From: Actinomycetes bacterium
Lineage (GTDB): Bacteria; Actinomycetota; Acidimicrobiia; IMCC26256
NCBI GenBank assembly: GCA_046081705.1
Contig: JBJTWK010000081.1
Location: 26,680-90,679 of the forward strand
Length of the DNA: 64,000 nucleotides
Direction: 5' to 3'
Part shown: positions 1-64,000 of the stretch, piece after piece
How the letters are laid out: each line of letters opens with the position of its first letter
How positions within the stretch are numbered: the first letter of the stretch is position 1
Notes under the pieces: model-generated
Told to the model about the DNA's origin: nothing
The model's input: the letters and a program-made list of their open reading frames with translations, nothing else
Databases searched by the model: none
Made by a program: the position numbers and the translations under genes

Positions 1-695
1 AACGGCACGTCCTCGCCGTCGAGGAGTTCCTCGGCCGCCTCCACCGTGATGGTCGGCACGGGGACGGGCCGCACCTCGACCTCGGCCACGGTGTCGGGCG
101 CGGCGGCCGAGCCGTCCGACTCGAGGAGCGCATAGTGGCCGTCGAGCCGCCAGACGACGGCGTCGGCCCCCGTGCGCTCGTCACGGAACAGGAAGAAGTC
201 GTGGTCGAGCGACTCGAGGTCGAACACCGCCTCGTCGATCGTCTGCTGCGCGACCGTGAACGACTTGTGGCGGATGATCTCCCGCTCCTCGACCGGCCGC
301 ACGAAGTGCCGGGGCCGCTCGGCCGGCACCGAGCCGTGCCGCCACTCCCCCGGGCCGTCGTCCCGATGGCGCATGACGAGCGCGCGCCGACGACTCTCGG
401 ACTCGTCGATCCGCCGCCGGAGCCGGTCGTCGAGGAGGTCGATCGCCTCGAGCATGGCGTCCCCGCCGACGTGGGCCCGGATCGCCTCGCCGTCCCGGTC
501 GATCGTCGCCTCGGCGATGAACGGTCGGTCCCGCGCCGGGTCCGGCTCGTGCGTGAGGTGGACGACGGCCCGCCGGGCCGGGGTCGCGCCGTGGCGCAGG
601 GTCTTGTCGATCTTGCGGCGGGCGTACTCGATCGCATCGGCATCGACGCGACCCTTCGTGACGACGGTGACGTCGATGTCGACGGTCGGCTCCAT
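1..695 (-). CDS. HPF/RaiA-family ribosome-associated protein with S30EA C-terminal domains (Rv0079/DATIN-like); runs off the window edge
   Basis: Not in the ORF track; my translation from ATG at 695: MEPTVDIDVTVVTKGRVDADAIEYARRKIDK...AIDLLDDRLRRRI...IIRHKSFTVAQQTIDEAVFDLESLDHDFFLFRDERTGADAVVWR. GGGGAG RBS upstream. Confidence 0.8.
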   Translation of the reverse strand, partial: MEPTVDIDVTVVTKGRVDADAIEYARRKIDKTLRHGATPARRAVVHLTHEPDPARDRPFIAEATIDRDGEAIRAHVGGDAMLEAIDLLDDRLRRRIDESESRRRALVMRHRDDGPGEWRHGSVPAERPRHFVRPVEEREIIRHKSFTVAQQTIDEAVFDLESLDHDFFLFRDERTGADAVVWRLDGHYALLESDGSAAAPDTVAEVEVRPVPVPTITVEAAEELLDGEDVP

Positions 696-797
696 GCGGT
701 CTCCCCTGTTCGACGGCGGACACTCGGACGGGCCGACCCGGCGTGGGGCCCGCGCGACCGTGCTCCGAGTGTGGACCGGTCCTCTCCCACGCGACAA

Positions 798-832
798 GGG
801 GCCGAAGTCCCCCATCGCGGGACCCGGCCGAT
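798..832. promoter_or_regulatory. DosR/DevR-type operator (798-811) with a possible secondary site (819-832)
   Basis: Minus strand reads GGGACTTCGGCCCC, matching the GGGAC-N4-GTCCC core with 1 mismatch. A second GGGAC half-site is centred 21 bp away. Lies upstream of the hibernation-factor gene. Confidence 0.55.
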
Positions 833-870
833 CCCGCACGGCGCGCCACCGACGGGCCCCGGACGCGACG

Positions 871-900
871 GGCGCCGTCACCCCGGAGGGCGACGGCGCC
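871..900 (-). terminator. Intrinsic terminator-like hairpin downstream of the SHOCT gene
   Basis: 13-bp stem GGCGCCGTCGCCC/GGGTGACGGCGCC with a 4-nt loop; its one mismatch is a G-U pair on the minus strand. Confidence 0.6.
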
Positions 901-925
901 GACGTCGACGGACGGATCCGGTGGA

Positions 926-1315
926 TCAGCCGAGGAGCTTGGCCTTCTGGGCGTCGAACTCGGCCTGGGTGATGACACCCTTGTCCTTGAGGCCGGCGAG
1001 GCGCTCGAGCTCCTCCGCCGCGCCGCCACCGGACGCCTGGCGGATGTAGTCCTTCATCGCCGCGTCCTGGGCCTTGGCCGCCTCGATGTTGTGCTGGGCC
1101 ATCTTGCCGCCGCGGGCGATGAGGTAGATCAGCACCCCGAAGAGCGGCAGGAAGATCACGAAGACGATCCAGAGCGCCTTCGCCACCCCGCCCATGTCGT
1201 GGCTGCGGAAGATGTCCATCGCCACGGAGATGAACAGCCAGATCCAGATGAAGAAGCAGGTGAACCAGAGCATCGCGAACACGACCTCACCGACCTGCCA
1301 TGCGCCGAGCGTCAT
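926..1315 (-). CDS. Membrane protein with PLDc_N-like N-terminus and SHOCT domain
   Basis: FFIWIWLFISVAMDIFRSHDMGGVAKALWIVFVIFLPLFGVLIYLIARG, then ELERLAGLKDKGVITQAEFDAQKAKLL. Confidence 0.85.
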   Translation of the reverse strand: MTLGAWQVGEVVFAMLWFTCFFIWIWLFISVAMDIFRSHDMGGVAKALWIVFVIFLPLFGVLIYLIARGGKMAQHNIEAAKAQDAAMKDYIRQASGGGAAEELERLAGLKDKGVITQAEFDAQKAKLLG

Positions 1316-1485
1316 ACGGCCTCGCCTTTCGTCAGACAACCTTCAGGAGCTCTGAGCCTGCCACGCGGAGCCCGCCGGCGTGGGGAGGGTTCGATACGTC
1401 CCGGTACGCGCACCGGGGCGTTCCGACCCGACCGCGTCGCCACCCTCGTGCCCGCGCGCTCGAGCGACGGACCGAGCCCGGACGC

Positions 1486-1522
1486 GACGAGCGGCCCCGG
1501 GTCGGGTCCGGGGCCGCTCGTC
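1486..1522 (-). terminator. Terminator-like hairpin after the glycoside hydrolase gene
   Basis: Perfect 15-bp stem GACGAGCGGCCCCGG/CCGGGGCCGCTCGTC with a 7-nt loop, 17 nt past the stop. Confidence 0.65.
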
Positions 1523-1539
1523 CGTGCCGTCGGGTCGGG

Positions 1540-2973
1540 CTACCAGGCGAGGGCGGCCTGGTTCTTCACCACTGCGCCGGCAGGCTTCAGCACGCCGTTG
1601 GCGTCGTAGAGCCCGAAGGTCATCTCCGCCGCGTTGGTGGCGGACTGGCCGTCCTTGATGGTGTGGAAGAACGCCACCTGGATCGGGGTACCTGCGGTGC
1701 GCATCTGGGAGATGCCGGTCAGGTAGTCCCGGTACATCTGCTCCTGGCTGGCGAGCGTGTACGCCGAACCGTTGTACAGGTTGGTGCCGTTGCCCGAGGG
1801 TGCCCCGAGCTCGGTGAGCCACACACCCCGGTCGTAGCCGCGGGCCTTGGCCACCGCGTACACGTCCTGCGTGGCGAGGAAGGCGTTCCAGTCCCGACGG
1901 GTCGGGTAGGCGCAGCGGAGCGGCGAGTCGCAGTTGTAGGCGTAGCCGTGGTGGGCGATGGCCGAGCCCTGCTTCATCCGACCGTCGGAGTTGGCGAGGG
2001 TCTTGTCCATGAGCTCCTGGGGCAGGCGGGGCGAGGACTCCGGGGACCAGCCCGAGTTCATCACCGGGATCGTGGTCGACTTGGCCCGGATCGCCGCCAC
2101 CGTGGCGTCGAAGTACCGGGCCTGCGAGACACCGGTGGTGTCGGGCGAACCCGTGCCGTTGTAGTTGTAGAACGGCATGTGGTTCCACTCGTTGCCGACC
2201 TCGATGGCGTCGACACCCTTGTCCACCCACGAAGCGCAGTAGGTGGCGAAGCTGGCCACGTCGGTCGTGGTGCCGCTGTAGGTGTGTCCACCCTTCTGGC
2301 AGGCCTGGAGCACCTTGAGGCCCTTGGAGTGGGCGTAGGTGATGAGGTTCTGGTCGAAGCCCCAGCCGGACTCGACCGACATGCGGATCCACTTCACACC
2401 GAGCGCCGCGGTCTTGTCGATGTACTCCGGCGTGAGCACCATCATCGACACGCCCATGTGGTCGCCCCACGTGCCCGTGGTGGTCGGCGGGGTCGTGGTC
2501 GTCGTGGTGGCGGGCGGGGCCGTGGTGGTCGTGGTGGCCGGCGGGGCCGTCGTCGTGGTGGTGACGACCGTCGAACCCGCGCTCGAGTTGGCGACCGTCA
2601 CGTTGATGGCCGGCGAGCGGTAGGAGCGGCCCTTGGCGCCGGTGGCGGTCGCCGCGATCTGGTGGGAGCCGTTGGCGACCCGGGTCGAGTCCCAGGCCAG
2701 CGACCACCCGGCGGCCGTGCGGGTCGCGTTCCCGAGGCTCACCCCGTCGACCTCGAAAGTCACGCTGGCCGGGGCCCAGGTCCCGTAGGTGCCCTCGCCC
2801 CCGTCGCTGACGAGGGTGACGGCGCCGCTCACGGTGGCGCCCATCGCGGGGCTCGTGACCTTGACGCTCGGGCCGCTGCGCGCCGCACCGGCGGAGAGGG
2901 CCGGGGCGGCGATCGCGGCGACGGTGGCGACGGCGAGGGTGGTGCGGATGATGTGCTTGCGAGCGAGGCGCAT
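1540..2973 (-). CDS. Secreted clan-A glycoside hydrolase (GH5/GH39-like) with Ig-like domain and Thr/Pro linker
   Basis: Signal peptide MRLARKHIIRTTLAVATVAAIAAPALSAGA; Ig-like domain (SVTFEVDG...SLAWDSTRVANGSHQIAATA); TTTTTAPPA repeats; acid/base IEVGNEWN and nucleophile VWLTELG. Confidence 0.8.
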   Translation of the reverse strand: MRLARKHIIRTTLAVATVAAIAAPALSAGAARSGPSVKVTSPAMGATVSGAVTLVSDGGEGTYGTWAPASVTFEVDGVSLGNATRTAAGWSLAWDSTRVANGSHQIAATATGAKGRSYRSPAINVTVANSSAGSTVVTTTTTAPPATTTTTAPPATTTTTTPPTTTGTWGDHMGVSMMVLTPEYIDKTAALGVKWIRMSVESGWGFDQNLITYAHSKGLKVLQACQKGGHTYSGTTTDVASFATYCASWVDKGVDAIEVGNEWNHMPFYNYNGTGSPDTTGVSQARYFDATVAAIRAKSTTIPVMNSGWSPESSPRLPQELMDKTLANSDGRMKQGSAIAHHGYAYNCDSPLRCAYPTRRDWNAFLATQDVYAVAKARGYDRGVWLTELGAPSGNGTNLYNGSAYTLASQEQMYRDYLTGISQMRTAGTPIQVAFFHTIKDGQSATNAAEMTFGLYDANGVLKPAGAVVKNQAALAW

Positions 2974-3101
2974 GGCGATCGCCTTCTTCCTGGTAGTCGT
3001 TGCGGACACCAGGGGTTTCGACGGATCGGCCCCACCGCCTCGAGCGTGCGGGGGCGAGTTGATGCGGCGTTGTGCGAAGGCGCGTGCGTCGACACGCGGC
3101 T

Positions 3102-3129
3102 GGGACCGACGTCCCGGGACCTAGGTCCC
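3102..3129. promoter_or_regulatory. Two abutting GGGAC-N4-GTCCC palindromes; probable transcription-factor operator
   Basis: GGGACcgacGTCCC (3102-3115) followed by GGGACctagGTCCC (3116-3129); 3115-3130 is a perfect 16-bp palindrome; intergenic, upstream of the GH gene. Confidence 0.5.
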
Positions 3130-3217
3130 GCGGTGCGCCGGATCGGGTCGGACGAGCGGGTCGGAGGGCCCAAGGCGCGATCGGCCTGGTCGGGTCCGCC
3201 GCGCGAGGTCGCGGGCG

Positions 3218-4180
3218 TCAGCGGTCGGCGGCGACCCGGAAGCCGAGGTTCCCGACGCTCGCGTCGGGGGTGTTCGCGCCGCGAGCGTCCACGCGGTACC
3301 GACGGCAGTACGACGCGTGGCACAGGTAGGAACCACCGCGCATGACGCGGCGCTCACCGACCGCCGGACCCGTCGGGTCCCGTCGATCGGCCGCGGTGTA
3401 GGCGTCGCGGTCGAACCAGTCCGCGCACCACTCCCACACGTTGCCGGTCATCTCGTGGAGTCCGAACCCGTTCGGTGGGTACGACCCGACGGGTGCGGGA
3501 CCGGTCCAGCCGTCGGCCCCGAGGTCGCGGACCGGGAAGTCGCCCTGGAAGACGTTCATCCGATGCTCGCCGTCGGGTTCGAGGTCGTCCCCCCACGGGA
3601 AGGCGCAGCCGTCGAGGCCGCCGCGGGCGGCGTACTCCCACTCGGCCTCGGTCGGCAGCCGGTAGCCGCCCCAGTCGCAGTAGGCCGCGGCGTCCGCCCA
3701 GGACACGTGGACGACCGGGGACCCGCCCCGACCCGCGAGGTCCGACTGCGGGCCGTCCGGCGTGCGCCAGGTCGCGCCGAACACCTGCCGCCACCACTCG
3801 GAGCCGACGACCCCGCGCGTGTCGGGGAACTCGTCGGGCAGGTGCCCGGCGAAGACGAACGACCACCCGAACCGTTCGGCGTCGGTGACGTGGCCGGTCG
3901 CGCCGACGAACACCGCGAACTCGTCGTTCGTGACCGTGCCGCGCCCGAGGCGGAACGGCGAGAGCTCGACCTCGTGCGCCGGACCCTCCCCGTCGGCCGG
4001 GTAGCCGTCGCCGCGGGGGTTGCCCATCCGGAACGATCCACCCTCGAGGGCGACGAGCGCGGGGCGGACCGAGGAGTCGGACGTGGACCGTGCGCCGTCG
4101 ATCCGGGCGTCCACGGGGCGCGGGGACCCGGGGGCCTCCGACCCCGCGTCACGATCGGGTCCGCAGCACGCAGTGCTCAT
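3218..4180 (-). CDS. Formylglycine-generating enzyme (FGE/SUMF1 family)
   Basis: PVVHVSWADAAAYCDW, RLPTEAEWEYAARGG, GLHEMTGNVWEWCADW, RVMRGGSYLCHASYCRRYR (both catalytic Cys), NLGFR. Confidence 0.92.
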   Translation of the reverse strand: MSTACCGPDRDAGSEAPGSPRPVDARIDGARSTSDSSVRPALVALEGGSFRMGNPRGDGYPADGEGPAHEVELSPFRLGRGTVTNDEFAVFVGATGHVTDAERFGWSFVFAGHLPDEFPDTRGVVGSEWWRQVFGATWRTPDGPQSDLAGRGGSPVVHVSWADAAAYCDWGGYRLPTEAEWEYAARGGLDGCAFPWGDDLEPDGEHRMNVFQGDFPVRDLGADGWTGPAPVGSYPPNGFGLHEMTGNVWEWCADWFDRDAYTAADRRDPTGPAVGERRVMRGGSYLCHASYCRRYRVDARGANTPDASVGNLGFRVAADR

Positions 4181-4270
4181 GGGCCGAGACTCTGCCACCC
4201 ACGGACACCGTGCGGCGCCGTCGGGGACACTAGGTTCGTCACTGTCCGGCGGACGACGAGACGAGGCGGG

Positions 4271-4825
4271 ATGCTGGTGCTGCGCAAGACGGTGACGGTG
4301 ATCGGCGTGGTGGCGATGGGCCTCGTGCCGTTGGCGTGCTCCTCGAGCGACGACGACGGCGGGTCGGGCACGACGACCACCACGCAGTGCCCGTTCTCGG
4401 GCACCACGGAGCCGACCGAGACCCCGGGGGGTGCGTCCACCGTCGTCGCCACCCTCCAGGGCGTGGTCCCGCAGGCGAGCGGGTGCATCGACACGATCCG
4501 CTTCAACTTCACCCCGGCGACCCCGAGCGCCACCGTCGAGTACGCCTCCGGGCCGTTCACGAACACCGAGGGCCAGCCGATCACCATCGAGGGCACGCCG
4601 CTCGTGGTCACGTTCACCGGCGCGACGCTCGGCGATCCGAACGACCCGCAGGCCTACACGGGGAACAACGTCATCATCCCGAAGGCGCTCAACCACGTGC
4701 TGCAGGCCACCGTGCAGACGAACACCGCCGGCGACATGGCCTGGGTCCTCGACCTCGACTCGAAGCGCCCGTACACGGTCAGTTCGAGCGCGAACCCCGC
4801 GTACTTCGTCATCTCGATCGGCTGA
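4271..4825 (+). CDS. Lipoprotein (AMIN-like secreted domain)
   Basis: Lipobox LVPLA-C, Ser/Thr linker, then CIDTIRFNF...VEY...QATVQTNTAGDMAWVLDLDSKRPYTV...YFVISI. Confidence 0.6.
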   Translation: MLVLRKTVTVIGVVAMGLVPLACSSSDDDGGSGTTTTTQCPFSGTTEPTETPGGASTVVATLQGVVPQASGCIDTIRFNFTPATPSATVEYASGPFTNTEGQPITIEGTPLVVTFTGATLGDPNDPQAYTGNNVIIPKALNHVLQATVQTNTAGDMAWVLDLDSKRPYTVSSSANPAYFVISIG

Positions 4826-4898
4826 GCACCGACCCGCGCTCCGCAGCGCCGTCGATGGTCCCGGGCGGTCCCCCGGGAGCCCGGGTAGGTTCCTCGCC

Positions 4899-5651
4899 GT
4901 GACGGGGGCGGGCGCGCCAGCGCGGTTGACGGTCGACGAGGTCCGGGTCGAGTTCGGCGGCATCGTGGCCCTCGCCAACCTCTCCTTCACGGTCGAGGCC
5001 GGACAGATCTGTGCCCTCATCGGGCCGAACGGTGCCGGCAAGACCACGCTCTTCAACTGCGTGAGCCGGCTCTACGAACCGACGGCCGGGAGGATCCGGT
5101 TCGGCGACACCGACCTCCTGGGCGAACCCGCTCACCGGATCGCGACGCACGGCATCACGCGCACGTTCCAGAACCTCGCGCTCTTCCCGGCGCTCACCGT
5201 CCTCGAGAACGTCATGCTCGGCGCGCACGCCACGCGCGAGCGGGAGCGGGCCCGGCGCGGGCAGGCGCTCGAGATGCTCGACCGCCTCGGCCTGGCCGAT
5301 CTCGCACCCCACCATGCCGCCGGACTCCCGTACGGGACCCTCAAGCGCGTCGAACTCGCGCGAGCGCTCGCGGCGCGGCCGAGGATGCTCATGCTCGACG
5401 AGCCCGCGGCCGGTCTGACCCACTCGGAGGTCGACGAGCTCGCCGAGCTCATCCGGGTGCTCCACGCCGAACTCGAGATGTCGGTGCTGCTCGTCGAGCA
5501 CCACATGCAGATGGTCATGGCCATCTCCGAGAAGATCGTCGTGCTCGACTTCGGTTCGAAGATCGCCGAGGGGACGCCGACCGACATCAGCGGCGACGCC
5601 CGGGTCATCGAGGCCTACCTCGGCCACCCCGACGATCAGGAGGGCGCGTGA
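4899..5651 (+). CDS. livG: Branched-chain amino acid ABC transporter ATP-binding protein (LivG-like)
   Basis: GPNGAGKTT Walker A, TFQN, LPYGTLKRVELARAL, LDEPAAG, VEHHM; leaderless GTG after TAGGTT. Confidence 0.9.
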   Translation: MTGAGAPARLTVDEVRVEFGGIVALANLSFTVEAGQICALIGPNGAGKTTLFNCVSRLYEPTAGRIRFGDTDLLGEPAHRIATHGITRTFQNLALFPALTVLENVMLGAHATRERERARRGQALEMLDRLGLADLAPHHAAGLPYGTLKRVELARALAARPRMLMLDEPAAGLTHSEVDELAELIRVLHAELEMSVLLVEHHMQMVMAISEKIVVLDFGSKIAEGTPTDISGDARVIEAYLGHPDDQEGA

Positions 5652-6355
5652 GCCTGCTCGAGGTGCGTGCGCTGCGCGCCCGGTACGGACCGGTCGAGGT
5701 CCTGCGCGGCATCGACTTCGTGGTCGAGGACGGTGAGGTCGTCGTCATCCTCGGGGCGAACGGGTCGGGCAAGACGACCACGTTGCGGGCCCTGAGCGGG
5801 ATGGTCGAGACCTCGGGTGAGGTCGACTTCGACGGGCGCTCCATCGCCGGGGCCCGCCCCGAGCAGGTGGCGCGCGCGGGCATCGCCCACGTCCCGCAGG
5901 GTCGGGGGACCATCACCGACCTCACGGTCGAGGAGAACCTCCGCCTCGGCGCCTACACCCGCAAGGACGAGGAGGTCGCGGCCGACATCGAGCGCTGGTA
6001 CAGCGTGTTCCCGCGCCTCGCCGAACGGCGGCAGCAGCAGGCCGGCGGCATGAGCGGCGGGGAGCAGCAGATGCTCGCCATCGCCCGAGCGATGATGGCG
6101 CGTCCCCGCCTCGTGCTCCTCGACGAGCCCTCCCTCGGCCTCGCCCCGATCATCACCCAGGGCCTGTTCCGGACCCTCGGCGAAATGAACCGCGACCTCG
6201 GCACCTCGATGCTCGTGGTCGAGCAGAACGCGACGCTCGCGTTGGCGATCGCCGACCGGGGCTACGTGCTCGAGACCGGCGAGATCGTGGTCACGGGCAC
6301 CGCCGCCGACCTCGCCGGCAACGACGACGTCCGCAAGGCGTACCTGGGCATCTGA
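5648..6355 (+). CDS. livF: Branched-chain amino acid ABC transporter ATP-binding protein (LivF-like)
   Basis: GANGSGKTT, HVPQGR, MSGGEQQMLAIARAMM, LDEPSLGLAP. Confidence 0.92.
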   Translation: MSLLEVRALRARYGPVEVLRGIDFVVEDGEVVVILGANGSGKTTTLRALSGMVETSGEVDFDGRSIAGARPEQVARAGIAHVPQGRGTITDLTVEENLRLGAYTRKDEEVAADIERWYSVFPRLAERRQQQAGGMSGGEQQMLAIARAMMARPRLVLLDEPSLGLAPIITQGLFRTLGEMNRDLGTSMLVVEQNATLALAIADRGYVLETGEIVVTGTAADLAGNDDVRKAYLGI

Positions 6356-7236
6356 TGACCGTCTTCCTGAGTCAGATCATGAACGGGATCCAGAACGGCG
6401 TGATCTACGCGTCGCTCGGGCTCGCCATCGTGCTCATCTTCCGCACCACGGGCATCCTCAACTTCGCCCAGGGCGAGATGGCGCTGTTCTCGACCTACAT
6501 CACGTGGGAACTCACCCGGCTCGGCCTGCCGGTCTGGCTGGCCATCATCGTGTCGATGACGATCGCGTTCATCGGTGGTGCGCTCATCGAGCGCATCGTC
6601 ATCCGGCCGTTCGAGTCATCCTCCCCGCTCGTGCTCGTGATCGTGACGATCGGCCTGTTCCTCACGTTCAACGCGCTCGCCCAACTCCTCTTCGGCGTCG
6701 AGGCCAAGGCGCTGCCGCGCGCCTACCCCGACCGCAACTGGCTCATCGGTGGCGTGAGCCTCCGATCCGACACGCTCGTCCTCATCGGCGTGCTCGCCGT
6801 CGAGTGCCTGCTGCTCTGGGCCCTGCTCCAGCGCACGAAGATCGGCCTCGCCCTCCGTTCCGTCGCGTCGAACGCCGAGTCCGCCCGGCTCCTCGGCGTG
6901 TCCGCCGCGACGATGCTCATGCTCGGCTGGGGTCTCGCAGCGGCACTCGGGTGCCTCGCCGGCGCGCTCGTCGTCCCGACGACCAGCGGGCTGACCGCCG
7001 GCTCGATGCAAGGCATCCTCGTGTTCGCATTCGCCGGCGTCGCACTCGGCGGGTTCGACAGCCCGATCGGCGCGGTGGTCGGCGGCCTCATCATCGGGAT
7101 CGTCGACGCGCTGACCCGCCAGTACATCCCGGCGCTCACCGGCATCGAGATCATCGTGCCGTTCGGCCTCATCCTCGTCGTGCTGCTCATCCGACCCCAG
7201 GGGCTCTTCGGGCACGTCAAGGTGGAGCGCGTCTGA
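6355..7236 (+). CDS. livH: Branched-chain amino acid ABC transporter permease (LivH-like)
   Basis: TTGILNFAQGE motif, multiple TM helices, LGGFDSPIGAVVGGL. Confidence 0.9.
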   Translation: MTVFLSQIMNGIQNGVIYASLGLAIVLIFRTTGILNFAQGEMALFSTYITWELTRLGLPVWLAIIVSMTIAFIGGALIERIVIRPFESSSPLVLVIVTIGLFLTFNALAQLLFGVEAKALPRAYPDRNWLIGGVSLRSDTLVLIGVLAVECLLLWALLQRTKIGLALRSVASNAESARLLGVSAATMLMLGWGLAAALGCLAGALVVPTTSGLTAGSMQGILVFAFAGVALGGFDSPIGAVVGGLIIGIVDALTRQYIPALTGIEIIVPFGLILVVLLIRPQGLFGHVKVERV

Positions 7237-8303
7237 TGGCCGATCGCGGGCACCGGCAGCGTCTGATCATCGGCTCGGTGATCGGGGTCGCGATCCTCGG
7301 GTACCTGCTCTGGTTCCCGCAGCAGCAGGCGCCGGCCGACGTCCGCCTCTGGACGACGGCGCTCTACTTCGGGATCGCAGCCATGGGTCTCAACCTGCTG
7401 ACCGGGTACAACGGGCAGGTCTCGATCGGCCACGGCGCGTTCTTCGGGATCGGCGCGTACACGACCGCGATCCTCGTGAGCGACCACGGGTGGTCCCTCG
7501 TCGCCACGATCCCCGTCGCCGCCGCCCTCGCCTTCGTGGTCGGGGTGGCCGTCGGCGTCCCGGCGCTGCGCGTCAAGGGCCTGTACCTCGCGCTCGTGAC
7601 GCTCGGGCTCGCCGTCGTGTTCCCGGACCTCACGAAGAAGTTCGTCCGGGGCGTCGGCGGCACGAACCTCGTCCGGGTGCCGTCGGCCTCCCTGCAGCCC
7701 CCGGCCTGGGTCCCCGGCGGCCTCGCGTCCGACCAGTGGGGCTTCTACCTCGCCCTGACCGTCTCGCTGCTGCTCCTGCTCGGCGTGTGGCTCCTCGTGC
7801 GCGGACGGTTCGGGCGCGCGCTCATCGCCGTGCGCGACCACGAGGCCGCCGCCACGACGGTCGGCGTCAACCTCGCCCGCACGAAGGTCCTGGCGTTCGC
7901 CCTGAGCGCGCTGTACGCCGGCGTGGCCGGCTCGCTCTCTGTGCAGGTGACCGGCATCGCGAACGCGGAGAAGATCGGCACCTTCAACCTGTCCATCCTG
8001 TTCCTCGTCGCCGTGGTGATCGGCGGGACCGCAACCGTCGTCGGCCCGCTCATCGGCGGCTTCCTCGTCGTGATGATCCAGGAGTGGACGACGGACTTCG
8101 TGGCCGATCCGCCCGTCCTGGCCGATTTCCTCAGCGGGAAAGAGGTGCTGTCCCCCGCTATCTTCGGCGTGCTGCTCATCGTCCTGATGTACTTCCTGCC
8201 GGACGGGATCGTCGGCGGCTTCCGGCGCCTGCTCCGCCGGTTCGTCACGCGCCGCCGCGATCCGACCGGACCCGAGCCCCTCACCGCACCCGTCCCCACC
8301 TGA
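7236..8303 (+). CDS. livM: Branched-chain amino acid ABC transporter permease (LivM-like)
   Basis: GLNLLTGYNGQVSIGHGAFFGIGAY, LRVKGLYLALVTL, GRALIAVRDHE, VVIGG. Confidence 0.9.
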   Translation: MADRGHRQRLIIGSVIGVAILGYLLWFPQQQAPADVRLWTTALYFGIAAMGLNLLTGYNGQVSIGHGAFFGIGAYTTAILVSDHGWSLVATIPVAAALAFVVGVAVGVPALRVKGLYLALVTLGLAVVFPDLTKKFVRGVGGTNLVRVPSASLQPPAWVPGGLASDQWGFYLALTVSLLLLLGVWLLVRGRFGRALIAVRDHEAAATTVGVNLARTKVLAFALSALYAGVAGSLSVQVTGIANAEKIGTFNLSILFLVAVVIGGTATVVGPLIGGFLVVMIQEWTTDFVADPPVLADFLSGKEVLSPAIFGVLLIVLMYFLPDGIVGGFRRLLRRFVTRRRDPTGPEPLTAPVPT

Positions 8304-8332
8304 TCCCTCCACCACCCACGAAAGGAAGCACC

Positions 8333-9688
8333 ATGCCGCGAACCACCACCGGCCGCTCCGGCCGGCTCCTCACGATCACAGCGCTGTTCGCCGTCCTCGC
8401 GCTCGTCCTCGCCGCGTGCGGCGGGGGCCGCAGCGACGACAACGGCGGGGGCGGCGGATCGAGCTCCGGCGCGATCGACACCTCGAAGTGCCCGACCGAC
8501 CCGAGCAAGGTCACGATCTCGGGCGACACCATCACGCTCGGGACGAGCATTCCGCAGTCGGGCATCTACTCGGCGTTCAAGGAGATCCTCGCCGGGTCGA
8601 AGGCCTACATCGACTACATGAACGAGGAGCTCGGCGGCGTCGAGATCGCCGGCAAGAAGTACAAGGTGAACCTCGTCGCGAAGGACGACGCGTACGAGGC
8701 GGCGAAGACCGTCGCCAACGTGCAGTCGCTCCTCGACGAGGGTGTCTTCGGTCTGTTCAACGTCGTCGGCACGAAGAACAACCTCGCCATCCGCGACCAG
8801 GTGAACGAGGAGTGCGTGCCGAGCCTGCTCGCCGCCACCGGTTCGCCGGCCTGGGGCAACCGTGACTACCCGTGGCTGCTCGGCACCTTCCTCGTCCCGT
8901 ACCCGGACGAGATGAAGGCTCTCGTCGACTACCTCGAGGCGGAGAAGCCCGAGGCGACCATCGCCGTCCTGCGGGCGAACGACGACTTCGGTGCGGCGTA
9001 CTCGGAGACCCTCGAGTCCCTCGTGAAGGGCACGAAGCTCAAGGTCGTCAAGGTGGCGCAATACGACCCCGAGACCCCGGACACGAAGTCGCAGGTGACG
9101 ACCCTCGCGGCCACCAAAGCCGATGTGCTCGTCCTCGGGGCGACCCTGCTCGCCTGCCCGGACGCGCTCAAGAACGTCGCGGCATCCGGTTGGAAGCCGA
9201 TGACCTACATGTCGGGCACCTGCACCTCGAAGACGCTCATGACGATCGCCGGCGAGGCCGGTGACGGCGTCATCAGCGTCACGCCGCTCATGGACCCGGC
9301 GAACCCCGATCTCGTCGAGAACGCCGCGATGAAGCTCTACAAGGAGAAGATCGCGCAGTACGGCGAGTCGACGACCGACCCGACGAACGGCATCGTCGCC
9401 TACGGATGGACGGCCGGCGCCGCGCTCCAGCACATCCTGGAGTCGGCCGGGGCCCCCAACCGCCTCGCCGTGATGGAGGCGGCCCGCACGACCACGATGC
9501 GGGGCCTCGGGCTCATGCCCGACGGCGCGGAGTTCATCTCGAACATCAAGAACGACTGGTTCCTCGGCGAGGACTTCACGCTGGTCCAGTACTCGCGCTC
9601 GGCCGGGTACTTCACGAGCATCAGTGAGCTCCAGGACCTGAACGGCGAGACGGCCTCCTTCACGCCGAAGAACCTCATCGACGGCTGA
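8333..9688 (+). CDS. ABC transporter substrate-binding lipoprotein (LivK/PBP1 family)
   Basis: AAAGGAAG RBS; lipobox VLAA-C; KDDAYEAAKTV, NVVGTKNNLAIRD, NDDFG. Confidence 0.88.
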   Translation: MPRTTTGRSGRLLTITALFAVLALVLAACGGGRSDDNGGGGGSSSGAIDTSKCPTDPSKVTISGDTITLGTSIPQSGIYSAFKEILAGSKAYIDYMNEELGGVEIAGKKYKVNLVAKDDAYEAAKTVANVQSLLDEGVFGLFNVVGTKNNLAIRDQVNEECVPSLLAATGSPAWGNRDYPWLLGTFLVPYPDEMKALVDYLEAEKPEATIAVLRANDDFGAAYSETLESLVKGTKLKVVKVAQYDPETPDTKSQVTTLAATKADVLVLGATLLACPDALKNVAASGWKPMTYMSGTCTSKTLMTIAGEAGDGVISVTPLMDPANPDLVENAAMKLYKEKIAQYGESTTDPTNGIVAYGWTAGAALQHILESAGAPNRLAVMEAARTTTMRGLGLMPDGAEFISNIKNDWFLGEDFTLVQYSRSAGYFTSISELQDLNGETASFTPKNLIDG

Positions 9689-9714
9689 TCCCGGTCACCA
9701 TCGGTCCGAGAGCA

Positions 9715-9753
9715 CGAGGGCCCCGGGGCGCATCCAGCGCCCCGGGGCCCTCG
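9715..9753 (+). terminator. Terminator-like hairpin ending the Liv operon
   Basis: Perfect 17-bp stem CGAGGGCCCCGGGGCGC/GCGCCCCGGGGCCCTCG with a 5-nt loop. Confidence 0.7.
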
Positions 9754-9855
9754 CCGTTCCGGGGCCGCATGCGGCCCGGCCGGGGCGATGGAGATCCGGC
9801 GGGCCGGACCGGTAACGTGCGCCGATCATCGCTGGCGACCGGGGGGCCGAACACC

Positions 9856-10494
9856 GTGGCAAGGAACCGAGGACGACGGGCAGCTGGAGGCCTCCTCGTC
9901 GCGGCCGCCCTCCTCCTGAACGCCTGTGGCGGCTCGGAGTCGACCAGCGTCGTGGTGCGCAGCCCCGAGGACGTGCAGGTGCTCACCCCGAAGCAGGTGA
10001 AGCAGTTCAAGGCCCGCGCCGCCAAGGGCCAGCCGATCGGCACCGGGACCGGCGCGAACGGTGAGGTCCCCCAGAACGTCGACGACCGGCCGGTCGAGCA
10101 GCGCCTCTTCGAGGCCTACGCGAACTTCTCCTCCTGCCTGACCGCCAACGGCGACAAGGTGCGCGGCAACCTGCTCGACCGATCGAACCCCGCCTTCCAG
10201 GATCCGGAGTACGTCGCCATCCTCTCGAAGTGCGCGTCGCGCACCGGGATCATCCAGATCCTCCAGGAGTTCCAGAGCGTGCGCACCAAGCTCTCACCCA
10301 AGCAGGTGAAGGAGCGCAACAAGGGCTTCCTCAAGCTCAAGCCCTGCCTCGAGAAGCGGGGCTGGACCGTGGAGACCACGACGAACGAGATCGGCCTCAT
10401 CACGCCGACCCAGTTCTCGTCCCCCGACGGCACGATCAACAGTCGTGACCTCAACCAGTGCTCGGCCCAGAACGGGCTGTTCAACGACAACTGA
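9856..10494 (+). CDS. Lipoprotein associated with the ABC exporter
   Basis: Lipobox LLNA-C; two Cys-containing helical repeats (YANFSSCLTANG...CASR; LKPCLEKRGW...CSAQNG); start uncertain (ORF open from 9769). Confidence 0.6.
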   Translation: MARNRGRRAAGGLLVAAALLLNACGGSESTSVVVRSPEDVQVLTPKQVKQFKARAAKGQPIGTGTGANGEVPQNVDDRPVEQRLFEAYANFSSCLTANGDKVRGNLLDRSNPAFQDPEYVAILSKCASRTGIIQILQEFQSVRTKLSPKQVKERNKGFLKLKPCLEKRGWTVETTTNEIGLITPTQFSSPDGTINSRDLNQCSAQNGLFNDN

Positions 10495-10509
10495 CCAGGA
10501 GCCCCCTCC

Positions 10510-12687
10510 ATGTCGAAGCGTCCCCTCGCCGTCGTCGGCGCCATCACCGTCACGCTCGCGCTGCTCGCCGGGTGCGGCGGGGAGTCGGGCAAGGAGTCGG
10601 CCATCACCCCGCAGCCCGTCTCGCGCCAGACGCTGCAGGACATCCTCTCGGTGAACGGCGAGCTCCGCCGCGAGAAGACCCAGACCATCAACGCCCCGAC
10701 CGACGGGCGGGTGAGCGAGATGAACGTCGACGACGGCCAGGAGGTCAACGTCGGCGACGTCCCGTTCGCGCTCGACGGCCGGGCCGCGGTCGCCGTGCCG
10801 GGTGACTTCTCGTTCTTCCGCACGCTCGACGTCGGCTCCGACGGCCCCGACGTGCTCCAGCTGGAGAAGATCCTCTCGGCCGACGGCTTCAGCCCCGGCC
10901 GCGTCGACCGCACCTACACCGAGCAGACGCGTTCGGCGCTCGCCCGGTGGCAGGCGAAGTACGGCTACGGCGGCGCGAAGCCCGAGACCGACGAGACGGT
11001 CCAGATCGCGATCACCGGCAACAGCGCGGGCTACCGCACCGGCCGACGCGGCTCCGCCGTAGCCACCATCCTCTCGACCGCCACCTCCGTGGCCGCCGAC
11101 GGCTCGACGCAGGTCGGTCCGATCCCGCCGGCCCGCCGCGGCCGGGTGCAGGCGTCACTCGCGGCCTTCCCCCGCGCGGGTACGCCGGATAAGCCGGTCA
11201 TCGAGATCGCCACGAGCACCCCGTTCGTGCAGGAGAGCCCGAGCGGGGACACCGCGTGCTGGACGGTGACCGCCGACGTCGCACCCTCCCGGGACACCGT
11301 CGTGCCGCTGCAGATCCAGGGCGACGCGAACGGCGCCGACAGCGCCCGCAACGGCGACTACAAGACCCTCGAGGGTGACGTCACCATCCTCGCCGGGCAG
11401 ACCTCCCAGCAGTTCTGCACCGACATCTTCGACGACCGCATCGTGGAGGACGACGAGGAGATCACCGTCGTCATCCAGGTGCAGTTCGGCAACGACCCGA
11501 ACTTCGTGGTCGGTCCGACCGACCGCGCCACGGTCACCATCGAGGACGACGACACCGGCACGCCCGTCATCACCATCTCGGCCGACTCGGCCAAGGTGAA
11601 CGAGGGTCAGGGTGCGACCTTCCGGCTCCGCTCCACCCTCGAGCTCAACCGCGGGCTGGACATCTTCGTCCGCATCGGCGGCTCGATGACGGTCAACGAG
11701 GACTACCGGCCGCTGACGCAGGACTACGTCACGCTCGGGGCCGGCCAGACCGAGACCACGTTCACGATCACGCCGCGCACCGACGACAACGTCGAGCCCG
11801 ACGAGATCCTCACGGCGACGATCGTCTCCGACCCCGACATCGACCCGCAGCCGTACACGATCGGATCCCCGTCCCAGGCCTCCATCACCGTCGAGTCCGG
11901 CGACGTGCCCGAGCTCAACCTCTCGGGCGGGGGTTCGGTGCGCGAGGGCGGCACGACCACCTTCACGATCACGGCGACCCAGCCGATGGTCGAGGACACC
12001 ACCATCAACTTCCAGGTTGGCGGTTCGGCGACCCCGGGTCAGGACTACCAGGTGCTGTCCGGCATCGTGATCATGCGGGCCGGGACCTCGAGCGTCACCA
12101 TCCCGATGCGCACGTTCTCGGACGACGTCATCTTCTTCCCGTCCGACATGATCGTCGCGAACTGGCCCGCTCGGGTCGGGACCGTCGCGGTGGACGCCGG
12201 GGAGTTCGTCCTGCAGGGTTCGCCGGTGCTCGACCTCACCGAGCCCGCCATCAGCGTGAAGCTCAAGCTCTCCGGCACCGAGCGGGCGAAGATCGAACTC
12301 GGCATGGAGGCCCAGATCCAGCTCGAGGCCGGCGGCACGCAGTACCCCGGCATCATCACCGCCCTCGACGACTCCGCGACCGTCGGATCGGACAAGTCCG
12401 AGGTGTACGAGGGCATCGTGTCGGCCACCGGCGAGCTGCCGAACGTCGACGGCGCGAGCGTGAGCATCGACATCACGCTGGCCGAGCGCAAGGACGTCCT
12501 CGCCGTCCCGATCGCCGCCGTGCTGAAGTCCGGGTCCGGCAACTTCGTGCGCATCGTGAACGACGAGGGCCGACTCAAGCGGATCGAGGTCGAGCTCGGC
12601 CTCGCCCAGGACGAGTACGTCGAGATCACCAAGGGCCTCAAGGGCGACGAGCTCGTCGTGGTCTCCGTCACGAGCGCGGCCCAGTGA
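10510..12687 (+). CDS. MacA/YknX-like membrane-fusion (adaptor) lipoprotein with a peptidoglycan-binding domain and inserted Calx-beta-like domains
   Basis: Lipobox LLAG-C; lipoyl half-motifs APTDGRVSEMNVDDGQEV and ARVGTVAVDAGEFV; PG-binding GSDGPDVLQLEKIL...TRSALARWQ; Calx-beta DY...VTILAGQT...DDRIVEDDE; C-terminal VLAVPIAAV...VELGLAQDEYVEITKGL. Confidence 0.8.
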   Translation: MSKRPLAVVGAITVTLALLAGCGGESGKESAITPQPVSRQTLQDILSVNGELRREKTQTINAPTDGRVSEMNVDDGQEVNVGDVPFALDGRAAVAVPGDFSFFRTLDVGSDGPDVLQLEKILSADGFSPGRVDRTYTEQTRSALARWQAKYGYGGAKPETDETVQIAITGNSAGYRTGRRGSAVATILSTATSVAADGSTQVGPIPPARRGRVQASLAAFPRAGTPDKPVIEIATSTPFVQESPSGDTACWTVTADVAPSRDTVVPLQIQGDANGADSARNGDYKTLEGDVTILAGQTSQQFCTDIFDDRIVEDDEEITVVIQVQFGNDPNFVVGPTDRATVTIEDDDTGTPVITISADSAKVNEGQGATFRLRSTLELNRGLDIFVRIGGSMTVNEDYRPLTQDYVTLGAGQTETTFTITPRTDDNVEPDEILTATIVSDPDIDPQPYTIGSPSQASITVESGDVPELNLSGGGSVREGGTTTFTITATQPMVEDTTINFQVGGSATPGQDYQVLSGIVIMRAGTSSVTIPMRTFSDDVIFFPSDMIVANWPARVGTVAVDAGEFVLQGSPVLDLTEPAISVKLKLSGTERAKIELGMEAQIQLEAGGTQYPGIITALDDSATVGSDKSEVYEGIVSATGELPNVDGASVSIDITLAERKDVLAVPIAAVLKSGSGNFVRIVNDEGRLKRIEVELGLAQDEYVEITKGLKGDELVVVSVTSAAQ

Positions 12688-13406
12688 CCGACCCGGACCT
12701 GAGAGCCCCGGAGGGCACCGAGCCCTTCCTCGAGCTCACCGACGTCTCGCGCGTCTACGGCGACGAGGTCAAGGTCTACGCGCTCCGTGAGGTCTCCCTG
12801 CGCATCATGCCGGGCGACTTCATGGCCATCGTCGGCCCGTCGGGTTCCGGGAAGTCCACGATGCTCGGCCTCCTCGGGTGCCTCGACCTCCCCTCGTCGG
12901 GTTCGATCCGCATCGCGGGCGAGGAGATCACCACCCTCGATGACACGAGCCGGACCCGACTGCGCGGCCGCACCATCGGATTCGTCTTCCAGCAGTTCCA
13001 CCTCATCGGGCACCTCAGCGCCCTCCAGAACGTCGAGACCGCCCTGCTGTACCGCGGCATGAAGCCGAACGAACGGCACGACAAGGCCATGGAGGCGCTC
13101 GAGCGCGTCGGGCTCGGTCAGCGCTGGGACCACCGGCCCGTGCAGCTCTCCGGTGGCGAGCAGCAACGGGTGGCGCTCGCCCGTTCTCTGGTCACCGACC
13201 CCATCATCGTGCTCGCCGACGAGCCGACGGGCGCGCTCGACTCCAAGAACGCCGAGAACGTGATGCAGATCTTCGAGTCGCTGCGCTCCCCGGAACGGGC
13301 CGTCGTGCTCGTCACCCACGACCTCGGCGTCGCCGACCGGGCCGACCGCAGGATCTCGATGCACGACGGCGAGATCGTCGGCGACGACCGGAAGGTGCGC
13401 GCGTGA
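12684..13406 (+). CDS. ABC exporter ATP-binding protein (MacB/LolD family)
   Basis: GPSGSGKST, GFVFQQFHL, LSGGEQQRVALAR, LADEPTGALD. Confidence 0.93.
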   Translation: MTDPDLRAPEGTEPFLELTDVSRVYGDEVKVYALREVSLRIMPGDFMAIVGPSGSGKSTMLGLLGCLDLPSSGSIRIAGEEITTLDDTSRTRLRGRTIGFVFQQFHLIGHLSALQNVETALLYRGMKPNERHDKAMEALERVGLGQRWDHRPVQLSGGEQQRVALARSLVTDPIIVLADEPTGALDSKNAENVMQIFESLRSPERAVVLVTHDLGVADRADRRISMHDGEIVGDDRKVRA

Positions 13407-14596
13407 TCTCCCGCAACTTCCGGGACCTCGTCAGCGTCGCCGTGGGCGGCCTGCTCGCTCGGAAGGTCCGCACGCTCCTGCTGCTCATGGGTCCCGTCAT
13501 CGGCGTGGCCGCGATCGTCGCCGCCGTGGGCCTCACGGATTCCGCCAAGGGTGACCTCAAGCGCAAGGTCGCCCAACTCGGGACGAACCTCATCACCGCG
13601 ACCGCCGCGTCCTCCTTCGGGTCCGAGAAGCCGAAGCTCCCGGTCGACGCGACCCGACGTGCGGAGCAGGTCCAGACGGTCGAGAAGGTGTCCGCCGTCG
13701 TCCAGCTCACCGACATCACCGTGAGCCCCTACGAGAAGGCGCGCCGCAAGTACGAGACCACCCCGATCCCGGTCCTCGCCGCCGACACGCGTCTCCCGTT
13801 CGTCCTCGAGGTCGACATGGTGAGCGGGCGCTGGATCAGCGGCGCCGACGCCGACGTCAAGGCGCGGGCGGTCGTGATCGGGTCGGGCCTCGCCGACGAG
13901 ATCGGGTACCTCCCCGGCGAGAACCGGACGGTCGACCTCGCCGGCAAGCCCTACGGCGTGATCGGCGTCCTCGGGAAGGTCGAACTCGACCCCACCCTCG
14001 ACAACGCGGCGTTCATCCCGTTCTCGGCGGCGGACCGCGACTTCGTCAAGGAGGACATCCAGCCGACGAAGCTCTACGTCCGGTCGGCCGACGGCGCCGA
14101 GCAGGCGACCGCGGACACGCTGCGCACCGCCATCTCGCTCGGCGGTCCCGACGAGGTCGGCACCGAGATCCAGGCGGAGGCGCTGCAGCTCGCCGCCCAG
14201 TCGGACAAGCAGCTGCAACTCATCGTCGCGTCGATGGGGCTGCTCGCGATCATCGTCGGCGGCATCGGCATCGCCAACGTGATGTCGATCTCCGTCATCC
14301 AGCGGTCCACCGAGATCGGCATCCGCCGGGCCCTCGGCCACACCCGGCGCACGATCGCCCAGCAGTTCCTCCTCGAGGCGATGGTGGTCGGCTTCCTCGG
14401 CGGGATCCTCGGGGTGCTCGTCGGGGCGCTCGCGATCCTCGTGGGCGTCTGGCTGTCGGGCTGGGTCTTCGTGCTGCAGCGCTGGATCCCGCCGGCCGGC
14501 ATCGTCCTCGCCATGGTCGTCTCGGTGCTCGCCGGGCTCTACCCGGCTCGACGTGCGGCCAAGCTCGAGCCGCTCGAGACCCTTCGGCTCGGGTGA
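13403..14596 (+). CDS. ABC exporter permease (MacB/FtsX family)
   Basis: N-terminal TM, large periplasmic loop, VGGIGIANVMSISVIQRSTEIGIRRALG, GLYPARRAAKLEPLETLR. Confidence 0.92.
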   Translation: MISRNFRDLVSVAVGGLLARKVRTLLLLMGPVIGVAAIVAAVGLTDSAKGDLKRKVAQLGTNLITATAASSFGSEKPKLPVDATRRAEQVQTVEKVSAVVQLTDITVSPYEKARRKYETTPIPVLAADTRLPFVLEVDMVSGRWISGADADVKARAVVIGSGLADEIGYLPGENRTVDLAGKPYGVIGVLGKVELDPTLDNAAFIPFSAADRDFVKEDIQPTKLYVRSADGAEQATADTLRTAISLGGPDEVGTEIQAEALQLAAQSDKQLQLIVASMGLLAIIVGGIGIANVMSISVIQRSTEIGIRRALGHTRRTIAQQFLLEAMVVGFLGGILGVLVGALAILVGVWLSGWVFVLQRWIPPAGIVLAMVVSVLAGLYPARRAAKLEPLETLRLG

Positions 14597-16572
14597 CCGA
14601 CACCCCGACCCCCCACCGTCCCCCGGCGGCCGCCCCGACCGCTCGTCACATCCGCGCCCTCGACGGCGTGCGCGGCGCCGCCGTCATCGCCGTCCTCCTG
14701 TTCCACGGCGGGATGCTGCGGGGCGGGTACCTCGGCGTCGACCTCTTCTTCGTCCTCTCCGGCTTCCTCATCACCTCCCTGCTGCTCGCCGAGGGCTCGA
14801 GCACCGGGCGGATCGCCCTCGGTCCGTTCTGGGCCCGCCGCGCCCGACGCCTGCTCCCCGCACTGTTCCTCATGCTCGCCGTGGTCGCGATCTACGCGGC
14901 ATTCATCGCCGAGCCGAACGAACTCGCACGCATCCGCGGCGACTTCCTCGCGACCCTCGGGTACGTCGCCAACTGGCGCTTCGTGCTCGGCGGGTTCGAC
15001 TACTGGACGCTGTTCACCTCGCCGTCACCGCTCGCGCACACGTGGAGCCTCGCGATCGAGGAGCAGTTCTACGTGTTCTGGCCGCTCATCGTGGTCGGTC
15101 TCGGCCTGCTCGTCGGACGCCGGGCCGGCGCGTGGGCCCGCACCGTCCTCGTGGTCTGCGGCGTGCTCGTCGCCGCCTCGGCGGCCCTCGCGCTGTGGTT
15201 CTGGTTCACGTCCGAGGCCACGGTGCGCATCTACTACGGCACCGACACCCGGGCCGCGGCCATCCTCATGGGTGCGGCGCTCGCCGCCTGGCTCATCTGG
15301 CGCGGGCCGATCCGTCGGGACGGTGCCCGCCTCGCACTCGAGGCGACGGCCGTCGTCGCACTCGCCGTCCTCGCCGTGTGCTGGTGGCGGCTCGAGGATC
15401 AGGGCCTCTACGCCGGCGGCCTCCTGCTGTGCGGCGTGTGCGCCACCGCGGTGATCGCCGCCGCGGCCCACCCGAACCCGGGCCCGGTGGCCCGTGCGTT
15501 CTCGTGGCGACCGCTCGTCGGGGCCGGGCTCGTGTCCTACGGGCTGTACCTCTGGCACTGGCCCGTCTACGTGCTCCTCGACCCGCGTCGCACCGGGCTC
15601 GACGGGTGGCCGCTGCTCGCGCTCCGCATCTCGGTGACGACCGCCATCGCGCTCGCGTCGTACCACCTCGTCGAGCAGCCGATCCGGCAGCGCCGCTGGT
15701 CGACCGGCACCCTCCGATGGCTCACGCCCGTGAGCGCGGCGGTGCTCGTGGCCCTCGCGTTCGGGTCGACCATGCGGGCCGCGCCCGATCGCCGCATCGC
15801 GCGGGTCGACGCCTCCTCCGCCCGGGCCGCAGCGGCGCGGGCCGCGCAACGCGAAGGGACGACCCGCCTCATGGTCGTCGGTAACTCGATCGGGTGGTTC
15901 CTCGGCGACGAGGGCTTCGAACCACGTGACGCCGAGGCCGCCACGACCACCCTGAACGCCGCCTTCCCCGCCTGTCACTTCCCCACCGTCGACCTCGAGC
16001 GCGGGGCCGAGCTCGGTGCCGGTCACGCTGCGGTCGACTGCACCGTCCACTGGAACCGGGCCGTGCGCGAGTTCCGACCGGACACCGTCCTGTTCCTGCT
16101 CAGCGACGCGGGGTCGATCGCCGGGAACCGTGGGGCCGGCTGGTTCACGCCGTGCGATCCCACCTACCGCCGCTGGACCCGCGACGGGCTCGAGGAGGCA
16201 CGCGCGACCCTCACGGGCACCGGCGCGCGCCTCGTCGTCACGACCGCTCCGCTCTCCCTGTCGTCGTACGCGGCCGGAGCGATCGACCAGAGCGGGTGCC
16301 AGAACGCGACGATCCGTCGGTACGCCGCGGCCGACCCCGGCGTCGGGCTCGTGGACCTCGAGCGGTTCATCTGCCGTCGTGGCCCGACCCGCTGCCTGAC
16401 CCGCATGGACGGCGTGCTGCTCCGACCCGACGGCCTGCACTACCGCGACGAGAGCGCGCGCCTCGTCGCCCGGTGGCTCACCCGCGAGCTGGGTCGCATC
16501 GGCGCGCTCGGACCGATCGAACCCGCTGGCGCGTCCGGGGCGACCGGCGCCGCCGGCCCGACCGGTCGCTGA
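14593..16572 (+). CDS. OafA/OatA-like O-acyltransferase (acyltransferase_3 + SGNH domain)
   Basis: ALDGVRG, GYLGVDLFFVLSGFLIT, HTWSLAIEEQFY, SYGLYLWHWP; SGNH motifs VVGNSIG and PDGLHY. Confidence 0.92.
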   Translation: MTDTPTPHRPPAAAPTARHIRALDGVRGAAVIAVLLFHGGMLRGGYLGVDLFFVLSGFLITSLLLAEGSSTGRIALGPFWARRARRLLPALFLMLAVVAIYAAFIAEPNELARIRGDFLATLGYVANWRFVLGGFDYWTLFTSPSPLAHTWSLAIEEQFYVFWPLIVVGLGLLVGRRAGAWARTVLVVCGVLVAASAALALWFWFTSEATVRIYYGTDTRAAAILMGAALAAWLIWRGPIRRDGARLALEATAVVALAVLAVCWWRLEDQGLYAGGLLLCGVCATAVIAAAAHPNPGPVARAFSWRPLVGAGLVSYGLYLWHWPVYVLLDPRRTGLDGWPLLALRISVTTAIALASYHLVEQPIRQRRWSTGTLRWLTPVSAAVLVALAFGSTMRAAPDRRIARVDASSARAAAARAAQREGTTRLMVVGNSIGWFLGDEGFEPRDAEAATTTLNAAFPACHFPTVDLERGAELGAGHAAVDCTVHWNRAVREFRPDTVLFLLSDAGSIAGNRGAGWFTPCDPTYRRWTRDGLEEARATLTGTGARLVVTTAPLSLSSYAAGAIDQSGCQNATIRRYAAADPGVGLVDLERFICRRGPTRCLTRMDGVLLRPDGLHYRDESARLVARWLTRELGRIGALGPIEPAGASGATGAAGPTGR

Positions 16573-16613
16573 ACCCCCCACCCGACACCGGGGCGTTCCC
16601 CTAGCCTGCGCCC

Positions 16614-18656
16614 ATGACCGCGACCGCCGACCGTCGCACGATCCACGGGGTGTGCCACCACGACTGTCCCGACTCGTGCGGCTGGGTGGTGACCGTCGAG
16701 GGTGGCGTCGCCGTGTCGTTGCGCGGCGATCCCGACCACCCGTACAGCCGCGGCGAACTGTGCCCGAAGGTCAACCGGTTCCTCGACCGCGTGCACAGCC
16801 CCGATCGGCTCCTCACCCCGCTGCGGCGCACCGGCCCGAAGGGGTCGGGCGAGTTCGCACCGATCACCTGGGACGACGCGCTCGACGAGATCGCCACGAA
16901 CCTGCGCCGGGTCATCGACGAGCACGGGCCCGACGCCGTGGTCCCGTTCAGCGGGGCCGGCAACCAGAGCCTCCTCGCCATGCTCGCCCCCTATCGCCTC
17001 TGGAACGCGCTCGGCGTCTCACAGTTGCAGGGCGCGCTCTGCGGCGCGGTCGCCGGGGCCGGGGTCGAGGTCACGAACGGGACGAAGCTCGCCCTCGATC
17101 CGCTCGAGCTCGAGCACTCGCGCCTCGTCATCATCTGGGGCTCGAACACCCGACTCACGAACCGTCACCTCTGGCCCACGATCGAGACCGCACGCACGCA
17201 GGGCGCACGGATCATCGTCATCGATCCGATCCGCACCACCACGGCCGAGGCCGCGGACGAGTTCGTGCAACCCCTGCCGGGCACCGACGTCGCGCTCATG
17301 CTGGCGATGATGCACGTCATCATCCGGGACGGCCTCCACGACGCCGAGTGGGTCGCGGCCCACACCCACGGGTTCGACGAACTGCGCCGGCACGTCGATA
17401 CCGCCACCCCCGCATGGGCCGGGGCGATCTGCGGACTCGAACCGACGGTGATCGAGGACCTGGCCCGCGAGTACGCGACGACCCGACCGGCCGCCATCCG
17501 CACGCTCATCGGCGCCGAGCACCACGAGCACGGTGGCATGTTCTTCCGCACGCTCGCCTGCCTCCCCGCGCTCGTGGGCGCCTGGCGCGAGCGGGGCGGC
17601 GGGTTCGCGCGCAGCGTCGGGTCGTGGACGGGTCGCGTCGTCGACGACGACGCACTCACGGCCTCGCACCTGCGCACCCGACCCGGTCGTGTGCTCGACG
17701 AGGTGCGCCTCGGGACCTGGTTGGCCGACCCGACGCTCGACCCGCCGATCCACGCCCTCGTCGTCTGGAACACGAACCCGATGGTGAGCGTGCCGAACGT
17801 CGAGGGCGTACGGCGCGGCCTCGCGCGCGACGACCTGTTCACCGTCGTCCACGAGCAGTTCCTCACCGACACCGCCCGGTACGCGGACATCGTGCTGCCC
17901 GCCACCACCCAGATCGAGCAGATCGACGTGAACCCACCGTGGGGGCACCTGTACCTGACCTGGAACGAACCGGCGATCGCGCCGGTCGGCGGGTCGGTCA
18001 GCGACACCGAACTCATGCGGCGTCTCGCCGCGGCGCTCGGCCTCGACGATCCGGCCCTGCGGGCCGACGACCTCACGATCCTGCGCGACGCGCTCCCCAC
18101 CGTGGACCTCGACCGGCTGCGGACCGAGCGGGTGCTGCGGGTGCCCTACCCGGAGGACGGGCGCCCGTTCGGTGACGGGACCTTCCCCACCGCCACCGGT
18201 CGGGTCGAGTTCGTGTCGAGCGCGGCCGTCGCCCTCGGCCAGCCCGCGCTGCCCACGTACCTCGGTGACGAGGAGGCGCGCGAGGCGGGCGACCGCTGGT
18301 CGTTCCGCCTGCTCACGCCGAAGCACCACACCCGGTTCCTCAACTCCTCCTACTCGCACCTCCCGAACCACGGCGGCCGCGAGGGCGGTCCGTTCCTCGA
18401 GTGCTGCGCGACCGACGCCGCGGCGCTCGGGGTCGGCGAGGGTGCGACGGTGCGCGTCCGCAACGACCGGGGTGCGGTGGTGCTGCCGGTCCGGATCAGC
18501 GAGCGGCTCCGACCCGGCGTCGTCGCGATCCCCTGGGGCTGGTGGGCGGAGGCCTCGGGCGGCACCGTCGTGAACGTGCTCACGAACAGCCGCCTCACCG
18601 ACTGGGGCGGCGGCGTCGCCTACTCCGACACGCGGGTGGCGGTCGAGCCCGTCTGA
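16614..18656 (+). CDS. Molybdopterin-dependent oxidoreductase
   Basis: CHHDCPDSC [4Fe-4S] motif, GELCPK, WNTNP, HEQFLTDTARYADIVLPAT, FLNSSY C-terminal domain. Confidence 0.92.
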   Translation: MTATADRRTIHGVCHHDCPDSCGWVVTVEGGVAVSLRGDPDHPYSRGELCPKVNRFLDRVHSPDRLLTPLRRTGPKGSGEFAPITWDDALDEIATNLRRVIDEHGPDAVVPFSGAGNQSLLAMLAPYRLWNALGVSQLQGALCGAVAGAGVEVTNGTKLALDPLELEHSRLVIIWGSNTRLTNRHLWPTIETARTQGARIIVIDPIRTTTAEAADEFVQPLPGTDVALMLAMMHVIIRDGLHDAEWVAAHTHGFDELRRHVDTATPAWAGAICGLEPTVIEDLAREYATTRPAAIRTLIGAEHHEHGGMFFRTLACLPALVGAWRERGGGFARSVGSWTGRVVDDDALTASHLRTRPGRVLDEVRLGTWLADPTLDPPIHALVVWNTNPMVSVPNVEGVRRGLARDDLFTVVHEQFLTDTARYADIVLPATTQIEQIDVNPPWGHLYLTWNEPAIAPVGGSVSDTELMRRLAAALGLDDPALRADDLTILRDALPTVDLDRLRTERVLRVPYPEDGRPFGDGTFPTATGRVEFVSSAAVALGQPALPTYLGDEEAREAGDRWSFRLLTPKHHTRFLNSSYSHLPNHGGREGGPFLECCATDAAALGVGEGATVRVRNDRGAVVLPVRISERLRPGVVAIPWGWWAEASGGTVVNVLTNSRLTDWGGGVAYSDTRVAVEPV

Positions 18657-18694
18657 GCGGGCCCGCGCCTCGGTCGGCGTGGCACGATCCCCCG

Positions 18695-19489
18695 ATGCGC
18701 ATCGCCACGGTGAACGTGAACGGACTGCGGGCCGCGGCCCGCAAGGGTCTCCACGACTGGGTGGCGGCGTGCGCGCCCGACATCGTGACGCTCCAGGAGG
18801 TGCGGGCCCCCGACGAGATGGTCGCCGACCTCATGGGCGAGGGCTGGCACGTCGTGCACGCGGAGAGCAGCGCGAAGGGCCGGGCCGGCGTGGCCGTGGC
18901 CAGCCGACTCCCCATCACCCGCACCCACGACGGCCGCGGCACCGGGGAGTTCACCGGCAACGGTCGGTGGGTCGAGGCCGACATCCGGACCGGCAGGCGC
19001 AAGCGACTCACCGTCATCTCCGCGTACGCCCACACCGGCGACGAGGAGTCGCCGGCGAAGATGGCCGAGAAGTTGGCGTGGTTCGAGGCCGCCACCGCAC
19101 GGCTCACCGAACTCCGCGACGAGGGCGGGCACGTGCTCCTCACCGGCGACCTCAACGTCGCCCACCGGGAGGCCGACCTCAAGAACTGGAAGGGCAACCT
19201 GAAGTCGGCCGGCTTCCTCCCCGAGGAGCGCGCGTACTTCGACCGCTGGTTCGACGACCTCGGCTGGGTCGACGTCGTACGGGCCGCCCACCCCGACCGG
19301 GACGGCCCCTACTCGTGGTGGTCGTTCCGTGGGAAGGCGTTCGACAACGACGCGGGCTGGCGCATCGACTACCAGATCGCCACCCCCGCACTGGCGAAGC
19401 TGGCGACCGCCGCGTGGGTCGACCGGTCCCCGTCGTACGCCGAACGCTGGTCCGACCACGCACCCGTCGTCGTCGACTACGGGATCTGA
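18695..19489 (+). CDS. xth: Exodeoxyribonuclease III
   Basis: MRIATVNVNGLRAA, LQEVR, GDLNVAH, YSWWSFRG, GWRIDYQ, SDHAPV. Confidence 0.95.
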   Translation: MRIATVNVNGLRAAARKGLHDWVAACAPDIVTLQEVRAPDEMVADLMGEGWHVVHAESSAKGRAGVAVASRLPITRTHDGRGTGEFTGNGRWVEADIRTGRRKRLTVISAYAHTGDEESPAKMAEKLAWFEAATARLTELRDEGGHVLLTGDLNVAHREADLKNWKGNLKSAGFLPEERAYFDRWFDDLGWVDVVRAAHPDRDGPYSWWSFRGKAFDNDAGWRIDYQIATPALAKLATAAWVDRSPSYAERWSDHAPVVVDYGI

Positions 19490-19496
19490 CGCGCCA

Positions 19497-19522
19497 CCGC
19501 CCCGGCTCAGAACCCGGGGCGG
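19497..19522. terminator. Hairpin between the convergent xth and tRNA-Arg genes
   Basis: CCGCCCCGG/CCGGGGCGG 9-bp stem with an 8-nt loop. Confidence 0.5.
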
Positions 19523-19532
19523 ATCGGTTGAG

Positions 19533-19605
19533 CGCGCTCGGAGGGATTCGAACCCCCAACCTTTTGATCCGTAGTCAAATGCTCTATCCGTTGAGCTACG
19601 AGCGC
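19533..19605 (-). tRNA. tRNA-Arg(ACG), CCA not encoded
   Basis: GCGCTCGTAGCTCAACGGATAGAGCATTTGACT-ACG-GATCAAAAGGTTGGGGGTTCGAATCCCTCCGAGCGCG folds as a cloverleaf. Confidence 0.97.
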
Positions 19606-19622
19606 AGGTGGTGCGGAGCCCG

Positions 19623-19628
19623 AGTGTA
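19623..19628 (-). promoter_or_regulatory. -10 element (TACACT) of the tRNA-Arg promoter
   Basis: TACACTCGGGC, the same 11-mer found upstream of tRNA-Ser(GCT). Confidence 0.6.
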
Positions 19629-19755
19629 GAGGACCCCGCCCGGGGTGGCCCATCCGGGTCCGGCGCTCAGCCGGCCGCCCGATCGGAGCCGTGCGGCGTC
19701 GACCCGGTCGGCACCCGTCCGTCGCTCACGCCCCCCGCCGGCGATCGGATCCCGG

Positions 19756-20148
19756 TCACCGGTGAGCACCTCGACGAGTTCGATCTGTCCGGCCACCCCC
19801 CACCTTCGCGTCGATGCCCGACAGCCGGTTGCGCACGGTGCCCGGGGCGTCGTGGAGACGCCGCGCGATCGTCGCCACCCGGTGGCCGGTGGCGAGGAGT
19901 TCCAGAATCTCGCGTTCGCACGCGTCGAGCGAGCATCGATCGACGAGATGCTGGACGCGCGCGTCGAGTCGCGGTTGATCCTCGATCGCGCCGGCCCGGC
20001 CCGTCGGCACCACGAGGACGAGTTCGACCCGCGCCACCACCCCCTCCGCTTCGAGGAGCGGGATACCCGTCAACTCGACCACGAGCACCCGTCCGTCGGC
20101 GCGCCGGAAGGCGCGCGTGCCGGTCACGATCTCACGACGGTCGAACAA
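19756..20148 (-). pseudogene. Truncated PAS-LuxR transcriptional regulator (probable remnant)
   Basis: PAS C-terminal strand RAFRRADGRVLVVELTGIPL, then LuxR HTH EREILELLATGHRVATIARRL...TVRNRLSGIDAKVG. No convincing start or full N-terminal PAS in frame. Confidence 0.5.
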
Positions 20149-20198
20149 CCCGCGCCGGACGACTGCGCGGCGCCGTGAGCGGCACCGCGAAGAGCTCG

Positions 20199-20291
20199 GT
20201 GATCGATCGGCCGACGACGGCCTACGTGCTCGCCATCGCCGTGATCGCCACGTGCGTCGGTGCGCTCCTCGCCCTCACGCTCACCGCCTGA
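20199..20291 (+). CDS. Small single-pass membrane peptide (~30 aa)
   Basis: (V)IDRPTTAYVLAIAVIATCVGALLALTLTA; GC-rich third positions; alternative GTG start at 20175. Confidence 0.4.
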   Translation: MIDRPTTAYVLAIAVIATCVGALLALTLTA

Positions 20292-20368
20292 TCCCATCGC
20301 TCGCACGGCGGGCGGGCCGCACGGCGTCTACGATCCCCCTCGACACGATCAGCGCTCGAGGGACAGCC

Positions 20369-20869
20369 ATGCAGCGCACACTCGGCACCACCATCGTCAC
20401 CATCCTGTTCTCGATCCTCGCGGCGTCCCCCGCCCACGCGGCGAGCGGCGTTCCTCCCGTCCGGTACGTGAACGCGAACGCCTGGGCCCCGTTGGAGTTC
20501 ACCGCCTGCGGCTTCGAGGAGCGGGGCGGCATGGTCGCCTTCTCCCGGGAACGCACCGACGCCGTCGCGAGCGAGTGGGCCTTCTCCTCGAGCTCGTGCC
20601 TCACCCGTTCCGACGGCTGCCCGAAGAGGTTCGCCGTCTGCTACCAGGAATCCGGGACCATCGCACTGGTCACACCCGACGGCGAGATCTTCGGCACGTT
20701 CACCGGGATCGGCGACGCCGGCTACACGTTCAGCTGGGACGTTCGATTCACGGGCGGCACGGGGACCTGGCAGGGTGCGCGCGGGCGCGCGTCGGTCGAC
20801 GGTGGCCGCGTGTTCGGCGGGACGATCACGAGCAGTTCCCAGTGGACCTTCATCGGACTCCGGGCCTGA
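20369..20869 (+). CDS. Secreted hypothetical protein, dirigent/allene-oxide-cyclase-like beta-barrel
   Basis: GAGGGA RBS; signal peptide ending SPAHA; FTGGTGTWQGARG resembles the dirigent GGTG-F-GA-G motif. Confidence 0.55.
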   Translation: MQRTLGTTIVTILFSILAASPAHAASGVPPVRYVNANAWAPLEFTACGFEERGGMVAFSRERTDAVASEWAFSSSSCLTRSDGCPKRFAVCYQESGTIALVTPDGEIFGTFTGIGDAGYTFSWDVRFTGGTGTWQGARGRASVDGGRVFGGTITSSSQWTFIGLRA

Positions 20870-20908
20870 CGCACCGGGCCCGCCGCGCACCCTCGCTAGG
20901 GTGACGAC

Positions 20909-21001
20909 GTGACCACCGAGTTCCTTCCTCGCCGGACCTCGGTCCGCACGACAGCCCGCCGGACCACGGACCGCCCACCCGCGACCGGGGCACCCCGATG
21001 A
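20909..21001 (+). CDS. Candidate leaderless 30-aa upstream ORF coupled to the NIPSNAP gene
   Basis: TAGGGT-6 nt-GTG; MTTEFLPRRTSVRTTARRTTDRPPATGAPR; its TGA overlaps the next ATG (ATGA). Confidence 0.3.
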   Translation: MTTEFLPRRTSVRTTARRTTDRPPATGAPR

Positions 21002-21738
21002 CGAACCCGCACGTCTACATCCACGAGTTCATCGACATCATCGGGCACAACCGGGCCCGCTACATGCAGCACATGACGGCGAACTGGTGCCCGGTGGCGC
21101 GGGAGGAGCGCAACCAGCTGTGCTTCGGCGTGTGGGCCACCGTGGGGGCCACGGGGCGCTGGCCCGAGGTCGTGAACCTCTGGGAGATCAGCGACTGGGA
21201 CGGCCTCGCCGCCGACTTCGAGCACGAACTCGTCGGCTCGGGGGCTCAGGACCCCGCGCTCGTCGAGTGGTGGGCGGCGGCCGCATCGTTGCGGCGCGGG
21301 GGCGTCGACCGGATCCTGGTGCCCGAACCGTGGAGCCGGTCCATCGAGCAGCACACGGCGCACGGCACGCGGGGCACGGTCTACGCGCACGAGGTCGTGA
21401 CCACCGCACCGGGCGAGGTGCAGCGCTACCTCGACGCGCTGCACGACGAGGGCCTCGCCGCCCACGCCGAACTCGGGCTCACCCCGATCGGCGCGTTCCA
21501 CACGGCGATGCGGGCCCGCGACGAGGCGATCGTCATCTGGGCGATCCCGGACTGGCCCACCTGGGCCGCCCTCGAGCGGGTGTGGGACGACGACCGCGCC
21601 CGCTGGCCATGGCGGTCCCGCGGCCTCGCGTTCGGTGCACGCACCGAGCGCACGCTGCTCGTGGATGCGCCCCTCAGTCCGCTGCGCACCGGGCGCCAAC
21701 CGCAGGTCGAGGACCGGCGTCCGCTCGACGAGTTCTGA
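20998..21738 (+). CDS. NIPSNAP-family protein (duplicated dimeric alpha-beta barrel)
   Basis: YIHEFIDIIGHNRARYMQH, FGVWATVGATGRWPEVVNLWE, and a second repeat IGAFHTAMRARDEAIVIWAIPDW. Confidence 0.75.
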   Translation: MTNPHVYIHEFIDIIGHNRARYMQHMTANWCPVAREERNQLCFGVWATVGATGRWPEVVNLWEISDWDGLAADFEHELVGSGAQDPALVEWWAAAASLRRGGVDRILVPEPWSRSIEQHTAHGTRGTVYAHEVVTTAPGEVQRYLDALHDEGLAAHAELGLTPIGAFHTAMRARDEAIVIWAIPDWPTWAALERVWDDDRARWPWRSRGLAFGARTERTLLVDAPLSPLRTGRQPQVEDRRPLDEF

Positions 21739-21739
21739 G

Positions 21740-22693
21740 GTGGGCCGAGTCGTCATCACCCGGCGCCTGCCCGCGGGTGGACTCACCCCGCTCCTCGACG
21801 CCGGCCACGAGGTGGTCACGAACGACGACGACCGGGTGTTCGGTACCACCGACCTCGTCGAGGCCGCGCGCACGTCCGATGCGATCGTCTGCCTGCTCAC
21901 CGACCGGATCGACGCCGAGGTGCTCGAGGCCGGAGCTGCGGGCGGTCGCCTCCGGGTCGTCGCCAACGCCGCCGTCGGGTACGACAACATCGACGTGACC
22001 ACCGCGGCACGACTCGGCATCGTGGTGACGAACACGCCGGATGTGCTCACCGAGACCACTGCGGACACCACCTGGCTCCTCATCCTCGCGGCCCGTCGGC
22101 TCGCCACCGGGGCCGAGGCCGACCTGCGCGCCGGCCGCTGGGCGGGCTGGGGTTTCGAGGACCACCTCGCCCTCGACGTCCACGGTGCCCGCCTCGGACT
22201 CGTCGGGTACGGGCGCATCGGGCGCGCCGTCGCCCGTCGGGCCGTGGCGTTCGGTATGGACGTCGTCCACCACACCCGCCACGACACCGGCGCACCGGGC
22301 TGGACGGCCGACCTCGACGCTCTGCTCGCCACGGCCGACGTCGTGAGCCTCCACGTGCCCCTCACCGACACGACGCGCCACCTCATCGACCGCGATCGAC
22401 TCGCCCGACTCAAGGGGTCGGCCACGCTCGTGAACACGACCCGCGGCCCGGTGGTCGACGAGGCCGCCCTCGCCGAGGCCCTCCACGCCGGGCGGCTCTT
22501 CTCCGCCGGGCTCGACGTCTACGAACACGAGCCGGTCGTGCACCCCGACCTGCTCACCGCGCCGCGCACGGTCCTGCTCCCCCACATCGGTTCGGCGACC
22601 GTCGGCACCCGCACCGCCATGGCCCACCTCGCCGCCACGAACGCGGCGGCGGTCCTCGCCGGCGGACCTCCGCCGAACCGCGTCACGTCGTAG
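21740..22693 (+). CDS. D-isomer-specific 2-hydroxyacid dehydrogenase (glyoxylate reductase-like)
   Basis: AVGYDNID, TNTPDVLT, GYGRIG, SLHVPL, NTTRGPVVDE, GLDVYEHEP, LPHIGSAT. Confidence 0.95.
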   Translation: MGRVVITRRLPAGGLTPLLDAGHEVVTNDDDRVFGTTDLVEAARTSDAIVCLLTDRIDAEVLEAGAAGGRLRVVANAAVGYDNIDVTTAARLGIVVTNTPDVLTETTADTTWLLILAARRLATGAEADLRAGRWAGWGFEDHLALDVHGARLGLVGYGRIGRAVARRAVAFGMDVVHHTRHDTGAPGWTADLDALLATADVVSLHVPLTDTTRHLIDRDRLARLKGSATLVNTTRGPVVDEAALAEALHAGRLFSAGLDVYEHEPVVHPDLLTAPRTVLLPHIGSATVGTRTAMAHLAATNAAAVLAGGPPPNRVTS

Positions 22694-22704
22694 TCCGACG
22701 CGAC

Positions 22705-22728
22705 GACGGCCCCCTCGCGGGGGCCGTC
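22705..22728. terminator. Bidirectional terminator-like hairpin
   Basis: Perfect stem GACGGCCCCC-TCGC-GGGGGCCGTC between the convergent dehydrogenase and tRNA-Ser genes. Confidence 0.7.
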
Positions 22729-22732
22729 TCGA

Positions 22733-22825
22733 TGGCGGAGGGAGAGGGATTTGAACCCTCGAGGGGGCTTTGCACCCCCTACTCGCTTAGCAGGCGAGCA
22801 CTTTCGGCCACTCAGTCATCCCTCC
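22733..22825 (-). tRNA. tRNA-Ser(GCT), CCA encoded
   Basis: GGAGGGATGACTGAGTGGCCGAAAGTGCTCGCCT-GCT-AAGCGAGTAGGGGGTGCAAAGCCCCCTCGAGGGTTCAAATCCCTCTCCCTCCGCCA; long variable arm. Confidence 0.97.
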
Positions 22826-22836
22826 GAGAGCGCCCG

Positions 22837-22842
22837 AGTGTA
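22837..22842 (-). promoter_or_regulatory. -10 element (TACACT) of the tRNA-Ser(GCT) promoter
   Basis: TACACTCGGGC, 11 nt before the mature 5' end. Confidence 0.6.
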
Positions 22843-22885
22843 CCCGGCGTCGGGACCGGGTCCACCGGCCGGGCGGCCGTGCCGA

Positions 22886-24559
22886 TCAGTCGTCGGCGCC
22901 CTGGTCGCGCAGGTGTCCGCCGACGTGGCCGATGACGAGTCGCCGCACCGGTGAGCCACCCGGAGCACCCGGTGTCTCGTCGAGCGCGCAGTAGATCCGG
23001 AGCAGTTGCTTCCCGCCGCTCATCCGCAGGTGCGGTCCGAGCACGACCTGGCGACCGTCGACCTCGCGCAGGTAGTCGGCCGCGAACTTCTGCTTCGCCG
23101 TGTCGGACACGCCGCCGGCCCAGTCGAGGCCGAGTCCGCGCGCCGTCGCGGTGAAACTCCCAGTGAGTGCACCGGACGCCCACTCGCTCGCGAGGAACTC
23201 GAGCCTCGTGAACGCGGTCCACACCTCGTTCGTCCGGTCGTACTGCCACCGGCGCGCCGACTCGATCGCCTCGGGGAGGATCCGCAGGTGGGGCAACTCC
23301 CGGGCGCGCTGGACGACGGCGACGAGCGGTTCGGCCGGCGGCGGTGCGTCGGTGACCTCGCCCGCGTGGGCCCGAGCGATCCAGCGGTCGCGCATCGTGT
23401 CGAAGTCCCGCTGCACCCGGTCGCGGTCCGCCTCCACCCGCGCGAGGTGCTCGCGCACCCGCTGCAGTTCGCCGAGCGCCTCCTCGAGGAGTTCCTCCTC
23501 GACCGCGTCCGCGGGCGCGGCGGCCACCACGGGCTCGGGCACCGGTTCGGGCGCGACGGGTACGGCGGGCGCGACCACCGGCGGCGCAGCGACGGGCGGC
23601 TCCGCGACGGGAGGTTCGACAGCGAGCGGTTCCTCGACCCGGGCCGCACGTTCGGCCCGCCGACGCTCGATCGTGCGACGGACCTCGGCCGCCTCGAGTC
23701 GGGCGACCAGCGGCGGATCCGGCACCCGGAGCGCACCCGCGGTGAACACGGCGTCGACGACCGCACCGATGAACGAGGGCTGGGGCCGCCCGTCGTGGCG
23801 CACCACGTCGGTGACCTGCCACGCCCGATTGCGCGCCGCGTCGATCGAACGGAACCGGGGCCAGTAGAGCCGCGCCCCGCCGCGTGGCACGGCGTGCACG
23901 GCCCCGACCTCCCGGTTGAACGCGTCCGTCGACGCGCCGCCCTGCAGCAGGTGCACGTGGGCGAGGCCGGCGACCCGGAAGGCGACGGTCGTGGCGACGG
24001 GCGCGGTGCGTCCGTCGCCCGCGTCCGAGATCACGAGCACCGGCAGGTGCCGCAGCGACGTGAGGAACGCGTCGAGCGCGAGCGCGTCGTCGGCGGCGGT
24101 GGGCTTCGGGCCGATCGAGAGCCGGGCCATCGCGTCCTCGAACGCGATCGCCCCGATGAGTTCGGTGACGATGCCGGGCGGCGTGCGCGGGTTGTCGACG
24201 GGCGGGGTCAGGGTCGGATCGATCGACCCGATCGCCTCCCGCACCACGACCCACCCACGCTCGTCCTCGACGCCGATGATCGCCTCGGTGCGCAGCCGCA
24301 GCGCCGGGTCCGGGTGCGGACGCTCCCAGAGGATGACCGTGGCCGCGTCATCGCTCTTGTCGTCGTGGAGCCGTCGGATCCGGACCCGGTGGTCGGGCGC
24401 GGGCGCCCAGTCCGTGAGGTCGTCGTCGGTCCAGTCGTCACTCCCCGCGTACTGCTCGAAGAGGCGACGGGCGATGACGCGGGCGTTGAACGCGTCGGTG
24501 CGCGTGCGCGCCCCGGACTCGTAGACCATGTCGAGTCTGCACGCGTAGACCTGCCGCAC
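22886..24559 (-). CDS. Uncharacterised 557-aa protein: N-terminal alpha/beta region, Pro-rich linker, coiled coil, possible RelE-like C-terminal domain
   Basis: GAGGAGG RBS; coding-like composition; VEPPVAEPPVAAPP linker; EELLEEALGELQRVREHLARVEADRDRVQRDF coil; C-terminal GPHLR...LRIYC...RLVIGHVGGHL. Confidence 0.65.
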   Translation of the reverse strand: MRQVYACRLDMVYESGARTRTDAFNARVIARRLFEQYAGSDDWTDDDLTDWAPAPDHRVRIRRLHDDKSDDAATVILWERPHPDPALRLRTEAIIGVEDERGWVVVREAIGSIDPTLTPPVDNPRTPPGIVTELIGAIAFEDAMARLSIGPKPTAADDALALDAFLTSLRHLPVLVISDAGDGRTAPVATTVAFRVAGLAHVHLLQGGASTDAFNREVGAVHAVPRGGARLYWPRFRSIDAARNRAWQVTDVVRHDGRPQPSFIGAVVDAVFTAGALRVPDPPLVARLEAAEVRRTIERRRAERAARVEEPLAVEPPVAEPPVAAPPVVAPAVPVAPEPVPEPVVAAAPADAVEEELLEEALGELQRVREHLARVEADRDRVQRDFDTMRDRWIARAHAGEVTDAPPPAEPLVAVVQRARELPHLRILPEAIESARRWQYDRTNEVWTAFTRLEFLASEWASGALTGSFTATARGLGLDWAGGVSDTAKQKFAADYLREVDGRQVVLGPHLRMSGGKQLLRIYCALDETPGAPGGSPVRRLVIGHVGGHLRDQGADD

Positions 24560-24692
24560 CGGATGCGCCCTCCTCGACGGCGAGGCTACCCGGCGGCCCC
24601 TCGGGCCCCCACCGACGAACTCTGGAGGGTTTCCGTCGCTCCAGCAACGGTTTCCCTACGAAGTTCGGGACTCGGGTCGGGTGACCTCGGGG

Positions 24693-25160
24693 TCAGTCGC
24701 CGAGGGCGAGGCGCTCGAGACGCTCGAGGGTGCGCTCCATGTTGGGCGTCACCTGCTTCTCCATGCCCACGAGGCCGTAGATGCCGCGCTGCTTCGATCG
24801 GGTCGGGTCCCAGGTCTCGGTCACGAGCGTGCCGCCCTCGACCTCCTCGAACTCGTACCGCCAGATCACCGGACCGATGCGACGGGCCAGGATCCCGGGA
24901 CCGTCGAGCTTCGGGGTCCACGCGAAGCGCCGACCCTCCTCGTACTCCACGACCTCGTTGACCATCTTGTACGGGATGTACATGTGCATCGACATCCCGA
25001 ACGTGTCACCGGGTCCGACCTTCCCGGACGGGAGCGGCGAGCTCCTGACCGTGCCGGAGCCGTCGAAGGCGGGGTGCTGCGACGGGTCCGCCACGAGGTC
25101 GAACAGCCGCTGAGCGGGCGCGGGGATGAGCCGGGATGCGGTCTTCACGCTTGCTGCCAT
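24693..25160 (-). CDS. SRPBCC/polyketide cyclase family protein
   Basis: IPAPAQRLFDLVADPSQHPAFDGSG, NEVVEYEEGRRFAW, WRYEFEEVEGGTLVTETWD, MERTLERLERL. Confidence 0.9.
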   Translation of the reverse strand: MAASVKTASRLIPAPAQRLFDLVADPSQHPAFDGSGTVRSSPLPSGKVGPGDTFGMSMHMYIPYKMVNEVVEYEEGRRFAWTPKLDGPGILARRIGPVIWRYEFEEVEGGTLVTETWDPTRSKQRGIYGLVGMEKQVTPNMERTLERLERLALGD

Positions 25161-25194
25161 GTCGGGAGGATAACCCCGAGCCGCCCGATCGGCC

Positions 25195-25548
25195 TCAGGT
25201 CGTGACCCGCACGGCGAGCGCGGTCGCGGCCCACGGACCGAGCGGTTCCCCACCTCCGGCCCCGTACTTGCTCGCCAGCGCCCGCCGTACCGGCGCATCG
25301 GCCGGCAGGTCCGGGACCACCATCGCCGTCCGCCCCACCCGGGACCCGGCGACCTCGAACGCCACGGCGGGATCGACCGCGAGGTTGCGCACCCAGTCGG
25401 TCGAGCCGTCGGGTTCCGTGAGGAGCCAGCAGGCGCCGTCCGACCAGACGAACCAGATCTCGATCCGATGGGGGCGGCCGGACCGGCGCCCGGTCGTCGT
25501 GAGGTACCCGAACTCCTCCCCCGCCCACGCGGGAGCCGCGCCGGTCAG
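25195..25548 (-). CDS. Deazaflavin (F420)-dependent nitroreductase family protein
   Basis: YLTTTGRRSGRPHRIEIWF, DWVRNLAVDPAV, RRALASKYG; start uncertain (CTG overlapping the upstream TGA). Confidence 0.8.
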   Translation of the reverse strand: MTGAAPAWAGEEFGYLTTTGRRSGRPHRIEIWFVWSDGACWLLTEPDGSTDWVRNLAVDPAVAFEVAGSRVGRTAMVVPDLPADAPVRRALASKYGAGGGEPLGPWAATALAVRVTT

Positions 25549-26657
25549 GACGCGGCCAGCATGCGGCCGAGGCGGGCGAGCGTCGGGGTGGCGGCCCCGA
25601 GGGTGAACTCGTTCTCCTTGAGCCACAGGAAGTAGCGGTGGATCGGGTAGTCGACGTCGATCGAGATGCCGCCGTGCACGTGCAGCACCGCGAACCCGAC
25701 GCGGCTGCCGCCCTCGGCCGCCCAGTACTTCGCCGTCGCGACCTCCTCACGGGCCGCCTCGCCGAGCGCCAGGTGGGACGCCGCACCGAGCATCGTGAGG
25801 TGGATGCCCTGGGTGTCGATGAACGAGTCGGCCATGCGCTGACCGACGGCCTGGAACGTGGCGAGCGGGCGATCGAACTGCTTGCGGTTCGTCACGTGCT
25901 CGGCCGCGATCCGGATCGCCTCCTGCGCGCAGCCCGCGCTGATGGCGCACAGGGCGACGGTCGCGTGGTCGAGGATCGAGCGCAGCGTCGCACCGTCGTC
26001 GAGCGTGCCGCCGAGGAGCGCGTCGACCCCGACCTGCACGTCGGTGAGGGTCACCTCGAACCGGGGCTCGTGCGACATGGTGTCCTGACGTCCGAGGGTG
26101 ACCCCGGCCGTCTTCGGGTCGACGAGGAAGACGCCGATCCCGTCCGGGGTCGTCGCCGGCACGAGCATCACGGCGGCGAGATGCGCCGCGGGGACCGTCG
26201 ACTTCACACCCGAGATGGTCCAGCCGTCACCGGCCCGGGTCGCGGTCGTCGACGGCGCCTCGGGGTCCGCACCGAACTCCTCGTACGCGCCGGTGAGCAC
26301 GGTCGATCCGGCGACGACACCCGGCAGGTGCGCCGCACGCTGCGCGTCGGTGCCGTACGTGGCGATCGGGAACGCGCCGGCGGCGAGGGTCGCCCACATC
26401 GGCATCGGCACGACGCGCCGCCCCTGCTCCTGCAGGATGAGGCAGAGCTCGAGGAAGCCGAAGCCGAGCCCACCGTGGGCCTCCGGCACGGCGACACCGA
26501 GCAGGTTCGCCGTCGCGAACTCGGCCCACGTGTCGCGGTCGAACCAGTCGTCGCTGGCGTCGAGTTCCTTGAGCCGCAGCAGCGTGCCCTTGTCGGTGAG
26601 GATCTGAGCGGCGAGACCCTGGAGTGCCTGCTGCTCGTCGGTGAGGGTGAAGTCCAT
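25545..26657 (-). CDS. Acyl-CoA dehydrogenase, non-catalytic alpha-type subunit (ChsE/FadE27-28-like)
   Basis: MDFTLTDEQQAL, GLGFGFLELCLILQEQGR, RKQFDRPLATFQAV, HVHGGISIDVDYPIHRYF. Confidence 0.85.
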   Translation of the reverse strand: MDFTLTDEQQALQGLAAQILTDKGTLLRLKELDASDDWFDRDTWAEFATANLLGVAVPEAHGGLGFGFLELCLILQEQGRRVVPMPMWATLAAGAFPIATYGTDAQRAAHLPGVVAGSTVLTGAYEEFGADPEAPSTTATRAGDGWTISGVKSTVPAAHLAAVMLVPATTPDGIGVFLVDPKTAGVTLGRQDTMSHEPRFEVTLTDVQVGVDALLGGTLDDGATLRSILDHATVALCAISAGCAQEAIRIAAEHVTNRKQFDRPLATFQAVGQRMADSFIDTQGIHLTMLGAASHLALGEAAREEVATAKYWAAEGGSRVGFAVLHVHGGISIDVDYPIHRYFLWLKENEFTLGAATPTLARLGRMLAAS

Positions 26658-26704
26658 CGGATGCTCCTGGATGCGTGCGTCGGGTCGGTGGGTCGCGTCG
26701 CGGG

Positions 26705-27883
26705 TCAGCGCGGCGACGGGGGCATGCCGAGACCGAACAGAGCGATGAGGTCGCGCTGCATCTCGTTCGTGCCACCACCGAAGGTGAGGATGTGCATGCT
26801 GCGGGTCCGGGCCTCGATACGGCCCTGCACGACCGCAGCGGGCGAACCGCCCTTCACGATCGCGTTCGAGCCCATGATCTCCATCAGGGCCCGGAACGCC
26901 TCGAGGTAGAACTCGGTGCCGAACACCTTGATGCTCGACGCGTAGGCGGGGTCGAGCGGCAGGCCCGCGGTCGCGTCGGCTGCGACCTTCCAGTTGATGA
27001 GCCGCAGGTACTCCAGCCGGGCGTGGACCCGGGCGAGGTTGAGCTGCACCCACTCCTGGTCGATGACCCGGCGGCCGTCGGCGAGGGTCGCCTCCTTGGC
27101 CCAAGCCGAGACGTCCTCGAGCTGGCGCTCGACGATCCCGGAGGAACAGAGCGTGACGCGCTCGTGGTTGAGCTGGTTCGTGATGAGGCTCCAGCCCTTG
27201 TTCTCCTCGCCGACGAGGTTGCCGACCGGCACCCGCACGTCGTCGTAGAAGGTGATGTTGGTGTTGAGGCCACCCATGTTCTTGATGGGCTCGACCTTGA
27301 AGCCGGGCGCGTCGCTCGGGACGATGAGCATCGAGATGCCCTTGTGCTTCTTCACGTCCGGGTCGGTGCGCACGGCGAGCCACACGTAGTCGACGTCGGT
27401 CGCCAGGCTGGTCCAGATCTTCTGGCCGTTGATGACGTACTCGTCGCCGTCGCGCACCGCGCGGGTCTTGAGCGACGCGAGGTCGGTACCGGCCTCCGGC
27501 TCGGTGTAGCCGATGGCGAAGTGGATCTCGCCGGCGAGGATCTTCGGCAGGTAGAAGGCCTTCTGCTCGTCGCTGCCGTACTGCATGATCGTCGGCGCCA
27601 CGGAGTTGATCGTGAGCATCGGCACGGGCGCACCCGCACGCATCGACTCGTCGAAGAACACGAACTGCTCGATCGGCGTCCGACCCTGGCCGCCGTACTC
27701 CTTCGGCCACCCGATCCCCGCCCAGCCGTCCGAGGCCATCTGCTTCCAGAGCCTGCGGGCGAGCGGTCCGACACCCTCGCTGCGTGAGAGCTCGTCCTGG
27801 ATCTCCTCGGTGAGCATGGCCTCGTAGTAGGCCCGGAGCTCGTCGCGCAGCCCCTTCTGCTCGTCGGTGTATCCGATGTACAT
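26705..27883 (-). CDS. Acyl-CoA dehydrogenase, catalytic beta-type subunit (ChsE/FadE26-29-like)
   Basis: MYIGYTDEQKGLRDELRAY, IGYTEPEAGTDLASLKTRA, NGQKIWTS, QLNHERV (catalytic Glu), TFGGGTNEMQRDLIA. Confidence 0.9.
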   Translation of the reverse strand: MYIGYTDEQKGLRDELRAYYEAMLTEEIQDELSRSEGVGPLARRLWKQMASDGWAGIGWPKEYGGQGRTPIEQFVFFDESMRAGAPVPMLTINSVAPTIMQYGSDEQKAFYLPKILAGEIHFAIGYTEPEAGTDLASLKTRAVRDGDEYVINGQKIWTSLATDVDYVWLAVRTDPDVKKHKGISMLIVPSDAPGFKVEPIKNMGGLNTNITFYDDVRVPVGNLVGEENKGWSLITNQLNHERVTLCSSGIVERQLEDVSAWAKEATLADGRRVIDQEWVQLNLARVHARLEYLRLINWKVAADATAGLPLDPAYASSIKVFGTEFYLEAFRALMEIMGSNAIVKGGSPAAVVQGRIEARTRSMHILTFGGGTNEMQRDLIALFGLGMPPSPR

Positions 27884-27924
27884 GGTGTCCCTCTCAGCTG
27901 GGTGGTCGCTCGACGTGCTCGCGA

Positions 27925-28010
27925 TGGCGGAGGGAGTGGGATTTGAACCCACGGAGCTCTCGCTCAAGGGTTTTCAAGACCCCCCCGTTCGGCCTCTCCG
28001 GCATCCCTCC
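27925..28010 (-). tRNA. tRNA-Ser(TGA), CCA encoded
   Basis: GGAGGGATGCCGGAGAGGCCGAACGGGGGGGTCT-TGA-AAACCCTTGAGCGAGAGCTCCGTGGGTTCAAATCCCACTCCCTCCGCCA; TACTCT -10 at 28019-28024. Confidence 0.96.
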
Positions 28011-28079
28011 GGGAGGGCAGAGTACGCCCCGGACCGAAACGCGTTCTACCTCTGGGATCCCGGCCCGCCGGGGCGCGGG

Positions 28080-29333
28080 TCAGGCGCGGGGCTCGACCCG
28101 GGAGAACCCGGTGTACGGCACGAGCACATCGGGGACGGCGAGCCCGCCGTCGGCCTCCTGGAAGTGCTCGAAGAGGAACAGCAACGTGCGGCCGACCGCA
28201 CAGGCCGTGCCGTTGAGCGTGTGGACGAGTCGGTTGCCGTCGGCCTCGCGCACGCGGGTGCCGAGTCGGCGGGCCGAGTAGTCGAGGTAGTTCGAGCACG
28301 AGGTGAGCTCGCGGTAGCGGCCCTCGCTCGGGAGCCAGACCTCGAGGTCGAACTTGCGCGCCGCCGGTGCACCGAGGTCACCGGCGGCGATGTCCATGAC
28401 CCGGTACGGGAGGCCGAGGCCACCCACGATGCGCTCCTCCATCGCGAGGATGCGCTCGTGCTCCTCCTCCGAACGGTCGGGGTGGGCCCACACGAACATC
28501 TCGACCTTGTCGAACTGGTGCACGCGGAAGATCCCCCGCGTGTCCTTGCCGTACGTCCCGGCCTCGCGCCGGAAGCACGACGAGAACCCCCCGTACCGCA
28601 AGGGCAGCGCGTCGGGGTCGAAGAGGTCGCCGCGGTGGAGCGCCGAGAGCGGCACCTCGCTCGTCCCGACGAGGTACAGCTCGTCATCGGGGAGCTCGTA
28701 CACCTGGGCCCGGTCGGTCGGGAAGAACCCGGCCTCCTCCATCGTCTGCTCCCGCACGAGCACCGGCGGCACGACGGGCGTGAACCCCTCCCGCACCAAC
28801 TCGGCCATCACCCACTGCACGAGCGCGAGTTCGAGCAGCACCGCCTCGTTCATGACGTAGGCGAACCGTGAACCGCTGGCCTGGGCTCCGCGCTCGCTGT
28901 CCACGAAGCCCAACGCCTCGCCGAGTGCCGCGTGGTCGAGCGCGGGCGCACCGGGCTGCCCGCCGACCGTGCGCACCACGGTGCCGTCGTCCTCCCCGCC
29001 GTCGGGGGTCTCGGCGGACGCGGGGTTCGGGATCTGCAGGGCGAGGGCCCGCACCGCCTCCTCCGCCGCCGAGAGGTCGGGCTCGAGTGCGCCGAGCCGC
29101 TCCTTGAGTCCGGCCGCCGCCTCGATGCGGGCGGGACGCTCCTCGGGCGCGGCCCGGCCGATCGCCTTCGAGGCCGCGTTCTGCTCGGCCCGCAGGGCCT
29201 CCACCTCGGCGAGGAGGGCGCGTCGGCGATCCTCGGCCGCGAGGGTCTCGTCGATGAGACCAGCACGCACCCGCTTGCGCTCGATGCCCGCGCGGTACTC
29301 GGGCTCGTCCCGGAGACGCCGGACGTCGATCAC
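28080..29333 (-). CDS. serS: Serine--tRNA ligase
   Basis: N-terminal coiled coil; LYLVGTSEVPL, CFRREAGTYGKDTRGIFRVHQFDKVEMF, RELTSCSN, HTLNGTACA. Confidence 0.97.
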   Translation of the reverse strand: MIDVRRLRDEPEYRAGIERKRVRAGLIDETLAAEDRRRALLAEVEALRAEQNAASKAIGRAAPEERPARIEAAAGLKERLGALEPDLSAAEEAVRALALQIPNPASAETPDGGEDDGTVVRTVGGQPGAPALDHAALGEALGFVDSERGAQASGSRFAYVMNEAVLLELALVQWVMAELVREGFTPVVPPVLVREQTMEEAGFFPTDRAQVYELPDDELYLVGTSEVPLSALHRGDLFDPDALPLRYGGFSSCFRREAGTYGKDTRGIFRVHQFDKVEMFVWAHPDRSEEEHERILAMEERIVGGLGLPYRVMDIAAGDLGAPAARKFDLEVWLPSEGRYRELTSCSNYLDYSARRLGTRVREADGNRLVHTLNGTACAVGRTLLFLFEHFQEADGGLAVPDVLVPYTGFSRVEPRA

Positions 29334-30274
29334 GCGTCGGCCCCCGGAGGACGGATGCGCGCGTGGAGGTCGTTCATCCAGGACTCCGCGTCGCGCCACG
29401 CCCGGGTCGCGGAACGCCGGCGCTGAGTCGCGGCCACACCCGCCACCGGGTACGACCCGAGGAACTTGACCTGCGCGGCCGAGGCGGCGATGGTGCGGAG
29501 GCAGTCGGCGACGATCGGCTCGCCGACGTGGCCGACGAAGTCGATGAAGAAGCAGTAGTCACCGAGTGAGTGCTTCGTCGGGCGGGACTCGACCTTCGTG
29601 AGGTTGATGGTGCGGGCGGAGAACTCCTGGAGGATCGCGAGCAACGAACCCGGGCGATCGGACCGCTGGAAGCAGACGATGCTCGTGCGGTCGTGGCCGG
29701 TCGGCGCCGGGATCCCGTGTCCGACGAGGACGAAGCGCGTCTGGTTGTGGTCGTGGTCCTCGATCCGCGTGGCGAGGTTCCGCAATCCGTACTCGCGGAC
29801 CGCCGCCGCGTTCGCGATCGCGGCGAGACCGGACCGCTTCGAGCGCGACACCTCCCGCGCCGCCTCGGCCGTGGAGTTCGCCGCCCGGATCTCGGCGTCC
29901 GGCAGGCGGCGGGCGAGCCAGGCCCGGCACTGCCCCACCGCCATCGGCATCGTGAGGACCGTGTGCACGTCGGCGAGGGCCGTGCCCTCCCGGGCCGCGA
30001 GGTTGAGCGAGATGGGGAGGTCGATCTCGCGCTGGATGAGGAGATCGCTCTCGAACCCGAGCGCGTCGAGCGTGAGCGCCACGCCACCCTCGATCGCGTT
30101 CTCGATCGGGACGAGCCCGAGATCGGCCTCGCCACGACCCACCGCCGCGACCACCTCAGGGACGGACCGCACGGGGAGGTGCGCGGCCGCCCGCAGATCG
30201 GCCTGGGTGCGCAGGGCCTCCTCGGTGAAGGTCCCGGCGGGTCCGAGGTACGCGACGCGGGTGGGCGTGGTCAC
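29330..30274 (-). CDS. pheA: Prephenate dehydratase
   Basis: VAYLGPAGTFTEEA, VPIENAIEG, NQTRFV, ACT domain PGSLLAILQEF...NLTKVESRP. Confidence 0.96.
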   Translation of the reverse strand: MTTPTRVAYLGPAGTFTEEALRTQADLRAAAHLPVRSVPEVVAAVGRGEADLGLVPIENAIEGGVALTLDALGFESDLLIQREIDLPISLNLAAREGTALADVHTVLTMPMAVGQCRAWLARRLPDAEIRAANSTAEAAREVSRSKRSGLAAIANAAAVREYGLRNLATRIEDHDHNQTRFVLVGHGIPAPTGHDRTSIVCFQRSDRPGSLLAILQEFSARTINLTKVESRPTKHSLGDYCFFIDFVGHVGEPIVADCLRTIAASAAQVKFLGSYPVAGVAATQRRRSATRAWRDAESWMNDLHARIRPPGADA

Positions 30275-30328
30275 GGGCGAGAGCGTAGACGGCACCCGGC
30301 GGCGCTCCCGCCGGTAACGTCGCACGCC

Positions 30329-30724
30329 GTGGAGGACTGGACGCTCGAGCGGGCCGAGGCCGCACTGCCCCGGGTCGGCGCCGTGCTGCGCCGCGTGCGC
30401 GATCTCGCCGACGCCACCCGACTCGTCGGCGCGCTCCCCGGCGTCACCCCGAACGGCCACGGCGCGAGCGCGGCCGAGCCGGAACGACCGGCGGCGATCG
30501 ATCCGGTCGCCGAGGCCCGCCTGCGCGAGGCGCTCGCGACCCTGACCGACGAGGGCATCGTCCTGCGGGATCCCTACCGCGGGCTCATCGACTTCCCGGC
30601 CCGCACCGCCGATGGACGGGAGTTCCACCTGTGCTGGCTGCTCGGTGAGCCGCGCATCGGCTGGTGGCACTGGCCCGAGGCGGGCTTCGCCGGGCGGACC
30701 CCGATCGAGGACGCACCCGCATGA
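30329..30724 (+). CDS. DUF2203 family protein
   Basis: WTLERAEAALPRV; GIVLRDPYRGLIDFPARTADGREFHLCWLLGEPRIGWWH...GFAGRTPI. Confidence 0.88.
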   Translation: MEDWTLERAEAALPRVGAVLRRVRDLADATRLVGALPGVTPNGHGASAAEPERPAAIDPVAEARLREALATLTDEGIVLRDPYRGLIDFPARTADGREFHLCWLLGEPRIGWWHWPEAGFAGRTPIEDAPA

Positions 30725-32328
30725 GCCTCACCGACGCCCCGACCTGGCCGGCCCTCGCCGCACACCACGCGACCCTCGCGACGACCCATCTCCGCGACCT
30801 GCTCGACGACGCCGACCGCATCGAGCCGCTCACCGCGGAGGCCGCCGGTGTGCACCTCGACCTCACCCGGCAACGTCTCACCGCGGAGTCCCTCGCGCTC
30901 CTCGTCGCGGTCGCCGAGGAGCGCGGTGTCACCGAACGGCTCCGTTCGATGCAGACCGGTGCCATCGTCAATCCGACCGAATCGCGCGCCGCGCTCCACA
31001 CCGCTCTGCGGGCCCCGCGCGGCGCGCGGGTGGAGGTCGACGGGCGCGACGTCGTCCCCGAGGTGCACACCGTCCTCGACGCGATGCGGGCCTTCGCGGT
31101 CGCGGTCCGCGACGGTGCCCACCGGGGCGCGACGGGCGCACCGATCCGCGCCGTGGTCCACCTGGGGATCGGCGGCTCGCACCTCGGACCCGAGATGGTC
31201 ACGGCCGCGCTGCGCCCGTACGTCGCACCCGACCTCACCGTCCGGTTCGTCTCGAACGTCGACGGGGCCGACCTCCAGCGCGCGCTCACCGGCCTCGATC
31301 CGGCGTCCACCCTGTGCATCGTCGCCTCGAAGACCTTCACCACCGCCGAGACGATGGCGAACGCGCGGGCGGCTCGGGCCTGGATCGTCGACGCCCTCGG
31401 GGAGGCCGCGGTCGCACAACACTTCGCCGCCGTGTCCACGAACCTCGACGCGGTCGCCACGTTCGGTATCGATCCGGCGCGGACCTTCGGGTTCTGGGAC
31501 TGGGTCGGCGGCCGGTTCTCGGTCTCCTCCGCCATCGGCCTCCCGGTGCTCCTCGCGATCGGGCCCGACGCGTTCGACGAGCTGCTCGGCGGTATGCGGG
31601 CCATGGACGAGCACGCGGCCACGGCGCCACCGGCCCGCAACCTGCCCGTGCTGCTCGCGCTCACGGAGGTCTGGAACACCGACCTCGAGGACATGAGCAC
31701 CCGCGCCGTGATCCCGTACGCGAGTGATCTCGCCCGCTTCCCGGCGTTCCTGCAGCAGCTCGAGATGGAGAGCAACGGCAAGTCGGTCACCGAGACCGGT
31801 GAGCCCGTGACCGTCGGGACCTCACCGATCGTCTGGGGTGCTCCCGGTACCGACGCGCAGCACGCGTTCCTCCAACTGCTGCACCAGGGCACCGTCATCG
31901 CGCCGGTCGACCTCATCGTCGTCGCCCGGGCGCACACGCCCCTCGGCGAGCATCAGGACACGCTCGTGGCGAACGCCATCGCCCAGGCCGAGGCGTTGGC
32001 TCGGGGTCGCTTCGCCGACGAGGTCGCGGCCGAGGGCGTCGACCCCGCGCTCGTCCCGCACCGGGTCTTCGCCGGGGATCGACCGTCGACCATCCTCATG
32101 CTCGACGCGCTCACGCCCGCATCCCTCGGCGCGCTCATCGCGCTGTACGAGCACAAGGTCGCCGCGGCCGGCGCACTCTGGGGGATCGACTCGTTCGACC
32201 AGTGGGGGGTCGAGCTCGGCAAGGTGCTCGCCACCACCATCCTCACTGAGCTGCGCGACGGCGTCGACTCGCCGCACGACCCGGCGACGGCGGCGACGAT
32301 CAGGCGGTACCGCGCACGCCGAGCCTGA
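30721..32328 (+). CDS. pgi: Glucose-6-phosphate isomerase
   Basis: NPTESRAALHTALR, GIGGSHLGP, SKTFTTAET, FWDWVGGRFS, QQLEMESNGK, FDQWGVELGK. Confidence 0.97.
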   Translation: MSLTDAPTWPALAAHHATLATTHLRDLLDDADRIEPLTAEAAGVHLDLTRQRLTAESLALLVAVAEERGVTERLRSMQTGAIVNPTESRAALHTALRAPRGARVEVDGRDVVPEVHTVLDAMRAFAVAVRDGAHRGATGAPIRAVVHLGIGGSHLGPEMVTAALRPYVAPDLTVRFVSNVDGADLQRALTGLDPASTLCIVASKTFTTAETMANARAARAWIVDALGEAAVAQHFAAVSTNLDAVATFGIDPARTFGFWDWVGGRFSVSSAIGLPVLLAIGPDAFDELLGGMRAMDEHAATAPPARNLPVLLALTEVWNTDLEDMSTRAVIPYASDLARFPAFLQQLEMESNGKSVTETGEPVTVGTSPIVWGAPGTDAQHAFLQLLHQGTVIAPVDLIVVARAHTPLGEHQDTLVANAIAQAEALARGRFADEVAAEGVDPALVPHRVFAGDRPSTILMLDALTPASLGALIALYEHKVAAAGALWGIDSFDQWGVELGKVLATTILTELRDGVDSPHDPATAATIRRYRARRA

Positions 32329-33124
32329 ACGTCGCGCGGTACGGCGCGCCCGGGCGCGCCACCGGGTACGGACCCCGCGCGAGTGCACCGGGCGCGCCCA
32401 CCATGGGCTCGAGGCTGATGAACGGTTCCCCGGCGGGCATCCACGCCCAGAGCGCGTCGTAGCCGGGGCCGAGCGAGACGGTGAGCTCCCGCCCGGCGCC
32501 AGCCAGCACCGCGTCCCGGCCCGCGTCGAGCGCGACCGGTCCGTCGATCGTCCCCGGACCGATCGGCGCGGCCGGGACGCCGGGGAGCCGCACCGTGCAG
32601 GCACCACGATCGGCGTCGGGCAGCAGGAGGTAGGGGTGCCACCCGAAGCAGGCCGGCACCGCGTCGTCCCCGCTGGCGATCAGGGTCGTCGTCACCTCGA
32701 GCGCGTCGGGGAGGAGGCGCCACGCGACCTGGATCCGGGCGGCGAACGGAAAGGCCGCGGCGGTGATCGGATCCTCGTCCAACCGGATCCCGGCCACGAT
32801 CGCGTCCCTGCGATGTTCGAGCACCGCCCAGTCGCCCCGACCGGTGATCGTGCCGTGCAACGGGAGACCGGACGGATCGCGCTCGATCGGCAGCGTCGAG
32901 AGGTCGACCACTCGGTCACCCACCGCGTACCGATCGCCGGGCAGCCGGTTCGCCCAGGGTGCCAGCAGCGCCATCCCGCGCACCGTGTCGACCCGTGGGA
33001 CCTCCTCGCGTCGAGCGCGCGACGGGACGAACAACTCCTCGTCGCGCCAGCGGCAGGAGGTCGCGAGCATCCCACGGGCCGGGTCGAGGTCGAGGTCGAG
33101 CGTGTCGTTGGCGAGGTGGATCAC
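32300..33124 (-). CDS. Aldose 1-epimerase family protein
   Basis: LAPWANRL, LHG, FGWHPY, FISLEPM; 3' end overlaps the pgi 3' end by 29 nt. Confidence 0.88.
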   Translation of the reverse strand: MIHLANDTLDLDLDPARGMLATSCRWRDEELFVPSRARREEVPRVDTVRGMALLAPWANRLPGDRYAVGDRVVDLSTLPIERDPSGLPLHGTITGRGDWAVLEHRRDAIVAGIRLDEDPITAAAFPFAARIQVAWRLLPDALEVTTTLIASGDDAVPACFGWHPYLLLPDADRGACTVRLPGVPAAPIGPGTIDGPVALDAGRDAVLAGAGRELTVSLGPGYDALWAWMPAGEPFISLEPMVGAPGALARGPYPVARPGAPYRATFRLGVRGTA

Positions 33125-33819
33125 GCGCGCCACTCGATGTCGAGGATCGCGTGGTCGGGGCCCTTCACCACCACCGCGTCGGCGCGGGCCGCGGTCGGCG
33201 CGATGTGCTCGACGAGGTTGGGGTGGTTGATGCCGAACCAGAACTGCTCGGCGAGGATCCGCTGCGCCCCCTCGGACAACGCGGCCCAGGATCGGTAGAA
33301 GGAGGTCTCGTCGTTGCGGGCCGCCACGCACTCGAGGACGAAACGGTCCGCGTACCACCGGACGACGTGCTCCTCCTCCGCGTGCAGATACAGCGCGAGG
33401 TCGAGCGCATCGGCGAACCGCAGGGCGTTCACGCCCTCGAGGATGCATACGTCGGGCGCACCGACCAGCCGGCGTTCGTCCACGACGTCGTAGACCGCGT
33501 GCGAGTACACCGGCACCGAGGCGGCGGGGTCGCCGGTCCGCACCGCGGCGAGGAACTCGAGGAGCGCCGCCTCGTCGTACGACTCGGGGAACCCCTTGCG
33601 CAGGAAGAGGTCGCGCTCGACCAGCACGGCGTTCGGGAGCAGGAACCCGTCGGTGCCCACGACCTCGACGGCGTGCGGTGCGAGCGCGTCGGCGAGCGTG
33701 TGCGCCAGCGTCGACTTCCCGACCGCGACCGACCCGGCGAGGCCCACGAGCACCGTCGCTCCGGTCGTGCGCTCGCCGAGCACGCGCTCGACGAGCGGGG
33801 TGAGCGGGCCGGCCTCCAC
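33121..33819 (-). CDS. coaA: Type I pantothenate kinase, N-terminally short
   Basis: GLAGSVAVGKST, TDGFLLPNA, RKGFPESYD, VPVYSHAVYD, ILEGVN, INHPNLVEHIAPT..RA..V..KG.DH. Confidence 0.88.
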   Translation of the reverse strand: MEAGPLTPLVERVLGERTTGATVLVGLAGSVAVGKSTLAHTLADALAPHAVEVVGTDGFLLPNAVLVERDLFLRKGFPESYDEAALLEFLAAVRTGDPAASVPVYSHAVYDVVDERRLVGAPDVCILEGVNALRFADALDLALYLHAEEEHVVRWYADRFVLECVAARNDETSFYRSWAALSEGAQRILAEQFWFGINHPNLVEHIAPTAARADAVVVKGPDHAILDIEWRA

Positions 33820-34068
33820 GACCCCCGATCGTAGGAGCGCGGCCGGACCACCCGTCGGGGGCGCTCTGGGGCCTCCTGACGGCCCGCATGACCCGGGCGG
33901 GCGGTGGGAACGGCACCGTTGGCAGATCCGGTTCCCCGTCTGGGCCCATCGGCTCAGAGTTGTCGCACCGTTGTGAAAATCGTCAAGTCCTGGGGCTGGT
34001 GAGCCGATCAAGGTCATCCCAGCGGGCACCACCTCCGACGCCCGACGAGACCCGGAAGCGACCAGACG

Positions 34069-35286
34069 ATGTTCGGTACGACGGCCCAGCGCACGATCCA
34101 GCGCCTCGCCACCGTGACGATCGCCGCCACGACGGCACTCAGCGGCCTCGCCGCCGCGGCCGCCCCGGCCGGTGCGATCAGCCCCATCGCCCAGAAGCAG
34201 GCCCAGGCCGCGGCCATCCGGGCCCAGATCGACGCCGAGTCGATGCACGTGGCCCAGCTCGCCGAGCAGTACAACGGCGCTCGGGTCGCCGTGCAGGAGG
34301 CCCAGGCCCAGGTCGCTGCGGCAGAGGCCGGCGTGGCCGCCGCCAAGGCCCGCCGCGACGAACTGAAGTCCGTCCTCGCCCGCCGGGCCGCCTCGCTGTA
34401 CCGCGGCGCCGGCGACCAGTCGCCGTTCTCGAGCGTCGACGCCGGCAACATGGTCCGGACCGCGCGCATCGCCCAGTACGGCGACGTCGCAGCGAAGAAG
34501 GACCGCACCCTCCTCGCCGAGGTGCGCGCCGCCCAGGCCCGCCTCACCGCCGAGCGCGCCGCGGCCGAGTCGGCCCGGACCGCCGCGTCCGAGCAGGCCG
34601 CCGCCGCGAACGCCGCCTACACCGCGGCGGCCGCCGCCGACCGGGCGCTGCGCAACCAGCTGGCCCGGATCGACGCCGAGACCCAGCGCCTCATCGCCCA
34701 GCAGCGGGCCGAGGCCGCCCGGGCCGAGGCCGCCCGACTCGCCGAGCTCCAGCGGATCGCCGCCCAGCAGCGGGCCGCCGCCGCCCGCCCGGGCTCGCCC
34801 GCGCCGACGACCACGACCCGACCCCGGACCACCGGCACCGTCGGCACCTCCGGCACCCCGGGTTCCCCGGTCACGACCTCGACCACCGTGAGCCCGGCCC
34901 TCACCGGCTCGCCGTTCGGGCCCCCGCCCGCGGTGTCCCCGGAGGCCGCCGACGTGGTCGCCTTCGCCCGGGCCCAGCTCGGCAAGCCGTACGTGTTCGC
35001 CACCTCCGGCCCCAACACCTACGACTGCTCGGGCCTCACCAAGGCGGCCTGGGGTTCGGTGGGCGTGCGCATGGCCCACTACTCCGGCTCCCAGGCGGTG
35101 GCGTTCCCGAAGGTCGCCTACCAGGACCTGCAGCCCGGTGACCTCGTGTTCTTCTATTCCGACCTCCACCACGTCGGCATCTACATCGGCGGCGGGATGA
35201 TGATCCACGCCCCGCAGACCGGCGACGTCGTGAAGATCTCGTCGGCCTGGCGCTCGAACTTCATGTGGGGGACCCGCCCCTCGTAG
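34069..35286 (+). CDS. Secreted NlpC/P60 peptidoglycan endopeptidase with coiled-coil N-terminus (RipA/CwlO-like)
   Basis: Signal peptide, long Ala-rich coil, QLGKPYV...YDCSGL, DLQPGDLVFF, HHVGIYIGGGMMIHAP. Confidence 0.95.
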   Translation: MFGTTAQRTIQRLATVTIAATTALSGLAAAAAPAGAISPIAQKQAQAAAIRAQIDAESMHVAQLAEQYNGARVAVQEAQAQVAAAEAGVAAAKARRDELKSVLARRAASLYRGAGDQSPFSSVDAGNMVRTARIAQYGDVAAKKDRTLLAEVRAAQARLTAERAAAESARTAASEQAAAANAAYTAAAAADRALRNQLARIDAETQRLIAQQRAEAARAEAARLAELQRIAAQQRAAAARPGSPAPTTTTRPRTTGTVGTSGTPGSPVTTSTTVSPALTGSPFGPPPAVSPEAADVVAFARAQLGKPYVFATSGPNTYDCSGLTKAAWGSVGVRMAHYSGSQAVAFPKVAYQDLQPGDLVFFYSDLHHVGIYIGGGMMIHAPQTGDVVKISSAWRSNFMWGTRPS

Positions 35287-35373
35287 TCCGCGATCGGGGA
35301 TCAGCCCACCCGATCCGTCGGCATCGCACCCGTGGCCCCTCCCCGGAGGTCACGGGTGCGATGCTGTCCGGAC

Positions 35374-36003
35374 ATGGACGATCGCGTCACCCCCGATCCC
35401 GACCGCACCGACACCGCCGATCCCGCCTACACCGCGCGACTGCGCGAGCTCGAGGGTCGGGGCTGGAAGCAGCGGCTGGACGTGCAGCGGCCGTACCGCT
35501 GGAACCTCCGTCGGCTCCACCCGGGCCGGACCCTCGACGTCGGCTGCGGGATCGGGCGCAACCTCGCCCACCTCGACGGCAACGGCGTCGGCATCGACCA
35601 CAACGCCACCTCGGTCGACGCCGCACGCGAGCGCGGGTTCACCGCCTACACGCCCGACGCGTTCGTCGCGTCGCAAGATGCCGTCCTCGGCGGGTTCGAC
35701 TCGCTCCTCGTCGCGCACGTGCTCGAGCACCTCGACCTCGCGACCCAGCGCGACCTGCTGGCGACCTACCTGCCCTACGTGCGCGAGGGCGGCCGGGCGA
35801 TCCTCATCACCCCGCAGGAGGCCGGGTTCCGCACCGACGCGACGCACGTCCGGTTCGTCGACCCCGCGGGCTGCGACCTCGCGCTGCACGAGCACGGTTG
35901 GCGGGTCGTCGCGAAGCAGTCGTTCCCGTTCCCGCGGCCCGTCGGTCGCGTGTTCCCCTACAACGAGTTCGTCGTCGTCGGCGAGCGCGACCCCGACGCG
36001 TGA
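35374..36003 (+). CDS. Class I SAM-dependent methyltransferase
   Basis: TLDVGCGIG, GIDHN, FDSLLVAHVLEHL. Confidence 0.88.
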   Translation: MDDRVTPDPDRTDTADPAYTARLRELEGRGWKQRLDVQRPYRWNLRRLHPGRTLDVGCGIGRNLAHLDGNGVGIDHNATSVDAARERGFTAYTPDAFVASQDAVLGGFDSLLVAHVLEHLDLATQRDLLATYLPYVREGGRAILITPQEAGFRTDATHVRFVDPAGCDLALHEHGWRVVAKQSFPFPRPVGRVFPYNEFVVVGERDPDA

Positions 36004-36902
36004 CGGGGACGCCGGCGATCACGTTCGCGATCCCCTACTACGCCGGGATCGACTACCTCCGCCGGGCGATCGCGAGCGTGCAGGCGCAGACCCGAGACGA
36101 CTGGGAGTGCGTGGTCGTCGACGACGCCGGCCCCGAGTCGGCGGCCGCGGCCGTGCTCGCGCTCGGCGACCCGCGGGTGCGCTACGAGCGCAACCCCACG
36201 AACCTGGGACTCGGTGGCAACTGGAACCGCGCCGTCGGGCTCGCCACCGCACCGCTCGTGACCCTCCTCCACGCCGACGACGAGCTGCTCCCGGGCTACG
36301 CGGACGCGGTCGTGCGCGCCCACGCCGCGCACCCCGACGCGTTCGCGGTGTTCACGCGCGCCACCGTGATCGGCCCGGACGGTGCTCCCGTGTTCTCCTT
36401 CCCCGATCGCGTGAAGCGCGTCATCGAGGGGCGGTCGCGCGGCACCACCGTCGTCCACGGCGAGCCCGGGCTCGAGCGGCTGCTCCGCGGCCAGTTCATC
36501 TTCTGCCCGACCCTCTGCTACCGACGGGAGGCGCTCGGTTCGGATCCGTTCTCGACGGAGTGGCGCATGGTGCTCGACCTCGTGCTGCTCGCCGGGTCGC
36601 TGCTCGCCGGCCGACGGTTCATCGGGATCCCCGAGCCGCTCTACGCGTACCGCCGCCACGACGCGAGCCAGACGGCCACCCTCACCGCGTCGACGGAGCG
36701 GTTCGACGAGGAGATCGCGGTCTACGACGAGATCGCCGGCCGGGCCGAGGCGGCCGGGTGGTACCGGGCCGCCGCCACGGCCCGGGCCAAGCGGATCATC
36801 CGACTCCACCTCGCCTACCGGATCGTGGGGGACGCGCTCCACGGCCGGGGTGCAGGCGTCCGCGCGAAGCGGGCCGCGTTCCGACGGGCCGGTCAGGGCT
36901 GA
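36000..36902 (+). CDS. Glycosyltransferase family 2
   Basis: FAIPYY, VVVDDAG, RNPTNLGLGGNWN, LHADDEL. Confidence 0.9.
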   Translation: MTGTPAITFAIPYYAGIDYLRRAIASVQAQTRDDWECVVVDDAGPESAAAAVLALGDPRVRYERNPTNLGLGGNWNRAVGLATAPLVTLLHADDELLPGYADAVVRAHAAHPDAFAVFTRATVIGPDGAPVFSFPDRVKRVIEGRSRGTTVVHGEPGLERLLRGQFIFCPTLCYRREALGSDPFSTEWRMVLDLVLLAGSLLAGRRFIGIPEPLYAYRRHDASQTATLTASTERFDEEIAVYDEIAGRAEAAGWYRAAATARAKRIIRLHLAYRIVGDALHGRGAGVRAKRAAFRRAGQG

Positions 36903-37624
36903 GGCTGCTCCGACAGCGGACGGATCCGGAAGTCGAGCCCGGCGGTCGTGGCGATCACCGCGCGCAGGATGAAGCGGGCCGCGGCGATCGGCTTCGCCGA
37001 GGCCTCACCGGCCTGCCGCTCACGGATGTGGATCGGCGTCTCCACGATCCGGTACCCACCACGCGCGGCCACGAGCGCGGCCTCGAAGGTGTCGCCGAGG
37101 TAGTGCACCGGGTACGAGGCCGCGAACTCACCGAGCAACGGCTCGGCGATGCACCGGAAGCCCGAGGTGGTGTCGTGGATCCGCACGCCGCCCGAGCGAC
37201 GGACGATGCCCGAGAGCACCCGCATGATGAGCCGCCGGGCCCGCCCGACCTCGTACTCGTGGGAGCCCTCGACGAAGCGACTGCCGATGACGAGGTGGGC
37301 CCCGTCGGCGGTCTGCACCTCGAGCAGTCGGCGGATCTCGCTCGGCGGGTGCTGGCCGTCCGCGTCGCACTGCACGACCCGTCGGTACCCGCGGTCGACC
37401 GCGAAGCGGAACCCGCACCGCAGCGCACCGCCGACCCCGAGGTTGATCGGGAGTTGGAGCACCTTGGCCCCCGCCGCCCGCGCCACCTCGGCGGTCGCGT
37501 CGGCCGAGCCGTCGTCGATGACCACGCAGTCGAGCCCGGCCGCGAGCAGGTCGCGCACCACATCGCCCACCGCGCCCGCCTCGTTGTACGCGGGCACGAC
37601 GACGAGCGTGTCCCGGGCACTCAT
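36893..37624 (-). CDS. Polyprenyl-phosphate sugar synthase (DPM1/PpgS-like GT2)
   Basis: VVPAYNEA, VIDDGSAD, NLGVGGALRCG, QCDADGQH, DTTSGFR. Confidence 0.9.
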   Translation of the reverse strand: MSARDTLVVVPAYNEAGAVGDVVRDLLAAGLDCVVIDDGSADATAEVARAAGAKVLQLPINLGVGGALRCGFRFAVDRGYRRVVQCDADGQHPPSEIRRLLEVQTADGAHLVIGSRFVEGSHEYEVGRARRLIMRVLSGIVRRSGGVRIHDTTSGFRCIAEPLLGEFAASYPVHYLGDTFEAALVAARGGYRIVETPIHIRERQAGEASAKPIAAARFILRAVIATTAGLDFRIRPLSEQPQP

Positions 37625-37983
37625 GCGCCGGGTGTGCCCTCGTCGCGCGTCTCGAGCTCGTCGACGCGTTCGCGGAGCAACGCGATCGCCTCGGTGAGGT
37701 CCCGCTGCTGCGCAGTGAGCCCCGAGGCGGTGATCGAGAGCTGGATGCAGATGAGCAGGAGCGTGCCGGTCGCGAGGAGGAGCAGGACCCCGGTCGCCGT
37801 CATGCCGAACCAGTTGGCGATCGGCTCGATGAGGGGCGTGAGGAGCGCGAGGACGATGACGACGAGCGCCAGCAGCACCCAGCCGACCGTGTACCGAACG
37901 GTCAGGAGGCGTCGACGGGCGATGGCGAGCACGAGTGCACCGAGCGCGATCCCCGCCGCGATGATGAGCAGTTCCTGCTTCAC
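37621..37983 (-). CDS. DUF2304 family membrane protein
   Basis: Three TM helices; RRRLLTVRYTVGW; C-terminal QQRDLTEAIALL. Confidence 0.85.
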   Translation of the reverse strand: MKQELLIIAAGIALGALVLAIARRRLLTVRYTVGWVLLALVVIVLALLTPLIEPIANWFGMTATGVLLLLATGTLLLICIQLSITASGLTAQQRDLTEAIALLRERVDELETRDEGTPGA

Positions 37984-38028
37984 GGTGGCGATGCTAGGCC
38001 CGCCGACCGCCCGGTCGGCGCGTCCCGA

Positions 38029-39621
38029 TCACCGGCGCGGCCGCTCCATCCAGTCGTCGCGCAACGGTTCGAGGTTCGGGTTGTAGTACGGGTCGCTGCC
38101 CATCGGGGTCGCCCACCGTTCCCGCATGACCCGTAGCTCGTCAGCCCCGACGTCGGGATCGCGGGTCATCGACTCGAAGTGGTACAGCACCGCGTGGGGC
38201 GTCCAGAGGATCCGGTGGCCGCGGGCCCGGATCTTGAGCGAGAAGTCGACGTCGTTGAAGTTGCCCGCGAGTTCGGGAGTCATACCGCCGACCTCGCTCC
38301 AGACCGACATCTTCACGAGTGCGCAGGCCGCGGTGACCCCGGAGACCTCGCGCTGGCACGCGAGCACCGACGAGGCCCCGAGGTGGTCGGCCGGGTACCC
38401 GAAGTACGCGTGGAACGGATCGCCGTTGTAGACGTGCCCCGCGTGCTGGAGCCGCCCGTCGGCGAAGAGGAGCTTCGCCCCGACCATCGCGACGTCGTCC
38501 TCCTGGATGAGGCCGAGCATCGTCTCGATGAAGTCCGGGCTCTCCACCTCGACGTCGTCGTTGAGCAGGAGCAGCAGATCACCGGTCGCGTGGGCGGCCC
38601 CGAGGTTCACCTTCTCCGAGAAGTTGAAGGGCCGGTCGTACCAGACGAGCACGAGCCGGTCCCCCGCCAGGCGGTCGAGTTCCGCGAGCACCGATGGCGG
38701 CGTCGGACGGTCGACCACGCAGATGATCTCGAGGTTCGTGTAGCGGGCCCGCTCGACGAGGGAACGCACCGCCTCGACGACGAAGCAGCGATCGACGCCC
38801 CACACCCGGCCGCTCGAGCCGCGCGTCGGGATCACCACACTGACGAGCGGCTCCCCGTCGACCACCCGCTCGACCCGGTACACGCCCGGCACGACGCCGT
38901 CGGTCACCGCAGCGCGTCGACCCGTCCGATCGCAGTGGTCCTGCACCGCGCGCCGACCCGCCTCGTAGGCCCACGGCTTGGCCGCCGCGTTGTTGGCCAC
39001 CGAGGCCGGGAGGATCCGCCAGTGGTAGAGGACCTTCGGGATGTGGCGGATCGACCGGGCGCGCTCGGTCACCCGCAGCACGAGGTCGTAGTCCTGGGAC
39101 CCGTCGTAGCCCGGCCGGAACCCGCCGACCTCGAGCACGAGGGTGCGGCGTGCCACCGAGAGGTGCCCGGTGTACATCTGCGACCGGAAGCGCTCCGGCG
39201 ACCAGTCGGGCTTGTAGAACGGATCGACGAAGCGGCCCTCCGGCGTGAGGTAGTCCTCGTCCGAGTAGCAGTAGTCGAGCGCCGGATCGGTGCTCGCGAC
39301 GAGGTCGACCTCGGCGAGCGCGTCCTTGGTGAGCACGTCGTCGTGGTCGAGCAGCGCGACGAACTCACCGGTCGCCAGTTCGAGTGCGTCCTGCGACGCG
39401 GCGATGATGCCACCGTTCGTCGGCCGCTTCACGACCCGGAACCGTCGGTCCTTCGAGGCGTACTCCTCGAGCACGCGCGCGACGTGGGGTTGGGTCGACG
39501 CGTCGTCGACGAGGCAGTGCTCCCAGTCGGTGCAGGTCTGGCGGGCCACCGAGTCGAGGCAGGCCCGGAGCACGTCCTCCGGCGGATCGAAGACGGGAGT
39601 GATGATCGAGTAGCGCGCCAT
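38029..39621 (-). CDS. Double-domain glycosyltransferase family 2
   Basis: Two GT-A domains: LVDDAS...LDHDD...YKPDWSPE, then VVIPT...FNFS...LLNDD...VTAACALV...FNDVDFSL. Confidence 0.92.
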   Translation of the reverse strand: MARYSIITPVFDPPEDVLRACLDSVARQTCTDWEHCLVDDASTQPHVARVLEEYASKDRRFRVVKRPTNGGIIAASQDALELATGEFVALLDHDDVLTKDALAEVDLVASTDPALDYCYSDEDYLTPEGRFVDPFYKPDWSPERFRSQMYTGHLSVARRTLVLEVGGFRPGYDGSQDYDLVLRVTERARSIRHIPKVLYHWRILPASVANNAAAKPWAYEAGRRAVQDHCDRTGRRAAVTDGVVPGVYRVERVVDGEPLVSVVIPTRGSSGRVWGVDRCFVVEAVRSLVERARYTNLEIICVVDRPTPPSVLAELDRLAGDRLVLVWYDRPFNFSEKVNLGAAHATGDLLLLLNDDVEVESPDFIETMLGLIQEDDVAMVGAKLLFADGRLQHAGHVYNGDPFHAYFGYPADHLGASSVLACQREVSGVTAACALVKMSVWSEVGGMTPELAGNFNDVDFSLKIRARGHRILWTPHAVLYHFESMTRDPDVGADELRVMRERWATPMGSDPYYNPNLEPLRDDWMERPRR

Positions 39622-39633
39622 GGTTCGCCGACC

Positions 39634-39933
39634 TCAGGCGCCGCGCAGGATGCCCTTGATACGGCGGAGCGGCGCCTTGAGCCGCGCCTTGAGCCACTTC
39701 GAGTTGCGCTCGGCCCGGTCCAGCCGGCCCTCGAGGATCTTCACCTGCCCCCGGAGCTCGCCGGCGGCCATCTCTGCGCCGAAGGCCGCGTCGCGGGCGG
39801 CCCAGAGGTCGACCCGCAACTGCTGGTACGCGGCCTCGTCGGGCCCGACGAGTGCCCGCAGGCGCTCGACCTCCGCCCGCAGGGCGTCGACGTCGTTCGG
39901 GATCGAGGTCTCGGAGGGGTTCGGCATGGCCAT
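39634..39933 (-). CDS. Small coiled-coil hypothetical protein linked to the GT cluster
   Basis: GAAGGA RBS; LRAEVERLRAL...RDAAFGAEMAAGELRGQVKILEGRL. Confidence 0.65.
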   Translation of the reverse strand: MAMPNPSETSIPNDVDALRAEVERLRALVGPDEAAYQQLRVDLWAARDAAFGAEMAAGELRGQVKILEGRLDRAERNSKWLKARLKAPLRRIKGILRGA

Positions 39934-39992
39934 CCTTCACGTCGGGCCGCGGTCCCCAACGCTAGCGCCCTACCCGCCGGGCGAGGTGCGGC

Positions 39993-40484
39993 TCAGTCGT
40001 GCGGGCCCGCCAGGTGGCGTTCCCGGGCCTCGTCGATGGTGCGCACGGCGATGTCGGCACCCTCCCAGCCCCCGACCTCGGTCGACTTGCCCGGTTCGAC
40101 GTCCTTGTAGACCGTGAAGAAGTGCGCGATCTCCTCGAGGAGGAGCGGCTCGACGTCCGCGATGTCGACGATGCGGGCCACGCGCGGGTCCCGGGCCGGG
40201 ACGCACAGGATCTTGGCGTCGGGTCCGGCCTCGTCGCGCATCCAGAAGACCCCGACGGCCCGCACCCGCACCCGACAACCCGGGAAGGTCGGTTCGTCGA
40301 GCAGCACGAGCGCGTCGAGCGGGTCACCGTCCTCGCCGAGCGTGTCGGGGAGGAACCCGTAGTCCGCCGGGTACTGGGTCGCGGTGAACAGCATACGGTC
40401 GAGGAAGATCTCGCCCGTCTCGTGGTCCATCTCGAACTTGTTGCGGGACCCCTTGGGGATCTCGACCACCATCGTGTGCTCCAT
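39993..40484 (-). CDS. ppa: Inorganic pyrophosphatase (family I)
   Basis: EIPKGSRNK, YPADYG, DGDPLD, DAK, HFFTVYKDVE. Confidence 0.96.
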   Translation of the reverse strand: MEHTMVVEIPKGSRNKFEMDHETGEIFLDRMLFTATQYPADYGFLPDTLGEDGDPLDALVLLDEPTFPGCRVRVRAVGVFWMRDEAGPDAKILCVPARDPRVARIVDIADVEPLLLEEIAHFFTVYKDVEPGKSTEVGGWEGADIAVRTIDEARERHLAGPHD

Positions 40485-40543
40485 ACCCCCGAGTATGCCC
40501 GGCGATGACGCGACGGCGCCCGCGGATCGGGCAGGCTGCTCCG

Positions 40544-41902
40544 ATGGGTCGGGACGCCGCGGGGGTCGAGGTGGTCACCGCCGCCGATTCGGAGCTCGAT
40601 CAGGCGCTCGCCGCCGGCGGGCTCACCGCGGCCGGTCTCCGGGAGGGCGACCGCGTCGCGCTCATCGCCGGGTCCTCGGCGGCGTACCTCGCGGTCGCCC
40701 TCGGGGCGCTGCGCGTCGGCGTCGTGCCGGTCCTGCTCCACCCTGCGCTCACCGCCGACGAGCAAGGACTGCTCCTCGACGACGCCGCCCCGGCGCTCGT
40801 GCTCCGAGGCGAGGAGGTCCCCGCCTTCGTCGACGCCGCACGTGACGCCCGCACGGCGGTCGACCTCGCGGCGTTCCCCCGGAGTCGACCCATGCTCTAC
40901 ACCTCGGGCACGACCGGCACACCGAAGGGCGTGTGGACGGGACTGCTGTCGGACGCGGACGCGGCGGCACTCGCGCTCGACGAGCGGGGCACCTGGGACT
41001 TCTCGGCCGACGACGTCCACATCGTCGCGTCGCCGCTGCACCACTCCGCACCCATGCGGTTCGCCGGGGGTGTGCTGCTCGCTGGCGGGACCGTCGTGAT
41101 CCCCGGACCGTTCGACGCCGCGACCTTCACCGCCGCGGTGGCCGAGCACCGCCCGACGAACGCCTTCCTCGTGCCCGCACACCTCCAACGCCTGCTCGCC
41201 CACGCCGACGCCACCGGCGCGACGCTCCCCTTCGCATCGTTCCGACGCGTCGCCCACGCGGGCTCGGCCTGTCCGGAGCCACTCAAGCGCCGTGCCCTCG
41301 ACGCCTTCCCCGCCGGGAGCCTGTGGGAGTTCTACGGGTCGACCGAGGGGCAGTTCACGGTCTGCCCTCCCGACGAGTGGCTGGCCCACCCCGGCACCGT
41401 CGGTCGGGCCCGGCCCGGGCGCACCCTCGCCATCGACGAGGACGACCTCATCTGGTGCCGAGTGCCCCCGTTCGCGCGCTTCGAGTACTGGCGCGATCCC
41501 GAGCGCACGGTGGCCGCGTGGCGCGACGACGCGTTCAGCGTCTTCGACATCGGCAGCCTCGGTCCGGAGGGTCACCTGTTCCTCGACGGTCGCCGCGACG
41601 ACCTCGTCATCACCGGCGGCGTGAACGTCTATCCGCTCGAGGTCGAACGCGCGTTGCTGCTCATCCCCGGCGTGCTCGACGTCTCGGTCTTCGGCGTCCC
41701 CGACGAACGGTGGGGCGACCGTGTGTGCGCGGCGATCGTCGGTCCGGTCGACGACGCCACCCTCGACGCGTGGGCCCGCGAGCACCTCGCGCCACACAAA
41801 CGGCCGAAGGAGTACGTGCACGTCGACGCGATCCCGACGAACACCATGGGCAAGGTCCGGAGGTCGCGTCTCGCCGCCGACCTCGGGCTCGCCGCCCCGT
41901 GA
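40544..41902 (+). CDS. Acyl-CoA synthetase / AMP-binding enzyme
   Basis: YTSGTTGTPKG, EFYGSTEG, GRRDDLVITGGVNVYP, GKV. Confidence 0.92.
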   Translation: MGRDAAGVEVVTAADSELDQALAAGGLTAAGLREGDRVALIAGSSAAYLAVALGALRVGVVPVLLHPALTADEQGLLLDDAAPALVLRGEEVPAFVDAARDARTAVDLAAFPRSRPMLYTSGTTGTPKGVWTGLLSDADAAALALDERGTWDFSADDVHIVASPLHHSAPMRFAGGVLLAGGTVVIPGPFDAATFTAAVAEHRPTNAFLVPAHLQRLLAHADATGATLPFASFRRVAHAGSACPEPLKRRALDAFPAGSLWEFYGSTEGQFTVCPPDEWLAHPGTVGRARPGRTLAIDEDDLIWCRVPPFARFEYWRDPERTVAAWRDDAFSVFDIGSLGPEGHLFLDGRRDDLVITGGVNVYPLEVERALLLIPGVLDVSVFGVPDERWGDRVCAAIVGPVDDATLDAWAREHLAPHKRPKEYVHVDAIPTNTMGKVRRSRLAADLGLAAP

Positions 41903-41905
41903 CGC

Positions 41906-42940
41906 TCAGGCTCGACGCCACCGGAGCGTGACCTCGGGATCGGCCTCGACCTCGGCGAGCACGGCTGCGCCGCGCGCCGGGTCGATGCCCAGGACCTCGT
42001 CGAGGAAGCCGGCGGCGATCCGGGCCTGGAGCGCGACCGCCGCCCGCCACGGTCGCATCCCCGCCTCCCGCGTGTCGGCCGCGGTGTCCTCGAGGTAGTC
42101 CCGCAGGTTCTGCGGCAGGTCGGGGACGCGGGGCGCGAGTTCGGCGTACAACCCGACGTCGCTGCACGCCTGGTGCGCCGCGTCGGCCACGTCGATCCGC
42201 ACGGTGTCCGGGGTGTCGAGCAGGGCCCACGGACGATCCGCGTCGACCGCCGGCGGGGTGGTGGCGTCGCGAGCGGCCACCGACAGCATCGTCGGTACCC
42301 CGACCCGGGCGAGGTCGGCGTCGGTGAGCGCGCGCGTGTACGCCTGCAACCCCACGACCGCGCGCACGCGCCCGTCCGGCTCCCCGAACGCCCCCGCCGC
42401 GAGCCCGAGCGCGGTGTAGCCGCCGTACGAGTGGCCGGAGACCGCGACGCGCTCCGGGTCGATCGCCGCCCGCACCGCGTCGGGGACCCCGGCCTCGAGC
42501 CCGAGCGCCGCGTCGAGCAGCAGCCGGGCGTCGTCGACCCGCTGGCGTTCGTTCGTCGCATCGTCGACCGCGATCTCGAGCGCGAAGTCGATGAGGGTGT
42601 CGCCCGGGTGGTCGGCCGAGATCACGACGCAGCCGATCGCCGCGAGCGCCTCGCACAGGAGGGTGTACGCGATGCGGGTACCGGTGCGGCCGTGGGAGAA
42701 CAGGACGAGGGGCGCCCGGCCCGGTGCCGGCGGAGCGTCGTGGGCACCCGCGCTCACGAACCCCGTCCCCGGCAGGAGCTCGTAGACCGTCGGTGCGACC
42801 GCGGCGGCCGGCTCGATCGGGTACCAGCACTCCACCGGCAGCAGGCGATCGCCGCGGGCGCCGTCGACCACCAGGCCGCTCGCCCGACCGACCGGAGGTG
42901 AACCCGCGAGGAGCGGCGCCCCCGCGTGCAGGTCGCTCAC
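41906..42940 (-). CDS. Alpha/beta hydrolase (PAF-acetylhydrolase/chlorophyllase-like)
   Basis: LVLFSHG, DHPG, GHSYGG nucleophile elbow, AAHQACSD. Confidence 0.85.
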   Translation of the reverse strand: MSDLHAGAPLLAGSPPVGRASGLVVDGARGDRLLPVECWYPIEPAAAVAPTVYELLPGTGFVSAGAHDAPPAPGRAPLVLFSHGRTGTRIAYTLLCEALAAIGCVVISADHPGDTLIDFALEIAVDDATNERQRVDDARLLLDAALGLEAGVPDAVRAAIDPERVAVSGHSYGGYTALGLAAGAFGEPDGRVRAVVGLQAYTRALTDADLARVGVPTMLSVAARDATTPPAVDADRPWALLDTPDTVRIDVADAAHQACSDVGLYAELAPRVPDLPQNLRDYLEDTAADTREAGMRPWRAAVALQARIAAGFLDEVLGIDPARGAAVLAEVEADPEVTLRWRRA

Positions 42941-44169
42941 GCGTCGGTCTCGACGATGAAGGACACCGCGGTCGTCGCGCTCCCGCCGATGTTCAACGTG
43001 CCCGCCCGCCGCGCGCCCGCCACCTGGTACTCCCCGGCGGTGCCGCGCACCTGCCGGAACCCGTCGAGGAGCATCCGCACCCCGCTCGCACCGACCGGGT
43101 GGCCGACGCCGACGAGGCCCCCGCTCGGGTTCACCGGATGGGGTCCGTCGATGAGCGTCGCCCCGTCCTCGACCGCCTTCCACGACTCCCCCGGCGCGGT
43201 GATGCCGAGATGGTCGATCGCCATGTAGTGCGTGGTGGTGAAGCAGTCGTGGACCTCGAACGCGTCGACCGCGCCGACGTCGGGGATCCCGGCCCGCGCG
43301 AACGCATCGGTGACGGTGGCCCGCACGTGCGGGAGCACGTACTCGGCATCGGCGGAGGCCGCGAGCTTCGCCGGCAGCGTCATGCGGCCGGTGCGGTGGC
43401 CCCAGCCGCTGATGCGCGGGACCGCATCCGCCGCGACACCGCGACGCTCGGCCCAGCGCGCCGCGTACTCCGGCGACGCCAGCACGAGCGCGGCGGCTCC
43501 GTCGGTGATCTGCGAGCAGTCGTGCCGCCGCAACCGCCCGACCACCACCGGGTTCGCGCGGTCGTCCGGTTCGAACGACTCCTCACCGAGCTCCCACACC
43601 CGGGTCTGGGCGCGCGGGTTGCGCCGGGCGGCTTCGAACGACGAGCGTCCGAGCATCGCCAGATGACGATCGTCGAGGCCGTATCGCTTGTCGTACTCGT
43701 CGCCGAGCGATGCGAACACCGTCGGCCAGACCATCGGCACACCGTCGGTCTCGTACGGCACCCAGGCGGCTGCGCCGAGGTTGGACACCGCCTGCGCGCT
43801 CGGGACGTTGCGCATCATCTCGACCCCGACGACGAGGGCCGTGTCGTAGCGCCCGGCCTCGAGGTCGGCCATCGCCGCGAGCAGCGCCGTGCTCCCCGAC
43901 GCGCAGGCGGCCTCGTGCCGTGAGGTCGCCAGACCGTCGAAGGCCGGATCGGCCTCCACGAGCAACGGCCCGAGGTGACCCTGACCCGTGAAGATCTCGC
44001 CCGCGAAGTTGCCGACGTGCCCGACACCGATCTCCCCGGCGTCCACCCGCGCGTCGACGAGTGCGTCCTGCACCACCTCGCGGATCATCGCCGCGAGATC
44101 GAGACCCTCCCGGGTCCAGTTCCGGAGGAAGTCGGTCTGGGCGCCGCCGAGGATGCGGACGTCGCTCAC
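42937..44169 (-). CDS. SCP2-type thiolase family protein
   Basis: RHEAACASGS, DCSQITDGAAA, EVHDCF, NPSGGL..GHP.GASG. Confidence 0.9.
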   Translation of the reverse strand: MSDVRILGGAQTDFLRNWTREGLDLAAMIREVVQDALVDARVDAGEIGVGHVGNFAGEIFTGQGHLGPLLVEADPAFDGLATSRHEAACASGSTALLAAMADLEAGRYDTALVVGVEMMRNVPSAQAVSNLGAAAWVPYETDGVPMVWPTVFASLGDEYDKRYGLDDRHLAMLGRSSFEAARRNPRAQTRVWELGEESFEPDDRANPVVVGRLRRHDCSQITDGAAALVLASPEYAARWAERRGVAADAVPRISGWGHRTGRMTLPAKLAASADAEYVLPHVRATVTDAFARAGIPDVGAVDAFEVHDCFTTTHYMAIDHLGITAPGESWKAVEDGATLIDGPHPVNPSGGLVGVGHPVGASGVRMLLDGFRQVRGTAGEYQVAGARRAGTLNIGGSATTAVSFIVETDA

Positions 44170-45578
44170 CCGAGCTCCTCGGCCCCGACCCACCACGAGT
44201 GGTACCCGATCGGGACCCGCTGCGGGATCACGACTCGCCCCACCGGACCCGCGGCCACGTCTTGGGCGTCCACGATGATGCACTCCGAGGAACCGTCGCG
44301 CGCGTCGGCCACGAACGTCAGGACGTAGCCGTCGTCCTCGCTGCGTGCACCCACGCGGGGGGCGAACACGGTCTCGCCCCCGAAGCGGCCCTCGCCGTAG
44401 CCGTGGTGGACGGAGTCCCCGGTGGCCGTGTCGTACTTGACGAAGCCGTCGAAGAGCAGCGCCGGTGCCTCGGCGATGCGGGGCGCGTACGCGTGACGCG
44501 TCGGCCGCCCGAGGGACCGGTTGTCCATGCGGGGGAACTCGGTCATCACGTCGTCGAGCACGCGCTCGCGCACCGTTCCGGTCGTGAGGTCGAAGCGCCA
44601 CTCGTGGAGGTACGGCTCGAGCCGCAGGACGTCGATCCGCGGCACTGCGTCCGCGTCGTCGACGCGGGCGAGCGGGTCCGCGATGCGACACCCGACGAGC
44701 ACGATCTCGTCGCCCGATTCCCACGCGTTGATCGTGTGGTACATGTAGCAACTCGACGCCTCGAACCACCGAACGGTCGTGCCGTCACCGTGGCGCGGGA
44801 TGATCCCGAAGCGCGCCGGCAGACCGCGGTCGAACATCACCTTCGTACGACCGCGCGCCAGGTGCTCCGGATCCCACATGAGCGGGAAGTCGCACAGGAT
44901 CGTGTGGCGCTCGGTGATCGCGATGTCGTGGAGCAGGCGCGGGCCATCGAGTTCGATGTCGGTGTGGTGGGCGAGGCGGCCGTCCCGGCCGACGACGCCG
45001 TAGGTGAGGTACGGCGGGACCACGTCGAAGTCGAAGACCATCATCTCGCCGGTGATCGGATCGACCTTCGGGTGGGCCGACAGCGCGGCGAGCGTGCCGT
45101 GGAAGTCGAAGCGGCCGTTCGTCTCGAGGGACGGCAGGGCCACGTCGTAGCAGGGGCCGCCGAGCCACCAGAGGGCGAGCAGGCGCCCCGCGTGGAACAC
45201 GAGGTCGGTGTTCGCCGTGTCCTTGAACGGACCGCCCGGATGCGAGAAGTCGGGTCGTTCGTTGATCCCGCTCCACACCGCCTCGCCCGCGGCGTCCTCG
45301 ATCGCGAAGGCCTCGGTCCGGACCCACCGGTTCCGGTAGTGCGCGCGGCCGTCCTCGAAGTGGAGCGCGTGGAGCATGCCGTCGCCGTCGAACCAGTGGT
45401 AGCGGCCCCGGGGTTCGTGGCGCGGGTTCGAACCGTTGCGGACGTACACGCCGGCGAGGTCGGTCGGCACCTCGCCGATGACCTCGCAGCCCATCGCCTC
45501 GATCTCGCGGTCCACCGGCGCGAACGCGCCCTCGAGGTAGATGCTCCGGTCCGCCGGACGTTCGTCGATCGCAGTCAT
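44166..45578 (-). CDS. Carotenoid oxygenase / lignostilbene dioxygenase family
   Basis: YLEGAFAP, HWFDGDGMLH, SAHPKVDP, LLHD, YMYH, EFPR, GETVFAPR, VPIGYH (four Fe-binding His). Confidence 0.93.
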   Translation of the reverse strand: MTAIDERPADRSIYLEGAFAPVDREIEAMGCEVIGEVPTDLAGVYVRNGSNPRHEPRGRYHWFDGDGMLHALHFEDGRAHYRNRWVRTEAFAIEDAAGEAVWSGINERPDFSHPGGPFKDTANTDLVFHAGRLLALWWLGGPCYDVALPSLETNGRFDFHGTLAALSAHPKVDPITGEMMVFDFDVVPPYLTYGVVGRDGRLAHHTDIELDGPRLLHDIAITERHTILCDFPLMWDPEHLARGRTKVMFDRGLPARFGIIPRHGDGTTVRWFEASSCYMYHTINAWESGDEIVLVGCRIADPLARVDDADAVPRIDVLRLEPYLHEWRFDLTTGTVRERVLDDVMTEFPRMDNRSLGRPTRHAYAPRIAEAPALLFDGFVKYDTATGDSVHHGYGEGRFGGETVFAPRVGARSEDDGYVLTFVADARDGSSECIIVDAQDVAAGPVGRVVIPQRVPIGYHSWWVGAEELG

Positions 45579-45615
45579 GGGCCCTCCCCCGCCGGTGCGG
45601 GCGAGCCTAGAGGGG

Positions 45616-47103
45616 TCAGGCGCCGGGCGTCGACGGCCCGCCGGTCACGCGCGCCTGCGCCCGACGGGCCGCGCGCCGCCGGAGACGCGACCCCCGCGTG
45701 CCGACGTCGACCGCCTGCTCGAGGATCATGCGGGCGAGGGTCTCGATCTCGTCGTTCACGAAGTGGAACGCCGAGGTGTCGACCTCCGGGTCGTCGAGCC
45801 ACTCGAGTGTGATGGCGTCCCCCGACTCGAGCAGGCCGGGCACGTACACGCTGAAGCCGAGGCCGAGGTCGGGCAGGCCCGCGCCGAGCACGGCGAGCGC
45901 GGGGTCGTTCGCGGGGAGGTTGACCCGCACGACCGCCGCACCGGAGTGCCGCATCTGCTCGATCGTCGCGTCGAGGACGTCGACGAGGTCGTCCCCGACG
46001 GTGTCGACCGTGATGTCGCCGAGCCGCTCGTCGGTGTCGTACGTGGACGAGGAGTGGCTGCGGGCCGGCCACTCGGTGACCGCCGGCTCGCCGCCGAGGG
46101 TCCGGTTCCAGTCCGTCCCCTCGAGGATGCGCTCGAGGAACGGCCGGTACGCGTCGGGAACCCACACCGTCGCCGGCGCGAGCGGACGCAGCGCCGAGTA
46201 GGCGACGGTCAGCGAGGAACGATCGTGGAGCAACCCGTCGGTGATGCCGACCTGCTGGAACGGCAGGTGGTCGTGCAGCCGCACCCCGACGAACCTCGCA
46301 CCCTCCTGGGCTGCGATGTGCTGGGTCGCGGTGTGGGTGAGCACCGGCTCGCGCAGGCGGCCCTCGACGCCGAGGTGGTGGAGCTGCGCGAGCAGTCGGT
46401 CGCCGAGTTCCTGGGCGAGGCCGCGCCGACGGAACCGCGGATCGGTGAAGGTCCCGCCCGTCTCCACGATGCTCGGCCCGATCCACACCGCACCCCAGTG
46501 CGCGACGACCTCGCCGGAGTCCGAGACCGCGACCTGCCCGATGCGGGTCTCCGCCGCGAGCTCCGCGGCGATCCGCTCCGGGTAGTAGAAGGCCGGGTTC
46601 GGGTACGTCCAGCCGTAGGTGCGGTAGATGCCCTGGGTGAGCCCGTCGGCGTCCACCGCAGTGAGCGGGCGCACGACGTGGTGCTCCTCACTGAGCGCCG
46701 CCTCCTCCCCGAGGACCTCGACCTCGCCGTGCTCGACCACTGCGTGGTGCTCCGGCAGGGCCAACCGCACGTGCAGCACGTTGCCGTGCGCGTCGTGCTG
46801 GCCGTCGATCCGCGACGCCGCGCCGAGGTCGAGGAGCGCGAGGACGCTCGACGGCGGCCCGGCGATCGGCGCGCCCCGATCGCGCAGCGTGATCGCCAGC
46901 TCGGTGCCCTCCTCGGCGATGTGCATCTCGATCGTCGCCGCCTCCTCACCCCCGGACAGCCGACGGCGGGCATCTTCGGCGAGGAGCCGCACGAGGTGGC
47001 CGGCGGCGTCGCCGTCGCCGCCGAGGCCGCGGGTCGCGGCCCGGGCGGCCGCGGCGATGGAGGAGATGCCGACCTCGTCGGCCGGTGCGGTGACGTCGAG
47101 CAT
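45616..47103 (-). CDS. HATPase_c-like (RsbW-type) domain fused to a GNAT acetyltransferase
   Basis: N-terminal LAITLRDRG...GNVLHVRL; GNAT core ETGGTFTDPRFRRRGLA; C-terminal extension. Confidence 0.7.
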   Translation of the reverse strand: MLDVTAPADEVGISSIAAAARAATRGLGGDGDAAGHLVRLLAEDARRRLSGGEEAATIEMHIAEEGTELAITLRDRGAPIAGPPSSVLALLDLGAASRIDGQHDAHGNVLHVRLALPEHHAVVEHGEVEVLGEEAALSEEHHVVRPLTAVDADGLTQGIYRTYGWTYPNPAFYYPERIAAELAAETRIGQVAVSDSGEVVAHWGAVWIGPSIVETGGTFTDPRFRRRGLAQELGDRLLAQLHHLGVEGRLREPVLTHTATQHIAAQEGARFVGVRLHDHLPFQQVGITDGLLHDRSSLTVAYSALRPLAPATVWVPDAYRPFLERILEGTDWNRTLGGEPAVTEWPARSHSSSTYDTDERLGDITVDTVGDDLVDVLDATIEQMRHSGAAVVRVNLPANDPALAVLGAGLPDLGLGFSVYVPGLLESGDAITLEWLDDPEVDTSAFHFVNDEIETLARMILEQAVDVGTRGSRLRRRAARRAQARVTGGPSTPGA

Positions 47104-47240
47104 GGGGGCGAAACTACCCAGCCGCGACCCGACGGGCCCACTGTGGCGACGACCGCTGACCCGATCCTGACCCGATCGGGGTGCGCCGACGATGCGGGAT
47201 CGGCCACGATGAGGCTCCGGTCGACGGCCAGGGGGCAGGC

Positions 47241-48452
47241 ATGGTGTTCCGCATCAACCGATCGTTCAGGATCGCGCCCGGGGTGCGGTTCCGGCTCAAC
47301 AAGGGCTCGGTCGGGCTCACCGTCGGGAAGGGCCCGCTCAACTACACCGTGAACTCGCGCGGTCGCCGCACGTCGAGTCTCGGCATCCCGGGGACGGGCA
47401 TGTACTTCCAGGACGTCCGGGGCGGCTCGTCGTCGCGCTCGTCCCGGTCGCGGACCCGCCCCGCACCCGAGCGGGCCGACGCGCCGGCACCGGTCGAGCC
47501 GGAGTACATCCGGGGCACCGCGGCCGAGGCGATCGCGACCTCACTGGCCACCCGGAAGCCGGGCTGGCTCGCGCCCAAGGGCGAGAAGGCGCTCCACCGA
47601 GCCCTGGCCACGCAGGACGCCGCGGCACTGGCGGAGATCGCAGCCGCCGCCGGTCCCTACACGGTGGCGGCGAACGCGCTCCTCGCGATCGTGGCGCCGT
47701 GCGAGGACGACGCCGGGCTCGAGGTGCGGGCGCGCGCCATCTACGCCGCGCTCGCCGCCGGTGATCCCGGGGAGGACGCCTTCATCGCCAAGTACGCGCC
47801 GGGCCTGCGGACCCATGTGCCGATCACCGAGCAGGTCGGCGCGGAACTCCCGATGAGTCGGGTCGGCCTCGCGCTCCTCCACGTCGAGACGCTCCAGGCG
47901 CTCGGGAGGATCGAGGAGGCCGCCGACTACGTGGCGAGCATCGAGCGCGACGAGGTGAGCGCACTCTCGCTCGCCGAACTCTGGATCGCGCTCGAGCGCT
48001 GGAGTGACGTCATCGATCTCACCACGGGGATCGAGAACGCCGACGACCTCTCGGCGCTCATGCTCGTGTACCGCGGGATCGCGTTCCGGGAGCAGGGGTA
48101 CTTCGACGCGGCCCGTGAGGCGTTCCGCGCCGCGCTGCGGTCCAAGAAGCGCAGTCCGCTCGTCCGCCACCTCGCGCTGTTCGCCCGCGCGCAGTGCTCG
48201 GTCGAGCAGCGCCGGTTCGCCGCGGCCCGCAAGGACCTCGAGACGATCCTCAACGAGGACCCCGCCTACGACGGCCTGCGCGAGGCGCTCGACGCGCTCG
48301 GACCGGCGAAGGCCCGCGGGCGCGGTGGCGCCGAGGCCGGATCCGCGGCGCCGGACGAGGACGGCACGGACGACGACGCCACGGACGACGACGGCACGGA
48401 CGACGACGAACCGGCGACCGGCCCGGCCGGGCCGCCCACGATGCTCACGTGA
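47241..48452 (+). CDS. DUF4236 domain + TPR protein
   Basis: FRINRSFRIAPGVRFRLNKGSVGLTVG...SLGIPGTGMYF; TPR-like YRGIAFREQGYFDAAREAF. Confidence 0.8.
   Translation: MVFRINRSFRIAPGVRFRLNKGSVGLTVGKGPLNYTVNSRGRRTSSLGIPGTGMYFQDVRGGSSSRSSRSRTRPAPERADAPAPVEPEYIRGTAAEAIATSLATRKPGWLAPKGEKALHRALATQDAAALAEIAAAAGPYTVAANALLAIVAPCEDDAGLEVRARAIYAALAAGDPGEDAFIAKYAPGLRTHVPITEQVGAELPMSRVGLALLHVETLQALGRIEEAADYVASIERDEVSALSLAELWIALERWSDVIDLTTGIENADDLSALMLVYRGIAFREQGYFDAAREAFRAALRSKKRSPLVRHLALFARAQCSVEQRRFAAARKDLETILNEDPAYDGLREALDALGPAKARGRGGAEAGSAAPDEDGTDDDATDDDGTDDDEPATGPAGPPTMLT
48360..48404 (+). repeat. 3 x 15-nt tandem repeat encoding an acidic tail (DGTDD/DATDD)
   Basis: GACGGCACGGACGAC / GACGCCACGGACGAC / GACGGCACGGACGAC. 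Confidence 0.85.
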
Positions 48453-48458
48453 AGCGGG

Positions 48459-50333
48459 TCAGGCGCCGGGTGTCGTGAGGATCTCAGCGAGGCGATCGGC
48501 GGGCATCGGGCGGTGCAAGCCGTACCCCTGACCGAGTCCGATCTCGAGGGCGACGAGGGTCTCGCGCTCGGCGTCGGTCTCGATCCCCTCGGCGAGCACG
48601 CTCAGCCCGAGACTCGCAGCCACGTCGGCCTGCGCGGCGACGAGCGCCTGCGCCGCCGGATCGCCCTCGATCCCCGCCACGAAGGAACGGTCGACCTTGA
48701 TGCCGGTGAACGGCAGGTCGCGCAGGCGCGCGAACGACGAGTAGCCGGTGCCGAAGTCGTCGATCTCGAGGGCGAACCCCGCCGCCCGCAGGGTGCGCAG
48801 ACCCTCGATGACGGTTGCGTTCTGCACCACGGCACTCTCGGTCATCTCGAAGCAGACGTGCCGGGGCTCGACCCCGGACCGCTCCGCGATCGCGAGGACG
48901 CGCGCGGCCGCGTCGGGTTTGCCGAGGTACGCACCGGACAGGTTGATGGCGATGCGGAACTCACGATCCGCCGGGGCGAACCGCTCGACGGTGTCCCGCA
49001 ACGCAGTCGCGATGATGTGCTCGGTCACCGCGTCGATCACGCCGATCCGCTCGGCGATCCGGATGAGGCGCTCGGGCGGGACCGTCCCGGTCATCGGTGC
49101 GTCCCAGCGGGCCAGGGCCTCGGCGCCGACCACCCGGTCGGTCGTGAGGTCCACGACCGGCTGGTAGGCGAGGTGGAGGAACTCGAACGCCTCGGCGACG
49201 TTGAGCACCTCGGTGAGTTGGAGGCGTTGGGCCACCCGGGCGCCGACCTCCGCGTCGAAGACCACCGTCCGGGCTCCGCCGTACCGCCACGCCTCGCGTT
49301 CCGCCGCCTCGGCCTCGGCGAGCAGCTCCGCCGCTCGACGGACCGCCCCCCGATCGACGGCGGCGCCGATGCTCGCGGTGATGCGCACCGACCGGCCGGC
49401 CATGACGAAGGGTTCCGCGAACGCCTGCTCGAGACCGGCGGTGAACTCCGCGAGCGCGAACTCGGTGGCCTCGGGCACGACGAGCACGGAGAACGCGTCG
49501 CTGCCGAACCGTCCGAGGATCGCCGCGTCGGGGGTGGCGGCCCGGAGGCGGGCCGTCACCTCGATGAGCACCTCGTCACCGAGCGCGAACCCGAACGCGT
49601 TGTTGATCTCGGTGAAGCCGTCGAGGTCCACGATCACCGCGACGATCGGCACCGGCCGGCGGGCCTCCCGGACCTCGGCGATCACCGACTCGACGTCGGC
49701 GGCGAAGGCCGCCCGGTTCAGGAGCCCGGTCAGGCGGTCCGTGCACTCGGCGTGGGCCACCCGCCCCTCGTCGTGTCGCCGTCCGACCGCGGCGGCGATC
49801 GTCTCGCCGATCGTGACGAGCACGTCGACGTCGACCCAGGAGAGCTGACTCCGGTGCGTGACGTAGTCGAACCCCATGAACCCGAGGAGTTCGCCGCCCG
49901 AGCGCAGCGGCGTGACGATCAACGAGCGGATGCTCTGCGCCGCCAACACCTCGCGGAGTTCCGCATCCTCGTCCGGGATCGCGTCGACGTCCTCGATGAA
50001 GACGTGCTCGGACTCCTCGAAGGCGTCGAGCCAGCCCTGTGCGAGATCCCGCGGCATGTTCTGGAGATTGTCGATCTCCGGCGAGATCCCGTCGGCGCAC
50101 CACTCGTGGGTGTTGTCGACGAACGCGCCCCCGGGTTGGAACTGGAACACGTAGGCGCGGTCGACCCCACAGAACTTCCCGACCTCGGCGAGCGTCTGGT
50201 CGATCGCCTCGTCGAGCCCGGCCACGGTCCGACCGGCGAGGGCCTGCATCACCGAGCGCGAGATGTTGTGCAGCCCGACGGCGCGGTCGACCTCAGAGCT
50301 CGACAGCGATCGCCGTTCGGGGATGCCGCTCAT
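48459..50333 (-). CDS. GAF-GGDEF(degenerate)-EAL protein, probable c-di-GMP phosphodiesterase
   Basis: GAF DRAYVF...THEWCA; DRLTGLLNR; GGDEF replaced by GSDAF; intact EAL, EMTE, DDFGTG, KVDRSF, AEGIE, QGY. Confidence 0.93.
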   Translation of the reverse strand: MSGIPERRSLSSSEVDRAVGLHNISRSVMQALAGRTVAGLDEAIDQTLAEVGKFCGVDRAYVFQFQPGGAFVDNTHEWCADGISPEIDNLQNMPRDLAQGWLDAFEESEHVFIEDVDAIPDEDAELREVLAAQSIRSLIVTPLRSGGELLGFMGFDYVTHRSQLSWVDVDVLVTIGETIAAAVGRRHDEGRVAHAECTDRLTGLLNRAAFAADVESVIAEVREARRPVPIVAVIVDLDGFTEINNAFGFALGDEVLIEVTARLRAATPDAAILGRFGSDAFSVLVVPEATEFALAEFTAGLEQAFAEPFVMAGRSVRITASIGAAVDRGAVRRAAELLAEAEAAEREAWRYGGARTVVFDAEVGARVAQRLQLTEVLNVAEAFEFLHLAYQPVVDLTTDRVVGAEALARWDAPMTGTVPPERLIRIAERIGVIDAVTEHIIATALRDTVERFAPADREFRIAINLSGAYLGKPDAAARVLAIAERSGVEPRHVCFEMTESAVVQNATVIEGLRTLRAAGFALEIDDFGTGYSSFARLRDLPFTGIKVDRSFVAGIEGDPAAQALVAAQADVAASLGLSVLAEGIETDAERETLVALEIGLGQGYGLHRPMPADRLAEILTTPGA

Positions 50334-50346
50334 GCCCGGAACGATA

Positions 50347-50361
50347 GTGACGTTCCGTCAC
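50347..50361. promoter_or_regulatory. Inverted repeat abutting the -10 (TATCGT) of the EAL gene
   Basis: GTGACG-TTC-CGTCAC directly upstream of the -10 at 50341-50346. Confidence 0.35.
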
Positions 50362-50422
50362 GGACCCGACCGGCGCCGGCCCAGCCCGACGCGCGGCTGA
50401 ACTCCCTGCAGGCGCGCGGTCC

Positions 50423-53400
50423 TCAGACCACGGCCAGACTGCGCACGATCCCGACCGACTCGGCCAGCACGGCTCGCCGGGCCCGAAGCGCCTGCGTCTC
50501 CTCGTCGTCGGTCCCGAGGAGCGCGAGGAGCGTGTCGATCGCCGCCACCTCCTCGACCGGGAGTCCCTGGGCCGCAGCCGCCGACAGTGTTCCCCGCACC
50601 GCCGCCGCGGCACGGAGCACATCGCCGGCGCGTGCGAGGAGCGCGGCATCGAGGCGCGCGAACCAGATCGGGAGCATGCCGGTGCGCTCGAGCTGGTCGA
50701 CCCGAGGGCGCGCCGAATCCAACGCGACCCGTGCGGCCGCATCGTCACCGGCGAGGAGGTGTGCCTCGGCGATCCGCAACTCGGTGTCGACGGCCCACGA
50801 CGCGTGGCCCAGGGCCCGGAAGCCTTCGAGCACATCCTCGAGGAGCTCGAGCGCCCGGGCGGAGTCCCGGCGCCACGCGGCGGCACGACCGAGCCCACTC
50901 CGCGCGAGCAGGAGACCGTCCCGGCTCCCGATCGCCCGGAACCTGCGCTGCGCGTCCGAGAAGTCGGCGACCGCCTCGTCGTACCGGCCGAGCCCGGCGA
51001 GGCACTCACCGCGGTTGTGGATCGAGAGTGCGGCGCCATCGGCGTCACCACACCGGCCGAAGGCCTCCGCCGCGGACCGGAACAGGTCGAGCGCCGGAGC
51101 CGGTCGATCGGCATCCATGTTCGCGACACCGAGATTGAGGTCGAGGCAGGCACGCCGGAAGTCGTCGCCGGAGCGTGCCATCGCCGTGCGGGCACGCGTC
51201 GCGTAGGGCTCGCCGTCCGGATGCCCGAGGAAGGCGGTCATCGTCGCCGCTTGGAGGAGCGCCTGGGCCGCGCGCTCCCCGCCGATCACCTCTGCGCGTT
51301 CCAGCACCCGCAACGAGACGCCGAGCGCGGCGCGATTGCGGTCCTGATGGTGCAGCGTGGATGCGTAGGCGAGGTGGGCCTCGATCTCCTCCGACTCCTT
51401 CGCCGGCGAATCCGCGCACCGTGCACAGGTCGAGATCGCCCGCCGGTACCAGCGCAGCGACTGCGGGAGGGCACCCCCACGCGCCGTGACCTCTCCCCGC
51501 TTGCGCAGGACGCGGGCCCGCTCGACGCTCGGATCCTCGGTCAGGCGCTGGGCCCGGGCGAACCACCGCTGCGCTGCGTCGCGCTCCCCGATCCGGTACG
51601 CGAGGTCGCCCGCCTCCTCGCAGAGGGCCACGACCTCGGACCGGTCGACCCGATCGATGCGATCGGCCACCCCGATCGCATCGACGGCGAGGGCGTACCC
51701 GTCGACCGGTGCGGACCGGTCGACCGCATCGCGCAGGGCCCGACGGGTCCACTCCCATGCCAGATCGAGCGCGCGGCCGGTGACAGCGTGGAACGCGAGC
51801 AGGGCCGCGTCCGGGGTCGCCCCGCCGGCGAGTCGATGCGCGACCGCGGCATGCAACGCGCGACGGCGGGTGAGCGACAACCCCTCGTAGGCGATCTCCC
51901 GGAAGGCCGGCTCACGGAACTCGGCCACGCCGTCGGCGACGACGACGAACTCCTCGGTGCCGACCCAGGCGTCCTCCTGCGCGGCACCGGGATCGCCGAT
52001 CACGTCGGCGAGCAGTCCGAGATCCACCCGGCGCCCGAGCACCGCCGCCTCCCGGAGCAGGAGACGCGGCCGGGTCGGCACCGCATCGATCCCGGCGGCC
52101 ACGACCCGCTCGACGGTCTCCGGCAGCGCGCCACCGCTCTGCGCCGCCCCGGCGAGACCCCGGAGGAAGAACGGATTGCCCGCGCCGAGCACGAGCACAC
52201 GCTCGAGCACGTGCTCACCGATCGGCGCGTCATCGGTGAGATCGATCACGAGATCCCGCGCCGCCGCCGCGCCGAGCGCAGCCAGTTCGAGCCGTCGCCG
52301 GTCCAGGTCGTCGAGGTCGCACTCGTCCCGGTGCGCGATCACGACACCGAACGGAGCGCCGAGCCCGACCTGCCGTGCGAGCCGACGCGCGAGGGACTGC
52401 GACGCGTCGTCGAAACCCCCGAAGGAGTCGAGCACGAGGGTCGTTCCGGGATCCAGCGATGCCGCGAGCAGTTCGGCGACGACCTCGTCACGCCGGTCCG
52501 CCACGAAGTCCGGGCCGAGCGCATCGACCTCGGCCGTCCGACCCGCAGTGGCCCCGATGGCCTCGGCGAGCAGCGGGAGCCACGGTCCGAGCCGAGCGGC
52601 GTGGGCAGCGACCCGCGCCGCGAGGGCGGCCCCGGCCGCCCCGGGGGATGCGTCGTCGTCGATCATCAGCGCACGCCGCACCAGCTTGCGGGCCGCAGCG
52701 AGTGGTCGGTGCTTGGCGTAGGGCTCGCCCGTGACCCGGACCACCCGGCCGCCCCGGGCCGCCACGACCTCGTCGACCAGGCGGGTCTTGCCGATGCCGG
52801 CCGGGCCCGTCACCTCGATGACCTCGCCGGCCTCGAGCGCCGCGAGGAGCGCGGCGGCCTCCGCGTCGCGACCCACCATCGGCGTGGCGCGTGCGTCAGC
52901 GACGTCGGCGGCCGACCGGATCTCGATCAGATCCACCGTCTCGACCGGCGCCGCCTTGCCCTTCGCGCGGAACGGCGCACACGGCTCGGTGCGCACCCGG
53001 CCGCGCACCCGCTGGAGCAGGGGCGCGTGGACGAGCAACTGCCCCGGGGCGGCGTGGGCCATGATGCGCGCCGCGAGGTTCGTCGCGTCGCCGCTGATGC
53101 TGTACGTGCGTCGCTGCGGATGCCCGACGTCGCCCGTGAAGTTCCGGCCCCGGTTCACCCCGATCGCGAGATCGAGGCCGAGATCGGCATCGAGGATCTC
53201 CCGGGCCGCCACGAGGAGGCGGTCCTCGTCGTCCTCGTGGGCGACGGGCGACCCGGCCACGAGGACGAAGTCGGCCGCGCCGGGGAGAGCATCCGCACCC
53301 ACCCAGAGCAGTCCGTACTCGTCCTGCACCCGCTCGATCTCGACCGCGAGCGCCTGCAGACGCTCGACCGTCGCCACAGCGCCATCGTTCGCCAACCGCC

Positions 53401-54172
53401 CGTCGAGGTCGCGCACCCCGACGAACGCGAGGCTCAGCTGACGGTGCTCACCCGGGATCGCCCCGGCCGCGAGCAGGTCACGCACCGGCTCCGGCACGCA
53501 CGCGCGCGCGATCTGCGGGTCCACCTCCCCGTCGAAGTCACCGTCGTCGGTCCCCGGGTCGAGCGGCACCCGGAGGAGACGCGCCATGCCCGTACCGGTC
53601 GGCCTCGACCACGCGGCCGGGAGGAGCGCTGCGGTCTCGGGTGTCACGAGGACCTGGGTGGCCTCGGCCTCCTTCTCGGCCGCGAGCGCGCGACTGATGT
53701 GCTCGCCGAGCGCGAGGACGACGCACTGACGCGACCCGAGGCGGGCGAAGGTCGCCGGCCCCGCGTGCATGCCGACCGACATCCGGAGGCGGACCCGGCC
53801 GATCTCCGATGTGATCGATCCGTGGTCCCGGATGAACCGCTGCATCGCCACCGCGGCGTGGGCGGCTCGGACCGGGTGCCCGTCACCGGTGAAGTGCACG
53901 AGGATCGCGTCGCCGCTGAACTGCAGGACGTCCCCGCCCTGCGCTCGTGCGGCGGTGATGAGCCCGACGAAGAGCATGTCGGCGATCTCCGTGATCGCTT
54001 CGGCTCCCTCGGGCCCGAGGCGGGCGAGGCGCTCGGTCAGGCGGGTGTACCCCGAGACGTCGAAGAACCCCAGCGTCCCGTCGACGACCTGGAAGGGCAC
54101 GCCGTCGGGCCACCGGTGTGCGAGCCGCGACCCGAAGACCGCGAGCCGCCCGTCTCCCCCCGCGCCGACCAC
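50423..54172 (-). CDS. Soluble-adenylyl-cyclase-like protein: two class III cyclase domains + STAND/AAA ATPase + TPR
   Basis: Domain 1 FFDVSGYT...QFSGDA (metal Asp pair); domain 2 TYSISGDATNLAARI; Walker A GPAGIGKT; EFREPAFREIAY; TPR-like C-terminus. Start chosen at the GTG after GGAGG (ORF open from 54289). Confidence 0.88.
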   Translation of the reverse strand: MVGAGGDGRLAVFGSRLAHRWPDGVPFQVVDGTLGFFDVSGYTRLTERLARLGPEGAEAITEIADMLFVGLITAARAQGGDVLQFSGDAILVHFTGDGHPVRAAHAAVAMQRFIRDHGSITSEIGRVRLRMSVGMHAGPATFARLGSRQCVVLALGEHISRALAAEKEAEATQVLVTPETAALLPAAWSRPTGTGMARLLRVPLDPGTDDGDFDGEVDPQIARACVPEPVRDLLAAGAIPGEHRQLSLAFVGVRDLDGRLANDGAVATVERLQALAVEIERVQDEYGLLWVGADALPGAADFVLVAGSPVAHEDDEDRLLVAAREILDADLGLDLAIGVNRGRNFTGDVGHPQRRTYSISGDATNLAARIMAHAAPGQLLVHAPLLQRVRGRVRTEPCAPFRAKGKAAPVETVDLIEIRSAADVADARATPMVGRDAEAAALLAALEAGEVIEVTGPAGIGKTRLVDEVVAARGGRVVRVTGEPYAKHRPLAAARKLVRRALMIDDDASPGAAGAALAARVAAHAARLGPWLPLLAEAIGATAGRTAEVDALGPDFVADRRDEVVAELLAASLDPGTTLVLDSFGGFDDASQSLARRLARQVGLGAPFGVVIAHRDECDLDDLDRRRLELAALGAAAARDLVIDLTDDAPIGEHVLERVLVLGAGNPFFLRGLAGAAQSGGALPETVERVVAAGIDAVPTRPRLLLREAAVLGRRVDLGLLADVIGDPGAAQEDAWVGTEEFVVVADGVAEFREPAFREIAYEGLSLTRRRALHAAVAHRLAGGATPDAALLAFHAVTGRALDLAWEWTRRALRDAVDRSAPVDGYALAVDAIGVADRIDRVDRSEVVALCEEAGDLAYRIGERDAAQRWFARAQRLTEDPSVERARVLRKRGEVTARGGALPQSLRWYRRAISTCARCADSPAKESEEIEAHLAYASTLHHQDRNRAALGVSLRVLERAEVIGGERAAQALLQAATMTAFLGHPDGEPYATRARTAMARSGDDFRRACLDLNLGVANMDADRPAPALDLFRSAAEAFGRCGDADGAALSIHNRGECLAGLGRYDEAVADFSDAQRRFRAIGSRDGLLLARSGLGRAAAWRRDSARALELLEDVLEGFRALGHASWAVDTELRIAEAHLLAGDDAAARVALDSARPRVDQLERTGMLPIWFARLDAALLARAGDVLRAAAAVRGTLSAAAAQGLPVEEVAAIDTLLALLGTDDEETQALRARRAVLAESVGIVRSLAVV

Positions 54173-54242
54173 CGTGGAGCCGTCCTCCGTCGAACCGGCG
54201 AGCCACCGCCCGCGCCGTGACGCGGACGGTAGCGCGCGGAAC

Positions 54243-57200
54243 TCAGTCGTCGTTGAGGATGGTGACGGTACCGACGGAGCGCAGGACACCGGTTCCGGTG
54301 AGCACGACCTGGAACGTCTCGTCGGCCTCGTTCGCCGTGTCGGGCTGGATCGGGATGCTGAGGACCTTCCAGTACGAGGCCGCTTCGAACTTCAGCGTGC
54401 CGGAGGTCTTCACGTAGTCGCCCGTCGCACCGGCCCGGGCCGCTTCGGTCGCGCCTCCCGCCACCGTGCGCGTCGTGTAGTTCACCGACACCGCCTTGGA
54501 CTGCGGACCCGAGAGCCGTACGAGCAGTTCCACGTTGCGGGTCCCGGTGTTGCCCTCGACGATCTTCGCGTCGCCGATGGTGATGCGCGGCTGCACCATC
54601 GTGATGCCGTCGTCGTTGAGGATCACGCCGGTACCGACCGAACGACCGAGGGGCACGACCGTGGCCTTCGTGAGCACGAGTTCCATGCGCTCGTCCGACT
54701 CAGCCGTGAGATCCGGCGTCACGTTCACCTCCACCGTCGCGGCGAGCGATCCGGCCGGGATCGTCACCGAGGCGTTCGTGGCGGCCTTGAAGTCCGAGCC
54801 CGGGCTGGCCGGGACCACCCCGGTCGAGGCCGTGACCGTCCGGGTCGAGTAGGTGACCACCACGTTCGAGGTCTGTGCGGCGGTCAGGGTGACCCGGAAG
54901 CGCAGCGACCCGTTCTTCGAGTCACCCTCCCCGACGCTGCTGTCCCCCACGTTGACGCTCACCCGCGCCAGACCCGGGATGGTCGCGGTGCCGAGGGGCT
55001 TGGCGAGGTCGGCGTTCGTCGCCGAGTCGACCACGAGTCCGAAGGACTCCGTGAACTCGCGTTCGGTGTCCGCGAGCACCGGCACCTCGACCACCTTGGT
55101 GGTCTCGCCGGGTGCGAACGTCAATCGCCCGGCGACCGGCAGGAAGTCCGAGAGCGCCGTCGCCGAGGCGTCCGCCGTCCGGTACGCGACCGTGACCGGT
55201 ACGGAGGTCGCGGCGCTCAGCGTGACCGGGAACGACGCGTTCGCCGTCCCGGTCGCGGGCTCGGCGATCGTGATGTCGCCCACGGTCACCGTCGGTCGCA
55301 CGACGGCCGGGAAGAGCGAGCCCTTGTTCGAGGCCACGCCCACGTTCCCGTTCACGTCGACCACCTGCACGTAGTAGGGGGTCGTCGTGGCCGACGACGC
55401 GACCGTCGCGGTCCCGGTCCACCGGGTCCCCGCCCCTGCGGTGAGGTCGACCCGACGCCAACCCGTCGAGTCCCGGAAGAGGACGACGACGCGCCCGATG
55501 CCGGCGCCGTCGGCGGCGTCGACGTCGAACGTCGCGACGCGGGTCGTGCCGTTCACCCGGGCGTCGACTCCGAGGATCGTCGGCTCGGTGAAGTCACCAC
55601 TCGCCGAGTAGAGGACGCTGCCCTCGACCCGGGAGAAGAGTTCCTGCGTGCCGGTGCCCGCGGTGTCGCGCGAGCCGTTCGACTCGAACCGGCCGGGGGT
55701 GAGCACGATGCGCTGCCGCTGCTTCGGTCCGTTCGTGGCGAACGGAGCCCCCGACGGATCGGAGTAGGTGCTGATCGTTGCGAAGCGGGCCGGGAACGCC
55801 ACATCACCGGCCACGATCTCGGGCGCGGTGGCCGCGTCGTCGACCGTCGCGCGAGCCCACGCGGCGTCGAACCCGGTCAGCGGATTGCCCGCATCGGTGA
55901 GCGCCGTGATGAGCGCACCGTGGGCCGGGAGCAACTGCCCGTTCGTCCGCGCCGTGACGTCGCGGTCGACGCGGGGCTGCGTGGGCCGGCCGGGGAGCGT
56001 GAGCGGCAATTGGCCGGCGACCTCGTACCACGCACCGTCCGGACCGGTGCGCTGGGTCAGCGCGCCCGACATCGGGATGGCGGCGGCTCCCGGGTTCGCC
56101 TGGTCGTAGACGAACGACGCCGACGACACCCCACCGGTACCGGCGGTCGGCGTCACGTCGGTGGGCGCCGGACGCGTGACCGCCGCCCCACCCACCCTGA
56201 AGAACGGGAGGCCGTACAGGTTCATGCTCTCGAGCACCTTGTCGTCGTAGGTGCCGTAGAGACCCTGGGTCGAGAAGTACGTCTGCTTCGCCCGGACGAG
56301 GGCATCACCGATGGTCACTGCGCCGTCGAGCTCGCCCGCGAAGAACCCGATGAGACGGTCGTGGAGCTGCACGCCCGAGTCGTCGCCGTACCCGAACCCG
56401 GTCGCTGCGAGGTACACAGCACCTCGGGCGAGCAACTGCTCCGGGAAGTCGGCGCCCCCGCGGGCATCGCTGAGTCCGGCGTGGCACCCCATCGAGAACA
56501 CGAGGTTGGTACCGGCCGGGAGCGCGGCCGCGAGTTCGGCCGGGGTGAAGAGATCCGCCCCGTCGGCGGAGCCCTGGGCCGAGACGCCCGACAGGTGGTC
56601 GGCGTGCATGAACAGGTTGGTCACCCTCGCCTGGGTGGCCGCGATGCTGCCGGCACCCGTGAGGAGGTTCGCGCTCGTCCACGTGTCGTTGATGAGTTCG
56701 ACCGGCGTCACGGGGTCGTCCCCGTTCGCCGTCGTGAGCTTCGTCGCCAACGTCGACTTCACCGCGGTCGCCCCGGGCTTCATCCAGTCGTAGCCCGTCA
56801 CGAGGGCCTTCGACGGGTCGAGCACACCACCACTGGTGAGGTAGGTGTCGATCACCTCGGTCATCTGCGCCGGGGTCTCGACGAGACGTCCGACGGCGAG
56901 ATCTTCGACGTACAGGCGCCGGTTGAGCCACGGGATCGGGTCGAGGTCGCCGTACGCCGCGTCCGTGAGGAAGTGGCTCGTGGCGAACGCCGCGCCGATC
57001 GGCGAGCCGGGATCGAACGCGTCGGCGTACTGCGACTCGTTCCCCGAGCGCGTCGTGTCGACCGCACGGGCCATCGGGACCACGTCGTCGGAGCCGACGA
57101 CGACCACGTTCGCGATCTGCGGGTGCGCCGCCACCCCGGGCAGGGAACCGTTGCGCAGCCCCTGCACGAGTTCGGAGATGCGTCGCACCACCGTGTTCGT

Positions 57201-60200
57201 GAGGGTCGGGTCGCACGGCTTCGCCGCGAGCGCCGCGTACGCACCGGCCACATCCGGGTACCCGGCGTTGCGGGCGGGGCTCGAGCCCTCAACCGGGAGC
57301 ACGACGCCCCGTACGGAGGGATCGGCGGCGAGCGTCGCCACCTTCGCGAGCAGCGCGCTCACATCGGCCCCTGGGAACTGGTCCCCGAGGCGCTGGAGGT
57401 TGACGAGGAACACCGTCCGGACGTCGGCCGGGACCGTCGTGAGGTCCGGCAACGTGCCCGGCGCCCCCGAGAACGGGTGGTCGTACGGCAGGCACTGCGG
57501 CACGGCCGTGGCCGCGACCTCACGGACCCGGAGCACGTACGGCAGGTTCGAGACCGCCCCGCGGTAGGCGCTCACCTGCACGAAGTTCGCGCCACGACCG
57601 ATCGCGTTCTCCTCATCCACCACGCTCGACGTCGCCGAACGCGCCACGACCGTGGTGCCGGCCGGTGCCCCGACCGGTACATCGGCGGAGAGTTCAGGTC
57701 GAGGCGCGACCTGATTGCTGGTCGGATCGATGCCCTCATCGTCGATCGGCGCCACCTGCGGCGCGATCGCGCGCGAGGCCACCGGGCTGATCCCACTCGT
57801 CGGGGTGTCCTGCGGCGGACCGAACAGCACGAGGTCGCCGTCCCCGGCGAGATGGCTGAGACGGACACCCACCTGGGTGTCGACCGATCGGGGCGAGAAC
57901 GAGTAGAGGTCGACGTCGCCGCCGTCGGCGAGGTAGCCGAACTGCAGGCGGTCGGACGCGATGGACGCCGCAGTCCCCGCGTTCGATCCGGGGTCGGTGC
58001 CCTCCACCACCCGGACCTCGAGCGGGGTCGCGTCCGTTCCGACGGTCTCGACCTCGACGCGGGCCGAGACCTGACCGGCCCCGAGCCCGAGGCTCGGGAT
58101 CACCCGAGCGACGACCGAGTAGTTCGTGTTCGAGGTCACTCCGGACACGCCGACGATGAGCAGCGTCGCGTCCTCGCTCACCTGCTCGTCGAGGACGCGG
58201 ACCGTCGGGGTGCCCGTCCCGGTCACCCGCAACGGCGCGAGCCCCGACCGGACCGTCGGGTCGAGGCGGAACCCGGCCGGCATCCGCACCAGCACGCGGG
58301 CGTCGAGGCCGGCGATGGTCCCCGTGGCCTGCGCCTGGAAGGTGGTGGTGTAGTCGACCGTCGTCACCGGGTCGGCGAAGCGCGCGAGCCCCGCGGCCTC
58401 GAGGTCGAGTTCCTCCCACGGGAAGTCGATCGCATCGAGGTAGCCGGTGACGACGTCGTTGACGGTGATCCCGTACAGCACGATCGAGCCGAGATCGGAG
58501 AGCGCCAGCGGTCCCAGCGCCGGGTCCTTGAAGTGCTTGCCGAGATCGGCGAGGGTCGCCGTCGGCCGGATCGCCCCGGCGTCGACCGCCGCACCGAGGT
58601 CCGCACCCGGGCAGGTGAACGACGCGGAACAGACCGCGAACACGGCGAGTTCCGCATCCGTGAAGTCGTCGAGCGGCACCGCACGGAGCGCCGATGCGGT
58701 ACGGACCGCACCGTCGAGCGCCGAGGCGCCGAGCCGGGTCACGTAGAGGTTCAGGTCGTCGAGCAGGGTGTCGAGGACGGGTGCGCTCTGCAGCTGGAGG
58801 GTGAAGAAGTTCCGTCCGACATCGATCTGACGGAGCTCCGGGTGCTCGGCGAGCAGCAGCGCCGCATCCGGGATCATGTCGAGTTCCATGAGCGTGCGGC
58901 CCGTGCCGTCCGCACCGAACTCGGCGCAGGTCCGGCCGGTGACCGACGCGAACTGCGTGCACCACGGCACGAACGGCGCGGCGGTGAGGTCGCTCACCGG
59001 CGTGTTGCCGAGTTCGAAACCGACGGGCGTGATCGCGATGAGCGGCGAGTCGTCGAGCACGAGGTCGCCGACCGTCAGATCGGCGAGCGCCGGCGAAGCG
59101 GCCTGCGCGGTGTAGAGGTCGAGCAGTGCCCCGACGCTCACCGACTGGATCGGGATGCCGTCCAACGGCGTGCCCGCAAGCAGGGCCGGCCAACCCCCAT
59201 CCGTCGTCACGCCGATCTGGGACAGCGGCGCGTCGCGGACCGCATCGACGGTCCCGAGCCGGGTGGCGAGCGACGACACGAGCGTGCTGGCGACGTCCCG
59301 GAGCCTGGTCCCGCCGGGCCGCAACCTCGTGCCCCCCGGCCGCAGCTTCGTCCCGCCGGGTCGCAACTTGGTGCCCCCCGGCCGCAACTTGGTGCCCCCC
59401 GGAGCGGTCGACACGTCGAGTCCGAACCCGCGCAGGGCATCCGTGGGGATCGCGTTGATCGCCACGCTCGTCGCTCCCGGCGGCGTGTTCAGGGTGCTCG
59501 CCGCCAGGCTGACGGTCACGCCCGTGAGCGCGTTCCCGAAGCGCGTCACGTAGACGTCCTCGGCGCCCGCGAACGTGTTCGTGTCCGCCGCGATGAGCGG
59601 ATCGGGCGAGGTGAACACGACGGTCGGGCGCGCCTGCGCGATCATCACCGTGCGCACGCGCGCGTCGGTCCCGCCGGAGTCCTTCACGGTCAACGAGGTC
59701 CCGTCCGTGAACCGCACGTACCCCGTCATGAGCGGGAAGTCGATGTCGTTGATGTAGGAGACCGTCCCGTCGTTCGCCACGTCCGGCGCGCCGGCCCAGC
59801 TCGTCGGGACGGCGTTCGACATGAGGGTGAAGCCGCCGTCGGCCGCCTCGTCGTACACACCGTTGTTGTTGCCGTCACGATCACGGCGGTAGACCCGGCT
59901 CGTGCCGGTCGCCGACGGGAGGGACGCATCGTCGCTGGCGATGGTGACGAATCGCCCGTTCGCGCTCATCGCACCGAACGATCCGCCGGCGAACGTGGCG
60001 AGCCCGGCGTTGCGGGCCGCCGCCGTCGAGGTACCGGTGTTCCGGTCCCAGATCGCGACGTCGGGCCGTGCGTTCGTGTCGGCCGCGTTGATGCCGGACA
60101 CGGTCGAGAACGCCACGAAGCGACCGTCGTCACTCACCCGCGGTCCGCAGGCCCGCACCGCGCTGCCGTAGGCGAGGTACCCGCACGACGTCGTGGAGGT

Positions 60201-61040
60201 GAGCACCGAGCCGCCGCCCCCCCGACTCACCCAGGTCGTGGACACGCCGCCGGGCTCATCGAACACGCCGTTCGCGTCGGCATCGCGGTCACGCAACCAC
60301 ACGACGTTGAAGTAGCTGCCCTCGATCTGCGGGCCGCCGAACGACGGTGCATCGGATTCGAACGCCACGAACCGACCCGTCGAGGAGATCGACGAGCGAC
60401 CGGTGGTGCAGCCGTCGGCCGGGACGCTCTCGGTCGATCCGAGCGTGCCCGTCGCACTCACGAGTCGCGTGGCCGTCGCACCCGGTTCGTCGAGGATGCC
60501 ATCGCCGTCGGTGTCACGGTCGCGGACGTAGACCTCGACCCCGTCGCAGCCGTCACTCCCGGCGATGCCCGGGAGGATGCTCCCGAGCGCGGTGAAGGTG
60601 ACGTACCGACCCGTCGCGCTGATCGAGGGATCCGCGGCGCTGTAGGGCTGGAGACCGGTCTCGCCCCGACTGACGAGGTGCGTCTCCCCCGAGACGAGGT
60701 CGCGGACGTACACGTCCTCCTGACCGAAGTTCGAGTCCTCGGGAACGAGGGACCCGCGCGTGACGAACGCCACGTGCTGTCCGTCGGCCGAGATCGCCGG
60801 TGCGCAGTCCTTGGCCGACCACAGACCGTCGTAGTTGCTGCACGAGCCGTTCGTGATCTGCTCGCCGTCGGGCCCGACGCTCGCACGCTCGAGACTCAGC
60901 GCGATGGGCGCGGCGCCGGCGCCCGGCGCCGTCGCGAGTTCGATGCCCACCATGCCGCTGACCCCGATGACGGCGGCGAGCAGCGCCGAGCCGATACGAC
61001 GGATCGGCCCGCCGCGCGAGATGTCCTGCCGTGCCTGCAC
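54243..61040 (-). CDS. Giant secreted protein (~2265 aa): TolB-like beta-propeller, heptad repeat, C25/caspase-like peptidase, Ig-like and Calx-beta domains
   Basis: Signal peptide; PAISADGQHVAF/DVYVRD repeats; PGGTKLR x5; VVVVGSDDVVP, DLAVGRL, FMHADH, SMGCHAG; three Calx-beta units ending TILNDD. Confidence 0.85.
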   Translation of the reverse strand: MQARQDISRGGPIRRIGSALLAAVIGVSGMVGIELATAPGAGAAPIALSLERASVGPDGEQITNGSCSNYDGLWSAKDCAPAISADGQHVAFVTRGSLVPEDSNFGQEDVYVRDLVSGETHLVSRGETGLQPYSAADPSISATGRYVTFTALGSILPGIAGSDGCDGVEVYVRDRDTDGDGILDEPGATATRLVSATGTLGSTESVPADGCTTGRSSISSTGRFVAFESDAPSFGGPQIEGSYFNVVWLRDRDADANGVFDEPGGVSTTWVSRGGGGSVLTSTTSCGYLAYGSAVRACGPRVSDDGRFVAFSTVSGINAADTNARPDVAIWDRNTGTSTAAARNAGLATFAGGSFGAMSANGRFVTIASDDASLPSATGTSRVYRRDRDGNNNGVYDEAADGGFTLMSNAVPTSWAGAPDVANDGTVSYINDIDFPLMTGYVRFTDGTSLTVKDSGGTDARVRTVMIAQARPTVVFTSPDPLIAADTNTFAGAEDVYVTRFGNALTGVTVSLAASTLNTPPGATSVAINAIPTDALRGFGLDVSTAPGGTKLRPGGTKLRPGGTKLRPGGTRLRPGGTRLRDVASTLVSSLATRLGTVDAVRDAPLSQIGVTTDGGWPALLAGTPLDGIPIQSVSVGALLDLYTAQAASPALADLTVGDLVLDDSPLIAITPVGFELGNTPVSDLTAAPFVPWCTQFASVTGRTCAEFGADGTGRTLMELDMIPDAALLLAEHPELRQIDVGRNFFTLQLQSAPVLDTLLDDLNLYVTRLGASALDGAVRTASALRAVPLDDFTDAELAVFAVCSASFTCPGADLGAAVDAGAIRPTATLADLGKHFKDPALGPLALSDLGSIVLYGITVNDVVTGYLDAIDFPWEELDLEAAGLARFADPVTTVDYTTTFQAQATGTIAGLDARVLVRMPAGFRLDPTVRSGLAPLRVTGTGTPTVRVLDEQVSEDATLLIVGVSGVTSNTNYSVVARVIPSLGLGAGQVSARVEVETVGTDATPLEVRVVEGTDPGSNAGTAASIASDRLQFGYLADGGDVDLYSFSPRSVDTQVGVRLSHLAGDGDLVLFGPPQDTPTSGISPVASRAIAPQVAPIDDEGIDPTSNQVAPRPELSADVPVGAPAGTTVVARSATSSVVDEENAIGRGANFVQVSAYRGAVSNLPYVLRVREVAATAVPQCLPYDHPFSGAPGTLPDLTTVPADVRTVFLVNLQRLGDQFPGADVSALLAKVATLAADPSVRGVVLPVEGSSPARNAGYPDVAGAYAALAAKPCDPTLTNTVVRRISELVQGLRNGSLPGVAAHPQIANVVVVGSDDVVPMARAVDTTRSGNESQYADAFDPGSPIGAAFATSHFLTDAAYGDLDPIPWLNRRLYVEDLAVGRLVETPAQMTEVIDTYLTSGGVLDPSKALVTGYDWMKPGATAVKSTLATKLTTANGDDPVTPVELINDTWTSANLLTGAGSIAATQARVTNLFMHADHLSGVSAQGSADGADLFTPAELAAALPAGTNLVFSMGCHAGLSDARGGADFPEQLLARGAVYLAATGFGYGDDSGVQLHDRLIGFFAGELDGAVTIGDALVRAKQTYFSTQGLYGTYDDKVLESMNLYGLPFFRVGGAAVTRPAPTDVTPTAGTGGVSSASFVYDQANPGAAAIPMSGALTQRTGPDGAWYEVAGQLPLTLPGRPTQPRVDRDVTARTNGQLLPAHGALITALTDAGNPLTGFDAAWARATVDDAATAPEIVAGDVAFPARFATISTYSDPSGAPFATNGPKQRQRIVLTPGRFESNGSRDTAGTGTQELFSRVEGSVLYSASGDFTEPTILGVDARVNGTTRVATFDVDAADGAGIGRVVVLFRDSTGWRRVDLTAGAGTRWTGTATVASSATTTPYYVQVVDVNGNVGVASNKGSLFPAVVRPTVTVGDITIAEPATGTANASFPVTLSAATSVPVTVAYRTADASATALSDFLPVAGRLTFAPGETTKVVEVPVLADTEREFTESFGLVVDSATNADLAKPLGTATIPGLARVSVNVGDSSVGEGDSKNGSLRFRVTLTAAQTSNVVVTYSTRTVTASTGVVPASPGSDFKAATNASVTIPAGSLAATVEVNVTPDLTAESDERMELVLTKATVVPLGRSVGTGVILNDDGITMVQPRITIGDAKIVEGNTGTRNVELLVRLSGPQSKAVSVNYTTRTVAGGATEAARAGATGDYVKTSGTLKFEAASYWKVLSIPIQPDTANEADETFQVVLTGTGVLRSVGTVTILNDD
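59298..59402 (-). repeat. 5 x 21-nt in-frame tandem repeat encoding PGGT(K/R)LR
   Basis: CCGGGGGGCACCAAGTTGCGG / CCGGGGGGCACCAAGTTGCGA / CCCGGCGGGACGAAGCTGCGG / CCGGGGGGCACGAGGTTGCGG / CCCGGCGGGACCAGGCTCCGG. Confidence 0.95.
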
Positions 61041-61162
61041 CGTGCGCCCCCCGCCCACGGCCGGATGCCGCGATCCGGCCGAAATTACCCACGGAGGGTG
61101 GTACCCGGCAAGACCCAGCACTGCGGAGCGTGGCGGGACTCTGACGGCGTGGCCCGCCCGGA

Positions 61163-62986
61163 TCAGGCCCAGTGCCGCGCACCCCCGCTTGCGATCCAGG
61201 CGTCGAGGATCGGGCCGGCATCCCGCTCCCCGCCGACGACGAGATCCTCGAACCGGTCGAAGTCGAGGAGGCTCACCCCCTCGAGACCGGGGCGCACGTA
61301 GCAGTCGCCGCGATCACCCGGGTCGCCGGCGCCGAGTTCGGTGAGGCGCATCAGGAGTTTCGGCAGCCCGAACGCGCTCCCGAGCGCCCGGCGCCGAGCA
61401 CCCTGGGTGAGGGCGCGCCATCCGGAGACCGCACCCTCGGCCGAGCCGCCCGCCCCGGTGAACTCCTTGTTCGCACCGACGTCGATGGCGATCACGGTGA
61501 TGCCCTCGTGGAGCGAGCGCATCGTGCTCACCGGCATGTTGTCGAGGACCCCACCATCGACGAGTGTCTCCCCCGCATCGTTGTGCATCGGCGGGAAGAT
61601 CCCGGGCACCGAGAAGCTCGAACGGATCGCAACCCAGGCCGGCCCCGTCGTGTGCACGTCGAGCGCTCGGGTCGACAGGTTCGTCGACACGCAGAAGAAG
61701 TTGAGCCAGCCGTCCTCGAGGTCGAGGCCGCCTGCGCCGTCCTTGATCCGTTCGGTCACCCGACCACCTGCCGCCACCGACACGGTCGGGAGCGTGATGT
61801 CGACCGGGGAACGGTCGAGCACCGCCGCCCGGATCTGGGTCGCGATCGCGTCCGGCGAGTCGCCGCGCGCCACCGCGCCACCGACGATCGATCCGATGCT
61901 CGCTCCGCCGACCGCGTCGATCGGGATGCCGCGGGCCTGCAGCGCTCGGAGGACACCGATGTGCGCGATGCCCCGAGCGCCCCCGCCGGAGAACACGACA
62001 CCGACTGCACGACCAGTGACCAGTCGCGCCACGCGCTCGAGGTCGGTCGCGGACCCCGAACGCACGTTGTGGTGACGATCGACCGGGCGTGGCGCGAGCC
62101 ACCACCGGGTGTTCCGGGGCGTGGCTGCCGCGGCCGGGTGCACCAGCACCAGCTCCGTCCGGGGCCGCGTGGCTCCGGTGCCCTCAGCGATCGCCGTCTC
62201 GATCGGACGAACGCTCGGGGCATGGGAAGCATCCGCCACCAGCACGATCCGGTCGGCCTGCTGCGCGCACGCGTCGGTCCAGGCCGACGCCACGGCATCA
62301 GCGAGGAACACCGCGCCGCCCGACCGGGTCGCGAGACCCTCGCACCACTCCTGCAGCGCACCGGGGGGCGCGTCGGCACCGACCTCGGCGCGCGCCTCGT
62401 CGCCGTTTCCGGGGCGTGCGCCGGCCACCGTTCGCGCCAGGGTTGCGGCGAGATCGGCCGCCGCCGTGAGCGTCGTCGGGGTGTCGGTCACCGGCACCAC
62501 GACCACGGTGGCGCCCGCGTCGGTCGGCCCGCGACCATGCGCGGTCGCCACCAACTTGCGGATGAGCACGGTCGACACCGCCCGCATCGCGCCGGCATGC
62601 TCCGCCACCAGGGCGTCGAACGCCGCCAGCGGGAGGATCGCCAACCTCGAGTCGCGGATCGCGACCACATCCGCGGAGCGCGGGCCGTCCGTGATGAGGG
62701 CCATCTCCCCTGCGACCTCACCCCGGCCGACCTCACCGAGCACGGTTCGTCCGCCGTCGTCCCCGACGAGCTCGACGCGGAGCCGACCGCGGACGACCAT
62801 GAGCAGTCCGTCTGCCCGGGCGCCTTGGTGGATCACCGTGGTGCCGCGCCGCACTTCGCGGATCTCCATCGCCGCGACGACGGCGGCGCGTGCGTCGGCC
62901 GAGAGCGGCCCGAACACCGCGCTCGCTTCGACGAGTTCCGCGAGGCGGTCCGGCGTCGGACTCACGCGAGGATCAGGATCCGTCAC
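61163..62986 (-). CDS. cNMP-binding domain + patatin-like phospholipase (NTE/RssA-like)
   Basis: Phosphate-binding cassette GEMALITDGPRSADV; patatin motifs SGGGARG, GASIG and VDGG. Confidence 0.93.
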   Translation of the reverse strand: MTDPDPRVSPTPDRLAELVEASAVFGPLSADARAAVVAAMEIREVRRGTTVIHQGARADGLLMVVRGRLRVELVGDDGGRTVLGEVGRGEVAGEMALITDGPRSADVVAIRDSRLAILPLAAFDALVAEHAGAMRAVSTVLIRKLVATAHGRGPTDAGATVVVVPVTDTPTTLTAAADLAATLARTVAGARPGNGDEARAEVGADAPPGALQEWCEGLATRSGGAVFLADAVASAWTDACAQQADRIVLVADASHAPSVRPIETAIAEGTGATRPRTELVLVHPAAAATPRNTRWWLAPRPVDRHHNVRSGSATDLERVARLVTGRAVGVVFSGGGARGIAHIGVLRALQARGIPIDAVGGASIGSIVGGAVARGDSPDAIATQIRAAVLDRSPVDITLPTVSVAAGGRVTERIKDGAGGLDLEDGWLNFFCVSTNLSTRALDVHTTGPAWVAIRSSFSVPGIFPPMHNDAGETLVDGGVLDNMPVSTMRSLHEGITVIAIDVGANKEFTGAGGSAEGAVSGWRALTQGARRRALGSAFGLPKLLMRLTELGAGDPGDRGDCYVRPGLEGVSLLDFDRFEDLVVGGERDAGPILDAWIASGGARHWA

Positions 62987-63407
62987 GGACGAGACGCGCC
63001 TCGCGCAGCTCGCCTGCCATCGCGATGAGCATCTGCTCGGCGAGATCCGGGAACTCTCGCAGCATCGTGCGGAACATCCGGATACCGATGACCGCGACCT
63101 TCACGTCGGTGAGGGCGGTCACCGTGGCGCTCCGCGGCTGGCCATCGAGGACCGCGAGCTCCCCGAAGTAGGAGCCCGGACCACTCCGATCGATCTCCAC
63201 GCCGCCGCGCTGCACGGCCACGTCGCCCTCGAGGACGACGAAGAGCGCGTCCCCGGCCTCCCCCTCAATGACGAGATCGATACCCGCAGCGGCGTCGACC
63301 ACCTGCGCGTGCCGCGCCACGGCACGACGTTCCGCTGCGGTGCAGTGCGAGAACAGCCGTACGCCGTCGAGCGCTTCGGCGAGTTGCTTCTTGACGCCCA
63401 CGTACAT
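62973..63407 (-). CDS. Stand-alone cyclic-nucleotide-binding domain protein (no HTH)
   Basis: LFSHC, EGEAGDALFVVLEGDV, FGELAVLDGQPRSATV; ends after the C-helix. Confidence 0.9.
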   Translation of the reverse strand: MYVGVKKQLAEALDGVRLFSHCTAAERRAVARHAQVVDAAAGIDLVIEGEAGDALFVVLEGDVAVQRGGVEIDRSGPGSYFGELAVLDGQPRSATVTALTDVKVAVIGIRMFRTMLREFPDLAEQMLIAMAGELREARLVRDGS

Positions 63408-63474
63408 CCCCCCGATGCGCGACACGTGCTGTGGTCGATGTGGTAACCATCCGCAGCGTTCGCGCCATCGATGC

Positions 63475-63489
63475 TGCGAACGGTTCGCA
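63475..63489. promoter_or_regulatory. Palindromic operator candidate in the divergent promoter region
   Basis: TGCGAAC-G-GTTCGCA with perfect 7-bp arms, followed by CGATAAA direct repeats at 63490 and 63501. Confidence 0.45.
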
Positions 63490-63518
63490 CGATAAACGCG
63501 CGATAAATGGGGGGCAAC

Positions 63519-64000
63519 ATGCGTCGACTCGCCATCTTGGTGGTGCGCCGACGGTGGTGGGTGATCGTCGCCGCAGCGATCCTCCTGCCGCTCGCGGCGT
63601 TCGTCGCCAAGGACACTGCGCACCACCTCTCACCGACGGGGTATCAGGACCCCGGCGCGGAGTCGTCGCGGGCGACGCGCTCCATCACCGCGGAGTTCCC
63701 CGACGCCGCCCAGTCCGACTTCGTCGTCATCGTGACCGCGCGTGATCCGGGCAAGGTGGACGCTCCCGAGGTCGCCACCGCCGCGGCCGCGCTCGCCGAA
63801 CGCCTCGGGCGCGCTGAGGGCGTCGCCTCGGTCAACTCGTACTGGTCGCTCGGCAATGCACCGCCGCTGCGCAGCCGTGACGGCTCCAAGGCACTCATCG
63901 TGTCCGCACTCCGCGGGGACGAGGGCGAGAAGACGGAACGCGCACTCGAACTCCTCAAGGAGTTCACGGTTCGCAACGACCGAATCTCGACCGCCATCTC
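63519..64000 (+). CDS. MMPL family transporter (5' part; runs off the window)
   Basis: My translation: MRRLAILVVRRRWWVIVAAAILL...GYQDPGAESSRA...SYWSLGNAPPLRSRDGSKALI. Confidence 0.88.
   Translation, partial: MRRLAILVVRRRWWVIVAAAILLPLAAFVAKDTAHHLSPTGYQDPGAESSRATRSITAEFPDAAQSDFVVIVTARDPGKVDAPEVATAAAALAERLGRAEGVASVNSYWSLGNAPPLRSRDGSKALIVSALRGDEGEKTERALELLKEFTVRNDRISTAI

What the first reader, a model, noticed from the sequence alone, without database searches (positions are those of the whole stretch)
22886..24559. Orphan 557-aa protein with possible RelE-like RNase C-terminus next to tRNA-Ser(GCT)
Seen: N-terminal alpha/beta domains, Pro-rich linker, coiled coil, then a C-terminal domain ending GPHLR...LLRIYCALD...RRLVIGHVGGHL, with no small antitoxin ORF beside it; it lies immediately upstream of a tRNA gene. 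Inference from motif shape: the RIY...VIGH.G.HL ending resembles RelE/ParE-superfamily toxin domains, so this may be a single-gene, auto-inhibited sensor-coil-RNase abortive-infection factor at a tRNA hotspot.
Basis: inference. Interest (0 to 1): 0.65.

Follow-up and report, generated by a model that had tools for sequence, protein, structure and literature searches.

The report
Lineage-fixed HEC-07-type defence RNase gene
The 557-residue "orphan" is a divergent member of HEC-07, a described single-gene anti-phage family with a toxin-like RNA-cutting tail; unusually, it was inserted once beside a serine tRNA gene and has been inherited vertically by a whole clade of freshwater Acidimicrobiia.

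Summary
The ORF (22886-24559, minus strand, 557 aa) is real and lies 60 bp upstream of tRNA-Ser(GCT), with no partner ORF. It is not an orphan. A profile of its close relatives finds 2,269 representative clusters, and 69 of 70 sampled relatives match the PADLOC HEC-07 models (best E 3e-63). HEC-07 is a published single-gene anti-phage protein: an N-terminal alpha/beta domain, a thioredoxin-like domain without CxxC, and a RelE-like tail.

The C-terminal domain matches the NsnC (Menshen) BECR RNase domain by HMM, and all conserved candidate catalytic residues are present. My own fold and profile tests (Foldseek against PDB and BFVD, hhalign against a YafQ profile) did not recover RelE, so that assignment rests on family homology, topology and the literature.

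The context is not a mobile defence island. The block SRPBCC–gene–tRNA-Ser(GCT) is conserved across a monophyletic Acidimicrobiia clade, down to 33-36% protein identity. Related contigs show the empty site, where the SRPBCC stop codon overlaps the tRNA's -10-like hexamer. The gene is therefore one ancient insertion. It is under purifying selection (dN/dS about 0.1), with one deeply diverged allele.

Verdict: a new member of a known kind.

The parts
22886..24559 (-). HEC-07-family gene, 557 aa, GTG start, TGA stop
   Evidence: ORF and translation. 22 close homologue clusters and 2,269 family clusters. 69 of 70 relatives match the PADLOC HEC-07 models. dN/dS is 0.10-0.11.
24185..24559 (-). N-terminal alpha/beta domain (aa 1-125), a possible sensor; fold not resolved
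   Evidence: The AF2 model shows beta-alpha-beta4 with low pLDDT of 29-75. Foldseek gives only weak hits to DcrB, PsbP, EagT6 and Bet v 1-like folds. The HEC-07 N-domain is published as AdoMetDC-like.
23720..24184 (-). Thioredoxin-fold middle domain without cysteines (aa 126-280). It carries the most conserved residues of the family: P128, R170, P173, G198, A200-H201-V202, W233.
   Evidence: pLDDT is 75-94. Foldseek hits calsequestrin and thioredoxin-2 (2ppt) at probability 0.99, TMt 0.55. This is the only direct match to a PADLOC HEC-07 model: aa 128-242 against profile positions 129-244.
23345..23719 (-). Helical arm (aa 281-405): helix 285-308, disordered Pro/Ala/Val-rich linker 310-349 (23513-23632), long helix 350-398
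   Evidence: AF2 secondary structure and pLDDT. Linker length and sequence vary among relatives. This is the least conserved stretch at nucleotide level.
22889..23344 (-). C-terminal putative RNase domain (aa 406-557), homologous to the NsnC PB-BECR1 domain. Candidate active site: Y496, H510, R521, Y523, D527, H545, H549.
   Evidence: PADLOC NsnC PDLC03912 matches aa 415-550 against profile 189-310/316 at E 1.7e-5; 63 of 70 relatives match, best 1.3e-15. The domain model has pLDDT 92.8 and pTM 0.87. H510 is invariant in 70 of 70 sequences. The RelE fold was not recovered by Foldseek or hhalign.
22826..22885 (-). 60-bp spacer between the gene's stop and the tRNA. It contains a -10-like hexamer TACACT (22837-22842), 11 nt before the tRNA 5' end.
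   Evidence: Sequence. A TACACT, TAGAGT or TATACT hexamer sits at the same distance in all 16 aligned loci. In empty-site contigs the equivalent TAGACT contains the SRPBCC stop codon.
22733..22825 (-). tRNA-Ser(GCT), the conserved downstream neighbour on the same strand
   Evidence: ARAGORN. It is nearly invariant across the loci. The gene ends 55-153 bp upstream of it in all 15 ACAD-anchored loci that hold the tRNA, in L035, and in 5 tRNA-anchored contigs.
22708..22725 (-). GC-rich hairpin GGCCCCC-GCGA-GGGGGCC just after the tRNA, a likely terminator of the unit
   Evidence: Sequence read directly. It is conserved in the close relatives L001 and L003-L007. The consensus terminator scan does not call it because there is no T-run.
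24693..25160 (-). SRPBCC (Polyketide_cyc2) gene, the conserved upstream neighbour. It marks the ancestral junction; there is no evidence that it is a partner.
   Evidence: Pfam PF10604 at E 3.9e-13. It lies upstream of the gene across the clade. In empty-site contigs it abuts the tRNA directly. It shows no similarity to the gene's N-domain.

Best explanation
The gene encodes a divergent member of the HEC-07 family of single-chain anti-phage proteins. The chain has four parts: an N-terminal alpha/beta domain, a cysteine-free thioredoxin-fold domain with a strongly conserved pocket, a helical arm, and a C-terminal metal-independent RNase domain. That last domain is of the BECR/RelE-like kind also found at the end of Menshen NsnC.

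Inferred mechanism: the N-terminal and thioredoxin-like domains hold the RNase inactive within the same chain, which is why no antitoxin gene is needed. A phage-derived cue relieves this inhibition. The RNase then cuts host and/or phage RNA (mRNA on the ribosome, or tRNA) and stops translation, aborting the infection.

Shown: family membership, domain layout, residue conservation and purifying selection. Also shown: the gene entered the genome once, exactly between the stop codon of an SRPBCC gene and the -10 element of tRNA-Ser(GCT), in the ancestor of an Acidimicrobiia clade that includes IMCC26256. It has been inherited vertically since then and evolves faster than its housekeeping neighbours.

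Inferred only: RNase activity, auto-inhibition, the trigger, and the defence phenotype in this lineage.
For: Family:
- A profile of 13 close homologues finds 2,269 representative clusters, mostly 500-540 aa and matched end to end.
- 69 of 70 of these match PADLOC HEC-07 models (best 3e-63) and 63 of 70 match NsnC. The window protein itself hits HEC-07 (E 3.5e-5, collinear) and NsnC (E 1.7e-5).

Architecture:
- The middle domain has a thioredoxin fold (Foldseek probability 0.99) and no Cys, as published for HEC-07.
- The C-domain model (pLDDT 92.8) has the order pre-beta, pre-alpha, alpha, (helical insert), four to five beta strands, then a conserved C-terminal tail. This is the RelE-like BECR topology described.
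- H510 is invariant. Y496 (97%), D527 (90%), R521 (80%) and H/K549 (100%) are all present here.

Function of the family: HEC-07 reduced plaquing of phages in E. coli.

Selection: dN/dS is 0.10-0.11, against 0.03-0.08 for SerS and the ACADs and 0.17-0.24 for SRPBCC and 2-HADH. Depth is even and there are no frameshifts in four metagenomes.

Evolution:
- The gene lies next to tRNA-Ser(GCT) in all 15 anchored loci that hold the tRNA, in L035, and in 5 tRNA-anchored contigs.
- These genes form one clade (SH-aLRT 98).
- Eight related contigs show the empty site.
- Protein identity falls faster than that of the flanks: 50% at SerS 84%, and 33-36% at SerS 73-77%.
Against: - No direct test recovered a RelE-family fold or profile. 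Foldseek against the PDB gave no hit at E<0.001 and none of the top 50 was a toxin. BFVD gave only one unnamed 101-aa protein at E 3.7e-3. hhalign against YafQ gave probability 0.1%. No Pfam toxin family matched.
- The context is unlike most defence genes: housekeeping neighbours, no other defence genes, no mobile-element genes, no phage hits and essentially no plasmid hits.
- Retention across a deep clade under strong purifying selection would also fit a housekeeping role.
- There is no expression data.
- The HEC-07 mechanism itself has not been tested by mutagenesis.
- The direct match to the HEC-07 models covers only about 115 of 531 profile positions.
Confidence: 0.6

Rival explanations
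1. Domesticated housekeeping RNase. The HEC-07-type protein has been co-opted in this Acidimicrobiia clade for an endogenous role, such as stress-induced translation control, RNA quality control or tRNA metabolism, and no longer acts in phage defence.
For: The gene shows vertical inheritance and fixed synteny over a divergence at which SerS is only 73-77% identical. Its dN/dS of about 0.1 is as low as that of the housekeeping neighbours. It is fixed in the population. Its neighbours are metabolic and translation genes, with no defence or mobile genes. Its position directly upstream of a tRNA gene is also conserved.
Against: Related lineages with the same SRPBCC-tRNA junction lack the gene, so it is dispensable. 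Its protein sequence diverges far faster than the flanks, and a 60%-identical allele sits in a 92-94% identical frame, which is typical of conflict genes. Distant family members sit beside Mrr-type restriction and HTH genes or DUF2924. The tested family member is a defence gene. The tRNA appears to have its own -10 element, so the adjacency needs no functional link.
Confidence: 0.2
2. One reading: a mobile, single-gene abortive-infection factor carried in a variable defence island at a tRNA integration hotspot.
For: The gene is an insertion next to a tRNA gene, and empty sites exist. The 3' side of the same tRNA does vary in content between relatives: the distance to 2-HADH ranges from 77 to 3,231 bp, and L001 has an extra 284-aa ORF there. 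One allele (L006) is much more diverged than its flanks.
Against: The gene lies on the 5' side of the tRNA, whereas integrase-borne islands usually lie 3' of the tRNA (established knowledge). No integrase, repeats or other defence genes are nearby. GC content is the same as in the surroundings. All tRNA-linked copies are monophyletic and track the housekeeping genes. There are no phage hits and one partial plasmid hit.
Confidence: 0.1
3. The C-terminal domain is not a nuclease. It would be a binding or regulatory module, and the conserved thioredoxin-fold pocket would be the functional centre of a protein with a role unrelated to RNA cleavage.
For: All my direct fold and profile tests for RelE-likeness were negative. 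The most strongly conserved positions of the whole family lie in the thioredoxin-like domain: P173 100%, R170 99%, G198 99%, W233 97%, P128 97%.
Confidence: 0.1

Closest known systems
HEC-07 (Hma-embedded candidate 07; Payne et al., bioRxiv 10.1101/2024.01.29.577857; PADLOC models PDLC04158-04161)
   Same: Both are single genes of about 500-560 aa with no partner. The domain order is the same: an N-terminal alpha/beta domain, a thioredoxin-like domain without CxxC, a helical region, and a C-terminal RelE-type domain with a conserved His a few residues from the end (H549 here, H543 in HEC-07). Homology is shown transitively: 69 of 70 relatives match the HEC-07 models.
   Different: This is a very divergent branch. 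The direct HMM match has E 3.5e-5 and covers only the thioredoxin-like domain, so PADLOC would probably not call it (inference). It is not embedded in or near another defence system. It is fixed at one chromosomal site and inherited vertically in an Acidimicrobiia clade, and it has a long Pro-rich linker. Defence activity is untested.
Menshen NsnC C-terminal domain (PB-BECR1; PMC12065111)
   Same: The last 135 aa or so align with the whole NsnC-C effector domain (E 1.7e-5 directly; up to 1.3e-15 for relatives). A His...Arg...His set comparable to the published H-R-H triad is present (H510, R521, H549).
   Different: There is no inactive-PIN N-domain, and no NsnA (ParB/DUF262) or NsnB (ABC ATPase/DUF3696) genes are nearby. 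The domain is fused to a different scaffold, so this is not a Menshen system.
RelE/YafQ/HP0892 type II toxins (RelE-like BECR RNases)
   Same: The predicted strand and helix order is the same, and the conserved residues fall on the equivalent strands and the C-terminal tail. There is a local motif resemblance: LRIYCALD against YafQ ILIYKLTD, and G-x-H near the end.
   Different: There is no statistically supported sequence or fold match in my tests. The domain is about 50 aa larger because of a helical insertion. It is fused to a 400-aa N-terminal region, and there is no antitoxin gene.
HEC-07-like proteins with HicA-type tails noted elsewhere in this scan (e1-540047, e1-162794, e1-1883513)
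   Same: They share the same kind of N-terminal scaffold (alpha/beta domain, thioredoxin-like domain with a G-x-A-H-V motif, coiled coil) driving a toxin-type RNase. GLAHV is present here (aa 198-202).
   Different: Those proteins carry a different RNase warhead and sit on prophage cargo sites. This one has the RelE/NsnC-type tail and a fixed chromosomal site. I did not check those notes myself.

Membership tests
HEC-07 (PADLOC / Payne et al. 2024) | Direct match to the family's profile HMMs over most of their length | tested here: inconclusive
   Only PDLC04159 matches, at E 3.5e-5, covering aa 128-242 against profile positions 129-244 of 531. The match is collinear but partial.
HEC-07 (PADLOC / Payne et al. 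2024) | Homology to recognised members (transitive) | tested here: met
   The profile of the window's subfamily hits 153 clusters at E<=1e-30, full length. 69 of 70 sampled hits match PDLC04161 (best 3e-63), 67 match PDLC04159, 59 match PDLC04160 and 57 match PDLC04158.
HEC-07 (PADLOC / Payne et al. 2024) | Second domain thioredoxin-like, lacking the CxxC active site | tested here: met
   Foldseek hits thioredoxin-2 (2ppt) at probability 0.99 and TMt 0.55, calsequestrin (6owv) at probability 0.99, and several other thioredoxins. The only Cys residues in the protein are C7 and C524.
HEC-07 (PADLOC / Payne et al. 2024) | N-terminal AdoMetDC-like domain | tested here: inconclusive
   The N-domain model has low confidence (pLDDT 29-75). 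Foldseek gives weak DcrB, PsbP, EagT6 and Bet v 1-like hits and no AdoMetDC hit.
HEC-07 (PADLOC / Payne et al. 2024) | C-terminal RelE-family-like domain with a conserved His near the C-terminus | tested here: inconclusive
   The His is present: H549 is H in 49 and K in 21 of 70 sequences, and H510 is invariant. The topology fits. Foldseek does not retrieve HP0892, YafQ or RelE.
HEC-07 (PADLOC / Payne et al. 2024) | Acts alone (single-gene system) | tested here: met
   No partner ORF is conserved across the clade. The only conserved neighbours are SRPBCC and the tRNA, both of which pre-date the insertion.
HEC-07 (PADLOC / Payne et al. 2024) | Embedded in or next to other defence systems (the basis of its discovery) | tested here: not met
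   The neighbours are pheA, serS, two acyl-CoA dehydrogenases, SRPBCC, 2-hydroxyacid dehydrogenase, a NIPSNAP-like gene and Nramp.
HEC-07 (PADLOC / Payne et al. 2024) | Protects against phage infection | not testable with these tools
   This has been shown only for the tested HEC-07 representative in E. coli.
RelE/ParE superfamily (RelE-like BECR) | Significant fold similarity to a solved RelE-family structure | tested here: not met
RelE/ParE superfamily (RelE-like BECR) | Sequence or profile similarity to a RelE-family member | tested here: not met
   hhalign of the C-domain alignment against a 25-sequence YafQ profile gave probability 0.1%. No Pfam ParE, YafQ, HigB or YoeB hit was found; one of 27 sequences gave Toxin_YhaV at E 0.035. 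A PDB profile search found nothing.
RelE/ParE superfamily (RelE-like BECR) | [quoted passage not shown] | tested here: met
   In domain numbering the model has E21-23, H25-32, H39-58, an insert (H65-71, H82-92), E93-96/E99-102, E106-111, E114-125 and E134-143, then the conserved G-x-H-L-R-D tail. This fits the definition read. Only the order of elements was compared, not a superposition.
RelE/ParE superfamily (RelE-like BECR) | Adjacent cognate antitoxin gene | tested here: not met
   There is no small ORF in the 133-bp upstream or 60-bp downstream spacers, and none is conserved in relatives.
Menshen (NsnABC) | NsnC C-terminal effector domain (PB-BECR1) | tested here: met
   PDLC03912 matches at E 1.7e-5 (aa 415-550 against profile 189-310/316) and PDLC03879 at E 7.6e-5. 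63 of 70 relatives match, best 1.3e-15.
Menshen (NsnABC) | NsnA (ParB-DUF262) and NsnB (ABC ATPase + DUF3696) genes in the operon, and an inactive-PIN N-domain in NsnC | tested here: not met
   No such Pfam families occur among the called genes within 10 kb either side in L001 or L002. The NsnC match is confined to the C-domain.

The most novel reading that the evidence does not exclude
A HEC-07-type RNase was captured once, exactly at the promoter of tRNA-Ser(GCT), and has since been kept as a core gene of a streamlined freshwater Acidimicrobiia clade. The tight, class-deep coupling to the tRNA gene would then be functional and not merely historical. For example, read-through could co-transcribe the gene and the tRNA up to the shared hairpin, linking toxin dose to tRNA supply. 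Alternatively, tRNA-Ser could be the substrate or decoy of the RNase. Either case would be a chromosomally fixed immune or translation-control gene wired to a tRNA locus.
Probability: 0.08. Interest if true: 0.7.

Novelty: new member of a known kind. Interest (0 to 1): 0.35.

Why it matters
This result removes an apparent orphan by placing it in a described defence family, and it extends that family to a very divergent branch that current PADLOC models barely detect. Defence genes are usually patchy and mobile. Here a single-gene system sits in a housekeeping neighbourhood, with a datable single insertion and intact empty sites in sister lineages, and it has been retained by purifying selection through a deep radiation of small-genome freshwater Acidimicrobiia. 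That makes it a clean natural case for asking how long and why an abortive-infection-type gene can be kept. It also identifies a candidate main innate-immunity gene for an abundant, hard-to-culture lake lineage. Finally, the negative fold and profile tests caution that the "RelE-like" label of this family still rests on few published comparisons.

Tried and rejected
1. Pfam, NCBIfam and PHROGs scans of the whole protein found nothing.
2. PDB sequence searches with the protein and with the C-domain profile gave only noise.
4. hhalign of the C-domain against a single YafQ sequence (checked as identical to 4ML2) and against a 25-sequence YafQ profile showed no signal, even with permissive local settings.
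6. The search for homologous proteins with the family alignment did not reach beyond the close subfamily.
7. The idea that the SRPBCC neighbour is related to the N-domain, or is a partner, was rejected. BLASTP gave E 0.39, and SRPBCC pre-dates the insertion.
8. The idea that the tRNA depends on the gene's promoter is weakened by a -10-like hexamer conserved in both filled and empty sites. Read-through is not excluded.
9. The sigma-70 and terminator consensus scans found nothing in this GC-rich region.
10. No RNA runs hold the gene.
11. Pfam scans of longer family members (596-1,002 aa) found no extra domains.
12. The 'skips 908' joint in read laying has only 21 nt of support on one side and was disregarded.
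Full report
OBSERVATION

The ORF at 22886-24559 on the minus strand is intact. It encodes 557 aa from a GTG start. ARAGORN places tRNA-Ser(GCT) at 22733-22825 on the same strand, so the gene's stop codon is 60 bp upstream of the tRNA. GC content is the same as in the surroundings, about 0.70-0.75. Pfam, NCBIfam and PHROGs give no hit.

An AlphaFold2 model built on 13 homologues (mean pLDDT 69) shows five parts:
- a beta-alpha-beta4 N-terminal unit (aa 1-112, low confidence);
- a confident alpha/beta middle domain (about 128-275, pLDDT 75-94);
- helix 285-308;
- a disordered Pro/Ala/Val-rich stretch (310-349) followed by a long helix (350-398);
- a compact C-terminal domain.

The word "orphan" is not.

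FAMILY

The word-indexed search found only 22 clusters, all hypothetical proteins of metagenomic Actinomycetes. A profile of 13 of them, scored against 1.84 billion representatives, found 2,269 proteins at E<=1e-3, 1,022 at E<=1e-10 and 153 at E<=1e-30. Most are 500-540 aa and match end to end.

PADLOC gave weak direct hits for the window protein:
- HEC-07 PDLC04159: E 3.5e-5, aa 128-242 against profile positions 129-244 of 531.
- NsnC PDLC03912: E 1.7e-5, aa 415-550 against profile positions 189-310 of 316.

I then scanned 70 of the profile hits. 69 match HEC-07 model PDLC04161 (best 3e-63), 67, 59 and 57 match the other three HEC-07 models, and 63 match NsnC (best 1.3e-15). The window protein is thus a divergent member of the HEC-07 family.

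HEC-07 is described by Payne et al. (bioRxiv 10.1101/2024.01.29.577857). It is a single gene with an AdoMetDC-like N-domain, a thioredoxin-like second domain lacking CxxC, and a C-terminal domain resembling the RelE-family toxin HP0892 with a conserved His near the end. It was one of seven candidates that reduced phage plaquing in E. coli. Its mechanism was not tested by mutagenesis.

DOMAINS TESTED HERE

Middle domain. Foldseek of the full model retrieves thioredoxin-fold proteins: thioredoxin-2 (2ppt) at probability 0.99 and TMt 0.55, calsequestrin at probability 0.99, and several other thioredoxins. The protein has no cysteine in that domain. This domain also holds the most conserved positions of the whole family: P173 in 70/70, R170 in 69/70, G198 in 69/70, W233 in 68/70 and P128 in 68/70. 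That suggests a functional pocket.

N-domain. The model is too uncertain to classify. Foldseek gives only weak hits to DcrB, PsbP, EagT6 and Bet v 1-like folds.

I modelled aa 405-557 alone on a 27-sequence alignment (pLDDT 92.8, pTM 0.87). The order of elements is: short strand, helix, long helix, helical insert, four to five strands, then the conserved G-x-H-L-R-D tail. This fits the RelE-like BECR topology as defined in a recent classification.

The candidate catalytic residues sit on those strands and the tail, and all are present in the window protein:

| Residue | Conservation in 70 sequences |
|---|---|
| H510 | 70/70 |
| Y496 | 68/70 |
| D527 | 63/70 |
| Y/H523 | 70/70 |
| R521 | 56/70 |
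| H545 | 55/70 |
| H/K549 | 70/70 |

However, every direct test of RelE-likeness was negative:
- Foldseek against the PDB gave a best E of 0.39 and no toxin among the top 50.
- BFVD gave one unnamed 101-aa protein at E 3.7e-3.
- The PDB profile search found nothing.
- Pfam gave one Toxin_YhaV hit at E 0.035 in 27 sequences.
- hhalign against YafQ (sequence verified as identical to 4ML2) and against a 25-member YafQ profile gave probability 0.1%.

I therefore treat "RelE-like RNase" as supported by homology to NsnC-C and HEC-07, by topology and by the literature, but not by my own fold or profile comparisons.

CONTEXT AND HISTORY

The neighbours are housekeeping genes. In order they are: pheA, serS, tRNA-Ser(TGA), two acyl-CoA dehydrogenases, an SRPBCC protein, the gene, tRNA-Ser(GCT), then a 2-hydroxyacid dehydrogenase and a NIPSNAP-like gene on the other strand. 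There is no integrase, no other defence gene, and no candidate antitoxin.

Anchoring on the adjacent acyl-CoA dehydrogenase fetched 27 loci from named genomes. These are Acidimicrobiia MAGs and the isolate IMCC26256. In all 15 loci that contain tRNA-Ser(GCT), the HEC-07-like ORF ends 55-140 bp upstream of it on the same strand.

Identity to the window protein falls with the housekeeping distance, but faster:

| HEC-07-like protein identity | SerS identity |
|---|---|
| 87-91% | 93-94% |
| 50% | 84% |
| 33-36% | 73-77% |

In a maximum-likelihood tree of 89 family members, the 15 tRNA-linked genes form one clade (SH-aLRT 98). Its internal order mirrors the housekeeping distances. Four more distant family members have no tRNA nearby. 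One lies beside an Mrr-type nuclease and an HTH gene, one beside DUF2924, and two lie among ordinary genes.

Anchoring independently on an invariant 28-nt stretch of the tRNA fetched 80 metagenomic contigs. Of the 60 with at least 600 bp upstream of the tRNA, 5 carry the gene and 55 do not. In eight of the 55, an SRPBCC orthologue (40-50% identical) ends about 10-100 bp before the tRNA. Several of these also share SerS upstream and the 2-hydroxyacid dehydrogenase downstream. One (L116) has SerS 75% identical to the window's, the same depth as filled loci.

At these empty sites the SRPBCC stop codon TAG is part of a -10-like hexamer TAGACT, 11 nt before the tRNA. In filled sites a TACACT, TATACT or TAGAGT hexamer sits at the same distance, and the gene lies between the SRPBCC stop and this hexamer. 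The simplest history is a single insertion into a very tight junction in the ancestor of one Acidimicrobiia clade, followed by vertical descent.

SELECTION

Against relatives 87-89% identical (L004, L001):

| Gene | dN/dS |
|---|---|
| HEC-07-like gene | 0.10-0.11 |
| SerS and the ACADs | 0.03-0.08 |
| SRPBCC and 2-HADH | 0.17-0.24 |

The gene is therefore functional.

One genome (L006) has flanks 92-94% identical at protein level but a gene only 61% identical. For that pair the gene's dN is 0.32, against 0.02-0.15 for the flanks, and its dS is raised. Nucleotide identity drops sharply at the upstream intergenic region. This is a deeply diverged allele in a conserved frame, which is typical of conflict genes.

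Four freshwater metagenomes show even depth across the gene and its flanks, and no frameshifts. No RNA run holds the gene. There are no phage hits. The one plasmid hit is a 238-aa protein in Euzebya pacifica that carries only the C-domain, which shows the module is portable.

MECHANISM (INFERRED)

By analogy with HEC-07 and other fused sensor-toxin proteins, the N-terminal and thioredoxin-like domains would keep the RNase off within the same chain. A phage cue would release it, and RNA cleavage would stop translation. None of these steps is shown for this protein. The main rival is a domesticated housekeeping RNase. Long vertical retention and strong constraint favour that rival. The empty sites, the fast protein divergence, the divergent allele and the contexts of other family members count against it.

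COMPARISON AND VERDICT

The gene is a member of the HEC-07 family by homology and architecture. It shares its effector domain with Menshen NsnC but is not a Menshen system, because it has no NsnA, no NsnB and no PIN-like domain. It cannot be filed as a RelE/ParE family member on the tests run here.

"Orphan" is wrong. "tRNA hotspot island" is wrong in the mobile sense, although the gene is indeed an insertion beside the tRNA. This is a new, very divergent member of a known kind. Its one unusual trait is class-deep vertical fixation at a tRNA promoter. Earlier notes of this scan report other HEC-07-family genes elsewhere. They agree with this reading but are not independent evidence.

Noticed in passing
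window 25161-25544 (ORF about 25195-25560, minus strand): The window has about 380 bp between the second acyl-CoA dehydrogenase and the SRPBCC gene that close relatives L001, L004 and L006 lack. It encodes a small F420H2-dependent quinone reductase / PNPOx-like protein (PF04075, E 1.8e-9), so it is a strain-specific single-gene insertion.
   Followed up: partly
L042, L079, L087, L090, L102, L116 (junction just upstream of tRNA-Ser GCT): In genomes that lack the HEC-07-like gene, the SRPBCC stop codon TAG is embedded in a -10-like TAGACT hexamer 11 nt before the tRNA 5' end. The tRNA promoter therefore overlaps the end of a protein-coding gene.
   Followed up: partly
L006 11646-13337, compared with window 22886-24559: Two genomes with SerS and ACAD 92-94% identical carry alleles of the gene that are only 61% identical (dN 0.32, dS 0.78). 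The break is sharp at the upstream intergenic region. This points to either allele replacement by recombination or an old balanced polymorphism.
   Followed up: partly
L029 14583-16563: In this Acidimicrobiia MAG the gene is split between two overlapping reading frames (HMM positions 1-259 and 253-520). It is either a frameshifted pseudogene or an assembly error.
   Followed up: no
L001 11885-12739, and the tRNA-to-2-HADH distance in L040-L117: The 3' side of tRNA-Ser(GCT) is variable. L001 has an extra 284-aa ORF with no Pfam match there, and the distance from the tRNA to the 2-hydroxyacid dehydrogenase ranges from 77 to 3,231 bp among contigs. If there is an insertion hotspot, it is on this side and not where the gene lies.
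   Followed up: no
window 24593-24693: In two of the four metagenomes, a minor strain replaces about 100 bp of the intergenic region upstream of the gene with an unrelated 39-nt sequence. The same region is the least conserved between the window and L004 or L006 (39-47% identity). The gene's promoter/leader region is therefore hypervariable.
   Followed up: no
L037 6674-7390 (Euzebya pacifica plasmid pEDY32-46I, NZ_CP031166.1): A 238-aa hypothetical protein carries only the C-terminal domain (38% identity to aa 424-555). It sits on a 572-kb plasmid about 7 kb from a DUF262 gene, beside a MerR regulator and near an AAA ATPase, which may be a different system using the same effector module.
   Followed up: no
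L008 and L020 (CALQAT020000152.1, CALQAT020000170.1): Two contigs of a MAG labelled 'Bordetella parapertussis' carry Acidimicrobiia-type genes (ACAD 75-77% identical to the window's; L020 also holds an HEC-07-like gene 54% identical). The bin is probably mislabelled or contaminated.
   Followed up: no
family-wide, aa 128-234 of the window protein: The strongest conservation in the whole HEC-07-like family lies in the cysteine-free thioredoxin-fold domain, not in the putative RNase: P128, R170-x-L-P173, G198-x-A-H-V and W233-P. This unexplained pocket may be the sensing or latching site.
   Followed up: partly

Follow-up and report, generated by a model that had tools for sequence, protein, structure and literature searches.

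Pycsar systems pair a PycC cyclase with a cNMP-activated PycTIR or PycTM effector, and Rv0386-type proteins of M. tuberculosis are bacterial class III cyclases linked to STAND domains. In the Lap system, c-di-GMP controls a giant Calx-beta-containing adhesin via LapD and LapG. We know of no bacterial patatin with a cyclic-nucleotide-binding (CNB) domain that is known to be regulated by a cNMP. Full-length sAC (ADCY10) joins a C1–C2 cyclase to a STAND P-loop (PMC12802110), and the M. tuberculosis CNB-patatin Rv2565 neighbours the CNB protein Rv2564 (PMC4886424). Here we describe a run of genes that shares parts with each of these systems and whose role is probably in envelope signalling and not in defence against phages.

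The source organism is a freshwater actinobacterium. The window, the whole 64-kb stretch of DNA analysed, contains five co-oriented minus-strand genes in the order E-D-C-B-A, and ORF listing and translation reproduced both this run and the gaps that an earlier note had given for it (−14, 122, 70 and 89 nt for E-D, D-C, C-B and B-A). GC3 framing agrees with the frames of all five genes, and the starts chosen for C and B are backed by gene calls in relatives with 80–86% identity (2246 and 2265 aa for C, 1248 aa for B). With the longest D start, the end of E runs 14 nt into D; D is 600 aa long in relatives. A consensus scan detected neither a promoter, such as the earlier note gives the EAL gene, nor any informative terminator, and the composition of the window is uniform. 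Five co-oriented genes alone are not unusual, and the weight of the analysis rests on comparative data. The run, its borders and the parts discussed below are as follows.

47181-48452, plus strand: DUF4236/TPR gene, convergent with A and bordering the run on that side
48459..50333, minus strand: A, 624 aa, GAF, degenerate GGDEF and EAL (Pfam, NCBIfam, motifs)
50423..54172, minus strand: B, sAC-like protein, 1249 aa (Pfam: two Guanylate_cyc stretches, AAA_16, TPR_12)
52913..54100, minus strand: catalytic C1–C2 unit of B, about aa 25-420 (alignments to sAC, family alignment)
54243..61040, minus strand: C, predicted secreted giant protein, 2265 aa (translation, Pfam, motifs)
54246..55283, minus strand: Calx-beta repeat region of C, about aa 1920-2265 (Pfam Calx-beta, E-value 1.1e-26, two stretches)
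56181..57443, minus strand: C25/clan-CD peptidase unit of C, about aa 1200-1620 (AlphaFold2, Foldseek, conservation)
56604-56606 and 56484-56486, minus strand: candidate catalytic residues His1479 and Cys1519 of C (conservation)
61163..62986, minus strand: D, predicted NTE-type esterase, 607 aa, CNB, NTE P-loop-like and patatin domains (Pfam, motifs)
62973..63407, minus strand: E, stand-alone CNB protein, 144 aa (Pfam cNMP_binding, E-value 5.6e-17)
63507..64000, plus strand: 5′ part of an MMPL lipid-transporter gene (Pfam MMPL), divergent from E, bordering the run on that side and cut by the window end

The best PDB match of B is human ADCY10 (E-value 2.3e-15 with the single sequence, 9.4e-45 with a profile; both cyclase domains covered). 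As in sAC, a tandem class III C1–C2 unit is followed by a STAND P-loop NTPase (Walker A GPAGIGKT) and helical repeats, here TPRs. Alignment to sAC D47, D99, N412 and R416 places both metal-binding Asp residues in C1 of B (FFDVSGYT, FSGDA) and the transition-state Asn and Arg in C2 (GDATNLAARIM), which lacks the metal Asp; the T405 position holds Ser. Unlike sAC, B carries Gln at the bicarbonate-site K95 and Gly at the adenine-selecting K334, a position that varies among its relatives, and its N-terminal region is only about 25% identical to sAC. It also differs from Rv0386-type proteins, which have a LuxR HTH; B has no HTH domain and no DNA-binding output. The likeness to Pycsar lies in a class III cyclase gene that adjoins cNMP-binding-domain genes and in a PycTM-domain gene adjacent to cyclases of the sister clade of B. 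However, B, 1249 aa long, combines STAND and TPRs with a tandem cyclase and is not a stand-alone PycC, the CNB proteins here, one an NTE-type patatin and the other just a CNB domain, form a core MMPL-linked pair, and PADLOC matches to the window are partial (best E-value 1.6e-10, over about 90 residues). With confidence evenly divided, a judgement that spans the whole explanation given below, we regard B as a pseudo-heterodimeric C1–C2 cyclase whose gate would be a STAND NTPase of the MalT/LAL type, equipped with a TPR sensor.

The N-terminus of C looks like a signal peptide, with positive charges ahead of a hydrophobic stretch, and the rest of the protein has no membrane segment. It continues with PD40-like repeats, five copies of a GGT[KR]LRP repeat and a conserved middle region; the C25-like cysteine peptidase unit comes next, ahead of beta-sandwich domains and C-terminal Calx-beta repeats whose PDB matches are the Calx-beta domains of NCX1 and integrin beta-4. 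Pfam matches to C are confined to Calx-beta and a weak PD40, with no direct match to Peptidase_C25 (PF01364), while among its homologues either PF01364 or the NCBI name "C25 family cysteine peptidase" is found. When aa 1180-1920 were modelled with AlphaFold2 (pLDDT 88.7, pTM 0.91), the best Foldseek match of the model in the PDB was RgpB gingipain 4ief (E-value 9.5e-11, probability 1.0), followed by PorU 6za2, with separase at rank 25. Cys1519 is invariant in 30/30 homologues and His1479 is kept in 27/30. Model and homologues thus indirectly bear out the caspase-fold, C25-like protease predicted in the earlier note for this 2265-aa protein. The note's other domain assignments all hold on Pfam and motif evidence, with one amendment: the fifth gene, called EAL, does encode that domain but has GAF and a degenerate GGDEF as well.

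C shares with gingipains and PorU the catalytic fold, a His...Cys dyad about 40 residues apart and the Ig-like beta domains that follow. It is only about 12% identical to them, however, and its C25 unit, itself without a PF01364 match, lies inside a 2265-aa protein that has PD40-like and Calx-beta regions as well; because the host is an actinobacterium, a type IX secretion C-terminal domain is not expected. A giant secreted Calx-beta protein with a predicted cysteine protease, genomically tied to second-messenger enzymes, also recalls Lap, as does the orthologue of C in the related locus L173, flanked by a counterpart of A (A′) and a CRP gene. In contrast to Lap, the genes here belong to a monoderm, the giant protein itself contains the protease, and the messenger enzyme linked to it is a cNMP cyclase; neither a LapD-like receptor, nor a LapG-type (BTLCP) protease, nor type I secretion genes were seen. 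L002 and L173 have orthologues of C of equal length. The view of C as a secreted giant, either a C25-like cysteine peptidase or of the adhesin type, belongs to the same overall explanation and shares its even weighting.

E has an intact phosphate-binding cassette (GELA...RSAT, by motif check), and its top PDB matches are the CNB domains of PKA-R and PKG. D matches Patatin (E-value 1.4e-29), cNMP_binding (2e-21) and NTE_Ploop (2.4e-15), an architecture common to 608 homologues, and contains GGGARG, GASIG with the nucleophile Ser, DGG with the Asp, and GE.A...RSA; its catalytic motifs are invariant in homologue alignment A1. This composition, with all catalytic motifs, is that of NTE (PNPLA6/7), from which D differs in having one CNB domain and no membrane anchor, in being preceded by a small CNB protein and in being followed by C-B, the last in this genus only. 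The Rv2564/Rv2565 arrangement has its likeness in loci L042, L045 and L036, where an ABC exporter with a C-terminal CNB domain precedes a CNB-patatin. CBASS with CapV resembles D as a patatin phospholipase potentially under cyclic-nucleotide control, but there is no CD-NTase here, D uses a classical CNB domain, and a score of 16.2 bits with the NCBIfam CBASS_lipase model stays far below its cut-off of 200.

Orthologues of E (49-70% identity, mostly 60-70%) lie directly upstream of orthologues of D (41-54%) in about 20 Acidimicrobiia species-level loci. Divergent MMPL orthologues (59-70%) accompany the pair in at least 20 loci and an hspR-dnaJ-grpE-dnaK operon lies downstream in at least 13, whereas the roughly 20 E-D loci showed no match to B or C and no cyclase within 10 kb. 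Judged by this conservation, MMPL and divergent E-D are a core, vertically inherited Acidimicrobiia module, usually beside the dnaK operon, in at least 20 species, and its function is most likely cAMP-responsive turnover of membrane (lyso)phospholipids. Since most genomes have no cyclase near E-D, D and E may read global cAMP and not the product of B.

In A, the GGDEF motif is degenerate (GSDAF) and the EAL, N, E.TE, DDFG, K.D, EG.E and GQG motifs are intact; A is likely a c-di-GMP phosphodiesterase. MDMPI_N orthologues (70-79% identity) allowed the same chromosomal locus to be recognised in related genomes, which hold three different gene contents between this anchor and the A/DUF4236 backbone. 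The close relative L172 has an orthologue of A (80% identity) with downstream synteny kept and no E-D-C-B upstream; L173 has A′, C (66-82% identity across its regions) and CRP, and no B, D or E in the DNA available, its contig ending about 50 nt past the CRP gene. By synteny, A is part of the flanking backbone and not of the variable block, and the run is made up of three separately inherited units: MMPL with E-D, C-B, and A. The neighbourhood comparison therefore does not sustain the proposal of a self-contained five-gene system: the genes do not co-occur as one conserved set, and E-D stands elsewhere without a cyclase.

The strongest signal concerns C and B. A B-like gene lies within 10 kb of 6/6 looked-up homologues of C (32-50% identity, four distinct lineages), and also near C-like genes in L053 and in the window's genus. 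The C25-like family comprises 2786 clusters at E <= 1e-30, with context sampled for the members closest to C; a B-like cyclase, oriented one way or another, lies no more than 10 kb from every sampled relative with enough flank. Eight further C25-like neighbours, co-directional or divergent, appeared in 80 B-centred metagenome loci. Seen from the cyclase, of the 23 B-like loci flanked by 10 kb or more, only about 4 have a C25-like gene, and the window's B groups with the C25-linked B-likes in a crude NJ tree. On this gene-neighbourhood evidence, the giant C25-like protein and the cyclase are a conserved pair, which fits the earlier note's second reading, a circuit controlling a surface protein.

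B-like genes also adjoin CNB-NTE-patatins in L042, L045, L036, L047, L053, L136 and L138. L042 and L045 have operons of ABC-CNB, CNB-patatin and B-like genes, and L036 the same genes nearby; L053 has one run with B-like, C-like, D-like, MacB and ABC-CNB genes; and in L136 the CNB-patatin is divergent from the B-like gene. Other B-likes are flanked by MFS-CNB, CRP, CNB-histidine kinase, PIG-L-CNB or small CNB genes. CNB genes stand next to B-likes in about 9/23 loci with enough flanking DNA. This recurrent, independently arranged adjacency makes it plausible that B signals via a cyclic nucleotide to D and E, and it backs the functional tie between the STAND-TPR cyclase and cNMP-binding proteins that had been suggested from the window.

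We see about an even chance that the run is a composite cyclic-nucleotide signalling neighbourhood of three evolutionary units, serving physiological envelope and exoprotein signalling, with B as the dedicated partner of C. A ligand would bind the TPR/NOD part of B, and nucleotide-dependent STAND activation would turn on the single C1–C2 active site, for which the C1 metal Asp and the C2 Asn and Arg are present in the sequence. The product would be a 3',5'-cNMP, most likely cAMP, although the Gly at K334 speaks against a firm choice of nucleotide. E and D, whose CNB cassettes are intact, would read it locally; such reading would alter the patatin esterase activity of D and change envelope lipids, and production or deployment of exoprotein C would be coupled to this signal as well. 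In L173, a CRP-type regulator adjoins C in place of B. Within the 64-kb window, no receptor that would tie cNMP to C was identified and no CRP orthologue was found. The gene run would then be an undescribed variant of local cyclic-nucleotide signalling.

A simpler history is that E-D (with MMPL), C-B and A are independent and were brought together by rearrangement at a plastic locus, with no specific signalling among them beyond a shared cellular cAMP pool. The three gene contents at this locus, the roughly 20 species with E-D and no cyclase within 10 kb, and the L173 orthologue of C between A′ and CRP, with no D or E in the available DNA and B beyond the contig end, all speak for such neutral juxtaposition. 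Against it stand the seven other loci where B-likes adjoin D-like CNB-patatins in differing gene orders, the independent combination of B-like, C-like and D-like genes in L053, and the enrichment of CNB genes beside B-likes; we consider it somewhat unlikely. It is distinctly less probable that the signal runs outside-in, with peptides made by C, or C itself, sensed by the TPRs of B to yield a cNMP, in an RRNPP-like manner. Such sensing would account for the near-constant presence of a B-type gene beside C-type genes, and it agrees with the tight, orientation-independent linkage, the large TPR sensor without DNA-binding output and the intact His/Cys dyad. A peptide importer or precursor gene is not consistently present, however, and a dedicated regulator beside its target gene (cf. 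LAL/MalT-type) explains the linkage more simply.

The earlier note had also allowed for a defensive circuit. In such a circuit, STAND-TPR sensing of infection by B would raise a cNMP alarm, D would degrade the membrane in Pycsar/CBASS-type abortive infection and E would act as buffer or co-receptor. A cyclase beside CNB-domain proteins does resemble Pycsar logic, HMMs for PycC and PycTIR (CNB part) match weakly, a PF18967 PycTM gene adjoins B-like cyclases in the sister clade (L086, L088, L089), close relatives differ at one locus in whether they have the E-D-C-B block, and an uncharacterised immune clade in which cyclases are fused to STAND NTPases has been predicted in a 2026 preprint (bioRxiv 10.64898/2026.08.12.744502). 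Yet PADLOC, run on the window, returned weak domain-level matches and no system, and the CBASS_lipase score falls far short. D is of the NTE family with NTE_Ploop and is not CapV-like, across Acidimicrobiia E-D forms a core pair with MMPL and the dnaK operon as neighbours, and C, predicted to be secreted, is no effector acting inside the cell. B-likes have transporters, CRP and a histidine kinase among their partners, none of which kills as an effector, and the window is uniform in composition, with neither phage nor integrase nor other defence genes close to the cluster. Defence thus gained no positive support and is highly improbable, and envelope and exoprotein signalling remains our preferred reading.

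The five consecutive minus-strand genes E, D, C, B and A were framed by ORF listing, translation and GC3.

Genes of the run, with the tRNA genes found with Rfam
62973-63407, minus strand: E, a small cyclic-nucleotide-binding (CNB) protein of 144 aa
61163-62986, minus strand: D, a CNB-NTE_Ploop-patatin protein of 607 aa
54243-61040, minus strand: C, a giant secreted C25-like protein of 2265 aa
50423-54172, minus strand: B, a tandem cyclase-STAND-TPR protein of 1249 aa
48459-50333, minus strand: A, a GAF-GGDEF(degenerate)-EAL protein of 624 aa
19533-19605, 22736-22825 and 27928-28010, all minus strand: tRNA genes, far from the cluster

The gaps between these genes (E/D -14, D/C 122, C/B 70 and B/A 89 nt) match the earlier note exactly, and the starts picked for C and B are backed by gene calls in relatives. 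The domain calls made there from the sequence alone all hold, with the correction that A, described as an EAL protein alone, is a GAF-GGDEF(degenerate)-EAL protein. A convergent DUF4236/TPR gene flanks the run on one side and a divergent MMPL gene on the other; the convergent gene (47181-48452, plus strand) encodes a DUF4236 and TPR/EccA1_N-like protein and adjoins A in the related locus L172 too. GC content is evenly high along the window (0.68-0.75), and an Rfam search of the window returned nothing beyond the three distant tRNA genes. A consensus scan of this 72% GC DNA for promoters and terminators picked out no promoter and no informative terminator. The source is an uncultured freshwater actinobacterium with Acidimicrobiia MAGs as nearest relatives, from an abundant and little-studied freshwater lineage, and about 96% of sampled words are present in four freshwater metagenome runs; the organism turned up in no RNA-seq run.

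B is composed of two class III cyclase domains followed by an AAA_16 STAND NTPase (Pfam E 7.1e-14; Walker A GPAGIGKT) and TPRs (TPR_12, E 5.3e-13). The best solved relative of B is human ADCY10, the soluble adenylyl cyclase (sAC), which matches the single sequence with E 2.3e-15 and a five-member B profile with E 9.4e-45 across both C1 and C2. The C1 domain of B contains both metal-binding aspartic acid residues within FFDVSGYT and FSGDA (sAC D47 and D99), and the C2 domain lacks these aspartic acid residues and carries the transition-state asparagine and arginine residues within GDATNLAAR (sAC N412 and R416), with a serine at the position of sAC T405. These complementary C1 Asp and C2 Asn/Arg residues indicate that B is a pseudo-heterodimer with one active site, as in sAC. 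B shares with sAC the tandem C1-C2 arrangement with complementary catalytic residues and a C-terminal STAND P-loop with helical repeats, but is without Lys95 and Lys334. The bicarbonate-site Lys95 is replaced by glutamine, and the adenine-contact Lys334 corresponds to Gly331 in C2 of B (window 53180-53182, minus strand) and to N, N, K and D in four relatives. Because the Lys334 position is glycine in B and variable among relatives and the Lys95 position is glutamine, the substrate and product specificity of B is not predictable, and cAMP serves as a default guess for its nucleotide product. Full-length mammalian sAC likewise consists of C1-C2 and a STAND P-loop, and the regulator of its STAND/TPR half is not known (PMC12802110).

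E is a CNB domain alone with an intact GELA...RSAT cassette. D combines a CNB domain (Pfam cNMP_binding, E 2e-21) that has an intact phosphate-binding cassette (GEMA...RSAD), an NTE P-loop-like linker (PF24179, 57.3 bits; cut-off 27) found in all listed homologues, and a patatin domain with GGGARG at 334, GASIG (the GxSxG nucleophile) at 361 and DGG (Asp) at 477. The catalytic motifs are unvaried across the alignment of homologues (A1), and the homologue search recovered a database protein identical to D. With its CNB domain, linker and patatin motifs, D is by sequence an NTE-type (PNPLA6/7-like) CNB-patatin that shares the domain architecture of the NTE family and is without the architecture of CBASS CapV; the NCBIfam CBASS_lipase model, whose cut-off is 200 bits, scored 16.2 (E 0.0049).

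C gave Calx-beta and weak PD40 matches in Pfam and Calx-beta matches only in a PDB sequence search, with no Pfam match to PF01364 at E <= 0.01 and no C25 assignment by NCBIfam. Homologues of the central region of C include carriers of PF01364 or proteins named 'C25 family cysteine peptidase'; PF01364 is precomputed in some of these homologues and was flagged as faint in P0126, the one homologue re-examined at its locus. We modeled C residues 1180-1920 with AlphaFold2 from 31 sequences (pLDDT 88.7, pTM 0.91), and a Foldseek search of the PDB returned RgpB gingipain first (4ief; E 9.5e-11, probability 1.0, target TM 0.57), followed by PorU, with separase at rank 25. Cys1519 is present in 30 of 30 homologues and His1479 in 27 of 30, forming a candidate catalytic dyad. 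At the level of the model, a caspase-haemoglobinase (clan CD) fold is confirmed for the predicted catalytic unit, and homologue annotation, AlphaFold2 and Foldseek together bear out the C25-like identity first proposed from the sequence. The N-terminus of C is signal-peptide-like and other hydrophobic segments are absent. The C25-like family is large, with 2786 clusters (50% identity) at E <= 1e-30 that are mostly proteins of 1000-4000 aa. C also contains five tandem heptads GGT[KR]LRP (residues 548-582; window 59295-59399, minus strand), which lie after its PD40-like N-terminal region and before its conserved middle region. A contains a GAF domain, a GGDEF domain with a degenerate GSDAF at 277 in place of an intact GG[DE]EF diguanylate cyclase site, and an EAL domain (Pfam E 2.4e-61) in which the EAL, N, E.TE, DDFG, K.D, EG.E and Q-G motifs are complete, and is likely a c-di-GMP phosphodiesterase.

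All five proteins served as queries against 80 genome loci that surround D homologues. Across about 20 Acidimicrobiia species, E orthologues (49-70%, mostly 60-70% identity) lie directly upstream of D orthologues (41-54%). At least 20 of these E-D loci have an MMPL gene (59-70% identity) that diverges from E, and at least 13 have an hspR-dnaJ-grpE-dnaK operon downstream of D. No B-like gene (a Guanylate_cyc-AAA_16-TPR homologue of B) or C-like gene occurs in the approximately 20 E-D loci searched, about 400 kb in total, a low background for B-like genes. The recurrence of E-D in loci free of B-like and C-like genes indicates that the divergent MMPL gene and E-D form a vertically inherited core that works without a neighboring cyclase. 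The dnaK-linked arrangement of MMPL, small-CNB and CNB-NTE-patatin genes beside hspR(MerR)-dnaJ-grpE-dnaK, seen in at least 13 Acidimicrobiia species, is followed by a CCG/Fe-S protein (L010-L012, L014, L015, L018, L022, L025, L026, L029, L030, L044 and L070; for example L012 7612-19465), and this dnaK-side context is lost at the E-D position in the lineage of the window.

Relatives at 80-86% identity keep E-D-C-B with the divergent MMPL gene on contigs that end inside B, and synteny among such relatives says little. Further comparison revealed three different contents at one locus.

Contents of the plastic locus
L002 11-16029: MMPL-E-D-C-B
L172 8235-11908: Hexapep-A
L173 5773-16898: A'-C-CRP

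L172 contains an 80% A orthologue. Its synteny with window 39152-50309 (84% at the nucleotide level) stops at the start of A, and upstream of A it has Hexapep and MDMPI_N genes in place of B, C, D and E. L173 contains a 48% A homologue (A'), then a C orthologue (2265 aa, 66-82% identity across regions), then a CRP-family regulator gene after which the contig ends. The MDMPI_N anchors of L002, L172 and L173 are orthologous (70-79% identity), and the variable gene sets are bordered by orthologous MDMPI_N/DinB_2 genes on one side and by the A/DUF4236 backbone on the other. One locus thus has three different contents; A is part of the backbone, and the five genes do not make up an indivisible unit. 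The earlier note had read all five as a self-contained sensor, second messenger and membrane-lipase circuit; this fails on co-occurrence, as E-D-C-B are found together only in the 80-86% relatives, A stands without the block in L172, and L173 contains A'-C-CRP.

Three pairings, B-C, B-D and E-D, are conserved; several contigs in the comparison are short or frameshifted. All six looked-up homologues of the C central region, the nearest to C (32-50% identity, four distinct lineages), lie no more than 10 kb from a Guanylate_cyc-AAA_16-TPR gene, which is convergent or divergent, and in tblastn the B-like proteins at these loci share full-length similarity of 31-37% with B. Large secreted cadherin/Big_9 or beta-helix proteins are often encoded nearby. 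From the cyclase side, a C25-like gene is present in 8 of 80 B-centered metagenome loci, where it diverges from the B-like gene or runs in the same direction (C before B, the order of the window), and in about 4 of the 23 B-centered loci flanked by 10 kb of DNA or more. The dependence of C on B is asymmetric, with C-types nearly always accompanied by B and B-types found with various partners. In a D subclade at 36-38% identity, the CNB-patatin is encoded in an operon after an ABC exporter that carries a CNB domain at its C-terminus and before a tandem-cyclase-AAA_16-TPR protein (L042 7739-15425; L045 388-8346), and the same three genes all lie nearby in L036 (1251-6275 and 14287-16242). The neighboring CNB-domain genes of these loci recall Rv2564/Rv2565 of M. 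tuberculosis, both listed as CNB proteins (PMC4886424). An Acidimicrobiaceae MAG (L053, 62% GC) encodes B-like, C-like (1775 aa) and D-like proteins, a MacB-type permease and an ABC ATPase-CNB protein on one strand in an order that differs from the window. In many further B-centered loci, CNB genes beside the B-like gene encode MFS-CNB, CRP, CNB-histidine kinase, PIG-L-CNB and small CNB proteins and two more CNB-patatins (fusion neighbors at L093 4547-6691, L116 1361-2971, L146 7408-9132, L113 4673-5392, L144 20936-22462 and L120 14726-15928), suggesting that CNB proteins around B-like cyclases are interchangeable local receptors. We rejected the E-like proteins beside other B-like genes as E orthologues, as their 32-38% identity is domain-level similarity only. 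In a rough NJ tree, B of the window falls among C25-linked cyclases and the D-linked cyclases fall elsewhere.

We give roughly even chances to the reading that the run is a composite in which B feeds E and D. The MMPL gene and E-D would form a core lipid module bearing two cNMP receptors, C-B would join a giant secreted C25-like protein to a dedicated sAC-like STAND-TPR cyclase, and A would be a c-di-GMP phosphodiesterase of the backbone. B-like cyclases act like hubs whose local cNMP receptors can be exchanged, which makes it reasonable for B to feed E and D in this genus. The catalytic and binding residues are present and the pairwise linkages are conserved; ligand sensing, product identity, receptor activation and coupling to C are inferred. 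The C-B pair is akin to a MalT/LAL-type regulator beside its target, with cyclase output replacing the HTH domain, and cAMP control of C would agree with the CRP gene that adjoins C in L173. A neutral juxtaposition of independent units is a weaker possibility: it agrees with the plasticity of the locus and with an E-D core that works without a cyclase, but B-D and B-CNB adjacency recurs in other lineages. We consider doubtful an outside-in sensing loop running from the protease to the TPRs, which would account for the C-to-B dependence.

A defensive role resembling Pycsar or CBASS, which the earlier note had left as an option, appears improbable. The formal logic is Pycsar-like, the block is present in some relatives and absent in others, and PycTM genes adjoin B-like genes of a sister clade; a 2026 preprint also predicts an immune clade of cyclases with fused STAND NTPases (bioRxiv 10.64898/2026.08.12.744502), and themes of cNMP cyclases and caspases have been described in conflict systems (Kaur et al. 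2020, PMC7159879). However, PADLOC returned domain-level matches only. Matches of PycC models to B were confined to parts of its first cyclase domain (best E 1.6e-10; the query was the 1288-aa ORF translation, matched at residues 96-188), and PycC is a compact class III cyclase whereas B is a 1249-aa tandem-cyclase-STAND-TPR protein. PycTIR and effector models covered only the CNB domain of D and E, the output domain of D being an NTE-type patatin; no PycTM homologue occurs in the window, and neither PADLOC nor Pfam found a CBASS CD-NTase among the five proteins. The E-D core beside dnaK, the secretion of C, the fact that B-like partners such as CRP and transporters do not act as killing effectors, and the lack of mobile or defense genes near the cluster also weigh against defense. 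We judge similarly unlikely a new immune or conflict system based on cNMP, with B as its sensor: a STAND-gated Pycsar relative in which an alarm nucleotide would activate D here and PycTM-type membrane proteins in the sister clade, with C as part of the module. If so, the clade of cyclases fused to STAND NTPases that was predicted in 2026 would receive a function for the first time.

Both the individual components and the principle of a cyclase with CNB neighbors are already known. The literature searched on cyclases with CNB-patatins, on NTE homologues and on sAC-like STAND cyclases of bacteria described neither this gene set nor a link between a C25-like protein and a STAND cyclase. If the composite with B feeding E and D is correct, it would open a genomic route to the signal sensed by the STAND/TPR half of sAC-type enzymes, with the specific giant secreted C25-like neighbor of these bacterial sAC counterparts as a concrete candidate sensing pathway. 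B-like cyclases would then be local hubs amid interchangeable receptors (NTE-type lipase, ABC/MFS transporters, CRP and small CNB proteins), a form of compartmentalized cAMP signaling written in gene order, and the MMPL, CNB and CNB-NTE-patatin module by dnaK would suggest cyclic-nucleotide control of membrane lipid turnover. It would also caution that not all cyclase and patatin neighborhoods are phage defense.

L086-L091 are long-read assemblies in which frameshifts split C25-like genes into several called genes. These C25-like genes sit among cadherin/Big_9 and NosD-type beta-helix secreted proteins, suggesting exoprotein loci. Two ORFs of 272 and 247 aa without Pfam matches beside B-like genes (L087 and L086) were considered as conserved small partners and rejected, since the N-terminal parts of the B-like genes are frameshifted in these long-read assemblies and overlap the two ORFs. 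In one C25-linked clade, a small gene with PF18967 (PycTM, a Pycsar effector domain) directly adjoins the B-like gene.

PF18967 genes adjoining B-like genes
L086 13100-13387, minus strand
L088 20668-21186, plus strand
L089 about 19391-19853, plus strand

Follow-up and report, generated by a model that had tools for sequence, protein, structure and literature searches.

A bacterial sAC-type tandem cyclase without the purine-selecting lysine, and its probable product

Which cyclic nucleotide would be made by a bacterial cyclase that divides one active site between two domains and has no lysine in its base pocket? This question was raised by a gene in the window, the whole stretch of 64,000 nucleotides that was analysed here. 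Two class III cyclase domains come first in the encoded protein, followed by a STAND NTPase and then TPR repeats. The relevant features, all on the minus strand, were the following.

50423..54172, minus: tandem cyclase - STAND NTPase - TPR gene, 1,249 aa (ORF list and translation)
54184..54189, minus: Shine-Dalgarno-like GGAGGA, in the 70 nt that separate this gene from the stop of the giant gene upstream (sequence read)
53594..54106, minus: cyclase domain C1, residues 62-232 (sAC alignment, family columns, model strands)
52925..53458, minus: cyclase domain C2, residues 278-455 (sAC alignment, family columns)
52349..52879, minus: STAND-type NTPase, residues 471-647 (Pfam AAA_16)
52784..52807, minus: Walker A GPAGIGKT of the STAND NTPase, intact (translation)
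52421..52438, minus: Walker B LVLDSF of the STAND NTPase, intact (translation)
50426..51892, minus: C-terminal helical/TPR sensor array, about residues 800-1288 (Pfam TPR_12, 3 stretches)

Residues were numbered along P0001, the longest ORF of the gene, which reaches 54289. The probable start codon was the GTG at 54172, since GGAGGA lay 11 nt upstream of it and the closest homologues, P0003 and P0004 (1,248 aa), began at the equivalent position, that of Val40; the gene call in the public record started 24 codons further in. A terminator scan found no terminator-like site in the 70-nt gap between the upstream giant gene and the cyclase gene, and a promoter and terminator scan of the cyclase gene and its two gaps gave nothing, such a scan being of little value at 72% G+C. 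Pfam Guanylate_cyc (PF00211) matched the protein in two stretches, and the span 52950-54172, which an earlier note on this DNA had given as a cyclase, was exactly that of the two cyclase domains. For the C-terminal array, the profile matched TPR proteins and AfsR in the PDB, and no HTH family was found in the protein by Pfam. The STAND NTPase and TPR array, which went beyond the earlier note, resembled the architecture described for full-length sAC. In practical terms, the start codon of the gene has been corrected and its annotation put on a sound footing.

The resemblance of the catalytic core to sAC and the class III cyclases was far beyond chance. Human sAC was the top PDB match of a single-sequence search (E 3e-15) and the best match of the family profile (E 2.5e-41), the latter in a single alignment running over both domains (sAC residues 20-420). 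The AlphaFold model of the cyclase contained two alpha/beta domains (pLDDT 95.2, pTM 0.93), and Foldseek matched it to about 24 sAC entries with TM 0.77-0.82 and E 1.7e-28 over about 460 columns. The motifs and catalytic residues were located as follows; the motifs quoted in the earlier note were all present where it had placed them.

54050-54067, minus: FFDVSG, C1, residues 75-80 (translation)
53909-53923, minus: QFSGD, C1, residues 123-127 (translation)
minus-strand translation: GEHISRALAAE, C1, residues 195-205
53270-53311, minus: LLWVGADALPGAAD, C2, residues 327-340 (translation)
minus-strand translation: YSISG, C2, residues 396-400
53066-53092, minus: GDATNLAAR, C2, residues 400-408 (translation)
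54059-54061, minus: metal-binding Asp77, C1 (sAC alignment, family columns)
53909-53911, minus: metal-binding Asp127, C1 (sAC alignment, family columns)
53078-53080, minus: Asn404, C2, kept (alignment)
53066-53068, minus: Arg408, C2, kept (alignment)

As judged from the alignments, the complementary loss of catalytic residues in C1 and C2 is real and leaves one composite active site. C1 kept both metal-binding residues and had Ser199 and Ala203 at the Asn and Arg positions, whereas C2 kept Asn404 and Arg408 and had Gly291 and Ala339 at the two metal Asp positions. The earlier note had proposed just this division of residues and a single site of the sAC or C1/C2 type, and both the residues and the best PDB match bore it out. 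Across 85 species genomes, Asp77 and Asp127 were invariant (85/85), Arg408 was present in 84/85 and Asn404 in 78/85, and C2 of the window's protein also contained a KGK motif at residues 443-445. Both cyclase domains were under purifying selection and were the most strongly constrained part of the protein: measured against a 79%-identical same-genus orthologue, dN/dS was 0.17 for C1 and 0.19 for C2, compared to 0.37 for the STAND and TPR part.

The base-reading positions of C2 were the following.

53297..53299, minus: Gly331, position of the purine-selecting Lys, i.e. sAC Lys334 and the Lys of CyaB 'TIDKFVGD' (three alignments and hairpin geometry)
53291..53293, minus: Asp333, two residues past the Lys position (family columns, model)
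53099..53101, minus: Ser397, position of sAC Thr405, class IIIb Thr/Ser (sAC alignments)

Gly331 was equated with sAC Lys334 because three lines of evidence agreed on it and the geometry of the hairpin in the model supported it. A MAFFT alignment with Lys-keeping Chloroflexi relatives put Gly331 at the Lys position, a HMMER profile of C2 only aligned to sAC without gaps and with Lys334 opposite Gly331, and the CyaB alignment gave the same pairing, the tip of the hairpin being gapped by 4 residues. The hairpin turn of the model, at residues 336-337, fitted this equivalence; the hairpin loop of sAC comprises residues 338-341 (PMC12867704). The earlier note had chosen the right segment by eye when it reported no Lys at the adenine-selecting position, and the proper alignment that it had named as a refuting test left Gly331 there, so this claim stands unrefuted.

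The second base-reading position was less unusual than had been claimed. Ser or Thr is the usual class IIIb residue at the Asp/Thr position, and the family had Thr in 51/85 and Ser in 21/85 genomes at residue 397. Ser397 was thus a conservative equivalent of sAC Thr405, and calling this position non-canonical was an overstatement. In sAC, Thr405 touches adenine (PMC12250328) and the contact of Lys334 with the base runs through water only (PMC12867704). Lying two residues after the Lys position, Asp333 would share its face of strand beta2 in the model. Homology and strand geometry make it a likely substitute base contact, and it was present in 80/85 family genomes.

More than 470 matching stretches of bacterial sAC relatives were found in species-level genomes, and the sequences indicated that the missing Lys is the norm of this family of hundreds of members, not a peculiarity of the window's gene. 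Lys occupied position 331 in 3/85 species genomes and in 1/120 members of a second family set, the usual residues being Ala, Glu or Gly. According to the published rule, guanylyl cyclases have Glu at the Lys position and Cys, Ser, Thr, Gly, Ala or His at the Asp position (PMC4215837), and Glu331 together with Ser or Thr397 occurred in other branches of the family (54/120 and 14/85). The window's protein belonged to a clade of 14 members (support 0.997) with the pattern Q123/D340/A375, in which position 331 was variously G, D, K, S or T, with Lys331 in P0010. Either this residue matters little, or the clade members may not all have the same function. The distribution was patchy: 2/11 same-genus genomes had the gene, and it was missing from one that was 99% complete.

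What was specific to the clade was a change at the degenerate second site, which the earlier note had not touched upon: three basic residues were gone (K123Q, K340D and R375A).

53921-53923, minus: Gln123 (C1), at the sAC Lys95 position (sAC alignment)
53165..53272, minus: segment with Asp340 (53270-53272) and Ala375 (53165-53167), which replace the family Lys340 and Arg375 (family columns)

In sAC, bicarbonate is bound by Lys95 and Arg176 (PMC12867704), which corresponded to Gln123 and Leu202 in the window's protein. The main family kept Lys123 and did not keep the bicarbonate-site Arg. With all three basic second-site residues missing from its sequences, the clade probably no longer uses this site for anion-type regulation.

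The neighbouring genes, also on the minus strand, were the following.

54243..61121, minus: giant exported protein gene, upstream and co-directional, 2,292-aa ORF (Pfam Calx-beta)
61163..63626, minus: two cyclic-nucleotide-binding genes, further upstream (Pfam, translations)
61163-62986, minus: gene for CNBD + NTE P-loop-like + patatin lipase (Pfam)
62973-63626, minus: small CNBD protein gene (longest ORF), probable start Met74 at 63407
48459..50333, minus: GAF-GGDEF-EAL gene, downstream, 89 nt past the cyclase stop (Pfam)

The giant protein, which had a gingipain-like His...Cys core ('SMGCHAG'), was a recurrent neighbour of the cyclase family, and its homologues stood next to both G003 copies of the cyclase and at 12/80 family loci. 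The CNBD genes of the cluster carried CRP-like G-E...R-S-A cassettes, and their products were the CNBD-patatin and a soluble CNBD protein with no TM or TIR. The GAF-GGDEF-EAL gene had no tblastn match at any related locus, including that of the same-genus orthologue; a link from cNMP to c-di-GMP through this gene was rejected, as it was not conserved beside the relatives. Elsewhere in the genome there were three other cyclases, all canonical Lys/Asp. A single-domain cyclase-ATPase with Lys/Asp was located elsewhere on the contig.

On the sequence and the model, our preferred reading, to which we assign a probability of about 0.6, is that the gene product is an active sAC-type cyclase of the cytoplasm, with a base pocket that is non-canonical in the same way as in the rest of its family, and may make cAMP with loosened selectivity. 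The two class III domains of one chain would pair up as a pseudo-heterodimer around one catalytic centre. To this centre C1 would supply the metal-binding Asp77 and Asp127, and C2 the transition-state Asn404 and Arg408 together with the base pocket. Control of the activity would probably lie with the STAND NTPase and TPR sensor in the same chain, where ligand binding and nucleotide exchange would set off assembly as they do in other STAND proteins. The product would most likely be a 3',5'-cyclic purine nucleotide, with cAMP of loosened selectivity as the best guess. The class IIIb Ser397, the Lys331 of P0010 and the CRP-like cassettes of the cluster's CNBD genes pointed toward cAMP. On the other side, the pocket lacked both the Lys that marks adenylyl cyclases and the Glu that marks guanylyl cyclases, and sister groups carried the guanylyl-cyclase pair at these positions. 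We found no enzyme assay for any family member in the literature, and no paper describing which residues line the base pocket in the tandem sAC-like enzymes of bacteria.

The alternative that survived best, although we consider it unlikely, is that the enzyme does not make cAMP but cGMP, a mixture of purine products or a pyrimidine cNMP. Only the CNBD proteins of the cluster, the CNBD-patatin lipase among them, would then respond to this signal, and with the STAND-TPR sensor the whole would resemble a Pycsar/CBASS-like sensor-gated lipase module. The absence of Lys at 331 and the Glu with Ser/Thr of related groups would suit it, but the window's protein has Gly331 and not Glu, and no pyrimidine-selecting residues could be mapped. 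Since the three other cyclases of the genome are of the Lys/Asp type, a second source of cAMP is not obviously needed. Two CNBD genes lay in the cluster and CNBD genes were found within 6 kb of 17/80 family loci, but the same-genus orthologue had none in 9 kb of flank, and the recurrent neighbour was the giant secreted protease-like protein rather than a CNBD effector. The patchy distribution would also be in keeping with such a module, as would the two cyclase domains of clade A PycC (PMC11224242) and the cGMP-making defence cyclases reported in a preprint (bioRxiv 10.64898/2026.08.12.744502). However, the PADLOC matches to PycC were weak and partial (best E 1.6e-10, 93 residues), and the sole defence-STAND match was a marginal, partial one to MkoC (E 0.012, 35 residues).

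A bolder form, which we regard as rather doubtful, would extend a non-cAMP product to the family, notably the Gly331 clade, with base reading moved from Lys to Asp333, branch-specific cNMPs and private CNBD signalling. If this were true, the Glu/Ser, Ala/Thr, Gly/Ser and Glu/Ile branches would make differing products, for example cGMP or a non-purine cNMP, that signal privately to adjacent CNBD proteins, of which one in this cluster would be a patatin lipase activated through its CNBD. The locus would then be a STAND-gated second-messenger-lipase module tied to a giant secreted protease.

A feeble or silent cyclase core, in a protein that serves chiefly as a STAND scaffold or sensor, is quite improbable; the Dictyostelium sGC protein would be a partial parallel, having a catalysis-independent role (PMC8684759). 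The base-reading Lys is gone, residue 331 drifts inside the clade, and Ser171 replaces Lys144, the pyrophosphate receptor of sAC (PMC12867704). However, Ser171 was found family-wide with the adjacent Arg169 retained, the KGK motif was kept, as were all four catalytic residues of the core, and the cyclase domains were the most constrained ones. Given these intact residues and this selection, the earlier suggestion of a weak enzyme found no support.

Three other placements of the base-reading Lys were considered and rejected. The first HMMER profile alignment to sAC put Lys334 at Leu327, with a 4-residue gap and a posterior of about 0.6. It was rejected because an ungapped hairpin fits the equal 15-residue spacing from Lys to Gly, the modelled turn, the published sAC loop and the sequences of L070 and L072; the C2-only profile later gave the ungapped alignment by itself. 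An hhalign comparison of C1 with C2 put the Lys position at Pro336 and was rejected since it would place the C1 hairpin turn in the middle of C2 strand beta3. Lys340, conserved in the wider family, was rejected as a displaced base reader because it adjoins the second metal Asp position on the side of the degenerate site and is Asp in the window's protein. That the sequences are misaligned, with a basic residue elsewhere in the Lys role and a canonical pocket, is therefore extremely improbable: residues 318-348 contain no Lys, their sole basic candidate is Arg320 in the preceding helix, and both other registers clash with the modelled hairpin, the sAC loop and the bridging sequences.

Bacterial relatives of sAC are abundant and biochemically almost uncharacterised. 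Since almost none of them has the Lys, and a conserved Asp is found two residues further on, the label 'adenylate cyclase' has no evidential basis. Guanylyl cyclases are considered rare in bacteria, and part of this family shows their pattern. The clade is also a natural comparison for second-site (bicarbonate-type) tuning, with a neutral pocket versus the cationic one of the main family.

Among known systems, the closest was sAC (ADCY10; core 4CLF/4OYA), which shares the tandem C1-C2 order, the catalytic residues (D47/D99 for D77/D127 and N412/R416 for N404/R408), the extended beta2/3 hairpin of C2, a TM of about 0.8 and the class IIIb Thr/Ser position. The PDB holds the sAC core only, and the C-terminal halves were compared by description: full-length sAC is predicted to have a STAND domain that includes a P-loop (PMC12802110), so that both proteins would continue past the core with such a domain and with TPR-like repeats. 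The differences were Lys334 to Gly331, Lys95/Arg176 to Gln123/Leu202, Lys144 to Ser171, an identity of about 19%, and the bacterial setting of the window's gene beside a giant exported protease-like gene. Lys-keeping bacterial sAC-like cyclases, such as a Chloroflexus enzyme that bicarbonate is reported to activate (Kobayashi et al., cited in PMC11006738) and Chloroflexota L070 and L072, share the family, the architecture and Ser/Thr397, and keep Lys123 in C1. In two positions they are the opposite of the window's protein, with Lys331 present and Asp333 absent.

Guanylyl cyclases such as Cya2 (2W01) have a Glu + Ser/Thr/Cys/Gly pair, to which the Glu331 and Ser or Thr397 of part of the bacterial family correspond, but Gly331 with Ser397 departs from this signature in the window's protein. 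The Dictyostelium sGC has the sAC topology, so that cGMP is possible from this architecture (PMC8684759). The M. tuberculosis proteins Rv0386, Rv1358 and Rv2488c likewise carry a class III cyclase N-terminal to a STAND-type ATPase; they differ in having a single cyclase domain, which has to form a homodimer, and a DNA-binding end of the LuxR type, whereas the window's protein is tandem and has no HTH. Rv0386 has Gln/Asn in place of Lys/Asp, yet it makes mainly cAMP. Finally, Pycsar PycC shares the class III fold, nearby CNBD-bearing partner genes and the weak PADLOC matches, the best of which covered residues 96-188. These matches were partial and far below that of sAC, the published pyrimidine-selecting residues of PycC were not identifiable in the window's protein, and the locus differs from Pycsar in having a STAND and TPR part in the cyclase and no CNBD-TIR or CNBD-TM effector.

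The protein encoded by the gene under study, with tandem class III cyclase domains (C1 and C2), a STAND NTPase and TPR repeats, was by sequence and fold a bacterial cyclase of the type of mammalian soluble adenylyl cyclase (sAC), and by analogy gating of the cyclase by the STAND-TPR module was predicted. The gene and its upstream neighbours on the same strand were the following.

50423-54289, minus strand: tandem cyclase-STAND-TPR gene; longest open reading frame, 1,288 codons (protein P0001), the basis of residue numbering
54243-61121, minus strand: 2,292-aa open reading frame of a giant exported protein, with Calx-beta domains (Pfam), a gingipain-like His...Cys core (SMGCHAG) and a pre-peptidase-like segment (DVDLYSF)
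61163-62986, minus strand: beyond the giant gene, a gene for a cyclic-nucleotide-binding domain (CNBD), an NTE P-loop-like part and a patatin lipase
62973-63626, minus strand: small stand-alone CNBD gene, probable start Met74 at 63407

The true start of the cyclase gene was very probably the GTG at 54172 (Val40), since GGAGGA stood 11 nt 5' of it, within the 70 nt that separate it from the stop codon of the gene before, and the closest homologues (P0003 and P0004, 85% identical, 1,248 aa) started at the residue equivalent to Val40. The gene call of the public record (P0002, 1,225 aa) started at Val64, 24 codons inside this GTG, and cut off an N-terminal helix that was conserved, confidently modelled and aligned to sAC; GTG 54172 was the better start. 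Pfam found two Guanylate_cyc stretches, an AAA_16 domain over residues 471-647 (with GPAGIGKT as Walker A and LVLDSF as Walker B in the sequence) and TPR_12 repeats towards the C-terminus.

The best solved relative was human sAC (ADCY10): the single sequence matched it at E 3e-15, and a profile built from 119 members of the family did so at E 2.5e-41 in a single alignment spanning both domains. The AlphaFold model of residues 40-476 (mean pLDDT 95.2, pTM 0.93) had about 24 sAC entries as its top Foldseek matches (E down to 1.7e-28, TM 0.77-0.82, about 460 columns), followed by C1/C2 pairs of membrane cyclases.

When residue roles were taken from the sAC table in PMC12867704 and positions from the alignment to sAC, the metal-binding Asp47 and Asp99 of sAC C1 corresponded to Asp77 and Asp127, and the transition-state residues Asn412 and Arg416 of sAC C2 to Asn404 and Arg408. 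The Asn/Arg positions of C1 and the metal-Asp positions of C2, whose catalytic residues sAC lacks, were occupied by Ser199 and Ala203 and by Gly291 and Ala339, respectively. The earlier note was correct in describing one composite, pseudo-heterodimeric site like that of sAC, and all six motifs that it quoted were found at their places in the translation. Among 85 species-level genomes with the family, D77 and D127 were kept in every one, R408 in 84 and N404 in 78. Comparison by the Nei-Gojobori method with the orthologue of a same-genus genome (G003; about 64% identical overall and 79% over the cyclase part) gave dN/dS of 0.17 for C1, 0.19 for C2, 0.67 for the interdomain linker and 0.37 for both STAND and TPR. 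Constraint was strongest on the catalytic halves, which argued against a decaying or purely structural cyclase domain.

Three concordant lines from alignment and modelling indicated that Gly331 was the counterpart of the base-reading Lys334 of sAC. In the modelled C2 hairpin, strand beta2 covered residues 328-335, the turn 336-337 and beta3 338-345; the beta2/3 loop of sAC (338-341; PMC12867704) mapped to 335-338, enclosing this turn, and the spacing of 15 residues was equal (Lys334 to Gly349 in sAC, 331 to 346 here). The Lys of distant Chloroflexota members (..VVNKV.. and ..GINKV..; compare QINKV in sAC) fell in the Gly331 column of a MAFFT alignment. A C2-only profile aligned to sAC without gaps, with Lys334 on the 331 column, and to P. 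aeruginosa CyaB with the Lys of TIDKFVGD likewise at 331 and four residues gapped at the tip of the hairpin. Two other registers conflicted with the modelled hairpin: Leu327, from the first profile alignment (4-residue gap, posterior about 0.6), and Pro336, from hhalign of C1 against C2. Whatever the register, the translation contained no Lys within residues 318-348. Thr405 of sAC paired with Ser397 in every alignment made. The earlier claim that the adenine-selecting position lacked Lys was borne out, and alignment to sAC gave Gly331 at the Lys position and Ser397 at the Asp/Thr position.

Within the sAC-like family the absent Lys was not unusual but family-wide.

Residues at the two base-reading positions
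Position 331, 120 metagenomic homologues: E 66, A 20, G 16, K 1
Position 331, 85 species genomes: A 25, E 22, G 16, S 7, D 5, K 3
Position 397, 120 metagenomic homologues: S 69, T 29
Position 397, 85 species genomes: T 51, S 21

The residue pairs at 331/397 differed by family branch (E/S, A/T, G/T, E/I, E/R and E/A in the A1/A2 alignments, loci L001-L090). Asp333, two residues after 331, was kept in 80 of the 85 genomes and was absent precisely in the four Chloroflexota outliers with Lys, Arg or Asn at 331. Because the two residues are two apart, they share a face of the beta2 strand, and from this geometry the base contact may have moved to Asp333 in the bacterial sAC-like family.

Tentatively, cAMP made with relaxed selectivity was the favoured product, since Ser397 is a class IIIb residue, the Lys of sAC reaches the base via water only (PMC12867704), one clade member carries Lys331, and the neighbouring CNBDs have CRP-like cassettes. 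In guanylyl cyclases, Glu replaces the Lys, and one of C/S/T/H/A/G stands at the Asp position (PMC4215837). By this rule the branches with Glu331 and Ser/Thr397 bore a guanylyl-type signature, so part of the bacterial sAC-like family may make cGMP; the Gly331/Ser397 of the protein studied here matched neither the adenylyl nor the guanylyl signature. A smaller but appreciable probability was given to another nucleotide, made for the neighbouring CNBD proteins, whose genes overlapped by 14 nt and both encoded G-E...R-S-A phosphate-binding cassettes. A defence role had no positive mark in the protein sequence, since its PADLOC matches to the Pycsar pyrimidine cyclase PycC were weak and partial.

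CNBD genes recurred in 17 of 80 family loci, and CNBD-patatin in 5. Five CNBD genes were present in the source genome (2.38 Mb, 99% complete; window G+C 72%), and about 5 per 2.4 Mb would place one in a 12-kb neighbourhood by chance in about 2-3% of cases, so the association was, by a rough estimate, about eight-fold enriched. Neither CNBD gene had a counterpart in the 9 kb upstream of the orthologue in the same genus. The tandem cyclase itself was found in just 2 of 11 same-genus genomes, and a search of a closed genome of 99% completeness did not find it. The giant-protein gene, immediately upstream of the cyclase and co-directional with it, also adjoined each of the two cyclase copies in the sister genome G003 and recurred at 12 of the 80 family loci. 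Its homologues adjoined the cyclase in many phyla, mostly upstream and co-directional and sometimes divergent (loci L091, L092, L019, L014, L066, L049, L063, L038, L025, L018, L074, L045, L060 and L009). The GAF-GGDEF-EAL gene downstream of the cyclase recurred in none of the 80 loci; convergent with it was a gene for a DUF4236 and TPR protein (47181-48452, plus strand) that weakly matched the N-terminal domain of EccA1. The three other class III cyclases of the genome all kept the canonical Lys/Asp pair for base recognition. A second STAND-linked cyclase lay on the same contig, some 22 kb ahead of the window (C81:4116-4592, minus strand; locus L096), with one cyclase domain, canonical Lys/Asp, Thr replacing the transition-state Asn, a P-loop (GEAGQGKT) after the cyclase domain and a 1,114-codon open frame, a layout like that of Rv0386.

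The protein belonged to a 14-member clade (support 0.997; FastTree, 124 tandem-domain sequences) in which three basic residues, conserved elsewhere, were replaced. Position 123, the counterpart of the bicarbonate ligand Lys95 of sAC (PMC12867704, PMC12250328), was Lys in 78 of the 85 genomes in the main family and Gln in the clade; position 340, which adjoins the site where C2 has lost its second metal Asp, was Lys or Arg in 73 and Asp in the clade; and position 375, the C2 counterpart of the phosphate-binding position of C1, was Arg in 49 and Ala in the clade. Given that class III dimers are pseudo-symmetric, 340 and 375 would line the degenerate second site together with 123. Arg176 of sAC was conserved nowhere in the family (Leu202 here). 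In the main family the second pocket is thus presumably cationic, whereas the clade would have neutralised it and so probably lost anion-type regulation there.

The STAND-linked sAC-type architecture was already recognised: a STAND domain and P-loop have been described in full-length sAC (PMC12802110), and sAC-like enzymes of bacteria go back to the work on Chloroflexus that PMC11006738 cites. New in relation to these systems were the secure residue map of the tandem cyclase protein, the missing Lys as a family-wide trait accompanied by the conserved Asp333, and the probable clade-specific neutralisation of the second site.
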